A stretch of DNA of 64,000 bases from Isurus oxyrinchus (GCA_026770705.1 JANJGN010000016.1:28148001-28212000); one strand, 5' to 3'; positions 1 through 64,000 are shown, numbered from the stretch's first letter. Numbers and translations: made by a program. The notes: generated by a model from the sequence alone, not told the origin.

Positions 1-828
1 ATGACTGCATGTATGCCCAAATAGATGGTGTAATCATGGGATTACCTGTAGGTCCTGTGCCCACTAACATTTTTTTTTCTTTTGGTTTCCACAAACGACG
101 GGTTTTTGATGGAATGAACCCTAACCACTTACCTGATGAATCCAATATGATCTGCAGCCATGTGTAAGAGTTTCCTTGCTCCCCTTTTTGATATTCTACA
201 TCGCGTGCACAAATTCATTTTTGAGATGGAGCAGTCTACTGTGCTTTCTTTCCTTGACGGGCTAGTTGAGAAACCCCCTAATGGGATCCTGACTGCTGCA
301 AGCCTACCTTACGTCAATATTAATGTTGGGATTTGTATAGTTCCATGTGGTATAAGATTACAAGATCTCTTTACAAGATTGGTCTTAATTTGCTCACCTT
401 AGCAAGCTTGACGTAGAAATAGCTGCTGTACTGCAGGATAGCTTTGATGTGCTATCTAGATCAGATCATTGTTCCCTGTGTAACATGCAAACTCTCAAAT
501 GGGCCAAAGGCCACCACTTTTGGACTCGAAGGGTGGGTGAAGAATGTTCGGCCTACTTCAAATTACCCTGGAATGGCAAAATACCTCCAATTTGAACAAT
601 CGGTTTAGCAAGCCATTTCACACTGCTGTGATGCAGTGCCTGTGTGAGTGGTATTTTCCATTGATCAGATGCTGCAATCAGTGCAAAAAGATGTTATGCC
701 TACCCCACAATTGAGCAACATAGTGCATAAATTTCAGTGCTAGTGTGAAGCCAGGTACGTAGGCTGTACACCCCATCTACTGTTTGATCAAATCAAACAG
801 TGTGTTCCTTCAGTTCTTGTAAAATCAT

Positions 829-1545
829 GGGCAGAATATTGCTGTCGGCATGGGGGGTGGGGTGGGTGAGCCTGACTCTCTCACTCTCCCTCGCGCGCGC
901 CCTCCCTCGCGCGCGCCCTCCCTCGCGCGCGCCCTCCCTCGCGCGCGCCCGCCCTCGCGCGCGCCCGCGCTCTGTGTAAAATGACGCGGGATGACGTCAG
1001 GCGTGCGTCCCAAGGTCATCGCACGTCATTTCGATATTGCGTTTGGATGCGTGCTGGATGAACTGTCAATGGCCTATTTTAAAAAAAGCAATTGAACTTA
1101 TTAAAAACGCTATCCATCCAACCTTAATGTTGGCGGGCAGGCGAAGAGTCCAAGTGGCCTTCGTGTTTTCCAGGAAAGCTCATCCATGGGCAGGATGAAG
1201 TTTCCTGAAGGCTTTATAAAAATTTAAAAAATTTTGTGCACTTTAGAAACATGTCCCAGCTCGTGAGGGACCTGTTTAGATAGTTTATTTTTCAGAAACT
1301 TTTATCATCCACTTAATCTCCCTGAGGCAGCTCCGTGCCTCAGATGTTGCGCTCGTTTGCGCAAGTCCCAAGTCTTCCCTTTTTTTTTCTCTCCTCTCTC
1401 CCCCGCACCGCCCCCCCCCCCCCCCCAAACATCTGCACTGGTAGCACGGAGCTGTTATGCTGGATAGGCCTTAATTGGCCGGCCTGCAAAAAATGGCAGT
1501 GCACGGCCGATTGCAAGCAGCCTGACATAGGTAAGATTCTACTCC
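829..1545. mobile_element. GC-rich non-autonomous DNA transposon (MITE-like)
   Basis: Imperfect TIRs gggcagaatattgc / gtaagattctactcc; internal similarity, in opposite orientation, to the copy at 13383-14024. Confidence 0.65.
888..968. repeat. Tandem repeat, ~5 x 16 bp (ccctcgcgcgcgccct)
   Basis: Directly visible. Confidence 0.9.
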
Positions 1546-2430
1546 ATAGAATCATAAAGTTTACAGCACAGAGGCTGCTTGGCACATGCCTGCGCCGGCC
1601 AAAAAAATGCCTTCCTGTATTTGGATCATAGCCTTACAGGTTACGGCACTTGGCGGTGCACATCCAGATACTTTTTTTTAAAAGGATTTGAGGGTTTCTG
1701 CTCCTTTTTGTTTTCCAGGCAGTGAGTCCCAAACTCCCAAAATCACCTAGGTGAGAATTTTTCCTCATCTTATCTCTAATTTTTCCACCAATCACTTTAT
1801 GCCCCCTAATCACTGCCTAAATAGTCCCTTTCTATCCGGGCCCCTCACAATTTTGTACATCTCAATCAAATCTCCACCCACCCCCCCCCCCACCCCCTCC
1901 TGCTCCAAGGAGATTGACCCCAGCCTATCCAATCTTTCCTCATGCTGCAATTTTCTGTCCTGGCAACATCCTCATAAATCTCCTGTGCCCCCTCTAATGC
2001 AACCACACCCTTTCTGTAATGAGGTGATCAAAACTGCACCCAGTACAAGTTGTGGTCTAACTAATATTTAACATAGTTCCAGCATAACCTCCCTGATTTT
2101 GTATTCTATTCCTCAGCTAATAAAAGGATTCCATATGCCTCCTTAATCACCGCTGTTATCAGCCTGTCCTGTTACCTTCAGGGACATGTGGACATTGACC
2201 CCAAGGTTTGTGTATCCCTCAACTTTCAGTATCCTCCCCCCATTTATTGTGCATTCCTTTGCCTTGTTTTTGACTCCCACCCCTCCCCCCCATGCTTCAC
2301 CTCACTTCTCCTCTAGGTTGAATTCCATTTACCACTTTTCTGCCCACCTGACCAGTCCATTGATATCGTCTGCAGCAGTCCTCCTTGCTAGCTACCAGAC
2401 AGCCAATTTTTTTTTTCATCTGCAAACTAA
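1546..2430 (-). mobile_element. CR1-type LINE 3' fragment
   Basis: CR1 3' end (atagaatcata...cagcacaga) and decayed RT C-terminal sequence on minus strand. Confidence 0.75.
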
Positions 2431-3068
2431 ATAGGCAGTGAGACTATACTCAACTAGCCCACGCTTGCACTTGATCCTGAGTGCACGAATAGCTCCACTA
2501 ACAGCCAATTTAAGATAACCAGTCGAGCTTCTTATGTGGCTCATTTACACTTGCTAGAAGTGACTAAGCTGGGTCCTGTTCTCTGCAAAAAAAAAAGGAA
2601 TATGTTCAAGCCTTGTGCCTTTTTTAATTATCTGGGAGCTTGGAGCCTATAGTTCTTTGTTGCTTTCTCTATAGCAGCAGGTTGGCCAATTAGAGTTGGC
2701 TTGCCAACCGATTAGCATCCCTTTTTTTTTCTGTAGTATAAATTATGATCGTTTGAAATTGGCATTCTTGCATTTTGTTCCGAGTGCAAGATGAAAAGCT
2801 TTGGCAACATGGCTCTTTTCAACAATGCTGTCATAATCCACTAAGTACATCCATTGAATAATGCTCAAAATCAGGGGTTGGGTGCAGATTGAACAGAGGG
2901 AACCAGAGGCAAGATGGGTGGGAATATAAATGTGCAAGGTCACTTTAATATACTGCATATGTGCATTACTGAACCTCCTATTTGTATTGCCTACCTGTGT
3001 ATACTGGACAGCACAACAAAATAAAATTAAGCACACTGTTCTCATTTTAAGTATATTTTATTTTCCAG

Positions 3069-3174
3069 GTTTCTAGCTCTCCACTGGTCAGGAGACAGCT
3101 GTCAGCCCCTTGAATTGTGCCCCCAGCTCCACTTTTGGTGTTTGAATCTGTGGACACAACCTTATACCTAAAAG
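3069..3174 (+). other. Candidate non-coding 5'UTR exon of ELOVL1
   Basis: Strong acceptor (ttttattttccag|) and donor (AAAG|gttagt) around 106 nt of ATG-free, non-repeat sequence upstream of the first coding exon; no transcript evidence. Confidence 0.4.
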
Positions 3175-3994
3175 GTTAGTACACCCTTGTTAACTGTAGA
3201 TTTGGAATTCCTTCAACTGCTTAGCAAACCTGCTTTTAAATTTGTTGCTCCAGACAAATGAAGCCCAGCTGTCTAGGGAGACTGATTTTTTTTTTTTGTT
3301 TTAATAAGGTGGCCATGGATCACATTAAATTTAACTTCTATTTTTAAGGGAAATCTTTTGAAGTAACTGAATATAAGGCAGCAGGATTAGCTTGGATTGT
3401 TCTAGTTATGAGCAAATTGGGCTGAATGGCCTCCTATGTTAATGTCTTTTTTTTGAGGTGGGGGTTCTAGTGCATTTATCGGAGCTTGGTGAATTGCCCC
3501 CCCACCCCCCTTCACATATATGCGCTCTTGCTTCAGCTGTGGCACGTACTCATTATATACGTTGTTATGGTGGCGTTTCTCTTGTGCTCAAATATTCAAG
3601 TCTTAGTTTTCTGATGGATGTGGCTTTAATACAGATGGTGTTGCTGCCTCACCAAAATAACATCAATTAAAAACTTTTTTTTGCAGGAAATGCTTGGGTT
3701 GAGTTGGTGGTTTTCAGCACTTACCTATGTTGTTTTCTGTTCTGAGTGTTTATCTGTCTAGCCTGTTGTAGAAACTATTCCTGTAAACATTCTCTTCCCA
3801 GTGTCTGTCATAGATAAGGCCATGTCTTATTATTTCCAACCTCCCTTTTTTTCTTTTTTTGCACTCTTACAATTGCATTTTAAATTTTCAACTGCCTAAT
3901 CATTTGACCCTCACTCTACCATTTCTGGACTGGCTCTCCTCTTTGCTCCCTTAAGCCCATGTGTTGCAGATTTGAACATCCATGTGCTGTATAA

Positions 3995-4790
3995 GTTTAA
4001 GTGAACGGGAAAAGATCTGGCAAGTGGAGTATAATGCGGGTAAATGTGAAATTGCCCATTTTTAGCAGGAAGAATAAAAATGCTCATTATCTAAATGGTG
4101 AGAGATTGTAGAGCTCAGATTGAGGGATCAGGGTGTCCTAATGCATGAATCACAAAGGGCTAGTATGCATGTACAGCAAGTAATTAGCTTTCCTAATAGT
4201 GTTGTTTATTGTGAGGGGGAATAGATTACAAAAGTAGGGAGGTTATGCTTCAGTTGTACAGGGCACTGGTGATACCACATCAGAGTACTGTGTACAGTAC
4301 TGGTCTCCTTTTATTTAAGGAAAGATGTAAATGTGTTGGAAGCAGTTCAGAGAAGCTTTACTAGGCTAATACCAGGAATGGGTAGGTTGTCTTATGAAGA
4401 AAGGTTGGACAGGTTAGGCTTTTATCCACTGGATTAGAGTAAGAGGTGACTTGATTGAAACCTTAAGATCCTGATGGGGCCCTGACAGGGTGGATGTTGA
4501 GAGTTTCTTTTTGTGGGAAAATCTAGAACAAGGGGTCGCTCGTTTAAGACCGATAAGGAGAAATTTTTTTTGAGGGTTGAGTCTTTGCAGATCTCTTCCT
4601 CTAAAGGCAGTGGAAGCAGAATCTTTGAATATTTTTAAGGCAGAGTACGATCCTCTGACCTTTCACCATCTTGTTTATTGGGATTGGGCAGGAATGTGAG
4701 GTTGAGGTTACAATCGGATCAGCCATGATCTTATTGAATTGTGTAGCAGGCTTGAGGGTTCTAGTGGCCTACTCCTCATTCACGTGTGTT
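3995..4790 (+). mobile_element. CR1-type LINE 3' fragment
   Basis: [41 protein letters not shown], followed by CR1 3'UTR. Confidence 0.85.
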
Positions 4791-5758
4791 CATATGTTTT
4801 ATTTATTGCTTGATCTGGCTGGACACTGAGCATCTATTGGACTTTGCTCTCCTATGCTAGAACTGTTCACCCTTTCCAGGATCATCTAAATCCAATGATA
4901 GCCCCATCTTTCTGCACTACCAGCTGTCCCCTCCGCCCTCAACTGTTTTTCTTTATTCTTTTATGGGGTATGGGCATTGGTGGCAAGGTTGGCATTTTCT
5001 GCTCATCCATAATTGTCCTTGAATTGAGTGGCTTGCTAGGCCATTTCGGAGGGTAGTTTCCTAAATTGCTGTGGATCTGGTATCACATGTAGGCCAGATG
5101 AGGTAAGCATGGTAAGACACTTGTGAATAGATGGGTTTTTAATGACGATTAGTAGTTTTGTGGTCACTGTTAACCTTCCACTAGCTACCAACTTCTTGAC
5201 CACTCTGGCTGAGCCATGCTTTTCTCAACCTCAGCATCTTATGATCCTGAGTTAAGCTTCCAACCTTGTCCTCTCCATCACATCTACCTTCATAATATTG
5301 CCTATGTCCATCTCAGCCTCTGCCTTTCCAGGCTTTTGTTGCCTTAACTTGACTATTGCAAAGCTTTCTTGGCCATTTTGCCATATTTCACCCTCTGTAT
5401 ATATCTGCAGCCTGTATATTAACTCCAAGTCCCATTAATCCAATAACTCCCATGTTCATTGACCTATATTTTTGCTTCCATTCCCTGAGCAACTCCGATA
5501 CTTACCTTCGCATTGAAATTTCTCCATCCTCTTGCCCCTCACTATCTAATGACCATTCAGCTATCTAGGCCTTAAACACTCATTCCCTTCAATAAAACTC
5601 GCCTCTTTTTAATTTAATGTCTCCTTCCTTCTTTGGCTCAGTGTCCATTTTTTTTTCTGTTCTTGTTTTTATTACATTAACAGCTTTATATTATCTTTTT
5701 TAATGTGTTTTATTTTGTCCTTTAGGCTTTGGAAGTGCCACTTCTTTGAAACATAACC

Positions 5759-5816
5759 ATGTTGGCAGAGGTGGGGGCACAGGCTGCCCAAGTATACAAG
5801 AACCTCCTGAAAGGAG
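5759..5816 (+). CDS. ELOVL1: ELOVL1 coding exon 1 ([19 protein letters not shown]); exon starts at 5726 in 5'UTR
   Basis: Pyrimidine tract plus tttag acceptor ending 5725, accATG, phase-1 donor G|gtgaga giving D-P-R-I with next exon. Confidence 0.85.
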
Positions 5817-8800
5817 GTGAGATATTTTGGTCAAGATAACCAATGTTCAATGATGGGTTTAACTTCTTACTCCAAGGATCCAGTCAAGTTGAATTTTGTT
5901 TTCTAAATTTCAGTAACCCCTTGTGTTTGACATCTCAATGATTTGTTTAGCAGTATTGATGATATTTGACATTTTTGATAATTGCAACAAAGAGAATTCT
6001 TGCTGAGTTGTGCCTGATCTGACTAAGCAGATTTCTCAATCCATTAGTGATTTGCAGTGCGTAACATAATTGACATTTTTAATAAAACTAACATGCACTA
6101 CTTGGTATGAAGGGATGTGACAGCTATGAAGTCAGCAATTGGAATAGTGACTACAAACTTCAAAATGCATCCCAGGGACTTTTAATAAATAGAAAAATTT
6201 TATTCTGGGCAGCTTGCCAGTGCGTTAGTGGCTAAATGCACCATTAAGGTAGAATGTGGAGTAGGGCTGGGAGTTGGACCAGGTTTCATCCCAGTGCTGC
6301 ACTAACTGATCCTCAATTGAGACATCAGTGTGCTTTGGGTAAAGTGTCCCTGGAGTGGGGGTGGTGGCGGAGATGGTCCTGGAGTGTAAGGATGGGTAAA
6401 GCTGTGGTTGCTTCTACCTTCCCAACCAACAGTTACAATCTAGGCCAACTTGAATGAAGCATGGAAGAGGCCTGCACAAATTTCCCAGTATGACTGCCAT
6501 CTTTGGGACCAGGGAAGAAAATGGGCATGTAGAAAGAAGTTCCAGGAGCGTTTCTATTCTCTTTCCACATGACCTTCTCGTTGCCAGAATACAAAGCAAA
6601 TTTGATTTCCTAACAGTGAATGTGGGGTTTATTAGTGCTTATAATTTTGCATATGTCTCTCTGCAGATCCAAGGATTGAAGAATATCCCCTAATGGTATC
6701 TCCAATCCCTATGACTACTATCCTTTTGTTCTACATATATTTTGTACTGTCGCTAGGACCCAGGCTCATGGCTGGCAGGAAGCCCTTCGACCTTAAAAAG
6801 ATTATGGTTGTCTATAACTTTGCACTGGTGTTTTTCTCGATATACATAGTGTATGAGGTATGCCTGCTATTATTTGCTTTGCTTTGTTTGGATGGACAGT
6901 GCTGCTTTTGCTGTTTGAATTATCAAAGATGACAGGAAGGGTTCTTGAATGCATTATTTTGTTTTGAACACTTTTTTTTAGTAATGCTGCATTGTAGATG
7001 AGCTCTGGAAAATAACATTGTCCTAAGATTTTACATTTACAAATACTGGAACATCTGCAATGCTGATACACAAATCAGTTTCTTGATGTTGCCCAGTAAA
7101 ATGTTGAGTTACATGAGTATGATCCAAATAATTCTGTGTCTTAATGGTGAGTTTAGTGAATATGAACCTGCTGCAGAATATGTCTTGTGACTGCATACAT
7201 AATTGCTGAAGGAAAAATTTTTTTGCCCCAAGGACCTAATGCCCACTTCATTCATGATCAATGAATATTCTATTTAGTTTTATGGAAGGAATATTGCGAA
7301 GATTCACACTGCCATTATTGGAGGCTCCACTCTGTAGCAGTGTATTGTGTACCATGACACACGGATATAACCAGCTGGGTTATTTTGTTTCTCAAGCTCT
7401 TCATGTACCCCAATAAATTCATTTATAACTGAGGGCTGTGCATGTGAATGAGAGCACAGGGATATTGGAAAGGTGCATTCTAGATTGGGAAGGGCATTAG
7501 GATGTTGGGGCATTCACAGGTTTGGAAGGTGCTGTTGACCTCTACAACCTAGAAGGACAAGGGCAGCAGATGCATGGGAATGCCACCTGTAAGTTCCCCT
7601 CCAAGCCACATGCCATCATGACTTGGAACTCTATCACTGATCCTTCATTGCCACTGGGCCAAAATCCTGGAGCTCTGTCCCTAACAGCATTGTGGGTGTT
7701 CCTACAACACATGGACTGTAGCAGTTTAAGAAGGTTGCTCAGCAGCATCTTCTCAAGGGCAGTTGGAGATGGGCAATAAATGCTGGCCCAGTCAATGACC
7801 CCCCAAAAAATGGGCTCTGAGACAGTTGATCAAGTGAAGTTTTTAACATTGGGGTATATGGAGGATATCTGAGAGACGATGATTATATTGTGATTATTAT
7901 ATGCCAATTGTGACATTTTGTTCTCTGAATTAAGGGTAGATGTAATTGTAACAATTGCCATTTAAAATCTCTCCTGCTTGTTAATAGACACCTGTCATGG
8001 GAGATAGTTTTTTTTACTTCAGTCCTAGATGATGATTGTGATTTAAATTTTATTGGACTGCCTTGTGGATACAAGTAATTTGAATATTTAAGTATTGTGA
8101 CTTTGACTTTGATGTTAAACTATTCCAAGGCTCCTTTTGTAACAGTTGAAGGAAGAGTTGCTTCTCTTAATAAGTAGTGCCTCTCAATCTCAAATTACAG
8201 AGTGGAGCAGCTCTGGTTTTGAACAGTGATATTAAGAAATACATCTATGGCTGGTTTTTGTTTCTATCCAGACTGATCTGATTAAGAATGTAAGAAGCCA
8301 TGCAGACCCTCGGCCTGCTCAGCAATAAGACCATGGCTGATCTGTTTTGGCTTTGCTCCACTTTCCTGCCTGATCTCTATAAACACTTGACTTGCCTATA
8401 GTTGAAGAATTTATCCAGCTCCACTCTTGAATATATTGACCCAGTCTCCAGAGCTTTCAGGAATAGAGAATAACAACAATTCATAAACCTTTGAGAAGAA
8501 ACTCCTCCTCATCTCCATCTTAAATGAGCGACCCCCTATATTCTCAAACTATGCCCCCGGTTCTAGATTCCCCCATGAGAGGAAACATCCTCTGCATCTA
8601 CTTTGTCAAGCCTTCAATCTAATTTTTCATTAAGATTGCCTCTTATTCTTCTAAACTGCAGTGAATGTAGGCCCAACTTTTCCTCATCTGTTCAACCCAG
8701 GAATCAGCCTGGTGAACCTTCTGACCTTCCAATGCAAATATATCCCTCATCTTTAAGATGACAAACTGTACACCATACTCTAGGTATGGTCTCATCAATG

Positions 8801-11800
8801 CCCTCTACAGTTGTAGCAAGTCTTCCCTACTTTAATAATGCATTTCCCCCTTCAATAAAGGCCAACATTTGCCTTCCTATTTAATTGCTGTACCTGTGAT
8901 TCATGTACAAGACCCCCAGATCCCTCTGCACCGCACTCCATTTAAAAAAACTTCTTTATTTTTGCCAAAATGCATAACTCACATTTTCTAAGATTATACT
9001 CTCTCTGCCAAATGTTTCCCCACTCTCACTTAACCTAGCTACATCCATTTTGTATACTTCGTATCCTCCTCACAGCTTACTTTCCTACTCATCTTTTGTA
9101 TCATCTGCAAATTAGACTATAAAATGGTTGGTCCCAGCACTGATTCCTGTGGCACTCAACTAAACTGAAAATAACCCACTTATCCCAACTATTTGCTCTC
9201 TTCATACAAATACATTACCCCTTCCTCACCACTACAACATGAGTGCTTTGTGCAATAACCTTTTTTATGTAGGACCTTTTTGAATGCTTTTTGGAAATCT
9301 AAGACTACACCGCACTACAACTACTGGTTCCCCTTTGTCCACCTTGCTCATTGCATCCTCAAAGAATTCTAAATTTGTCAAATGCTTTCTTCAATCAAGC
9401 AGGGTCAACATAATTTTACAATTTTCTAAACAGCCTACTACCTTTTTTTTAATGGTAAATATTTAAAGTCAAAGAATTGACTTACATTGGCTTCTGACTA
9501 AGCAGTGACTACAGGGGTGATTGGGGAACAGGATTTGCTGTGTGTTAAGACATGGGGTCATCTAAAAGTCTACTGCCCAAGTTTGTGGGGGGGTAGAGAA
9601 TGGGAGGCCAGCCAGCAGCGTGTTGCAATAGTAATGTCTAGATGTAACAAAGGCATAAGTGAGGGTTTCATTAGTAAATGGGCTGGGAAAGGGATGAAAT
9701 CTGGAGATGTAACACAGGTGATAGATTCTTGAACTTCAGGGGAGTCAAGTATAACCAAAAGGCAGACCAAGATCTGGTCAGTCATTATCTTATTGGATGG
9801 CAGAACAGGCTTTAGGGTTTGTATGTGTTTGATTCATTCTTTCTCATGTTCTTATTGAGAATGTGTAAATATTTGGTTTTTGTCTTTTTTTGGAATGTTA
9901 ACCCTGATGCTAATTTTATTCTTTCCACTTTCACAGTTTTTGATGTCTGGCTGGGCTACAGGGTACACGTTCCAGTGTGATCCAGTGGATTACTCAAATA
10001 GCCCCAAAGCTCTTCGAGTAAGTGTTGAATCTCTTGCTTTTGTTTCTGGCCATTCTAATGTTCTTCAACCATCTTCATAGTCTCTAAGTCTGATTTGAAG
10101 AAAGCCACTGAATATTTCTCCCTACCCATCACTTTATCTCATCTGAAACCATCTCCTTCCACCTCTGTAACATCTCTCAAGTTCGCCCCTTTTCTCAGCT
10201 TATGTGGTGCTAAAACCCTCTGTTTTATGCCTTTGTTACCTCTAGACTTGACTATTTCATCACTCTTCTGGCTGGTCTCCCACATTCTACCCTCCATAAA
10301 CTTGGTCACCCATAACTCTGGCCCTGTCTTGTCTTGCACCTTGATGTTACCTTACATTGAAGGTGCTATATAAATATAAGTTGATAGTATAACTCCTGGA
10401 AGTTCCATAGGTGCTAGTTATGCCCTGTTGCCTCCCAAGGTTTATTATTGCTGTTGGCAAAGCTGCATTTCTCTCTTTCTTGATGATGGCCTGCTTCCTT
10501 GAAATTGTGACTTTTTTTTTTGCTTGTTTTGTACAACTAAGCAGCTTGTTTGACTACTTCAAATAAGTTGATCATGTAGGACTCAATTTTTGGGCCCTGC
10601 TGAGATCCTGCAGCAAACAAAGGTGAACAACCAAGAGTGCAATGGAACAGGTGACCTGTTGGCCACTTCTTTGAAAATTTAAGTAAAAATAGAGCAGCCA
10701 AGCCATCACTGTAGGGAGGTGGACTGGGCCTGAAGTTGAGGCCAATCGGCATGCCATGTGGTTGGCAGGCAAATAAGCTCATGAAGAGCCTTGTTGTTCA
10801 GGGCTAAGGGAGGTTGGTTGGTATTTTGTCATTGGTCCCCTGTTTCCCAAAAAAAGGGGTAGCAGGGGGGTGCCAGTGCTCCAGGCAGGCCTACCCACCC
10901 CACCTCCCTACAGTGATGGCTTGGCTGCTCTATTTTTACTTACATTTTTAAAGAAGTGGCTGACAGGTCACCTGTTGCAGTCTGCTCTTGGTTATTTACC
11001 TTTGTTTGCTGCAGGGTACTACTCAAAGCTGGAAGGCCTCTGGCTCTCTAGCTTCAAAAGCCTGTCACTTGTCAATTAAGTGTTCCAATCAAAATTCCAG
11101 CTCTGTCCTCTTCCCACTGCTCCAGGTGTGGGTTTCAGACCTGGGAATAGTCCCAGCTCCTGTTTCCTGCCCCCAAAGTGAAAATTCGGCCCATAGTGTG
11201 GACTATATTTGCATGCAGGCTGGACTTGGTGGAAGGGCATTGCACTCGGGCCTTTAAATGACAATTTGCAGCGTTTTTTGGCCTGGCGATAGCTTGAAAA
11301 TAACCAATTTCACCATTTACCACAACCAGATTTGAACCCACAGCCATGTGTGGTAGCTTGTTTTTTGCTCTGAACCACTGCACTGCTGTATTCTCATGAA
11401 CGTTGCTCATGTACAATCCTTGACAGTGGATGTTAGTTGGGTATTCTGTCTGCCCTTGCCTGATGTCCACTTTCCAACCCGAATTGTTATTTCATAGCTG
11501 GGACCTGGATGATTCCTTCCCCAATTCATCCAGCTAGGGCTAGTGGTAACTGTCTTTCAGGGACCCTGGATGCTGTCTGGCAACTTTGCTGGCATTCTTC
11601 ACCTTCCAGTTTGTACAGCTTGGTTGTATGTTGGCTTTGCCAACTAAATCACTGAAACTCTGTATTCTTACAACACCAAATACCAGGTCATTGATCATTT
11701 GCGTCAAAGGAAGGGAGTAATGAAAAGGCAATGTATTTTTTCTTAAATCCGAGATGATTTAAAATTTTCTATAATTTCACAATAAGGTTCATGTTTTTGT

Positions 11801-14800
11801 ATGCTAGAGATTGCTGCATGCATAAAACTAAGGAACTGGCCTCAGTAGGGGAACGGATTTGTTTTAAGTTAGAAATAAATCCTTTGGTGACTGTGCATTT
11901 CATTCCAGAATCGTTTGTTAAAGGTGCTCTGAATTGATCAGAATCTCATGTCAGTGACATAACTGGTGAGCGTGGGGCCATAAAGCAGTTCTTTACTAAA
12001 CTGCTGTGCTCATGACTCTGGGGGTCAAACTCCTTCACCGTCTATGAATGGTTAACTTTGTCAAGAAACAGAAAATCAGTCACTAATACTGCAGTCACTA
12101 ATACTACAGTCAGTCAGGATATGCTGTTAACGGTTTATCAGTGGAATGCTGACAGCAAATAAGAACTCCTTGAGCCTTTGGCTTATGCCTGGGGAAAGCC
12201 TCCCATGACAAAGTCAAACCAACGAGCCATGTGTCCCACCACTAGCATCAAACTTTCCAGGACGGTGGCACCTTACATTGATTTATATGCCAATGTCGAA
12301 GCCTCAAAAAATCCCTCCAAAAATGGCAATTGACTTGTGCGCAGAGTATAGAAGTGAACTGTGGGTGGTTGCCATTTTGAAACGTCATCAGCATCCACGA
12401 GAGGGTACAGATTTAAAGTAAGAAGTAAAAGTGATGGGAGGAAAAACTTTTTCATGCAACGGGTGGTTAGGATTCAGAATGCAGCGGAAGCTCTTTCAAT
12501 CGAAGCATTCAAAAGGGAATTGGATGTTATCTGAAAAGGAAGAATGTGCAGGGAAATAGAAGCAGGTGAGTTGCTCAAATGGAGAGCTGGAGCAGACATA
12601 ATGGGCCACATGGCCTCCTGTGCCATAACTATTCTGTGATCTGATGCAAAGAGTGGGTGTGTCTTAAACTCCTGTCCATCTTCGCCTCATCTTCATTTCA
12701 TCTCTTCATATCACCTGCTTGATCCCTTGCACCCAGTTATCAGGTACCAGTAGGCAATACATCCATTCGCGGAGTGAAAAATTGAGGCTGAACGATGAGT
12801 ATATCATTTTGTGGCTGCAAAAAAAGGGGGTGGGGTGAGGGGTTGCAGTTGTCGATGTATATGCAAAAATGTTTTTGGGGCTGGAAAAATAGGGTCGACT
12901 TGTATGCCACAGCCTATGGTATTCATCAGAAAATTGAATTTGTACAGTATGTGAATGGCATGTAAAGTAAACCATTGTTATATTAAGGGAATGGAGGCAC
13001 CATAGTAAAAGCTATTGCAAGAATTATCCCTATTTGATATAAATCAAGTATATATCCATGTGGTCAGTGATATTCAAACCCTGGCCTTGTCTGGCTCCTC
13101 AGGTGAATATAAAAGAGCTCAGTTCTATTTTGAAGTAGAGCAGGAAAATGTTCAGCAGTGTCCTGGCCGATATTTAATCAACATCACTTGAAATAAATGA
13201 TCAGATTTTGATTTATTACTGCTGTGGGACCTTGCTACGTGCCACTGGTAACTGCCTTTCCATACATTTCAATAGCAAGTACAACTCCGAAATAAAGCAC
13301 TTTGGAGGCCTTGAGGTCATAAAAGATGCTGTAGAAATGAGTCTTTTTCTTGCTCCAGATACCATCAATTGAGCAACACCTAGGGCAGAATTTTGCCCTT
13401 GGCAGGCGGGCTTAGCGGAGGCAGTTGGGAAGCTAACTGTCTGCGATCAGCACTGCACCGTGGTTTCACGCTGGTGGGTCAACTAAGGCCCGCCCAGTGT
13501 GAAACGTGAGCGGCAGCGCTTGAGCACTACCTGTTCGGGAGAGGGGAGGAGTGCGAGCCGGCCAAGCACAAACTTCACGCATGCGCGCGGGTGAGCGCTG
13601 CATAATCTTGAGGCATGGAGCTGCCTCCGGGAGATGAAGAGATATATAAAAATATGTAATAAAACATGTCCCCTCATGACTCTTGTTACATGAGCAGGGA
13701 CATGTTATTAATGAAAATTTTTTCTTTTATTTTTATTTGCTTTTGGAAACCTTAGCCTTTCTGTGGATGAGTTCTCGTTGGGGGGGTGGAGAAAAATAAC
13801 AAAGGCTGCTTGGCCTTTTTGACTGCCCACCAACGGTTGGGTTGGATGGGCTGCGCAAAATTTAATTTAATAGGCCTTTTAATTGTTGACAGGTGTGCTG
13901 CCGGTTCCGGCATGTACCCGCTGACCAAACTATCGCATGCTTGGCCAATGTCATCGTGTGTTATTTCACGCTCGAGCGAGTCGGATGCGTGCCCGCCCGC
14001 CCACCAAGCAAAAAATTCTGCTCCTTGTTTCTCTTTAAACTGAGAACTAGATAAATTGCTGCTCTGTCCTAGAACACACTTCACGCAGCAGATATACAAG
14101 GAGTAGTGTATTGTAAGACCTCTCCCTATTTTTCTTAATATATAATAAAACAAAAAGTGCCTTCTAAAACACCGTTATTTGAGCAGAAACTGCACTCCTG
14201 GAACCTTTGGTACCATTTGAAGACTGGTGCCCTTTTGCTTCACAAACTAGCTCTTGTGGCCAGGCAAGCTGCTGAGAGTGAGAGCCCCACTGGGGCCTAT
14301 TCCTGCTATTCTTCTGCTCTTGATTTGGCTCTTTGTTTTAGAACTTTTATTTAATTGTGTTTTTTTTTATAACTACAGTGCCCTCCTTGTCCCACCCACA
14401 GCCTGTTCAATGCCAGCTTAGTTAATTTATTTCAATGTTTCTATTTCATTAATTTCAACTCCCTGGTTCAATGCCAATTTTATTAATTTATTTTGACCAA
14501 ATATGTTCAGTGCCTAATTTAATTAGTTTTAACTTTGAATTGAGTAACAGTGTAGAGATTACATAATTAATTTTATCCCTATGCTCTCCATCAGTAGAGT
14601 TTATTTAATTAACTTTCATGGATGAGTGGGCAAATTTAAATTTGTGCCCCATTACCATCTCGCTGGCCAGTGATTGGCCTGATCCTGTGTCACCCTTACT
14701 CCTCAAACCCATTTCTCTATTCAGTGAGATCATGGATATGTGGTTTAGCTCCATTTTGCTGCCTACTATGTTATCTACAAACTTTAATTGCGACTTTTTC

Positions 14801-16960
14801 CAATTGGTCATCTAATTCATTAATAAGTATAGTGAATAGTTAAATTCCAGTCACATCCTGGTTCATCTGCTCTCTGCCTCCTGTCACTCAACTAATCTTC
14901 TAATCAGATCAATAACTTGCCCTGAGTTCCTTGAACTTCAGTTTTGATTAAGTCTCTACTGAGGGGCATAGATTTTGGTATTTTTTACCCCTAAAATAAA
15001 TGAACCCCCAGAAGGCCATCAGCATTCCCTCCCATACTTTTGCCATCTCTTTCCTCCCCTAAAATTCCAAATTAACTTTACTATAACCAATTTTTTTTAT
15101 TTTGACTTTTTTTCCTTCCATGTTTTTTGTTTTCTGTTTCTCTCTTGGCTGATTGCCATTCTCAATCCAAATGTGAGTACTTTGCTCCCTGGTTTTGACT
15201 TTCTTGCTGGTTCTATGCACCCCCCCCCTCCCCCCCGCCCTCCCCCCAAACCCCAGTCCGGTGTCCCCTACTGAATCCTTCGCAGCTTCTTAATACACAA
15301 TAAAGGACAATCTATTCTGCCGCCCTTGTACTTGTGCAGTTTAATGTAGAGCTCCACTTTGACCATCAAGTATAATGTTTAAACCATGTGCTGATGTTGA
15401 GGATGAGCCTGGTGACCCTGAGCTCTGACTTTTCAGCTGTGACTCCTGCATGTGATGAACTCTAACTTGAGTGCTTGGATCCTAGGGATAGTGCAGGAGA
15501 GCGCAGTGAGTCTGGCTCACTTGTGAGGGGAAAGCCCTACAGATGACAATACTTGACTTCCATTCTCCATATGTCAGAACCTGTATCGAGGATCCTTAAT
15601 TTGTATCTACCAATTGTATGGTGTTGAAGCAGCAATCCTCTACATTTCTGAGCAATGTTCCTGTGTGCTCGGTGAATAGGAAGCATTCATTGTGTTTTTC
15701 TGGAGATTGGTCTATAGTAGTTTGGAAGACCTTGTTTATGTTTTGTGTTCTGATTGGTTAAGTGAATTATGCTGTAACACACATTATTAGGTTGGATTGT
15801 ACTTGCACCTGAGCAGATTATAATTTTACCCCTGTCCATGTGAGCAGAAAGTAGTTTTACAGTCCCAGCTGCAGAAATGAACCACTGCAGGAAAGTGGAG
15901 ATAACAGCCATGATCTTACTGAATGGCAGAGCAGACTTGATGGACCAATGGCCTACTCCTGCTCCTATTTCTTATCATCTTTCCTACCCATTTTCCTTGG
16001 CTTTGTACTTTCTTAACTGTTAATCTTTAACATCTTCCAGTTGGACCATTGATCAGAAATTTTAAACTCCTGTTTCTGTGTCTCTCGAGATGCTGCCTGA
16101 CGTGCTTGCTGTAATATGCCTTTAACGGATAGCAGCATGCCGTCACTTCAGGGGAAGTGTCATGTGATCCAGCCTCAGTTTCAATTTGACCTGGAGCAGA
16201 ACACAACTGCCACAGCCCTGCTGTCCCTTTAAAAGGCATATTAAAACAGTATCGAGTGCAGTCTTTAGCATTTTGTTACTTCAGATTTTCAGCAGTTTAA
16301 TTTTGTGCCACCAACTGTCTTGGCACAAACAACTTTTTTTTTTCTATATTTACACCATCAGCGGACATTTAAATACATTTTGGCCTGTTCCGCCTCAAAG
16401 TAGAAACTATAGAAATGGGATAGCAGCAAGTATGATTTTGTGTGGTATTATGTCTATGGTAGGTGTCATATTCAACTTTAAAAGCATGAAGCAGTAAGGT
16501 ATTGAGTGTTAGCAAATCCTGGTTGGAAGTATTCCAGTAAGTTTCTCACTTAACCTTACACCAGATATGTCCAGGCACTTTGGTATCTCACGACAACTGG
16601 GAAGTGAAGAGATTCTTTGTTATTGGTTGGATGGTTCTTAAGTGTTAATCAAACAACCCTTCTCCAATATTTGAAAGCTGGGATCTTCTGGGGGTGGGAA
16701 GAGAGGGAGGGTGGAATCTTTTTTAAAAAATAAATAAATTTACTGATCCTATGACTTCCTGGTTTGTACAGCAATGTGTTGCAAATTAATCTTTTGACTT
16801 CTGAAGACTCTTTAGTAAACCAGTTCCAATTCAACTAGCTGTGTTTTATATGCACAGGCACTAAATTTTCATTTCTTTTTTCCTCCCCAGATGGTACGTG
16901 TGGCATGGCTGTTTTTATTTTCCAAATTTGTTGAACTATTCGATACGGTGAGTATGACAA

Positions 16961-17000
<40 letters not shown>

Positions 17001-20000
17001 CTCTCTCTCTCTTTCTCCAGATATTAATCTCAATCATAGAAATTTCAGCCTTTTGTCAGAACTGCTTCCAAATTGGAAGCTATCTGCTTTAATTCCATCA
17101 CTCTGCCATTTAATCTCTATCTTCAGGTGGTTAACTAATTTTCTCCATTTTATGGACTACTATCCACTTCCTATTAACCTTTGCCTGGAAACATTTTCTA
17201 CCTGTTTCTGCTCATCTGTGTGAAATTTTATTTGTTACAAGATTGCAGAATTTTTACATGCAAGTTATATTCAGTGTTAAACTTGTACCCGGTTTTTAAG
17301 AAAATATGCTAGAAATAGGCCTGCTCACAAAATCCCATTGGGATTATATGATAATTGTACTTGCTTGCAGGCCTTCAAGGAGACTCCAAAAATTTAAGCT
17401 GGAAGTTTGAGTGCATGAACCCCAATTGGCGCACACAATCATAAGCCGGGATTTTCTGGCCCCATCGCGGGGGATATTCGATGGCCCAGCCAAAAGTCCG
17501 TTGACTTTCGGTGGGACGGGATGATCCCAGCTGTGGGCGGGGCCAGAAAATCCTGCCCACAGAATGGATACAGCACAGCCAGCCATTCAACCCATCATGT
17601 CTGTGCTAGTCCCAATTCTCCTTTTACTTACAGCCCCAGATGTGGTCTCACCAAGGCCCTGTACAATTGCAGCAAGCCATCCCTGTTCCTGTACTCAAAT
17701 CCTCCGGCTATGAAGGCCAACATACCATTTGCTGCCTTTACCGCCTGCTGCACCTGCACGCTTATCTTCAGCGACTGGTGTACGAGGACACCCAGGTTTT
17801 GTTGCGTATTCCCCTCTCTCTCAATTTATAGCTATTCAGATAATCTGCCTTTCTGTTTTGCCTGCAAAGTGGATAACCTCACATTTATCCACATTATATT
17901 GCATTTGCCCACTCTCTTTCTCAGCTTATCCAAATCACCCTGAAGCATCTCTGCATCCTGCTCACCCTCCCACCCAGCTTTGTGTCATCTGCAAATTTGG
18001 AGGTATCACGTTTAGCTTCCTCATTTAAATCATTAATATATATTGTGAATAGCTGGGGTCCCAGCACCGATCCCTGCGATACCCCACTAGTCACTGCCTG
18101 CCATTCGGAGAAAGACCCATTTATTCCTACCCTTTGTTTCCTGTCTGCCAACCAGTTTTCTATCCATCTCAACACAATACCTCCAATCCCATGCACTTTA
18201 ACTTTACATGCCAATCTCTTACGTGGGACTTTGTCGAAAGCCTTCTGAAAGTCCAAATAAACCACATCCACTGGCTCCCCCTCATCAACTTTACTTGTTA
18301 CATCCTTGCAAAATTCCAGTAGATTTCTTGAGAATTATTTCCCTTTTTGTAAATCCATGTTGTCTCTGTCCGATTCTGCCACGGTTTTCCAAGTGCTCAG
18401 CTATTAAATCCTTTTGAATGGACTCTAGAATTTTCCCCACTACTGACGTCAAGCTGACTGGTCAATAATTCCCTGTTTACTCTCTACCTCCCTTTTTAAA
18501 TAGTGGGGTTATATTAGCTACCCTCAAATCTGTAGGAACTGTTCCAGAGTCTATAGAGTCTCGGAAGATGATTACCAATGCATCCACTATTTCTAGGGCT
18601 ACTTCCTTAAGTACTCTGGGATGTAGATTATCAGGCCCTGGGGATTTTTCGACCTTCAATCCCATCAATTTCTCCAACACCATTTCCCTACTAATACTGA
18701 TTTCTTTCAGTTCCTCCCTCTCACTAAATCCTATGTTACCCAACATTTCTGGTATGTTATTTGTGTCCTGCTTTGTGAAGTCAGAACTAAAGTATTTTGG
18801 TCAGCCATTTCTTTGTTCCTCATTATAAATTCCCCTGTTTCAGACCTACATTTGTCTTCACCAATCTTTTTTCTCTTCACATAGCTATAGAAACTTTTAC
18901 AGTCTTTTTTTGTTCCCCACAAGCTTGCTCTCGTACTCTATATTTTCCTCTTTCTTAATCAATCCCTTGGTCGTCCTTTGCTGAATTCTAAAGTGCTTCC
19001 AATCTCAGGTCTTTTTTTCTGGCCAATTTGTATGCCTCTTCCTTAGATCTAATACTATCTCCAATTTCCCTTGTAAGCCATGGTTTGGCCACCTTTCCGA
19101 TTTTACTTTTGCGCCAGACAGGAAGAAACCATTGTTGCAGTTCACCCATGCGCTCTTTGAACATTTGCCATTGCCTATCCACCGTCATCCCTTTTAAATA
19201 ACGTTTCCCAATCCATCATAGCCAACTCGTGTCTCATACCATCGTAGTTTTCTTTATTCCTTTATTAAGATTCAGGACCCCTGTCTCAGAATCAACTATG
19301 TCACACTCCATCTTGATGAAGAATATGAAGAATTCTATCATATTATGGTCCCTCATCCCCAAGGGGCCTCGCACAACTAGATTGCCAATTATTCCTTTCT
19401 CATTACACAACACCCAGTCTAGCATGGCCTGTTCCCTAGTTGGTTCCTCAGAAAACCATCTCGAATGCACCCTAGGAATTCCCCCTCCATGGTGTTGTTA
19501 CTAATTTGATTCCCCAATCTTTATGCAGATTAAAGTCACACATAATTACAGATGTTCCTTTATTGCATGCATCTCTAATTTCCTGTCTAATGCCATTCCA
19601 AACATCACCACTACAGTTTGGGGTCTATGTACAACCCCACTAATGTTTTTTGTCCCTTAATGTTTCTCAGCTCTACCCACAGATTCCACATTGTCTGAGC
19701 TAATATATTTCCTCACAATTGCGTTAATTTCCTATTTTTAACCAGCAATGCAATTCCACAACCTTTTTCTTTTTGTATGCCCTTCCTAAATACTGAATAC
19801 CCCTGGATGTTTGGTTCCCATCCCTGGAACATCAATGTCTTGTGTCCCCATGTCACTAATTTCCTTGAAGTTAAATTCAAAACACTAACTTGTATGTGTT
19901 GAAGATCCAATGGGGATTAGACATTATGAATATAGTGCAAATTCTAAGTAATCCATGTACGTTCTGCTTATTTTTCCCAGCAAAGTTTTATACAAAGGAG

Positions 20001-22919
20001 GGGTGGCCTTTTCTGTGACTAATACTGAACCTAAGCAGATATTTGAATGTTTCATTAATTTAATAAACTCTATCTCATTACATTGACACTTTGAACAGAA
20101 TAACTATCATTGCTTCCTGTTTTCTTTCTGTTCAAGACATTTTGCTTGGGTTGATATGTTCTCTTGCTGTCTTTTCATTGTCTTAGGTTTTCTTTGTCTT
20201 GCGGAAGAAAAACAGTCAGATTACCTTCCTTCACATCTTCCATCATTCAATCATGCCTTGGACCTGGTGGTGGGGAGTCAAGTTTGGACCAGGTATGGAG
20301 AGATTCCACCATCCTGTAAACTTGAAGTTATCTGAAACTGTACATGCCCATGTCCGAACTCGCACAAAGTCCTGTTTACTTATTACCTCAGTGCTTGCTG
20401 AGCTACAGTGGTCCCCAGTTGAGCAATACTTGAAGAGTAATTTATATTAAAAAAATTCTCCATGTCCTCTCGGTTCTCATCCTATCTCTAATCTTCTCCA
20501 AACCCACAACTCTCTGATATCTGCACTCCAATTCTGCCCTCCTGAATATCCCTGATTTTCATTGTGCCACCATTGATGGCACCTTCAACTGCCTACACTC
20601 TAAGCTGTGGACATAACGCTCTCTCTCCTCCCTTAAGGCGTTTCTCAATAAAATCTACATCCTTAACCAAGTCAAAAACAGAATTACCTGGAAAAACTCA
20701 GCAGGTCTGGCAGTATCGGCGGAGAAGAAAAGAGTTGACGTTTCGAGTCCTCATGACCCTTCGACAAATCTAGTTCTGTCGAAGGGTCATGAGGACTCGA
20801 AACGTCAACTCTTTTCTTCTCCGTCGATGCTGCCAGACCTGCTGAGTTTTTCCAGGTAATTCTGTTTTTGTTTTGGATTTCCAGCATCTGCAGTTTTTTT
20901 GTTTTTATCCTTAACCAAGTGTTTGGTTATCTACCCTGATATTGTCTATGTTGCCAAATGTTTTATAATACTTCCCTGAAGTGGCTTGGGATGCTTTATT
21001 TTGTTAAAGGTGCTATATAATCTGTTGCTGTATTCGTTTCATTTGGATGAATAACAATATCTGATGCACAGGCTTTGTTCTTGACGGCTGATGCTGTGTT
21101 TCTTTCAGGTGGTATGGGATCCTTCCATGCCATGGTGAACTCTATCGTCCATGTCATCATGTACTTCTATTATGGGCTATCCGCAGCTGGTCCGGCTTTT
21201 CAGAAATATCTCTGGTGGAAAAAGTATATGACAGCAATCCAGTTGGTCAGTGTCACTGTTTTTGTATTTAGATGTTTATGGGAAGGGGTGAGGTGTGGTT
21301 TCCCTTTGTTTACTTTTAGTACAGACCTTTTATTCTGGCATGAGGGAGTAAGAGATGCTTGAGCTTGTAGTGGTTGTTTTTGTTTTAAGACTAGGTAGTG
21401 GAACAGTATAATATCATGGTCTAGTTTAGAGTTCCCACAAAGGGAAATATCCTTTCAGCATCCACCCAGTCAAGTACCTTCAGAATCTTACTCCGACAGA
21501 TACAGGCCCAGCCTGTCCAATCTTTCCTCATAAGATAACTGTCCTCCCGTCCTAGCTATCAGTCGAGTGAACGTTCTCTGAACTGCTAATGCATTTTGTA
21601 AGGAGACCAAAACTGTGTACACATTGCAGATGTGGTCTCATCTCCCTATACAACTTTTAGCAAAACGTTCCTACTTTAAATTCCATTGCCCTTGCAATAA
21701 ACCAACAACATTCTAATTGCCTGCACATTAATCTTTCGTGATTTGGGTACCAGGACACCCAGATCCCTCTCCTGCAGAGTTCTGCAATCTGCCTATTTAA
21801 ATAATGTGCTGCTTTTCTATTCTTCCTGCTAAAATGGACAAGTTCATTTTTATGGCTTTTGGGCATCCAGAAGTACTTTGCAGCCAGTGAACTCAATTTC
21901 GTAGTATAGTCAGTCTTGTAATTAGAGAAAATACCAGCCAATTGGCGCACAAGATGCCATAATCAATGCAATAATGACTAGATAATGTTAGTGACATTGG
22001 ATAGAATCATAGGATGACACAACATAGAGGCAACCATCTGGTGAAGCTATCCAATTAGTCCCATTGACCTATTTTTCCCTCTTTCAAATTTTACTATTGA
22101 AACTGCTTCCACCACCCTTTTCAGTGCATTCTAGAACATAACTTGCTGTCTTTTGTAAGTTTCCTCAAGTTCTTTTTGCCAATCCATAAACTAATGCCCT
22201 CTGGTTACTGAACCATCTGTCCCTGGATATGGTTTCTCCTTCTTTAGTTTTGTCAAAACCATTAATGATTTTGAACACTTCCAGACTGAGGGTAAACATT
22301 GGTCACAATAGTGGGGAGAATGCCCCTGCCATTGAAGTGTCTTGGGATCTTTTTACATCCAGCTGAGAGGCAAGTTTAATATCTCACCTGAGACTGGATG
22401 TACAGGTCAAGCAGGGTAGCAACTTGATTGAATGGCAATGTTAGTGCCAAGACAGTGGTAATCTCGGGGCTAAGATCTGTTGATGTATCTGTACTCCATT
22501 CTTGCCATCATGATTATTTTCGTTGTCCCTTGAGTTGAACTGTTTACAATCCCCTCTTTCTCCTGTGATTTCCTCTGAATGGAGGTGCAGTACCTGTTGG
22601 CATTGATTTTTTTTTTAACGTTTCTATTTTACAGGTCCAGTTTGTTGTTGTTTCACTACATGTCACCCAGTACTACTTCATGGATCACTGTGATTACCAG
22701 TTCCCCATCTTCATCCATCTCGTGTGGATGTATGGAACATTCTTTTTTGTCCTTTTCTCCAACTTCTGGTACCAGGCCTACACAAAGGGCAGGAGGCTGC
22801 CCAAAGGCAGAGAAGGAAAGCAGAAAGCAGCCATGAAGAATGGAAAGCCGGCAGCAGAGAATGGCGGGCACTTGCTGGAAAATGGGGAGGTGATGAATGG
22901 AAAAGTGAAGACAAATTAA
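5759..22919 (+). CDS. ELOVL1: Elongation of very long chain fatty acids protein 1, complete spliced CDS (304 aa)
   Basis: join(5759..5816,6667..6857,9937..10017,16891..16947,20187..20292,21109..21245,22635..22919). All introns GT-AG, phases consistent, 915 nt. Has ELO motifs KxxExx[24 protein letters not shown] and C-terminal KVKTN ER-retrieval signal. Best matches ELOVL1 ([22 protein letters not shown]) and is syntenic with MED8/SZT2. Confidence 0.95.
6667..6857 (+). CDS. ELOVL1: ELOVL1 coding exon 2
   Basis: ctgcag|ATCCAAGG...TATGAG|gtatgc; PRIEEYPLM...YIVYE. Confidence 0.95.
8285..9430 (-). mobile_element. CR1-type LINE fragment
   Basis: Reverse-complement CR1 3'UTR and RT remnants (FADD, DFQKAF). 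Confidence 0.75.
9937..10017 (+). CDS. ELOVL1: ELOVL1 coding exon 3
   Basis: tcacag|[27 protein letters not shown]|gtaagt. Confidence 0.95.
10607..11015. repeat. Inverted repeat, arms ~10607-10731 and ~10886-11015
   Basis: Arms are reverse complements; ORF track gives [14 protein letters not shown] on both strands. Confidence 0.9.
13383..14024. mobile_element. GC-rich MITE-like element, same family as 829-1545
   Basis: ~30-bp imperfect TIRs gggcagaattttgcccttggcaggcggg / cccgcccaccaagcaaaaaattctgctcc. Confidence 0.75.
16891..16947 (+). CDS. ELOVL1: ELOVL1 coding exon 4
   Basis: ccccag|[19 protein letters not shown]|gtgagt. Confidence 0.95.
16966..17012. repeat. (CT)n microsatellite just downstream of ELOVL1 coding exon 4
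   Basis: Directly visible. Confidence 0.95.
17444..17558. mobile_element. ~115-bp MITE
   Basis: TIRs ggattttctggccc / gggccagaaaatcc. Confidence 0.7.
17559..19850 (-). mobile_element. CR1-type LINE with disrupted ORF2 (endonuclease plus RT)
   Basis: [60 protein letters not shown] in frameshifted pieces. Confidence 0.92.
20187..20292 (+). CDS. ELOVL1: ELOVL1 coding exon 5 (histidine box)
   Basis: tcttag|[36 protein letters not shown]|gtatgg. Confidence 0.95.
20673..20906 (+). mobile_element. Palindromic Penelope-derived insertion with hammerhead-like motif and 14-bp TSD
   Basis: 94-bp arms 20673-20766 / 20777-20870; atccttaaccaagt duplicated at 20659-20672 and 20907-20920; inserted in an older L2-like fragment. 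Confidence 0.85.
20772..20810 (+). ncRNA. Minimal type-I hammerhead-like motif (variant core)
   Basis: agtt-CTGTCGA-a-gggtc-atgag-gactc-GAAA-C-GTC-aact: stem I, stem II and GUC site present; A6>U deviation from CUGANGA. Confidence 0.5.
21109..21245 (+). CDS. ELOVL1: ELOVL1 coding exon 6
   Basis: tttcag|[22 protein letters not shown]...MTAIQL|gtcagt. Confidence 0.95.
22635..22919 (+). CDS. ELOVL1: ELOVL1 last coding exon
   Basis: ttacag|[24 protein letters not shown]...NGKVKTN-TAA. Confidence 0.95.
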
Positions 22920-25900
22920 CATGAAAATAACTTTTTTAAATAAATAAAACCAATTATTGTATTTTTGTTTTTGGAAAGTTTTCAGGAGGGAGGGTGCAGC
23001 GATTTATCTGGTTTTGAACTTGACTTAAGAATTTCATGCAGTCGATTAATCATTCTGGCACCAAGTTGAAATTCAACCTGGGAAAAGCTGTCTGACTAAA
23101 TGTTTTAAGGATCCTGTGTAATTAACAAATGATGGGTTTATGGTTAATCAAGTCTGGATTTTGTTTGGAATCATTGCACTTCTCTAATTGTCATTGGTTA
23201 CAAGGATAAAGCAGATTGTGACATGGGAAAGCTGGACCCCATGCCTCTGACTAAGAAGGCCTGTTCAACACTAGTCTGCTTCAGGCTAATCCGTGGACTT
23301 TCTGTATCCTGAGGAGTTGAATATGTGCAATTTTCCAGTCTCTGTTATCCTACGACTACCACCAGTGTTGCATTTTAATAATATCCCAGATCTGCAAAGA
23401 ACTAAAAAATGTAACGGTGTTGCCTTTTAACCCTTCCTCCGAAAACCTGCAAACAATTAAACTCATGCTGTCTATTCTAGCCACCATCACTGAGCAGTTG
23501 AAGGCCATGTAAAATTTCCTTCAAATGGCCCACCCAGTTGGGTCTGTCTTTAGTAATTTATAATATCTAGTTACAAACTCTGTCACTATAAAATGTAACA
23601 TTATACTAATATAATTAGACATTTTAGGTGTTTTTTTTTGCTTGATTCTAGCAATGTTGCTGTATATTTTGGGAATGAAGGAAACCACAATATTTAAAAA
23701 AAAAAGCTGCTAGGTGGGACAGTGTTAATGTGGTCCATACAGCAGGGAGAGAATTTTTTTATGAATGTTTTGTGGTGGACAGGTAGAGTTGGCTTTAAAC
23801 GTTCAGTACTTGCTAAATACCCTGTAGGCAATGAGTCCCATGAGTAACCCTTTTCCTCTTGATCTGTCATTACTGGGGGCTGAATAACAAGCCAGTCAAG
23901 GGGTAGTGCTCAACACCCCCTCATAGTGAGTTCTAATTGGTCCCTGGAGAGTGAGATCTACTGAAATGGATACTGTGGCTGTAACCAGAATTGTCTAATC
24001 CATGTCTAGTGGAGCAGCAACCTCCAATCTACACTTTGGGAAAATAAAACTGTTTTGAGTATAGGAGCTGCTGAATTTGGAATACACCTACTCTTTTTTT
24101 ACTCTAGTCTGAAGAGGCTTTCTCCCTTGCTCATCTGCCTTACTATCTAAAGCTGCAGGATTAATAGGACCCAGGTTGGTGCTGTATGTATATACGGCTT
24201 CCCTTCAGTAGGTGCCAGCTGTATGTTGAGATGAGCATCATGTGAAGTAGCCCCAGGGCATAAACAGTCAATAGCACTCTTCATCCATCTCGAGCTCCAT
24301 TAGGAGCGGTTACAAAATTTCCATACTTGGAAAGCAGTACAGCTATATCTTTAGTTCTTTGCAAATCTTTTTCTTGTTGCAGCCAAAACAGATCCCCATG
24401 AGTAAAAACAGTGAAGGAAGATCTCTGGGATTATGATATCACAGGAGCAAGTTCCAATAGGAATTCTGACTCTGAAATAAATTCAATTTCAAAACTCGAA
24501 TGTTTGGCCTGATTTTCTTAGTGTTTGTTATTATTAGCAGCTGACCAGACATTATTTCTCTCTTTATGAATTACAAATCACAAAGGAAACACTTGTTCCT
24601 AGAGTTTAGAGTTCCTAGGTGAAATCATCCCTAATCTCTTGCCTCTGGAATTTTGCTTCACATTTATTCTATTTAAGGTGTTTATCTTCAGAATGTGTGA
24701 ACTGTTGTGTGATTGATGCGTGTTTCTTTTTGAATTTAATGGTTTTATTAATTCCCTTGTGAGGCTTCTCTTTGAGGTTAATTTGGTAATTCATTTCATA
24801 TTTCGGCTAGAATTTATATAAATTTTTTCCCCTCTGGTCCTTTTTTTAATGGTATCAGTTAACTGGGAAAATGTAAAACCTATGAACCGCATTTTTTTTT
24901 TTTTACAGCCTCAAAGGTTGCCCTGAAGTGTTGAGGATAGGCATTGTGGGCATTAGTAGTGAAGCGTGAGGGATAAACACAGCCGTATTCTGGGCTTCAA
25001 TGTAGTTTTCTCTCAAATTAGTGTTTGAAAGCAGGAATTCTACAATGCTCTCGCTGATCAGGACTTTTTTTTACCTTGGGTGAGGCGGTAGTGCTTTTTG
25101 ACCAGATGACAATGTGGCTCAAATGTGTCAAACGTACTGTGAATTTTGACATGACTTTTTTTGAAGTCTTAAAGGCCTACTGGGGGTGGCGTGGTTAAAA
25201 ACAGGTTAGCTTCATTACCAGCTCCTAACTTGCCATAATGGTTCAGATCTTTGGGGGTTTTCACTGTAGAAAAGCATAGATTGAGGTGAGTGAGAAAGTT
25301 ATTCAGTTTTAAATATTGATACTTTGTTCGCACTGACCTCTGGAACCAGTTACTGGTACATGCAGATTCACTTGAGCGTTCACAAGGGGGCCAAGTTCCT
25401 TGTGCCTATCAGAGCTGTTTCTGAATGAGTATCGGATGCCTCCCTTAGTTTGGGGAGACAGTAAATAGTATTTATAAGCTGCTCAGTGGTTTGGAACAAG
25501 CTTCACAGATCTGTTCTTTGCAAATTAATTTGTCTTTTCTGCTAAAAGTTTTTTTTTTAAGATTGGAGTTACACATTTTCTTCAGCCAGCATAACTTTGT
25601 CTATTGGTATGGTAGACTTGCACGTTTCACCTCTGTGGCTACAAATTAGGGGAGGAAAGTTGCACAGTTTGGCCCATCTTTGCTGGGAGTTCTTGTGAAA
25701 TGTCAGACTGCTTATCTGACATCCAGTATTAATGAGCAGAAATTTCCAATTTAAATTTTGGGAAGACTGAAGCCATTACTTTGTCCTCATTCCAAACTCT
25801 TCTCAAACTACCGACTTTATCCCTATCCCTGGCAATAATCAGTGACACCAAGGTTGCAGACTGGTTTATATTTGACTTAGATGAACTTCTGACCACACAT

Positions 25901-26610
25901 CAATGCTACCACTAAGACTGTCTTTTTCCACTTTTTAATAACTTTGTCCCTGTCTCAGCTCATCTGCTTCTGAAATCTTCATTCATGTCCCTCTAGACTC
26001 TCACTTTTCAAATGTACTCTAGGCTGGTTTCCCTCAACCCTCCATAAACTTGTCATCTAAAGCTCTGCTTTCATGTCTTGACTCAACAATGCTCACCCTG
26101 TACTCGCTGACTTACGTTTTGGTTGAGTGATCTCTTGACTTTTTTCTATGATTTCACCTTGAATCTCATTTCCTCCAACACCACAACCCTCAAATGTATT
26201 CATCTATTTCTGGCCCTAAGCATTTCTGATTTTAACTGTAGCACTGTTGGCTGAACCTTCAGTTGTCTGGCATTCCCTCCCTACCCCTCTGCTCCTTAAC
26301 CAAATGTAAGGTGATGTTAGGTCATACAACCTGAGGTGGCTGTGTTTTCTTTTGCTCTTCATTAATGCTCTTGTGAAGCCTATTGGGATATTTTATTGTC
26401 TTAAAGGTGCTATGTAAATTCTCCTTTTGTGCAAATTTGTTGCAAGGATCAATCACTGCTCAGGTTAGTGAAACCAAACAGATCCCGTTATGGTCATTGG
26501 ATATTAGAAAAGGGTACTGACTTTTCTCATTCCTGCCACTGCTGTTTTAGAAGTGCTTAATATTTAACAGTGCAGCTGGTTCAATAAATTAACCATTTCT
26601 TCTATTTCTT
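22920..26610 (+). other. Probable long ELOVL1 3'UTR with candidate polyA signals
   Basis: AT/U-rich and largely repeat-poor to ~25750. AATAAA at 22939, 24043, 24476 and 26583; the last is followed by a T-rich tract. Confidence 0.45.
25760..26415 (+). mobile_element. L2-like LINE 3' fragment (related pieces ~5170-5690, ~10100-10380, ~20330-21020, ~58830-59000)
   Basis: Recurrent L2-type segments (LN.GKTEAI, IH...SRLDY) and shared 3' tail ttaaaggtgctatataaat. Confidence 0.6.
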
Positions 26611-27469
26611 TGACTCCAACTTGCTGCTTAACCAAATACAAACAGTGCCTCCTATCATCTGATGACTGTTATTACACCATGAAGATTAAAACTTTTTCAA
26701 CTTGCAGTGATGGTGTGCCAGGAAATGGGGAAACATGAATCTGCCCTCTCAGCAAGGCTCAGGCATAGTGGAGATGCTGCAGGCTCAGCTTGGGTGACTG
26801 GCCCTGTCTCACCTCTGCTAGGCACTTGATCCATAGGGGGAGGAAATTGAGGAGCAGTTTCACCACAGATCCCCCTACAGTACTGACAAAAATTTGAGAG
26901 CAAATCACTTGCCTGCCTGCTTTCACGGCTTGTGTGACAAATGTTAAGGGAGGGAAGAAATCCCTTCTGGTGCACCAGTGCTGTAAACATGTTTATAATG
27001 TCTCCTTCAATTATAAACAGTTTAAAACCTGTCGGCTAGGCCATGGTTTAGGGCTCTGACTAGTGGCTCCTGCAAATTAAGAGCCTGCACAGACACAGTG
27101 GATCAAATGGCTCTTTTTGTGCAGTATGATCTTATGGGCTAGGGCCATAGCACATTACTGAAAGTAGGCTTTTATTGTAAAAGTTAATTATTGCTTACAC
27201 TATATGCATATTGCCCTATCTGCTGTTTTAAAGGGTTAATATCTAATAGTAATTAGAGCCATAGTCCACAAAGGCATCCATTGCCATTAAAGTTGATTGA
27301 ATGAATATATATCCCACAAGCATAGGGAAACCACAGCTACCACAGCCAATATGGGGATTCAACCAATGCCATTCTGTATCACACTAGCCATCTAGCCAAC
27401 TGGGCTAACAGAATACTAGAATGCTGTGCATATACTGTTTGTGACCAGTTACTGATGGTATTACACAAA

Positions 27470-27875
27470 GAAAATAATTTGCACTTGTTGAGCACACTTC
27501 ACAACCTCTGGATATCCCAAAACGTTTTGTAGCTAATGAAGTACTTTAGAAATATGGTCAGTTGTGATGTGGGCAAACAGCTAGCACAGCAAGGTCCCAT
27601 AAATAGCAAGATACAGAACCAGATCGTGTTTGAGATGTTGGTTGAGGAATAAATATTGGATAGCACACAAGGAGAACACTCCTCTTTGAACAAATAACAT
27701 GAGCTTTTACAGCCATTGGAGAGGGCAGGTGTGACCTTGTTTTAACATTTATCTAACATGGGAACTCCAACAATGTAACATGCTCTCAGCATGGAGTTAT
27801 CAACCAAGATAGTGTTAAATCTCTGGAGTGGGGCTTAAACCTATGACCTTGACTCAAGCAAGTGTGCTACAACTA
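27470..27875 (-). mobile_element. Deu-domain SINE (SacSINE1/AmnSINE1-like), decayed
   Basis: Reverse-complement similarity to the copy at 46123-46480. Confidence 0.6.
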
Positions 27876-28654
27876 AACAAAGATTTACACTTCACGTCTG
27901 GGCTATGTTGAAGTGTAGCACTTCTTTGTTCATTGGGAAATTTATCAATGTTACTTTTCCCTTGTTCTATTTTGTTTTTGCTTCAATATCTCTTCTGGGG
28001 GCTTGTAATTACCAATTCTAGGCCAGTTACCTCTGATTCATCCAATTATGTTTCAAAATATCCCTTCCCTTCCTGTGCGCTTGATATTGAAGTCCCATAT
28101 TATGGATTGAGATTTTTTAATATGAAGCTATTCTGTTCACTATTGTAAAGATATAAAGGTCCATAATTATGAAGAGAATTGAGCTTTCAGGTCTTTCAGC
28201 TCATGGAAGGCTTTTACATAAATCTTTTTTTTTTGTGTGTGTGTATCTTGTGCAAAGCAACACTGGATGCTAGTGGTTTCTTTTCTGATTTCCAGTCCAG
28301 GTGTCATTTTAAAATATTCACTACATGCTTTTCTAGAGTTTGGATCTAATTCAACAAAAGTCTTGCACCGAGCAGAGATATCATCTTTACCCTATTGATA
28401 CAGATCCTAAAGTATGAATGGCCATACATAGATTCTAAGCCATTTGTCTTCATGTGATGAGTGCACCAGAGCACATGGGAAGGGTAAAAATAAATTCTTT
28501 ATTAAACTAATATTTACATGCTTCGTGCAACTATATCTAAAATTGCTGGATGCTGTGGCAAAAATACTTCCTTTAATAAAAAGGAAATGAGCCCAAATCA
28601 ATGATAGAAGGGAAAAATATATAAACAATAAGGTCTTAAATTTAAAAAATTATA

Positions 28655-29730
28655 TTGGGGATGTGAGCGTGTCAGTATTAGTTGCTCATCTCTAATTGCC
28701 TTGAGAAGGTGGAGGTGAGCCACCTTTGAATTGCTGCAGTCTGGTTGGTGTAGGTATTACCACTGTGCTATTGGGGAATGGGTTCCAGGATTTTGACATA
28801 TAGGATTGGTGATATCAGGATGGTGTGCACCTTGGTGGGGAACTTGCAGGTGGTGGTGGTGGTGGTGGTGCTCCTATGTGTTTGCTGCCTTTGTCGTGCT
28901 AAGGTGATGGAGGTCATGGTGCTCTCCAAGGAGGCTTCACAAGTTGCTGCAGTGCATCTTGCTGATAGTAGCAGGAGTGTGTACTGTGCATTGGTGGAGG
29001 AGATGTCAATCAAGCAGGCTGCTTCGTCCTGGATAGTGTTGAGCTCGAGTGTTGCTGGAGCTGCATTCATCCAGTTAAGTGGAGAGGAACCCATCACACT
29101 CCTGACTTGTGCCTTGTAGATGGTGGACAGGCTTTGGAGTCAGGTGAGTTATTGACTGGAGCATTCCTGGCATCTGACCTGTGTTTGTAACCACAGTATT
29201 TATGTAGCTAGTGCAGTTAATTTCTGGTCAATGGTAAGTTTTAAGCTGTTGATGGTAATGCCATTGAATGTTAAGCGAGAATGATTAGATTGCTTCCTGT
29301 TGGAGATGGTTGTTGCCTACTACTGTGTGACATGAATGCTACCTGCTCTTTATCAGTCTGAGCCAGAACATTATCCAGCCTTGCTGCACTGGGCCTGGAC
29401 TACTTCAGTATCTGGGGAGTTGCAAATGGTATTGAACACAGTGCAATCATCAACATCCATCCCTACTTCTGTCCTTGTGATGGAGGGAAGGTCATGATGA
29501 AGCAGCTAAAGATAGTGGGAACAAGGACACTACCCTGAGGAACTAGTGCACTGATGTCCTGCACTGAGATGATTGGCCTCCAAAAAGCACAGCCATTTCA
29601 CTTTGTGCTAGGAATGACTCCAACCATTGGAGAGTTTTGCCCCCTAATTCCCATTGACTTCAATTGCACTAGGATTCCTTGCTGCCACACTTGGTCAAAT
29701 GTTGCTTTGATGTCAAAGGCAGTCAACTGG
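28655..29730 (-). mobile_element. LINE 3' fragment of a second CR1/L2-group family
   Basis: Shares long similarity with 39195-40290, 36300-36775 and 59541-59970; RT-like peptide remnants. Confidence 0.75.
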
Positions 29731-30266
29731 CAATTATTGAGTTTACTCTCAAAACTCAATGTGTATTAGAACTTTGTTTTGAATTCTAAAATTTTGCAAG
29801 ACACAGTCATTAATAAACTTTAGTAACCTTCTGGGCAAAAACATGTACCAGCTGACCATTCTGATTAACAGAAATGGTAATTCTCCGATTACAGTTTACC
29901 TACCTCCAGGACACCGCTGGAAACAGATTTAGTGAACTCTAGGATGCCCCTTGTAAGAACCTAGTCAAGGGTCAAGAGCATCAGGACAATGTGATGTTAC
30001 ATGCAAGATCGCTGAGTCACCTCAAGTGCAGTGTTATAATTATTTCAGTAAGTTTAAAAAAGTTAACATTTAAATACTATAGAACTCATTAGAGCACAGG
30101 CTTCTCAATTTGCCAAAAAAACAAACTTTCACCGCTGGCTGTTTCAGGCTTTACAAAAATGTCAATTTATAACAACATCCTTTTTAAAGTTCTTTACTTG
30201 GCAGACTAACTCTCATTTGATCCAGTTCTTATTCTTGAGACTCGTAGATACTCAATTGTAACTGGG

Positions 30267-30331
30267 TCATCTCTGATATGGGTGCATTGATGCAGACTTG
30301 ATGTTGGTTTTTATGGTGCTTGGCATCTTAC
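30267..30331 (-). CDS. MED8: MED8 exon 7 (last coding exon)
   Basis: ttgcag|[25 protein letters not shown]. Confidence 0.95.
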
Positions 30332-33300
30332 CTGCAAAACAAAAAAATATGAACTTTAAGTACATTCATAATCCATCATCCTTGGTAATCAAGAATCTAA
30401 ATCCAGCTTGTTCTGTAATCAACAACCTTTAGTTTCTACTTCTAACTGTGTATCCATGTTTTTACTTTAATTGTATTTCCATGTCATCTCGAACAGTGAT
30501 AACTACAAGCACTCCAGACTGAATTCTGCACAGTAAGAACAGAAGAATTTACAGCAAATCCATGCCAACTGATAAATACACCTACTGCCTTGTCACTACA
30601 TTCCTCTAAAATTCTCTTCTGAAAGACTGAGTGTTCTTTGAAACCACTTACACTATTTGCTTCACTGTTTTGTTTAATACTTTATCCCATGGGTTGGATT
30701 GTACAACCCCCTGCCAGCGATTTTGAAGGCAAGGGGGCATGTAAAATCCAGCAGGTGACTTGCTACACACCCAGCACCACCACCTCCAGAATTTTCAGTG
30801 GCAACAGTAGTACTGGGTGGCCCATGAGCCAGTGGGGCAATTGAGGCCCTTAAGTGGACAAATAATTCCCACTTTTTTTAATCCTTCACAGATGTGGGCA
30901 TTGCTGGGTCTAGGCTAGCATTAATTGCCCTTGAAGGTGGTTGTGAGCTACCTTCTTGAACCACTGCAGTCCTTGTGATGCAGGTACACCCACAGTGCTT
31001 TTAAAAAAGGGAGTTCATGGATTTTGATCCAGTGAGAGTGAAGGAATGATAATATAATTCCCAAGTCAGGATGGTATGTGGTTTGGAGAGAAGCTTGCAG
31101 ATGGTGGTGTTCCTATGTATCTGCTGCCTTTGTCATTCTAGATGGTAGAGGTTGTGGGTTTGGAAGGTGCTGTTGAAGGAGCTTTGGTGAGTTGCTGCAG
31201 TGCATCTTGTCGGTACACACTGCTGCTGTGCGTCAGTGTTAGAGGGAGTGAATGTTTAAGGTGGTGGATGGCATTCCAATCAAGCAGGCTGCCTTGTCCT
31301 GGATGAGGTCAAGCTGCTTGTGCGGTTGGAGCTTCACTTATCCAGGTAAGTAGAGAGTATTCCATTACGCTCTAGCATTGTGCTTTGTAGATAAAGAATA
31401 GGCTTTGGAGTCAGGTGGTGAGTTAGTTGCTGCAGAATTCCGAGCCTCTGACCTGCTCTTGTAGCCACAATACATATTTCAGAATCAGAGTCACAGTGCA
31501 GAAGAGGCCCTTTGGCCCATCGAGTCTGCACTGACATGTGAGAAACACCTACCTACCTAATCCCATTTACCAACACGGCCCATGGCACGTCATAACATTC
31601 AAGGCTAAGTAGTCATCCAGGTACTTTTTTAAAGGATGTGAGCAACCCACCTCCTCCACCCTCCCAGGCAGTGCATTCCAGACCATCACCACCCTCTGGG
31701 TAAAAAGGTTCCCCCCGCCCCGACAAACCTCCTGCCCCTCACCTTGAACTTATGTCCCCTTATGACTGATCCTTCAACTAAGGGGAACAGCTGCTCCCTA
31801 TCCACCCTGTCCATACCCCATATAATCTTGTACACCTCAATCAGGTTGCCCCTCAGTCTTCTCTGCTCCAATGAAAACAACCCAAGTCCCTTCATAACTT
31901 AAATGTTTCAACCCAGGCAACATCCTGGTGAATCTCCTCTGCACCCTTTCCTGTGCAATCACATCCTTCCTATAATGTGGCGACCAGAACTGCACACAGT
32001 ACTCCAGCTGTGGCATCACCAAGGTTCTATACAACTCCAACATCATCTCCTTACTTTTGTAATCTATGGCTCGATTGATAAAGGCAATTGTCCCATATGC
32101 CTTTTTGACCACCACACTAACATGCCCCTCTGCCTTCAGAAATCTATGGACACACAGAACTTCCTAGTGTCATGCCGTTCATTGAATACTTCCTTGTCAA
32201 ATTACTCCTTCCAAAGTGTATCACCTCACACTTTTCAGGGTTAAATCCCATCTGCCACTTATCTGTCCATTTGACCATCCCCGTCTATATCTTCCTGTAG
32301 CCCAAGACACTCAACCTCACTCTTAACCACCCAGCCAATCTTTGTGTCATCTGCAAACTTACTACTCCTACCCCCCCACATAGTCATCTATGTCGTTTAT
32401 ATAAATGACAAATAATAGGGGACCCAGTACAAATCCCTGTGGTATGCCAGTGGCTTCCAGTCAGTGAAGTATCCTTCTGTCATCACCATCTATCTCCTAC
32501 AACTAAGCCAATTTTGAATCCAACTTATCAAATTACCCTGTATCCCATGTGCATTTGCCTTCTTTATAAGTCTCCCACGTGGGACCTTGTCAAAGGCTGG
32601 TCCAGTTCAGTTTCCGGTCAATGGTAACCCCCAGAATGTTGTTAGTCGGGGATTCAGTGATGGTAATGCCATTGAATGTCAAGGGGAGATGGCTGCATTC
32701 TCTCTTGTTGGAGATGGTCATTGCTTGGCACTTGTGATGTGAATGTTACTTAAGGGCCTCATCCCACTGCTGCCAGGATTTAACTGGCAGAAGGAGATGC
32801 CTACCCTATGTGCCCAGCTCAGCAGGCTCCCTGTCTGGGTTGTTGGCAGACAGGGTGGGACCTTTAATGTCCCCTCCACCCACCTTTCTCCCTACTCCCT
32901 CACCGGGGCTGGCCAGCTTGGCACCTTACTTTACCTGCTGGACTGGATCCAGTGCAGTATGTCTCCATTCTGCCTCATCGCTGTACCAACAGTGGCCACC
33001 ACTCAGTGGTGCTGCTGGTACTGGAGAGCTGCCATAAAAAAACCCAGTCCCACAAGTGTATTCTCTCGAGTGTAGAAATATTCCACCCACTTACATTCTT
33101 TCTTTTAAATGACTCATTTTTAAACTTCCGGAACCTTTGGTATTTAAAGTATTCAGTAATTTTCACACAGGGTTTTCCCACAAACAGGAATAAGGTAGTC
33201 TGCTTTAGTAATTCCATTTGAGGAATAAATACATGATTAGTGCTTTGGATTCTTTTATGACCACCTGAAGACAGATGGGGTATTAGTTTAACATCTCATC

Positions 33301-36300
33301 CAAAAGATGCACCTCTGGTGGTCCAGCAATCCCTTATGTCCTGCCCTGAAGTGTCAGTCAGGATTTTGTGCTCAAGTTTCTGGAGCAGGACCTGATCTGA
33401 CCTCATGCTCTTTTGCCTCGGAGGCAAGAGTACTACCTCCCCGCCAAAGCTGATACCTATGATAAGTTATTATAGAAATATTTATTGTTGCACTTCATCC
33501 AGTGTTCGACTAGTGGATTTTACAAAATTGTTCTGAAAAAAAACTTCCTTTGAGATCAGTGTTAAAATTATTCTTATAACCTGCAGAGTTGAATCTTGTG
33601 CCAAACACAGAAAGTGTCATCCAAATATCCGAACAGGTGTGTTAAATTGAAATTGGAATTGGACTTTCCTCCACCAACTCTCAAATCTCTCAAAAGCCAA
33701 ATTTTGATTTGCATTACAGTGGTTACAGGTAACAAATAACTGTCAATTGTGAATTGTACAGCTTTCAGCTATAAAACAGAATACCGATATAGTATTTGTT
33801 CCACTTACCTGGCTGGCCTTGCTGTGATGGAACCTGGCCTTGCATTCCTTGTTGGTTAGGCCCACTTTGAATTGACACCTGTGCCATGCTTGGACCCCCC
33901 TGTAGACCAGCACCTGGTACAGACTGACCCGATGAGACTGGCCCACCTTGGGGCGTTGGTCTGATCGGTTTGGACAATCCTTTCCCAAATCCAATTGCCG
34001 CCAATAAAGCATTAGTATCTGCTGGGTTAAATGTCTGCTTGTTCTGCCGCAAAGCTAAGAGAAAGAAAAATTGGAAGGTTCAAATATTGAAGTTATTACT
34101 ACCATTAAGTTTCTTTACACTGAATTATGTTCTTAATTTTATGGTATGCTTGCCTTGAAGACATTTTAAACTTGACTCTATATAAATGGAAACGGTCCTT
34201 TAATGAAAGTGCCGATTACTGTTGCATTGGCTTTCTAAACCTATTAGTAATTAGATTATAATCTTTCCCTCACTCGCTCCGAACCCATTCTTTTTTTTTG
34301 AAGTTAGAGCTTATATTGGGGTAAGGAAACTGACGGTGGTTACTCTCTGGCCATTGTTTATAAATCAGCAGGCTAAATCTGCCAGATGATTTCTCATAAC
34401 CAGGCCTGAGCCTTTCCTCACCCACAAGCATCTCCAGAGTGCTCAGAAATCAGGAAATGAACACTAGTTCATTTTACCCTCCTTAGCAAGAGAACGTTCA
34501 ACTGCAATGTCACCCATTGCAACTCTGCTTGAGATTGGCTCCTTCAACAAAGACTAGAGACCTTCCTGGTCTATAGGCTCAGTATTACACAATACATTTG
34601 TTCAGTGAACTTGATCACTATATTTATAAATTATGCTAAAGCTGCCTTTTTGTTGCACTACCCTTTTCTCCTTGATACCTTATCATCAGTATTAGATTTG
34701 TCAAAATTGGACAACACACTCGATGAACTGAGCTTTAGAATCCTTATTCTAAAACTAAGTATGGCTATTTCATAAAAAAAATCTAGTGCTAGCTTATCAT
34801 TTTTCTGAGATAATAGATTAGTGCCTCTTGCTGAACTCAATTATGTTAAAATGACATTTTATTCATTTGCTTCAATTGCCATATCCAGGCTCATTATTAC
34901 ACTTCTACAACTTGTTTTTAATAATTGAATTTGACTTAAAATTTAATGAAATAATTTAAATTAAAAGTCAATGCAGGTGAGTTATTAAGGCCATTAGTCT
35001 AAGGTTAACATGCATAAAAGTTTATTGCGTTTATCAGCAATGTTTTTGCTGAACCACACATACGCAGCCACAAAGCAATGCGAAAAGAGCAGCACAAGCC
35101 ACTTGGAAGTAGTTCTCTGTAAGGTAGCATGAGTATGCAAAAATGTTAAAGATACCACGCATTGAAATTAGCAGGACATATACCACAAAGCAAATTTAGA
35201 GGGAACACTCAGACTCACTCTTCTCCCGTTCAAACTGGATGTAAAATTCAACCATATTGCACTCATCGCTACCTAGGAGTGCCTTTACCCTGAGGTCATT
35301 AATTAATCCAGTTACACTACACAATACCAAGTCTAATATAACCTGCACTCTGGTTAGCTCTAAGAAACTACCTCGAAAGCATTCTATGAACTCCTCACCC
35401 ATTGCCAATCTGATTTTCCTGTTTATATATTGATTAAAGTCACCCTCATGGTCACTTTATCACAAGCACCCAATGTTTCTTGTATACTTTGTCCAACATT
35501 GTGGTTACTGTTAGGGGGCCTGTAGACCACTCCCACTAGTGACTTCTTTCCCCTACTATTCCTCATTTCCACCCAAACCGATTCTACATCCTGATTTTCT
35601 GGACCAAGGTCATCTCTAACTATTGCACAAATGCCATCTTTGATTATGAGTGCTACCCCTTCATATTTACCTAGCTTTTTATTCTTCTTGAAGGTCATAA
35701 GCCCCTCAATATTCAGGACCCAATCCTTGTCATCCTATCATGTCTCCGTAATAGCTATCAGATTATATTTATTTACTTCAACATGCGCTATCAATTCATT
35801 TCCTTTGTGTTATAAATGCTACAACAGCAAAGAACCTACTGTGTACCTCCACTCTCGGATTCCCGCTCTTCCCGAGTGTTGTTGAGTTTGTCAAGTAGGT
35901 TGCCACACATTTTGTTCAATGCCTGGATGTGCTTCTGCAGTGAGGGAAAATAAGCAGCTTAGTAATAATGTGGAAATATTACTTTTTTCATCAGATTTTT
36001 GAGTTGACTTTATAGCGGCCACTAAAGGCAAGCCTTCAGAGTTCTCATTTACAAGATATTTGAATACTTTGCAATGTGGAAAAGTACACATTAGGCACAG
36101 CATCAGCAAAGTGAAAATAAATGGAGGTACTAGAATGAAGAACTGAAGCGATCATCAAAAAGTCTTGATTTCTTCTTAAAAGCAATTAAGGCAACAGGGA
36201 ACTGGGAAGTGAGTTCTAGATGGCATAGAATTGCGAAAATAAGGAGTTTGTAGGGGATACATACAGCAGGAGATCTCAAAAAGTGGCTAGATTTTTTCCT

Positions 36301-39300
36301 TCTTTCACTGGCTAGGCCAGCATTTATTATTCATCCCTAACTTCCCTGGAGGAGGTGGTGATGAGCCACCTTCTTGTACTGTTGCAGTCCATGTGGTGTA
36401 GGTACACACACAGTGATGTCAGGGAGGGAGTTCAGGATTTTGACAGTGAAGGAACAGCAATATAGTTCCAAGTCAGGATGGTGAGTGCCTTGGAGGGAAA
36501 CTTGCAGGTGGTGGTGTTCCCATGAATCGGCAGCCCTTGTCCTTCTAAGTGGTAAAGGTTGCAGGTTTGGAAGATGCCGTCGAAGGAACCTTGCTGAGTT
36601 GCTGCAGTGCATCTTGTTGATGGTAAACACTGCTGCCTCAGAGTTTGTGGTGGAGGGAGTGAATGTTGAAGGTGGTGGATGGGGTCCCAATCAAGTGGTC
36701 TTCTTTGTCCTGGGTGATGATGTCGAGCTTATTGAGTGTTGTTGGAGCTGCACTCATCCAGGCAAGTGGAGAGTACAAAGCTTACAAAGCAGGGATGCAT
36801 GCTGTGGCACAAGGAGCTGGTGGAAATTGAAGAGGCTTGAAATGTTGGAAATATGTGAATTATTGTGGGGGAGAATGTGGGCTCTGAATGCTTTGGCTAG
36901 GTTTAAATATCAGTTTGAGGTAGATGAGACCAGTTTAGATGGAAATTAAGTAAGGCATGGAGGTGGGTTTCAGCAGAAGGAAGGAGATAGTTAAAACTGG
37001 TGGAAGATAGTGGTTTTAGTAGAAACAAAGTTGTTTATCACATCCTGCAGTAAGCAAACCTTTGCTCGCTGTGGTAGTGATTGAGATTGAATCAGAGCAC
37101 AAAAGCCATTTAGCCCATCGTTCCTGTGCTGGTTGTATGAAAGAGCTATTTAATTAGTCCCAATCCTTTGTTCTTTTCCCATAGCCCTGCAAATCTTCAA
37201 GTATACCATATATCCCAATTCTCTTTTGCTTCCCTTTAAGAAGTGACTATTGAATTTGCAGCCACCACCCTTGAATCAATTCAAGATACAGGGAATGGAT
37301 GAATGTTAATTGAAGAATGAATTAAATACACTCAATCACAGAATTGTTATGGTGCAGGAGGCCATCTGGCCCATCATGTTTACACCGGCTCTCCGAATGA
37401 ACAACTCATCTGGTCCCATTCTCCCGCCTTCTCCCCACAACCCTGCACCTTCTTCCTTTTCTGATAAGTCAAATTCCATTTTGAACGCTTTAATTGAACT
37501 TGCTTCCACCACACACTCAGGCAGAGCATTCTAAACCGTAACTACTCGCTGAGCAAAAAAATGTTTCTCCTCGTATCATTTTTTTGCTTCTTTTACTAAT
37601 TACTTTAAACCTGTGCCCTCATTTTTGATCCTCACACGAGTAGGAACAGTTTCTCCCCATCTACTCTGTGCAGACCCCTCATGATTTTGAATACCTCTAC
37701 CAAATCTCCTCTCATCCCTTTATCTCTAAGGAAAACAGTTCTAAATCCTCCAATCTATCTTCAAAACTGAAGTTCCTCATCCCTGGAGCCATTCTCGCAA
37801 ATCTTTAAACTGCACTCCTCTAATGCGTTCACATCCTTCCAAAAGTGTGGTGCACTGAACTGAACTCTAGCTCAGGCCAAACTAGTGACTTATACAAATT
37901 CAACATAACCTCTTTGCTCTTGTGCTCAATACCCCTATTAACAAAGCCCAGGATACTGAATGCTTTATTAACTGTTCTCTCAACCTGTCCTGCCACCTTC
38001 AATGTTTTATGCACATATGCATTCAGGTCCCTCTGCTCCTATACCCCCTTTAGAGTTGTGCCCTTTATTTTATATTCTCTCTCCATGTTCTTCCTATAAA
38101 ATTCAAAGTTTAAATAGAGTAAAAAAAATTGAACAGTAAAAGCTACAATTGTCAGAATCTTTCCTACTTTTGCATACAGATGATCTATCAAGTTCCAGCC
38201 CTTTAAATTTTTCATTGCTTGGGACACCCATCCTCTGCTCCAACAATTCCCCTCCTTCACAAGCTAGGGAAAGGTAGGGACTTTCATTTCTTAAATTGTA
38301 CTTGCATCAAATTATCTGCAGTGGTGTTTCTGTGATCTTCATGTACTGCTGTTTCTTTGATCACATTGGAATGATTATCATCACAACAGCCTATGATTTC
38401 TTCAGGTTGTCAGCTGTCATTTCCTGCTTGCAGGTAAACCACGGCTACTTGGATTGGTTTTGATTACAAGCAAACTAATACTACCTCTAAACAGAAATGA
38501 ATCCATACCTGAGCTACATCAGGCGCTAGGCGTGCTGCCTCTGCACTCAGTTGCTTCTCCTGTTCTTCTACCTCTGGATCTGGTTTAGTCCGGAGATGAT
38601 CTGGAACCACCTCATGACTGAAAACAGGAACTCGACCCTCTGTTAGCTTCTACGAAAAGAAGGCAATGAATCAGAACGAAGATCATAGATGTTGAAGCAT
38701 TTTTGACAACTCCCCCCAGTTCCCTAGGGTAAAAGATGCAATTTTACTTTAAAATTCAATTACTAGACTCCACCCAGATATGTGAACTGCTATCCTGCTA
38801 GCTAACTGTATAATGTAACCTCCTCTTCCCCTGTTAATTTTTGACTTTCAGTCCATGGTCTATCTTTCAAAGAGTCCTTAACTGCTCCAACTTGATTTAA
38901 CACAAAGAAAGAACGCACATTTATATAATGCTTTTCTCATCCTCAAAATGTTATGTCAATTTGCATCAATGAACTGTTCTTAAAGTTTGATCACTATTGT
39001 TTTGTAGGTAAATATGGCAGCCAATACTCATACTGCAGGTCCCAGATGATTGACTAATACATAGAGAGAACCTCCCTTGTCGTCTTTGACTAGTGTCATG
39101 GAATTCTTTACACTGACCTGTTTAGGCGATCGGGAAGACTGCATCCCTGGCACTGTAGCAGTTATAGTCTAGACTGACCAATTCATATTGAGGAAGTTTT
39201 TTTTTTTATTCATTCATGAGATGTGGGCATCTTTAGCTAGGCCAGCATTTATTTCCCATCCCAGGTTGCCCTTGAGAAGTGGTGGTGAGCTGCCTTCTTG

Positions 39301-42300
39301 AACCGTTGCAATCCATGTGGTGTTGGAACACCTACCGTGCTGTGAGAGAGTTCCAGGGCTTTGACCCAGTGACAGTGAAGGAATGGTGATATATTTCCAA
39401 GTGAGGATGATGCGTGGCTTGGAGGGGAACTTCCAGGTGATGGCGTTCCCCTGTGCCTGTTGCCCTTGTCCTTCTGGATGGTAGCGGTCGTGGGTTTGGA
39501 TGGTGCTGTCTAATAAGGACCTACAGTGCATCTTACAGATGGTGAAAACTGCTGCCACTGTGCAATGGTAATGGAGGGAGTGAATGTTTGTTTGTGGATG
39601 GGGTGCCAATCAAGAAGGCTGCTTGGTCCTGGATGGTTTCAAGCTTTGCGAGTGTTGTTGGAGCTGCACTCATCCAAGCAAGTGGAGAGTATTCTATCAC
39701 ACTCCTAATCTGTACCTTGTAGAGGTGGACAGGCTTTGGGGAGTCAGGAAGTGAGTTACTCCCTGCAGAATTGCTAGCCTCTGATCTGCTCTTGTAGTCA
39801 CAGCATTTATATGGCTAGTCCAGTTCAGTTTCTGGTCATTGGTAACCCCACGATGTTGATATTGAGGGTTTCAGCAATGGTAGTGCCATTGAATGTCAAG
39901 GATGATGGTTAGATTCTCCCTTGTTGGAGATGGTCATTGCCTGGCACTTGTGTGGCACAAATGTTACTTGTCAGCCCAAGCTTGGACATTGTCCAGGTCT
40001 TGCTGCATTTGGACATGGACTGCTTCAATATCTAAGGAGTCACAAAAGGTGCTGAACATTGTGCAATCATAAGTGAATATCCCCACTTTTGAACTTATGA
40101 TGGAAGGGAGGTCATTGAAGCAGCTGAAGATTCTTGGGCCTAGGACACTCCTAAAGTGATGTCCTGGAACTGAGGTGACTGACTTCCAATAACCACAACT
40201 ATCTTCATTTGTGCTAGGTATGACTCCAATCAGTGGAGAGTTTTCCCCGATTCCCATTGACTCCTTGATGTCAATACTCACTTTCAATGAATTTAACATT
40301 TAACTATCACAAAAGAATTATGGTACAAGGCAACAGGATCTTTCAAGAGTTCAGTTCTAATGGGATTGAAACACTACTGAAATTAATAGGAAGGTCTTGT
40401 GGCACACTGGGTAAATTCACTGCCTGAGCCAGAAGCTGTGGGTTCGAGTCCCACTCCAGAACTTGATGGCCATGGAAGTGTTCATAATGTAGCCAAACAG
40501 GCTGCATATCAGCCTGTAATTTCTTTCAATATGCCTATGGCAGGTGGTAAGAGCCGGAGAGTCTCCTGGTCAGCCATGCTTGATGTGGAGTAGTGCCCCT
40601 CAAGCTATAGCCTCCGGCAACAGGCTAGCAGCCTGTTCCAGGAAAATCTAGTTACTTGGAAACAGATGTAAGCAGATGCTTTGTTGCCTCATGCATCTCT
40701 AGATGTGGGAAGAGAATCAAGATTGCACTTAATAAGCATTTGCCTTCACATTACAACAGGAATTTTGTATATTATAACAAGGAATTATCATGTCTTTCAA
40801 TAAGTTGTGTTATTAGGAGGGTCTACAAGGAAGAACTGGGAGACCAGCTAACTTATCATAATGACTACTGACATTTCTGCGATTCTGCTCAAGCATAGGA
40901 ACATGTGCCAAAGTACTTCACACTGAGGGGGAAATTGGTGGATTTTAAGGAGTTGTTATAGATACATGTATTATAAATTGCTACTCAATGTTTAGCGTAG
41001 TGCCTCTATAAATCATACAGTTGCAAGGAAATAATTAATTTGGTCTACATGAAGTTGGCCTGGCACTTCATATTTCCATCTTTCAAGACTTTATATATAG
41101 TCTTATATAATTTACAAAAAGCACTTTACTGCAATCAGAATGAATTATCTGACCTGGACTGTAAGTGTGCAAGGCCAAAAGCTGAAGAGATAAATATCAA
41201 ATGTGTCGTTTATGGAAGCTATCATCAGGTTGATTGAATGTGAAAACCTACAATGCTAATATTACGCTGCCTGCACGCTCAGTGAATTAATGGTTTACAT
41301 TCTTAACTTTGCTCACATCAGATGGTGACCAGCAAACACTCGCCTAAGCCCTCACCCACACCCCCAACTACCAAACTGAACCAGGTTTAAGGCCAAGGTA
41401 ACGTCTTGAGATCCCAGCAGAATCAAATCTCTCCATTCAAGTTTGAATCTGGATGAGTCATAGTTGCTGCCATGAATACAAATAAGGATAGTTTCACTCT
41501 CACCATTAGTCCAGCTGACTGTCCCATTTTCTAATCTGTTAAATTAAGTGCAGGTGTTGGGCATTAACCAGGTATTTATTTATGTCCCTATAAATAGGAA
41601 CAGACTGACTGGTGATTTGGACTCTGTAAATAAAAGTCTATAAACGCATGTGAAGATGGGCTCCAGTTCTATACTTCACCACCAGGCTTTCTGGAATATA
41701 ATATATTGCTTTATTCTCAGATCGTTTTCCGCTATGCTGTTTTTTAAAAAAAATGGAGGACACAATCCATTCCTGCAAAACAGTTGCTCAGAATTAAAGC
41801 ATCCTGCTCATAAACCCAAGTCATACATGGAATCCAACTGCACCGGGAGCACTCAACTCACTGCAAATATTCTTTGATATTTTGTGGAAGACTACTCAAC
41901 AGCATCTTGGCAGGTAAACATGAAAAATAGTTGGCCATATGACTTTTTGAGTCAGCTCCAGCATTTAGTATGATCATCGCTAATCCATTACCTCAACTCC
42001 ACTTTCCTGAACTACCCCATATCTCTTGATTCTGTTAGTATCCAAAAATTTATTGATCTTCAATGACTGAGCACCAACAAGGGTTAGAGAACTCCAAAGA
42101 TCCATAACGCCCTCAAGTGAAGAAATTTGTTCTCATATCAGTCCCAAATGACTACCCTTATTCTGAGACTGCAATCTCTAGTTTAAGACTTCCCAGCTAG
42201 AGAAAAAAGTGAAGAACTGAGGGTTTGAGAAGTTCCAGGTCACAGTGAACTAATAAAATAGACTCTAGTGCAAGAGCAAAATACTGTGGATGCGGGAAAT

Positions 42301-45300
42301 CTGAAATAGAAGCAGAAAATGCTGGAAAAACTCAGTAGGTCTGGTAGCATTGTTGGCGATAGAAACAGAGGCAATGTTTCTGTTCTAATGGAAGGACATT
42401 ATCTCTTTCTCTCTACACAGATACTACCTGAGCTGCTGCATATTTCCAGCGTTTTCTGTTTCAATATAGTAGCGTGAACTGCATTCATAACCTACCGTCA
42501 ATTCATCATCACGGTCAGGAGAAAGTAGCAGTGGGATGATGACCTGATTTCTTAGGAGTGGTGTTTTATCATTTTTCAGGAGCTTGTTCAAGGTGTTCAG
42601 TTGCCCAGATACCAGGGCAAAGTTATCCAATACTGAGGGCCTGGAAGTGGATGCAACATAGATTAGGCAAGACAGCCACAGCAGACTTTAAGCAGCTGGG
42701 AAAAGGCAGCAATAAAGTACTGTAAGTCCATCAGAATTTGAAGAGCGAAAATTTAGGTTAATGTGTTTGTGTAAACTATTAGTCAGAACTGGAAACTTGA
42801 TGCTGAAGATCCATATAGTAAGGGTGATGGAATAAGTTTTATTGGGCTTAGCCTCAAGCGAAGGCTAACGGACTAAAACATTTCTCTTGATCTCCTTTGG
42901 TACTCTGAAGTAAAATAAACTTGTACCACCCCTTTATAGGACTAAACACAGAGAGACAGAAAGAGAAAAGGTAAGTCAGAAGTCATGTATGCAGACTCTT
43001 GTAGAGAAGCACAAAAAGTGGTTGACTGCTTGAATATGCTAAAAAAGGGGTCAAGCACCTGCTTTGGAGTCCAAATTGTTTACAAGAAAAAACTTGCCTT
43101 TCACGAGCATTGGACATTTCAAAGTGCTTTACAGCCAATGAAGTACTTTTGAAGTGTAGTTACTGTTGTATTACAGGAAACGCAGCAGCTAAGTTGCAGA
43201 CAGCAAGTTCCCGCAAACAGCAATGGAATAATGACCACATAGTCTATTTTTTTTTGTGACGTTGATTGAGGGATAAATATAGGCCAGGACACTGGGAAAA
43301 CTCTCCTTTCCTTCTTCAAAATAATGCCATTGGTCTTTTTTTTACATCTACCCAAGAGGGCAGGTGAGGCTTTGGTTTAACCTCTCATCTGAAAGACACC
43401 CCTCAATACTGCACTGGTGTGTCAGTCTTCATTTTTGTGCTGACATCCTGGATTGGGACTTCTGACCCAGAGACAAGCTTGCTGCCAACAGAGCAATGGC
43501 TGACAGACAATGAACGCCGCAGGTTTTCAGGATTTCGAGGTTGATACATGACCTAATCATAAAGGTTGTAGGCCATCACAGAAAAAGGCAGGTTTTAAGA
43601 AAAAATATGCTTACTTTAATGGGGAGCTAGAAGGAGCAGGCCACTACTTGCCCAGCTTCCAGACTCTCCTCAGGTGGACACTGATCGATTTTGGTGGCCT
43701 GTGCAACTGGCGAGCTGTGTGTGAGGTGGCAACTTGCCTGTATTAAAAACAATAAGGCCTGAAAGCCAATGTGTCCGGGCTTTACCACCGGTCTTTTTGG
43801 GTTTTATTCAATTTTTAGATCAACATATTTGATAAAGTTTCCTAAATTTCTCTAATAAGTGCCACGAGAGCAAGTGTGGTTTGGTTTAGGTGCTGGATAA
43901 AATGCCTTTATTGAACCCCAACAAAAAGCTATAACCTCAATCTCTGAGGACCCTGAATGCACTAGTTCAACAATTCTGTTTCTCTCACCAACCACCCTAG
44001 AACTTCAATCAGATCACCAATTTGGGGAAACTGTGTTAAGTTTTGTAACGTGAAGTTAATAGGAACAAGGATGAGATAGCATTATGCTCATTTTACTTCA
44101 GGTGATAATAGACTCTTTGTCCGTCATCTTGAGCTGGACTCCAATCCAGACGCTACAAGTGAAAGATTTGGAATTTACATATTTCAACAAAAAAAATGAT
44201 AAACGTGCTATAGTTTATTCTTATGATAGATTGTGAAAAGCAATTTAAATTAATTAAAGACACATGACAAAAATTTAGATTGAAGTAACCGACGCAATGC
44301 CACTGAAAGAGAAATGCACTGTATTCAGAAATCTTTACATTTAAGTAGTTTTGTCACTAATAGATGTGTACCCAATGTCCCAAGTTGAGGTGTGTGCAAG
44401 TCCAGCAGTAACATGCTGGGGTTGAAATTCCTTTGTGGCATTTTGGTATAGCAGTGAATATAATTTGTATCAACTCGTGTGCAATGCGTTTCCTTAAAGT
44501 TAACCCACTGAGGAATATTAACCTCAGTAAATAGCAGTGCTTTATCCTCTTTCTGCCAGCCAATGGCTGCAATATGCTAAGTGTGCTGAGTGTAAAACTT
44601 ATACATGCAATTTCAGCAGTAACTCCACCACCATCAGTCGTCAATACACTTCCCATACATCCTTACATACAGACAAATTCGAGGAGATATGTGAGATCAA
44701 CAGCACAGGTAATTGCACAGCATTGTACAGACAGAAGAAAGTATTTTTTGTCCCAAGAGGGACACCTTACCAGTTCATTCGTTCAAATTCATTCTCTAAC
44801 TTGAAGATGAAAGCTGCCAAAGAACTTTTCAGGTCAGCTACCCGGCTGATAATGGCGTCCACAGATGCCTCCAACTGCTTTTCTTCTTGTGGCTATGGAA
44901 AGTTACCAGTGAACTTTAAAAAGATACAGCATTTTTACAAAACGATATAATCTGAACAGCACTTCCTCTAGTTATACTGATGACTGTCAAGGAATCTGTA
45001 GGAAGTGTGCTCAAAGCTTGAAATTCCGACCATCTGATTAATGAAAAATCTTAAGTGAAGGCTGCTCAGGAAATAGAAAGGAGAAGGCACATTTTAATTT
45101 TTTTTTTGCCAAATTCCTTCTCTTCCTCTCCTGAAAAGGTTAGCTCATTCTTGGATGTGATTCCATAGGTGTTGCCTGCCTTGATGCATTTTATACGAAT
45201 ACCCCTGCTTCACTTACGAAGGTTTGGTCAGTAAACGCTGGCAAGCTTTTTGACATGGGGGCACCAAGTGGTTTAATCTATAACCACACGTGCACCTACC

Positions 45301-48300
45301 ACCACGGGTTACTGGATAGTGATAAGAATTGGGTACCATGGCACTGATTCTCTCTCTCAGCCCATGAGTATTAGGACCAATTATGATGACCACCAACTTG
45401 GTTAACTCAGAACAAAACCAGAATTAAACTGAAGAAGGGTCATATGGACACGAAACGTTAATTCAGATGCTGCTAGACCTGCTGAGTTTTTCCAGCATTT
45501 TCTGTTTTTGTATCTAAGAGCTCAGATGCAACACTTCATTCCTTACTGACAGTTCCAGAATCATTCCAAGCCAATGCCATCCGATGGTTTTCCATATTAG
45601 CTAATGGCCTTGTATTTTTGATGCTGTTCACTATCATATACACTACTTCCTTTAAATGTGCCCAACACAACTGATTATACTTTGTTACTCTCTCAATAAC
45701 TTTAATAGTTCGTGGCCCACAAGGAATCCAAACCCAGGTAAACTTCATTGATTCCTGATATGGTTTCTAAAGATAGTGCTATACCGTGAGGTTCATTTCA
45801 CTGCCACACTCATTGGAAAAAAACACTTCAAATCTCTCAAAATATAACCCACTGGAGGGAATTATTTCCTTTATATATCATTAATAATAATAACTTTGTT
45901 GATACTCCTCTGTCAAGCCTCGGAAAATCAATGAGATAGATGTTTTTGTTTAAAAAATGTGAAACTTGATGCATTTAACACATACAAAGAAACAACGTTA
46001 TATTGAAATGGATCAATTTCACAGTTTCTGATAAGGAGACTCATTCCTGACAACCCCTGATGTTTACTAACATCTCACACTTTTACACTTAAAACACATT
46101 TAACATGATTTGTAAAGTCTGTGTCAGCTGCGGCTCAGTGGTAGCACTCTTGCTTTTGAATCAGAAAGTGATTAATTCAAGTCCCATTCCAGACATGTGA
46201 GCACAAAATCCAGGATGACATTCCAATACAGTACTGAGGGAGGGCCACACTAATGGAGGCGGTGGCTTTCAGATGAGACTTTAAAGCAATACCTTGTCTA
46301 GGCTACTGGGTGGGTGTAAAAGATTCCATTGAAAAAATAGCAGAGGGGCTATCCCCGGTATCCTGGCCAATATTTATCCCACAGCCAACACCAGCAAACA
46401 GATATTTTGATCATTATCACATTGCTGTATGCTGTGCACAAATTGGCTGCATCATTTCCTATATTAGATTAGGGGCTGCACTTCATTTCTGATTTTCAGT
46501 ATCTGCAGTATTTTTGCTATAAATTGCTGGAGAAGAGCTATGGGGCAACCTGAGGGAGTGAAAAGGTGCTGCACAAATGCAAGTGCTTCTTCCCTTTACA
46601 AAACGAGACTTGCATTTATATAGCCACCCTTCCCACTCTCTCAGGACCTTCCGGAGCACCTTTATGAATATTTATGTCAAAAATGCTGGAAATAAAGAGA
46701 GGAAATGAAGTGAAGTAGTCACTGTTGCGAAGTAGAAAAGGCAGCAGCCAATTTACGCTATGCAAGATCCCACCACTTCGATAATGACTGAAAGATCTCT
46801 GAGTTGCAGGAATATGGACTGTAAACACCAGTGAAAGTGATTTCCCCCCCTTCCTCCAGTTAAAGGCCAAGTACACTGAGTGGGTGGTTTAACATTAACC
46901 CAATGTGGTTGATTCGAATCTGCCCTCTGCAATGCCTAGCAAGCCATTCAGTATAAGGGCAATTAAGGATGGGAAACAAATGCTGGCCAGTGATACCCAA
47001 ATCCCATGAAAGAATAAAGAAAAAAAAGGCCCGGGATATGCTCCTTCTCCTCTCTCTCTCCCTCGCTCTGTACCCCTCCGTCTTTCTCTCTCTCGCTCTG
47101 TCCCCCTCCGTCTCTCTCTCCCTTGCTCTGTCCCCCTCCGTCTTTCTCTCCCTCGCTCTGTCCCCCTCCGTCTTTCTCTCCCTCGCTCTGTCCCCCTGTC
47201 TTTCTCTCCCTCGCTCTGTCCCCCTCTGTCTTTCTCTCCCTCGCTCTGTCCCCATGTCCTCCCTCTTGATCTGCCGCACCCATCTTCCATTCTCCCTGTC
47301 TCTTTCTCACTCCCCGTATGTCTCTTTCTCACTCCCCGTCCGTCTCTTTCTCAGTCCCTGTCCGTCCGCTCTTTCTCAGTCCCCGTCCGTCTGTCTCTTT
47401 CTCAGTCCCCGTCCGTCCGTCTCTTTCTCGGTTCCTGTCCGTCCGTCCGTCTCTTTCTCGGTTCCTGTCCGTCCGTCTCTTTCTCACTCCCTGTCCGTCC
47501 GTCTCTTTCTCACTCCCTGTCCGTCCGTCTGTCTCTTTCTCACTCCCTGTCTGTCCGTCCGTCTCTTTCTCACTCCCTGTCCGTCCGTCCGTCTCTTTCT
47601 CACTCCCTGTCCGTCCGTCTCTTTCTCACTCCCTGTCCGTCCGTCCGTCTTTCTCACTCCCTGTCCGTCCATCCGTCTCTTTCTCACTCCCTGTCCGTCC
47701 GTCTCTTTCTCACTCCCTGTCCGTCCGTCCGTCTCTTTCTCACTCCCTGTCCGTCCGTCCCTTTCTCACTCCCTGTCCATCCGTCCGTCTCTTTCTCACT
47801 CCCTGTCCGTCCGTCTCTTTCTCACTCCCTGTCCGTCCGTCCGTCTCTTTCTCACTCCCTGTCCGTCCGTCCGTCTCTTTCTCACTCCCTGTCCGTCTCT
47901 TTCTCACTCCTTGTCCGTCCGTCCGTCTCTTTCTCACTCCCTGTCCGTCCGTCCGTCTCTTTCTCACTCCCTGTCCGTCCGTCCGTCTCTTTCTCACTCC
48001 GTCTGTCGGTCTCATTCTCACTCCATCTGTCCGTCGGTCTCTTTCTCACTCCCTGCCTGTCCATCTCTTTCACACACCCTTGTTTGTCCGTCCCGTCTCT
48101 TTCTCACTCCCTTGTTCGTCTGTCCGTCCGTCCCCTTCTCAAGTCCCTGTCTGTCCGTCTCTTTCTCAGTCTGCCTGGCTGCAGCTTTCCCAGTCCCTGT
48201 CTGTCTGCCTGTCTCTTTTTCAGTCCCAGTCCCTATCTGCCTGTCTCTTTCTCAGTCCCTGTCTTTCAGTCCATCTGCCTCTTTCTCAGTCCCTGTCTGC

Positions 48301-51300
48301 CTGTCTCAGTCCAGGCAGGGACAGGGACTGAGAAAGAGATGGACAGGCAGGGACAGGACTGAGAAAGAGACGGACAGGCAGGGACAGAGACTGAGAAAGA
48401 GACGGACAGGCAGGGAGAATGGAAGACGGGTGGGGCAGATCAAGAGGGAGGACGGGAAGAACACGGGGACAGAGCGAGGGAGAGAGAGAGGAGAAGGAGC
48501 CTTTCCCAGGGCTTTTTTTTCTTTATTCTTTCATGGGATTTGGGTATCACTGGCCAGCATTTGTTTCCCATCCTTAATTGCCCTTATACTGAATGGCTTG
48601 CTAGGCATTGCAGAGGGCAGATTCGAATCAACCACACTGGGTTAATGTTAAACCACCCACTCAGTGTACTTGGCCTTTATCTGGAGGGAGGGAGGGGGAA
48701 AGCACTTTCACTAGTGTTTATAGTCCATATTCCTGCAACTCAGAGATTTTTCAGTCATTATCGAAGTGGTGGGATCTTGCACTGCGCAAACTGGCTGCTG
48801 CCTTTTCTACTTCGCAACAGTGACTACTTCACTTCATTTCCTCTCTTTATTTCCAGCATTTTTGACATAAATATTCATTAAGGTGCTCCGGAAGGTCCTG
48901 AGAGAGTGGGAAGGGTGGCTATATAAATGCAAGTCTCGTTTTGTAAAGGGAAGAAGCACTTGCATTTGTGCAGCACCTTTTCACTCCCTCAGGTTGCCCC
49001 ATAGCTCTTCTCCAGCAATTTATGGCAAAAGCAAAAATACTGCAGATGCTGAAAATCTGTCTCTCACTCCCTGTTCCTGCCTGTCCGTCTCTTTCTCACT
49101 CCCTTGTTCGTCTGTCCGTCTCTTTCTCACTTCCTGCCTGTCCGTCCGTCTGTCTCTTTCTCACTCCCTTGTTCGTCTGTCCGTCTGTCTCTTTCTCACT
49201 CCCTTGTTCATCTGTCCGTCTGTCTCTTTCTCACTCCCTTGTTCGTCCATCCGTCTCTTTCTCACTCCCTTGTTCGTCTGTCCGTCTCTTTCTCACTTCC
49301 TGCCTGTCCGTCTCTTTTTCACTCCCTTGTTCGTCTGTCCGTCTCTTTCTCACTTCCTGCCTGTCCGTCTCTTTCTCACTCCCTTGTTTGTCCGTCCGTC
49401 TGTCTCTTTCTCACTCCCTTGATTGTCCGTCCGTCTGTCTCTTTCTCACTCCCCTGTTCGTCCGTCCGTCTCTTTCTCACTCCCTTGTTCGTCTGTCCGT
49501 CTCTTTCTCACTTCCTGCCTGTCCGTCTCTTTCTCACTCTCTTGATCGTCCGTCCGTCCGTCTCTTTCTCACTCCCTTGTTCGTCCGTCCGTCTGTCTCT
49601 TTCTCACTCCCCTGTTCGTCTGTCCGTCTCTTTCTCACTTCCTGCCTGTCCGTCTCTTTCTCACTCTCTTGATCGTCCGTCCGTCCGTCTCTTTCTCACT
49701 CCCTTGTTCGTCCGTCCGTCTCTTTCTCACTCCCTTGTTCCGTCTGTCCGTCTCTTTCTCACTTCCTGCCTGTCCGTCTCTTTCTCACTCCCTTGTTCGT
49801 CCGTCCGTCCGTCTCTTTCTCACTCCCTTGATCGTCCGTCCGTCTCTTTCTCACTCCCTTGTTCGTCCGTCCGTCCGTCTCTTTCTCACTCCCTTGTTCG
49901 TCCGTCCGTCCGTCTCTTTCTCACTCCCTTGTTCGTCCGTCCGTCCGTCTCTTTCTCACTCCCTTGTTCGTCCGCCTGCCCGTCTCTTTCTCACTCCCTT
50001 GTTCGTCCGCCCGCCCGTCTCTTTCTCACTCCCTTGTTCGTCCGTCCGCCCGTCTTTCTCACTCCCTTGATCGTCCGTCCGTCCGTCTCTTTCTCGCTCC
50101 CTTGTTCGTCCGTCCGGCCGTCTCTTTCTCACTCCCTTGTTCGCCCGTCCGTCCGTCTCTTTCTCGCTCCCTTGTTCGTCCGTCCGCCCGTCTCTTTCTC
50201 ACTCCCTTGTTCGTCCGCCCGCCCGTCTCTTTCTCACTCCCTTGTTCGTCCGTCCGCCCGTCTCTTTCTCACTCCCTTGTTCGTCCGCCCGCCCGTCTCT
50301 TTCTCACTCCCTTGTTCGTCCGTCCGCCCGTCTCTTTCTCACTCCCTTGTTCGTCCGTCCGCCCGTCTCTTTCTCACTCCCTTGTTCGTCCGTCCGCCCG
50401 TCTCTTTCTCACTCCCTTGTTCGTCCGTCCGTCCGCCCGTCTCTTTCTCACTCCCTTGTTCGTCCGTCCGCCCGTCTCTTTCTCACTCCCTTGTTCGTCC
50501 GTCCGTCCCTTTCTCACTCCCTTGTTCGTCCGTCCGTCCGTCTCTTTCTCACTCCCTTGTTCGTCCGTCCGTCTCTTTCTCACTCCCTTGTTCGTCCGTC
50601 CGTCTCTTTCTCACTCCCTTGTTCGTCCGTCCGTCCGTCTCTTTCTCACTCCCTTGTTCGTCCGTCCGCCCGTCTCTTTCTCACTCCCTTGTTCGTCCGT
50701 CCGCCCGTCTCTTTCTCACTCCCTTGTTCGTCCGCCCGCCCGTCTCTTTCTCACTCCCTTGTTCGTCCGCCCGCCCGTCTCTTTCTCACTCCCTTGTTCG
50801 CCCGCCCGCCCGTCTCTTTCTCACTCCCTTGTTCGCCCGTCCGCCCGTCTCTTTCTCACTCCCTTGTTCGTCCGTCCGCCCGTCTCTTTCTCACTCCCTT
50901 GTTCGTCCGTCCGCCCGTCTCTTTCTCACTCCCTTGTTCGTCCGTCCATCTCTTTCTCACTCCCTTGTTCGTCCGTCCGTCTCTTTCTCACTCCCTTGTT
51001 CGTCCGTCCGTCCGTCTCTTTCTCACTCCCTTGTTCGTCCGTCCGTCCGTCTCTTTCTCACTCCCTTGTTCGTCCGTCCGTCCGTCTCTTTCTCACTCCC
51101 TTGTTCGTCCGTCTCTTTCTCACTCCCTTGTTCGTCCGTCCGTCCGTCTCTTTCTCACTCCCTTGTTCGTCCGTCCATCCGTCTCTTTCTCACTCCCTTG
51201 TTCGTCCGTCCGTCTGTCTCTTTCTCACTCCCTTGTTCGTCCGTCCGTCCGTCTCTTGCTCACTCCCTTGTTCGTCCGTCCGTCTCTTTCTCACTCCCTT

Positions 51301-53076
51301 GTTCGTCCGTCCGTCTCTTTCTCACTCCCTTGTTCGTCCGCCTCTTTCTCACTCCCTTGTTTATCCGTCCGTCTGTCTCTTTCTCCAGCTCCATCCCTTG
51401 CTCAGACTGTCTCCGCCCCGTTCTCTGTTGCTTTCTCCATCCCCGCCCTCCTCTGCATCCCTTTCTCTGCCCCCCGCCCCCCCTCCATTGCTTTCTCCGT
51501 CCCCGCCCTCCTCTCTGTCCCTTTCTCCTTCCCCGCCTCCCTCTCTGTCACTTTCTCCGTCCCCGCCTCCCTCTCTGTCACTTTCTCCGTCCCCGACCCC
51601 TCTCCGTCCCTTTCTCCGTCCCCGCCCCCCTCTCTGTCGCTTTCTCTGTCCCCGTTTCTCTCTTTATCCGTTCCCACCCCCCGTCTCTCTTTCTCTGTTC
51701 CCGCCCCCCTCTCTGTCGCTTTCTCCGTCCCCGTCTCTTTCCGTTCCCGTCTCTCTCTTTTTCTGTTCCCGTCCCCCCGTCTCTCTCTTTCTCTGTTCCC
51801 GTCCCCCCGTCTCTCTCTTTCTCTGTTCCCGTCCCCCCGTCTCTCTCTTTCTCTGTTCCCGTCCCCCCGTCTCTCTCTTTCTCTGTTCCCGTCCCCCCGT
51901 CTCTCTCTTTCTCTGTTCCCGTCCCCCCGTCTCTCTCTTTCTCTGTTCCCGTCCCCCCGTCTCTCTCTTTCTCTGTTCCCGTCCCCCCGTCTCTCTCTTT
52001 CTCCGTTCCCGTCCCCCCGTCTCTCTCTTTCTCCGTTCCCGTCCCCCCCTCTCTCTCTTTCTCCGTTCCCGTCTCTCTCTTTCTCCGTTCCCGTCCCCCC
52101 GTCTCTCTCTTTCTCCGTTCCCGTCCCCCCCTCTCTCTTTCTCCGTTCCCGTCCCCCCGTCTCTCTCTTTCTCCGTTCCCGTCCCCCCCGTCTCTCTCTT
52201 TCTCCGTTCCCGTCCCCCCCGTCTCTCTCTTTCTCCGTTCCCGTCCCCCCCGTCTCTCTTTCTCCGTTCCCGTCCCCCCGTCTCTCTCTTTCTCCGTTCC
52301 CGTCCCCCCGTCTCTCTCTTTCTCCGTTCCCGTCCCCCCGTCTCTCTCTTTCTCCGTTCCCGTCCCCCCGTCTCTCTCTTTCTTTGTTCCCGTCCCCCCG
52401 TCTCTCTCTTTCTCTGTTCCCGTCCCCCCCTCCCTCTCTTTCTCCGTTCCCGTCCCCCCGTCTCTCTCTTTCTTTGTTCCCGTCCCCCTGTCTCTCTCTT
52501 TCTCTGTTCCCGTCCCCCCGTCTCTCTCTTTCTCCGTTCCCGTCCCCCCGTCTCTCTCTTTCTCCGTTCCCGTCCCCCCGTCTCTCTCTTTCTTTGTTCC
52601 CGTCCCCCCGTCTCTCTCTTTCTCTGTTCCCGTCCCCCCCTCCCTCTCTTTCTCCGTTCCCGTCCCCCCGTCTCTCTCTTTCTTTGTTCCCGTCCCCTGT
52701 CTCTCTCTTTCTCTGTTCCCGTCCCCCCGTCTCTCTCTTTCTCCGTTCCCGTCCCCCCGTCTCTCTCTTTCTCCGTTCCCGTCCCCCGTCTCTCTCTTTC
52801 TCTGTTCCCGTCCCCCCCTCCCTCTCTTTCTCCGTCCCTGTCTGTCTGTCTCTTTCATTGTCCCTGTCACTGACTGACAGACAGACACAGGGACTGAGAA
52901 AGAGGCAGACAGAGGGACAGGGACTGAGAAAGACAGACACGGACAGACTGTCTCTTTCTCAGTCACCGTCTCTTTCCCGGTGTCTGTCCCCGTCCATCTC
53001 AGTCCCGGCCCGTCTGTCCCGGCCCGTCTGTCCGTTTGTCGGTCTGACTCTGGGCTCTCCAGCTCCTTACCTGCAT
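30267..53076 (-). CDS. MED8: Mediator of RNA polymerase II transcription subunit 8, complete spliced CDS (270 aa)
   Basis: complement(join(30267..30331,33809..34054,35847..35934,38509..38649,42496..42640,44771..44892,53071..53076)), 813 nt, GT-AG introns. Peptide [15 protein letters not shown]...[20 protein letters not shown]...[31 protein letters not shown]...[14 protein letters not shown] matches MED8. Confidence 0.96.
30690..33050. mobile_element. Nested cluster: MITE split by a LINE (30872-31478 plus 32598-32750), itself split by a CR1 (31480-32597, minus)
   Basis: Outer LINE resumes collinearly across the CR1 when compared with the uninterrupted copy at 39781-39960; CR1 peptide [19 protein letters not shown]. 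Confidence 0.75.
33809..34054 (-). CDS. MED8: MED8 exon 6
   Basis: tcttag|[29 protein letters not shown]...QQGQP G|gtaagt. Confidence 0.95.
34395..34600 (-). mobile_element. Ancient tRNA-derived SINE, AmnSINE2-like
   Basis: Minus strand tactgagcctatagaccaggaaggtctc...ggagggtaaaatgaactagtgttcatttcctgat resembles recalled AmnSINE2 consensus; related decayed pieces ~6215-6400, ~45280-45420, ~55950-56075. Confidence 0.5.
35195..35820 (-). mobile_element. CR1 endonuclease-region fragment
   Basis: [26 protein letters not shown]; ILDLVL. Confidence 0.85.
35847..35934 (-). CDS. MED8: MED8 exon 5
   Basis: ctgcag|[30 protein letters not shown]|gtacac. Confidence 0.92.
37330..38097 (-). mobile_element. 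CR1-type LINE 3' fragment
   Basis: [19 protein letters not shown] plus CR1 3'UTR. Confidence 0.8.
38509..38649 (-). CDS. MED8: MED8 exon 4
   Basis: tcgtag|[47 protein letters not shown]|gtatgg (absent from ORF track). Confidence 0.95.
39195..40290 (-). mobile_element. LINE 3' fragment (second family) with A-rich tail
   Basis: [15 protein letters not shown]...[13 protein letters not shown]; T-run at the 3' end ~39195. Confidence 0.8.
40393..40660 (+). mobile_element. tRNA-derived SINE with recognisable Pol III boxes
   Basis: A-box-like tggcacactgg and B box ggttcgagtccc; no full cloverleaf. Confidence 0.6.
42272..42465 (-). mobile_element. Degenerate palindromic Penelope-derived element
   Basis: gctggaaaaactcagtaggtctgg ... 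cctgagctgctgcatatttccagc; ~30 bp from the MED8 exon 3 donor. Confidence 0.7.
42496..42640 (-). CDS. MED8: MED8 exon 3
   Basis: ttccag|[20 protein letters not shown]...SPDRDDELT|gtaggt. Confidence 0.95.
43085..43505 (-). mobile_element. Deu-domain SINE
   Basis: Reverse complement of tcctggcctatatttatccctcaatcaacgtcac...attgctgtttgcgggaacttgctg core. Confidence 0.75.
44771..44892 (-). CDS. MED8: MED8 exon 2
   Basis: ccatag|[42 protein letters not shown]|gtaagg. Confidence 0.93.
45429..45510 (+). mobile_element. Penelope terminal fragment with intact hammerhead core
   Basis: CTGAAGA-a-gggtc-atatg-gacac-GAAACGTT followed by gatgctgctagacctgctgagtttttccagc. Confidence 0.7.
46123..46480 (+). mobile_element. 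tRNA-headed Deu-domain SINE (SacSINE1-like)
   Basis: A box ggctcagtgg, B-box-like ttcaagtccc, Deu core ctttcagatgagac...tcctggccaatatttatccc. Confidence 0.75.
46491..49057. repeat. Large inverted duplication: arms ~46491-47300 and ~48410-49057, minisatellite spacer
   Basis: Arms are near reverse complements; ORF track shows near-identical peptides on opposite strands (46860-47279 vs 48540-48881). Confidence 0.95.
47300..48310. repeat. Pyrimidine-rich minisatellite, 26/30-bp units (tctctttctcactccctgtccg[tccg]n)
   Basis: Directly visible. Confidence 0.95.
49060..51385. repeat. Pyrimidine-rich minisatellite, mostly 31/35-bp units (tctctttctcactcccttgttcg[tccg/cccg]n)
   Basis: Directly visible; unit length varies in 4-bp steps. 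Confidence 0.97.
51410..52840. repeat. Pyrimidine-rich minisatellite, 30-bp unit (ctctctctttctcYgttcccgtccccccgt)
   Basis: Directly visible; near-perfect copies from 51781. Confidence 0.97.
53071..53076 (-). CDS. MED8: MED8 exon 1 coding part (MQ)
   Basis: Minus strand gagATGCAG|gtaagg in CpG island; two-codon first exon as recalled for vertebrate MED8. Confidence 0.85.
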
Positions 53077-53263
53077 CTCAGCCTGAGCTCGGCCTCGTCG
53101 GCTTCCGGTTCCGGGTGGGCAGAGAGGGGGAGGGGAGGGGGAGGGGGTCGGAGGTCAGAGAGCCGGAGGGCGGGGTCAGGAGATGATCTGGGATTGAGAG
53201 CGGCGACTGTAATCGATAAGGCGGCGGAGGCGGCGGCAGCGGGCATGAGAGCGGCCAGCGAGC
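53077..53263. promoter_or_regulatory. MED8/SZT2 bidirectional CpG-island promoter and 5'UTRs
   Basis: Divergent start codons 187 bp apart. GC/CpG-rich, with tandem ETS/GABP-like motifs (cttccggttccgg, 53102-53114), GC boxes (gggcgggg ~53168) and no TATA. Confidence 0.85.
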
Positions 53264-53290
53264 ATGTCCGGGGGAGAGAGAGACGGCGAG
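53264..53290 (+). CDS. SZT2: SZT2 exon 1 coding part (MSGGERDGE)
   Basis: agcATG, 9 codons, phase-0 donor GAG|gtaaag, in frame with exon 2. Confidence 0.8.
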
Positions 53291-56200
53291 GTAAAGCGGA
53301 GGCTGCGGGGTGGGGTTCGGGTTAGTGTCTGTGAAGAGTGACAAGGGTCTGAGAGAGAGAGAGAGAGAGCGAGAGGGGTACCTGCTCCTACCCCTGCCCC
53401 CTGGCTCCAGGCACCGACAAGGTCTGGGCACCCTCTCTGGCTAACCTGGCTGCAGCGTTGCTCCTGTCCAACTTTACCGGGCATTTGAACAAGCGTCACT
53501 TTCTCCCTCTGGATTTTGGAGAGGCAAAGTCAAGCGCCCAGCGCATAATTTGTGCCTCTCTTTGAGGCTGAAAATTGCAGTACAGTGTTTGTTTGTAACG
53601 GTGGGGGGTGGGGGGGGGGGGAGGGTGGTGTCCCATTTGTAAACTTCGGGTTTCATCAGCAAACCAACCTTGAAGGGAACCCATGCGACACTCCTTTTTC
53701 TTTTTAAAAAAAAATAATAAATTCCTCCTGTTGTCTTCACGAAGTAAAACAGATAGTCCTGGTAAAACTCAGCCGGTCTGGCAGCATCTGTGCAAAGAGA
53801 AACGGAATTAATGTTTTGAGCCCAATTTGACTCTTCTTCGGTTCCGAAGGGAAGAGTCTTGAAACGTTAATTCAGTTTCCGTCTCCAAAGATGCTGCCAG
53901 ACCAGCTGAGATCTGTTTCTATTTCAGATCTCCAGCATCTGCAGTATTTTGCTTCTATTTTAGTGTCTTCACTATGTACATTGCTGAAAGTTGCTTTCTT
54001 AGGGATGGGCAGTACATGCTGGCCTGGCCATTGATGCTCACACCCCATGAAATAATAAATTAAAAAAATGCCTCCTCAATATTTGTTGGGGCATTCATTC
54101 TTTGTGGATGCTACCTATTGGTACAGACAAAATATGAATTGCTTCCTGTGCAAGCGGAAGGCAGCTGCATGTATCACACTTCAGTAGCTTGAGATTTGCA
54201 TTTTTGGGTTTTATAAACTTTAAGCCTAGTTTATAAAATTCTCCAATCTTCATAATTATGGGGTTTAACTCTAATATCGGATGATTTTTATAGTGAGATA
54301 ACTATATCTAGTATACAGATACTAAGAAGGCTACATCAAAATATACAACTGATTGAAATAGAATAGCTGCAAGAGCAGGAATTAATATCTGTGGTGCAGG
54401 AATTTAGGCTACAAAAATGCTGTATGTAGGCATGCTGGCAAAAATGTAGTGCTTGGGATCAGTGTAATGTTAGGGATATATAGCTGGTGGGTAAGGGCTG
54501 CTTTATGTTTGGAAATTTCTAACTGGATGTTAGAAGTTTAATTTAAATAGAACTCCATTTTCCCATTAATATCACATCTTATGATGGTGAAGTGCTCCCT
54601 GCATCTAACACTGAGATTAACTGTGTCACAGTAGACCTGCAGGATAACAGCTTTGATGCTTTTTGAATATTTCTTGGCTCATGCTGGAGCATGAGACATT
54701 TCACAAAATGATTGTGTTAGGCTAAAGAAAGATGCCTGGTCTAGAATATCAGGAGAAAGAATTTAAGGCAGTAAATTCTGTGTTGGGTTTGAAATGAACT
54801 CTTACTTGTAACCAACAGGGGAATGGCATATGAGAACATAACTGCATTTTGAATGGGAAGTAAACATTATGTTTAATAGTCTCCTTCTTCTAACTGGCGA
54901 TGTGTAACATAGACTTCCCTGGAGACCTTAGTTTACTTAATTTTACTATCATTTAATACAAAGACTAAAGAAAGAAAGCAAACTAAAATGAACGCATAAC
55001 AAGAAAATCATTCAAATCTCATTGCTACAAACTCATGGGGGTCCAAGTACTTAAAGTCTTATTAAGGTATGTTCTCTTATATTACCACTATTAGAGTTTT
55101 TGGTGACCTAAAGGAATTTCTCAAGTTCCAAGGTATTTACTTATATTTTTTGTTTGGCAGGTGGAAGAAGCAGGCCAGGTTTTCCTACTCATGAAGAAGG
55201 AATATCGGATTTCCCGCAATGTGAGATTAGCTTGGTTTCTCAGCAAGCTCAATCAAAGCATTCGACCGATGTCAGAGTCCGAGCTTGTGAGTGAAAGGGT
55301 TGGGGGAATTGTTCTAAGTCCTGTTTCTGAGTGCATGGGTGAAGTAGAGGGCCCTGCTGGAATAATGGGAACCTACCCAGGCATATTAATCTTTGTATGA
55401 AATGTAAATTGCACTCTCTGTACATTGGGAGAAAATAAGATGGTCGTGAATGTTGTTGACACAGATCATTTATTGGTAACACAAGTGGTTTCAGGATATT
55501 TGTTGAAATATGAAAGCAACCTCCCCCACAGGGCCAATGCCACTTGCTTCAATGTTGCACTTTCACAGAGCGCTGACCCTTGTTCTGCTATTAACACATT
55601 CTGCCACTATCATCAACTTCTTTACCCCTTACCACTACCATTAGCACTCCCTTTGTCTTGTCCATGACATCTTCTTTTGTCTCTCCTTAGTTCCCACCTA
55701 TCCCTGACCTTCTATCTTGCTTCACCTGCTCCACCCCTCCTAAACAGTGTAAAATCCATCGCATTTCTACTTCTCTTTAGCTCTGAAGAAGAGGCATATG
55801 TACTCAAAGCATTAACTTGGTTTCTCTCTTCAAAGATGCTGCCAGACCTGCTGAGTTTTCCAGCATTTTATGTTTTTATTTGTTGAAATAGAATGTTTCA
55901 CTTAATTAATTCCATTGTCCTCTTGCCTTTCCAATCAGGAATGTGAATCATCTTACTTTTTTGTCCTTCCCCTGCCCAAGGATACTGAAGTCAATTGTCC
56001 TGCCCCTGAGGTTAACTAATACAATATATATTGTGACCTCCTCAGTCTGCGTGGCTCAGTGTAACACTACAGAGTACTGGGAGCCACTTGTTATGGCATG
56101 GTGAATGGTAAATGCTGAGCTGTTCAAATTCCAGTGGGAAACTTTGAAACAACTGTCAGATCTATTTTACAATTCGCAAAAATTGCTGGAAAAACTCAGC

Positions 56201-59200
56201 AGGTCTGACAGCATCTGTGGCAAGAAAGACAGGTTCTGAAGAGGAGTCATACAGACTCGAAACATTTACTCTGTCTTTGTCTCCACAGATGCTGTCAGAC
56301 CTGCTGAGTTTTTCCAGCAACTTTTGTTTTTGTTTCAGATTTCAAGCATCCACAGTGTTTTGCTTTTATTTTTCAATTTGTATTTATTTTGAGATGTGTG
56401 CCATGAATTCAGTAGTAATAAGATCACCGAGTCTTATAGGTTTCGTACCAAAAATAATTAAACCTTTAAAAATGATTTTAAGCACATACATAGGTTTACA
56501 AATTGCTACTATGATAACTCTTAGCTCCCCTAGTTAATCTAACTCCCAGTTACACCTGTCAAGGCAACAGTAAAACGCATAGATTTTAAAAGACCCTGGC
56601 AAAGTAACACGACACCCTGAACAGTTGATTTCAAAGTGAGTTTTCTTCACTTCAGTTCGTGTAGACAGCAGCTTGAGGCTTAGAGGCTGGAGGCTTTTCA
56701 CACTTGTTAGATCTTAGAATGCTCTCCTCTCACACGTAACCTCATCTCCTTTGTGAAGGTTTCTCCCTTTTTAATGTAAATCCCATTATCCTGATATGTC
56801 TTTTCAATCCTACTTTTCTAATAATAAAAATCTTTCATAATACCAATTTTATCAGTAACCTTTGGGAAAAATAAACACACTGTTCGGCTTCATCTGACTA
56901 AGTAACATTTCACCACCTCTTTTTAAATTCAAATTACTCTGGTTTATCTAAAAGTGCAAGTTTTTCCTTTACACCTCACATTCTAAAACTTCAGCCATGG
57001 TTACCTATTTAACATTTCAAACCTAGCTTCTCTTCTGATACATCAAAGCCTTCAGACCAGCTGTCTTTAATTCAGTTAATCCACCCCCACACCCACACAC
57101 CCACCCACATATACACACACAGTATCTTACCTTACAATAAATTTCGATAATATTATGAAAATTATTATATTTTCCTGATACCACTGAGCCAACAGGCAGA
57201 GCCTCTTGATATTATCTTTACAGTGATATAAGATTTGGTTTTGATATCTACCAAAAATGCACTGATTGTAATGGTTGCTTCTATGGCAGATCTTTTTGAC
57301 TAAAGCTCTGCGTGAGTTGTGCAACAGCTATTGTTAACCTCTGCACTCTCCTGCCTTATAGCTCCAAAGGGGTTCTCTATTAATGAGAAAAATGGGGTGT
57401 ATCTCTGGGTGGTATAGCTGGAAGTATGATCTATATTGCAAAGTTTTCACTTTGAGAATTAAATTTGGTGTGTCTTACAAAGAAAATTCCTAAGTGATAT
57501 TATTATGCAAGAGTGAAGGAAAGGTGGCCTTGTGTTGTTTTGAAATGGATTAATCAAAAAATCATAGAATGGTTACAGCACAGAAGAAGGTAATTTGGCC
57601 TGTTGAGCCCATGCTGGCTCTCTGTAATTGGAGTTTAGCTATGTCTTGTCCTTTCTCTGGAGACCTGCAAATTATTTTCCCTCCAGTGCTTATCTAATAC
57701 CTTTTGAAAGCCCTGATTGAATCTGCCTCCACTACACTCTCAGGCAGTGCATTCCAGATCATTACCACCCCCTGGGGAAAAAGAAAAAAATCTTCATGTC
57801 TTTGATTCTTTTGCTAATCTCCTTAAATTGGTGTCTTTTGCTTTTCAATCCTTCCGCCAGTGGGGATAGTTTCTCTCTATCGACTCTGCCTCGATCCCTC
57901 ATGATTTTGAAAACTTCTATCAAACCTCCTCTCAACCTTCTCTTCTCCAAGGAGAACAACCTCAGCTACTCTAGTTTATCCAAGTAACGGAAGCCCCATG
58001 TCCCTTTATGCTTTACAGCAACTGTAATGTGTGCCATATGTGATCGGTCTTACAATTGCAATGTTTCTTCTTCTCACAGCGCAAATCCAAGAATGAACTA
58101 GATATTCTCAGTGTCCTACCAAAGGGCTGGCAGCCAGATGAACCAGTTGTTGCTCATACCTACCAGCTGGTACCATCGACCCACATTACCTTCCTTGCTC
58201 AGCGCTACCGCTTTGTTATGGAATTGGATCTCAGTCCATCTACAGGGATTGTGGTGAGTAATTGTTACATTCAGTGGTGAGAGCAAGAGAGAGTTAAAGC
58301 TATTGAAACCAAATATCTGAACAAATGTTGTGTGGTTCATCAGCAACTTTGACTAATAGCTTTCATTCATTGTGCAATATATATATATTTTTAAAATGTT
58401 CTTATTAATTTTTCTTCAGATTAAAGTTCACACATATAGTTGACGGTGAATATAATTTAATGATGGTTTCTGAAATTTAGTTGGTTCAGGTATATGGAAG
58501 ATGCCTTGTAGGATCTAGGCATTGTCATTTGTTAAATGCAAAGACATGGGGTTGGGATGGTTGCTGGCTTGGCAGCTCCACTCTGGCTCTTTGTAGTTGG
58601 TCTCAGTCTGCGTGAGGGATATCTGGATCATGTGGATTTCTAAGATCAACTGCCTGGTACTTCCCAAGTTTCAGGCAATGCCCATAGATCTCATTTCTGA
58701 CTGGCAGATGCCCCACAGATGATTTACATGCATTAGTGCTAATAGTATTATATACTATTGCTTTATTGCATGCCCTTCAACAATATAAAGAGAGATCATA
58801 AAATTTGCTGGTCTCCTTCATTCCTTCTTGTTGCTGAGTCCCTATCACCTTTCTACACCTTAGAGATACTGCTTAAAGCCTACCTCTTTGATCAAACTTT
58901 TGGTCATCTGTCCTAATATTGCCTCGTGGCTCAATGTCAAATCTTTTTGCTAACACTCCTGTGAAGTGCATTGGGATGTTTTGCTACATTAAGGGCAGTG
59001 CAGTTGTTGCTGCCAGTGAACAGATACTCTGCTTGTAAATCCTCCTGATGTGGCTTCATGAAATCATACTGGTGTTGTTGTGAATTGATAATATTACCCT
59101 CAGCCCACTGTTCCACTCATGATATGGCAGGAGTACACCATTAAGATATTGTAAAGGGGCAATTGAAATGACCAAACCTCAGCTAAAATGTTCAAAACTT

Positions 59201-62200
59201 GTGAAAGGATAAGCCCAGCAATTACAGACCAGCCAATGGTTTAACTTCAGTGGTGGGCAAGATTCTAGAAACAATTATTCAGGATAGAATTAGTAGTCAC
59301 ATGGAAAAATATGGGTTGATAAGGAAGAGCCAGCGTGGATTTCTAAAGGAGAAATCATGTTTTACTAACTTGCTGGAGCTTTTTGAAGAGGTAATGGAAA
59401 AGATCAATGAGAGTAATGCTGTTGATGTGGTATACCTGGACTTTCAAAAAGCATTTGACACTGCCACACAACAGATTTGTTAGAAAAGTTATTGCCTATG
59501 GAATAAAAGGGACAGTAGCAATGCGGCTACAAAATTGGCTTCACTGTGTGTCGGTGGTGGTGGGAGTGAATGTTGAAGGTGGTGATGACGTGCCTGTCAA
59601 GCGGGTTGCTTTGTCCTGGATGGTATCGAGCATCTTGAGTGTTGTTCGAGTTGCACTCATCCTATCAAGTGGAGAGTATTCCATTACACTCCTGACTTGT
59701 GCCTTTTAGATAGTGAACAGGCTTTGGGGAGTCAGGAGGTGAGTTACGTGCCACAGAATTCCCAGCCTCTGACCTGCTCTTGTAGCCACCATATTTATAT
59801 GGCTGGTACAGTTCAGTTTCTGGCCAATGGTAACCCGTAGAATGTTGATAGTGGGGGATTCAGCAATGATAATACTATTGAATGTCATGGAGAGATCGTT
59901 GAATTCTCTCCTGTTGGAGATGGTCATTGCCTGGCACTTGTGTGGCGGCTCACCTTGTGTGGCGCAAATGCAACTGGTGGAAGGGAAAGAATGGCATTGA
60001 AAATGCCCACCTTTAAAAAGTAATGTGTATATATAGTAAACATGTATTGAACCGTAATAATTCTGCGATGTAGTTTTTCTTTGTTGTGGGCTTGTTTGCG
60101 GTTAGGTTAAGTCAGTTTGATAACACTGCTGCATCAGGGTCACCCGGTCATGGATTCAAGCTGCATTCTCGTACTGAAGGAATGCTGCACTGTCAAAGTG
60201 CTGTCTTTCAGATGATCAGATGAAAGTGCAGAAGAGGGAAAGTTACCACATTTCCCATGACCAACATCAAAAATAGATTATCAGATTGATTGCCTCGTTT
60301 GCTGTTTATGGGATCTTGCAGTCTTCAGATTAGTTGCTGTTTTTGCCTATAAACAATAACTGCCAATGCTTCAAAAAATATTTAATTTGGTTCTGATGTT
60401 TGGGGTGTTCTAAGCAGGTGAAAGGTGCTTTATATAAATGCAAGCTCTTTTTTTTTAAACAGCTGTGCTTGCTGTTTTACTGCCTATTGCATGTACAGTA
60501 TTTCTTTGAAACTGGATGATAGGACTTTCCCTCTTTTCCAATAGGTATTTATTATTTGTCCGGCTAAGTGATTGTTTGTGTATGCCCCACAGGACGATTC
60601 TACTGGGGAGCTGATTTTTGATGAAGTGTTTCATGCACTCTCAAAGTGTTTAATGGAATTGTTGCGGCCATTTAACGTCCCGGGTACGGATATCGTTTTT
60701 CAACCAGAGATCTACATAACCATTCTTGCTTATTCTTCCATCATAGGACTTCAATCTCACCAGGTGAGCTCTTGATCAGCCTTAAGAATTTCTCTTTCTG
60801 CTGCTGCTGATTGCTGTATTGTTACCAACATAATGTTAGTGAATAAACAAAGATTTTTTTTTGCCTTATTGCATTGCCAGCCGTCCATCCCTCGCACCCC
60901 CAAAAAACATAACGTAAGAAACAGGAACAGGTGTAGGCCAGTCAGCCCCTCAAGCCTGCTCCGTCATTCAATAAGATCATGGCTGATCATCTTGTGTTTC
61001 GATTTCCACATTCCCATCTAACCCCGATAACCTTTAATTCCCTTGCCTAACAAGAATCTGTCTACCTCTGCCTTAAAAATATTCAATGATCCCGTCTCCA
61101 CCACCTTCTGAGGCAGGGAATTCCAAAGTTGCACAACCCTCAAAGAGAGAATTTCTCCTCATCTCCGTCCTAAAAGGGTGACCCCTAATTTTAAAACATT
61201 GCTCCCTAGTTCTGGTCTCATCTACAAGAGGAAACATCCTTTTGACGTCCACCTTGTCAAGGCCGTTCAGGATCTTGTATACTTCAATCAAATAACCCCT
61301 CACTCATCTAAACTCCAATGGAAACAAGCCCAGTCTGTCCAACCTTTCCTCATAAGACAACCCGCTCATTCCAGTTATCAATCTAGTAAACATCCTTTGA
61401 TCTGCCTCCAATGCATTTACATCCTTCCTTAAATAAGGCGACCAAAACTGCACACAGTATTCGGTCTTACCAATGCCTGTATAACTGAAGAATAACATCT
61501 TTACTTTTATGTTCAATCCCCCTCATAATAAGGGATAGCATTCCATTAGCCTTCTTAATTACTTGCTGTACCTGCATACTAACTTTTTGTGACTCATGTA
61601 CTAGAACACCTAGATCCCTGTACACCTCAGAATTATGCAGCCGTTCTCCATTTAAGTAATATTCTGCTTTTTCTATTCTTCTTGCCAAAGTGAACAACTT
61701 CACATTTTCCCACATTAAACTCCATTTGCCGGATCTTTGCCCACTACTCAGCCTATCTATATCCACCTGGTTTTATTTCTAAAGCTGAGATTCATATGAT
61801 TCTTAGACGAGTGGGATTTTGTGCCTGTGCTGTACCAAGTTTGCATATGTAGGCTGTTTTTAATCTTCTCTCTACGCTGTTTATCTCTTTCTCCTGCTAC
61901 CATTTCTTCTTTCTACAAGTAGAGAGTCTGGCTCTGACTGCTCTTAATACTAGCCATTGTCATTGCTACTTTCATTGACAGACAAGATGGAATTTAACCT
62001 AGGAGAGCTGAGAGCCAGATAACTGAAGCATAGATCAATGACACAGCAGGGAACATCTTTTTTCAGCTCAGACCTGAGTTCAAATTCAGTGTATGAGCAG
62101 GATGAAATTTTTTCCCTGTTGGTTGTAATAATCCCAAGTGAAAGCAAGTTTGAGTCATGAAGCTACAGGTCAAAAATTGAAAAAAAAATAATTGAGAAAT

Positions 62201-63733
62201 GTTACTAAATGTATTTGTATCTTGTTTTTGTATTAAATGAATTGTCACAAGTCAAGGACAGACTAAGAATGCACTTATTCAACAGGTGAAGTTGAATTTT
62301 TACTTGGGTTTAGAGCTATTGGCTCAAATTGATGCAAATGGATCTTTTTCCAATTTTCAATCTGTACTACATTTAAACTGGGAGTGTATGATATTGACAT
62401 TGGACAGAATAGGTAGGAACGGACCATGCATCCCAATATAGATTACTTCACATTTTTCATGGACATAACACTTTCTCAAAGTTGGTGCTTTTGCCCAAGC
62501 TGCCTATTCCTGCAGATGTATCTCCCATCTGTGATGCATATGTATTTGCTTGCATGCGCTCTTATACCTGACTTCTGATCTTCATGAGTGCCTATGCATT
62601 GTAGGTTCTAGTTCAAGGCTGTTTATTGGATCGAAACAATTTGGATACTTTCCATCAGAATATCTATCAGCAATTACGAGCGTTTGAAAACAATGTAGCT
62701 GAGGTTCTTCAGCAGCACTACAAGCCCAAACCACAGGTCAGTATCTCAGTAAAATTGGAGGGAAAAAGTAACTCAGTCACCTGAGTAATGCATCCCAAGT
62801 GCTATTAGTACTAATTGGCCATCTCTGAGAGCTTAGTGTTAGATATAGAATTTATATTTTAGTTTAGCCGAGAACTTTTGAAAGGAGCAGTTAATGCATT
62901 TGCCTTTTTTCTGATCAGACCTGAGTTCAAATTCAGTGGAGATGAGCAGGATTAAAAATTTCCCCTGTTGGTTGTAATAAGCCCGAGAGAAATAAGTTTG
63001 ATTCCTTAAATAAATAAGTTTAATGCCTTCCTATTTTGTGCTACATTTGAATTGGGAGAAAAGAATGTGGCTATTACCAACTGGCCAACAGCCTGCATAT
63101 TGAAGAAGTAATATTTCTGACCTGATTGTACAAGAAAATTCACCACTTGACAAAAAGAAAAGTCACGTTATTATTTCTCAAACAGCTAGTAATGTATGAC
63201 TTCAGCCCTTGAAATAAGCATAACGTGACAGCCTTGCCTGGTGATAAACCCTGTAGATAACTGCTCCAGTATATCATGTGTAGTAGAATGGAAGGGCGTG
63301 GATGTTCCTTTTTCTTCTCCCATCCCCGTGCCACCAACACCACCCCATGCTAGGAAATTAACTTCCAATTTTCAGTTGGGATATAAGAGATGAACTAAGC
63401 ATTAACCAGACACCTTCCCCTTTGGAAAGAAATTCAGAAGAGCTAATCCAGTGGGCTACAGATGCAAAAGAACCTTGATTGTAAAGATCTGTTTAACTGA
63501 TCAGAATTTTAGTGTTATGCTGCTAATTGCTAATTCTGGTTTTATATCTAATCTCTTCCCTCTTAAATCACAGTCTGATAGGCCCATTTTATCCCAAGGG
63601 GATACTACTGACTTTTATGATCAGTCTTCACGGAAGATGACTTTTTCCATGGTAACACCAGATATGGGACTCGTCAACATGATCCGCAATGGCATCCTAG
63701 CACTTCAATTACTGCCATCCAACTCCAGCGCAG
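53264..63733 (+). CDS. SZT2: KICSTOR scaffold SZT2, 5' part (exons 1-6); gene continues beyond window
   Basis: join(53264..53290,55161..55286,58080..58253,60593..60763,62605..62736,63574..63733), GT-AG, in frame. [44 protein letters not shown] and [15 protein letters not shown] match the SZT2 N-terminus. Confidence 0.95.
53741..53963 (+). mobile_element. Palindromic Penelope-derived insertion with 9-bp TSD
   Basis: tgtcttcac at 53732-53740 and 53964-53972; inverted arms; gaaacgttaa remnant. Confidence 0.75.
55161..55286 (+). CDS. SZT2: SZT2 exon 2
   Basis: tggcag|[13 protein letters not shown]...PMSESEL|gtgagt. Confidence 0.95.
55511..55876 (+). mobile_element. Penelope 3'-terminal fragment with 14-bp direct flanks
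   Basis: tatttgttgaaata at 55497-55510 and 55877-55890; ends in ctgaagaagaggc...gatgctgccagacctgctgagttttccagc. Confidence 0.75.
56176..56372 (+). mobile_element. Palindromic Penelope-derived insertion with hammerhead core
   Basis: Inverted arms around CTGAAGA-g-gagtc-ataca-gactc-GAAAC (56236-56263). Confidence 0.8.
56399..57180. mobile_element. Possible solo LTR or other interspersed repeat
   Basis: Imperfect inverted termini TGCCATGAA...TTCCTGATA around ~780 bp; no clear TSD. Confidence 0.3.
57560..57995 (-). mobile_element. CR1-type LINE 3' fragment
   Basis: [19 protein letters not shown]. Confidence 0.85.
58080..58253 (+). CDS. SZT2: SZT2 exon 3
   Basis: tcacag|[22 protein letters not shown]...SPSTGIV|gtgagt. 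Confidence 0.95.
59215..59540 (+). mobile_element. CR1 RT fragment abutting a minus-strand LINE fragment (59541-59970)
   Basis: [10 protein letters not shown]...[13 protein letters not shown]...[12 protein letters not shown]. Confidence 0.85.
60593..60763 (+). CDS. SZT2: SZT2 exon 4
   Basis: ccacag|[19 protein letters not shown]...GLQSHQ|gtgagc. Confidence 0.95.
60908..61765 (-). mobile_element. CR1-type LINE 3' fragment
   Basis: [39 protein letters not shown]. Confidence 0.88.
62068..63001 (+). repeat. Two ~85-bp direct repeats (62068-62153, 62915-63001) flanking SZT2 exon 5
   Basis: tcagacctgagttcaaattcagtg...atgagcaggat...ccctgttggttgtaataa.ccc.ag.gaaa..aagtttga in both. Confidence 0.85.
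62605..62736 (+). CDS. SZT2: SZT2 exon 5
   Basis: ttgtag|[44 protein letters not shown]|gtcagt (absent from ORF track). Confidence 0.93.
63574..63733 (+). CDS. SZT2: SZT2 exon 6
   Basis: tcacag|[10 protein letters not shown]...[15 protein letters not shown]|gttaat. Confidence 0.92.
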
Positions 63734-64000
63734 GTTAATACATTGTCCATAATGTATCTTTCTAATTGGAGCTTTAATCCCAAGACAATCTAATTGTTAA
63801 TTTAAATTCCATTAGTAAGCCATTGTTTACTTTAGATCTCAACTGGATCAGTGTCAGGAAAATATAACAATTTTCATAATGTGATTGGAATTTATTGTAA
63901 GGTAAGAATAGTGTGTTCCTGCCTGTCTGTGTGCCTGCCTGTCTGTGGACTTAATTGAATTAAAGACAGCTGGTCTGAAGGCTTTGATGTATCAAAAGAA

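Follow-up and report, generated by a model that had tools for sequence, protein, structure and literature searches.

A head-to-head pair of Penelope-like pLTR copies with a variant hammerhead-like motif in an ELOVL-family intron of Isurus oxyrinchus

The insertion and its host intron

The window, the 64,000-nucleotide stretch of Isurus oxyrinchus DNA analysed here (GCA_026770705.1 JANJGN010000016.1:28148001-28212000), contains an ELOVL-family gene with an 817-nt GT-AG intron. The intron is skipped in all four contig sets guessed to be RNA, and the exon that follows it matches Pfam ELO and human ELOVL7; the gene is probably ELOVL1 and not ELOVL7. An initial annotation, made from the sequence alone, had described within this intron a 234-bp insert with a perfect 14-bp target-site duplication (TSD). 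This description holds: the insert spans 20673-20906, and the two flanking repeats are identical at 14 of 14 positions (Table 1).

The insert is built of two inverted arms of 94 bp each (20673-20766 and 20777-20870) around a 10-nt centre (20767-20776). Exactly two pairs between the arms depart from Watson-Crick pairing, 20714 T/20829 G and 20719 G/20824 T, and both are G-U-compatible on the + strand, as had been pointed out. This compatibility is no signal, since the chance that two transitions both give a sense-strand G-U is about 1 in 4. The centre has the length first given for it but is not a separate spacer; it belongs to the right arm as that arm's upstream pLTR sequence, changed by a single substitution (20771). 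The first description of the insert, otherwise accurate, had also missed a 36-nt tail carried by the right arm only. Element positions are counted from the first base of hammerhead stem I (+1, window position 20772). The short arm's hammerhead lacks the 5' strand of stem I and C3, while the tailed arm differs from the intact-ORF copy L034 by three substitutions and a shorter T-run.

Table 1. Features of the insertion and its surroundings (positions in the window)
Feature	Position	Strand	Remarks
Host intron of ELOVL-family gene	20293..21109	+	GT-AG joint in 4/4 contig sets; Pfam ELO on flanking exons
Left TSD	20659..20672	+	14 bp; from the sequence and the family TSD mode of 14-15 bp
Short arm, inverted pLTR copy without tail	20673..20766	-	element positions ~+6 to +99
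Tailed arm, pLTR copy	20766..20906	+	from ~6 nt upstream of +1 through the tail end
Minimal type I hammerhead-like motif	20772..20810	+	core position 6 (20779) is U; cleavage predicted after 20806
One-sided tail, 36 nt	20871..20906	+	spans the gap between the family's two preferred outer ends
Right TSD	20907..20920	+	first 3 bases are the element's continuation (microhomology)

The parent element

The sequence of the insert is the pLTR end of intact elements in the same genome that encode a reverse transcriptase (RT) and a GIY-YIG endonuclease. The Penelope-like origin that had been assigned to the arms is thereby confirmed, as is retro-insertion with a TSD. The parent occurs as tandem 3.35-kb units with open frames of 926 aa (L031) and 925 aa (L034), in which 901 residues are identical; L031 has three pLTR ends at spacings of 3,353 and 3,340 bp, and L032 and L034 are similar. 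The two proteins match RVT_1 with E values of 7e-8 and 1.3e-5 and, C-terminally, GIY-YIG with E 9e-4, scores that for GIY-YIG lie below the Pfam cut-off in both proteins and for RVT_1 in one of the two. YIDD, DKG and VY..YIG motifs are present. The hallmarks of an endonuclease-bearing (EN+) Penelope-like element (PLE) are found together: a single ORF with RT followed by a C-terminal GIY-YIG endonuclease, tandem or partial-tandem units that make pLTRs (L031, L032, L034), an inverted, 5'-truncated pLTR with a one-sided tail of 30-40 nt, seen in the window copy and in 101 of 103 sampled palindromes, and a TSD whose length varies. The parent protein also contains the linker motif CX4CXXC, which points to the Neptune/Nematis type (PMC8557442), and by this motif the parent is probably of Neptune type.

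One array, L031:1207-8002, consists of two near-identical full units, one with the 926-aa open frame; these units are candidates for recently active source elements.

Head-to-head palindromes across the genome

The genome-wide search for copies that the initial annotation had proposed was carried out by counting sequence patterns in the species' own 4.98-Gb genome. A 32-mer taken from the right arm occurs there 61,836 times without a mismatch (control, 0). Head-to-head palindromes, defined by two exact 16-nt anchors, number 1,324 at anchor gaps of 26-55 nt, 2,922 at 56-85, 10,216 at 86-115 and 2,301 at 116-145, or at least 16,763 short palindromes over the range of 26-145 nt; the true number must be higher, as even the copy in the window is mismatched in one anchor.

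From these, 121 palindromes were fetched (15, 31, 50 and 25 per bin), taken as the first matches on contig C1 and not at random. A TSD of 12-16 bp was found in 101 of the 121, against 2 of 60 in a swapped-flank control; with the threshold at 10 bp (range 10-18 bp) the number rises to 108, with a mode of 14-15 bp, and family TSDs are 67% AT. The outer ends follow a strict rule: among the 103 palindromes with a TSD of at least 12 bp, 101 have one arm whose outer end lies near +100 and another whose outer end lies near +137.

The form of the insert is already in print. Insertions of endonuclease-bearing PLEs with head-to-head inverted pLTR, one-sided tail and TSD are described for Pen2a_Av and others in PMC3846280, and a general scheme of inverted pLTR and tail is given in PMC8557442; the tail lies on one arm in both of these, as it does in PMC11167929. 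The Pen2a_Av type is alike in its 30-40-nt tail and in a parent ORF with RT plus, at the C-terminus, GIY-YIG with DKG motif. The window insertion differs in having no ORF part, being one of more than 16,000 stubs, and the rotifer TSDs reported there measure 8-10 bp compared with 14-15 bp in the present family. A literature search on shark Penelope elements returned nothing on this by title or abstract, and supplements, such as the alignments of PMC4209133, may hold U6 or shark motifs; nothing relevant was found on twin priming in Penelope-like elements, and neither outcome implies absence from print.

The window itself holds older relics of the lineage. These are a palindromic insertion at 53732-53978 with an imperfect 15-bp TSD (13/15) and arms 84% identical, and pLTR remnants at 56177-56367 and 42278-42465, both inverted pairs, and at 45434-45513 and 55779-55881. 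An A6 core is kept in the older remnants at 55779 and 56233.

The hammerhead-like motif and core position 6

Homology to a minimal hammerhead had been claimed for the right arm, and stems I and II, the core and the GAAAC-GUC segment indeed lie where they had been placed: stem I at 20772-75/20807-10, CUGUCGA at 20776-82 followed by an extra A at 20783, stem II at 20784-88/20794-98, and GAAAC-GUC at 20799-20806. The GAAA..UH element, the extra base after A9, the G10.1-C11.1 pair, the palindromic 15.2-16.2, both stems and the location in a pLTR are all present. The minimal type I hammerheads of metazoan PLEs (PMC4209133) are alike in pLTR location, a 4-bp stem I, the unpaired base between A9 and G10.1, the G10.1-C11.1 pair, the palindromic 15.2-16.2 and the lack of a loop III. 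The present motif differs from them in its stem II of 5 bp with a G-U pair, in that no two-sided covariation was seen in this genome, and at core position 6, which is U across the young family and A in older subfamilies; the window copy, with U6, departs from the core CUGANGA. Hammerhead families of Rfam were absent among 11 matches to the insert at E up to 10.

The initial annotation had suggested that an A6>U change may inactivate this copy. U6 is not copy-specific; it is common to the whole young family, and every pLTR of L031 and L034, the elements with intact ORFs, carries it. A degenerate motif pattern gave 99,149 matches with U6 and 8,451 with A6 in the same genome, exact patterns undercounting old copies of the motif, and the A6 matches fall mostly in older subfamilies. 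A6 copies also look older than U6 copies by mean nearest-neighbour distance, which is 6.8% for 28 A6 copies against 1.1% in size-matched U6 samples, part of the latter having been chosen by exact match over the motif, which lowers their distance. One locus, L120, has young-family upstream sequence and A at core position 6, and we read it as a natural back-mutant.

Low activity has been reported for changes at position 6 (PMC3088659, for A6C; PMC12192606); an activity test of A6U was not found in our literature search. The behaviour of the stems was followed in 199 copies of one element lineage. Depending on the pair, stem II pairing holds in 49-52 of the 53 A6 copies and in 143-146 of the 146 U6 copies, with a single one-sided change (A-U to G-U at pair 2), and loop II is the most variable part. 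No recurrent two-sided stem change was seen among these copies in this genome. A C-A mismatch in stem I occurs in 15 of 53 A6 copies, a count biased by 30 loci that had been selected for a stem I change. When other hammerheads were sought whose stem I differs, 421 matches resulted (control, 10), and among the 100 matches listed nearly all are decayed members of the same lineage. For two RNAs together, the double-hammerhead fold is predicted at -10.1 kcal/mol and the best dimer fold at -18.2, and eight A6 copies are predicted to show a similar gap.

In a tentative reading, to which we would give somewhat worse than even odds, the young lineage, as the most prolific Penelope lineage of the genome, would have fixed A6>U before it expanded to about 100,000 ends, with the fold kept and set precisely at the RNA 5' end. 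The U6 motif would then serve as a structural 5'-end or protein-binding signal and not as a ribozyme, and one RNA, held by a protein dimer, would be copied twice, once per start site, to yield each palindrome. If true, nature would here have supplied proof that no cleavage is needed in vivo, and the reading would account for the tail and inverted pLTR seen in every element of this kind. Family-wide U6 bears in any case on the function of the pLTR hammerhead.

Inner ends of the arms and the course of insertion

The inner ends of the sampled arms cluster at the start of the motif. They lie within -5 to +5 in 109 of 242 arms (53% when weighted by bin size), and 38 arms were called at +1, or 31 once seven that run into another subfamily's upstream sequence are removed. 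Loose contig ends at 20772, although they look like support for +1, were not counted, because the substitution at 20771 in the window confounds them. Only 5 of the 242 arms end at +34 to +38, around the predicted cut, and no pile-up at the hammerhead cut site was seen among them; two cut RNAs joined would land in the smallest anchor-gap bin. Since the ends lie at +1 and not at the cut site, the templates were apparently not cut by the ribozyme. The arm ends are joined with 0-4 nt of microhomology or with short inserts.

We infer that +1 is probably the transcription start. A TATA-like box stands at -31 in four older copies; against this reading, the box of the young family is imperfect, and +1/+2, preceded by a pyrimidine tract, could equally be the AG of a 3' splice site. 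An extra-G cap signature was not seen, with G before +1 in 7 of 36 arms, three of them explained by microhomology. In D. virilis, an intron ends at the place matching +1 (PMC4209133), and the promoter is TATA-less and 46 nt upstream of that intron (PMC2377424).

The two arms of a palindrome also resemble each other in detail. In 84 of the 121 pairs, 37 having been dropped for short overlap or divergence, variants common to both arms occur at 32 sites, compared with 3.4 in 500 shuffles (maximum 8), and rare variants at 12, compared with 0.22 (maximum 2).

The reading that we favour, with a probability of roughly 0.65, is that an abundant autonomous Penelope-like element inserted its pLTR, with the hammerhead, head-to-head and in minimal form, both nicked strands serving as primers, and that the insert is inert in its intron. 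In this scheme the element protein would cut both target strands about 14 bp apart, and each 3' end would prime reverse transcription on an uncleaved element RNA, close to the 5' end of that RNA, beginning at one of two start sites, at about +100 and about +137. Both cDNAs would be extended until the RNA ends, at about +1, and run off there, and their ends would be joined by end joining that tolerates microhomology.

Much of this scheme has a counterpart in vitro in PAc, a Poseidon element of Anolis carolinensis, as described in PMC11167929. There both target strands are cut and extended at AT-rich targets on an uncleaved RNA template, reverse transcription has two internal start sites, one at either limit of the tail, as here, and an element with a dead hammerhead inserts equally well. 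The two strands are alike in start site in that system, so that the strict short/tail pairing was not reproduced, which counts against the scheme; two-arm palindromic products and inner ends are not described in its main text. The PAc hammerhead overlaps the ORF start and its core is catalytically competent with protein, whereas in the present family the frame opens after the tail and the core is a variant. The strict short/tail pairing, the shared variants and the +1 inner ends yield predictions that can be tested in this existing system.

The variants shared between arms also fit fold-back or gene conversion. In a fold-back origin, one cDNA would run off at +1, snap back and copy itself until joined to the other target end. 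Such self-priming has been proposed for PLE inverted junctions (PMC3846280), and it accounts for rare variants that the arms have in common. In addition, 15 of 242 arms form a junction class that recurs and ends at +10, as expected if a GAA/TTC snap-back left a loop of 4 nt; fold-back may be the origin of that class. As a general account we consider it unlikely, though the strongest of the alternatives. A hairpin loop does not fit into the blunt +1/+1 joins, seen in 2 of 121 palindromes, or into the +1/+5 joins, seen in 5, and the arm that reaches further varies, one leading in 19 pairs and the other in 34, with 34 level (p = 0.053; 87 pairs, 11 having been dropped for not having exactly one tail motif and 23 for long junction inserts). 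Fold-back also leaves unexplained why the outer ends are the two start sites known in vitro, one on each arm, in nearly every palindrome.

The initial annotation had seen in the insert a tiny non-autonomous retro-element. Along this line, the palindrome would be a mini-element or retrozyme without autonomy of its own, moving as one unit by means of hammerhead cleavage. More than 16,000 palindromes of like size, a few recurrent junctions and one identical insert at two loci speak for it, and an origin from pLTRs has been reported for retrozymes (10.64898/2026.07.22.740005). The sequence, though, is the pLTR end of an autonomous element, the window's centre junction occurs once in the genome, and the 121 palindromes contain 108 junction types, so that each palindrome was probably made anew and not copied as a unit. 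The recurrent junction types bear the tail on either side, no tandem array is present, the inner ends avoid the cut site, and the motif has U6 and is predicted to be buried in a hairpin. Spread as a unit is accordingly improbable.

The identical insert deserves separate mention. L095 and L191 lie 124 kb apart and differ in flanks and TSDs, yet the 11-nt insert at their junctions is the same, and their tails are on opposite arms. This occurrence at unrelated sites, which counts against our preferred explanation, would reflect either deterministic templated repair or occasional re-copying. Non-LTR retrozymes proper, which are likewise non-coding, hammerhead-bearing and pLTR-related (10.64898/2026.07.22.740005), are head-to-tail tandem arrays; the window insertion was rejected as one of them, being a single inverted pair with a unique junction, a variant core, at most one complete motif per strand and no head-to-tail units.

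The insert in the host gene

As RNA, the insert is predicted to fold with -186 kcal/mol (z = -26), a stability reached by none of 200 shuffles. In the modelled fold of the whole intron, stem II of the hammerhead has a probability of about 3e-25 and the long hairpin one of 0.99998, and the 94-bp hairpin is thus predicted to bury the hammerhead in the host pre-mRNA. The antisense arm is the first to be transcribed, leaving little kinetic window for the ribozyme fold. The competition between ribozyme and antisense copy that had been imagined for this intron finds no support in these results. U6 is predicted to weaken the hammerhead further and the host intron to be spliced normally; the intron is spliced in the contig sets guessed to be RNA of two organisms.

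Contigs of the second organism, from three studies, also bear on the age of the insert. On the left flank they reach 23 nt into it, and on the right flank they start 17-22 nt within it. Because they enter from both flanks, the insert likely predates the split between the two organisms, whose flanks differ by about 1% in substitutions; no empty-site contig was found among the contig pieces listed for the insertion site. "Young", as the insert had been called, is fair for a copy that differs from L034 about as much as the flanks do and from intact copies by about 1-2%, but probably not in the sense of a recent event after that split.

A near-perfect 94-bp hairpin in a transcribed intron, apparently common to a second organism, might have been co-opted as a regulator of the ELOVL gene, as a ribozyme or hairpin switch, an editing substrate or a source of small RNA. 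We regard this as very improbable. Divergence of the insert like that of its flanks gives no sign of constraint, the intron is spliced in all four contig sets, and thousands of equivalents exist elsewhere. Hairpin-like matches to Rfam miRNA families lie well under the gathering score (best, 56 bits against 135). The data contain no pointer to a host function, and the insert is likely an inert, harmless insertion scar. A DNA-transposon MITE, which the long inverted arms, short length and missing coding capacity might suggest, is refuted by the RT-encoding parent from whose pLTR the arms derive and by TSDs spread over 12-16 bp, together with asymmetric ends and a variable centre in place of symmetric termini, a fixed short TSD and uniform copies; that the insert is no MITE had been anticipated.

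Wider meaning and other features of the window

The single copy in the window is ordinary; what is worth keeping is the family-wide U6 and the statistics of the ends. As a class, the stubs form a large natural record of Penelope integration, and more than 16,000 near-perfect palindromes of 100 bp would be a potentially large load of double-stranded RNA for the host.

Elsewhere in the window, a pyrimidine-rich minisatellite of about 6 kb with periods of 30, 35 and 60 occupies 47047-53033 and accounts for the extreme skew and long open frames there; one such frame has no Pfam match, as is the case for 11 of 14 frames in the window. An intronic stretch at 17600-19600, on which numerous short contigs pile up in each of the four sets guessed to be RNA, is probably another repeat family.
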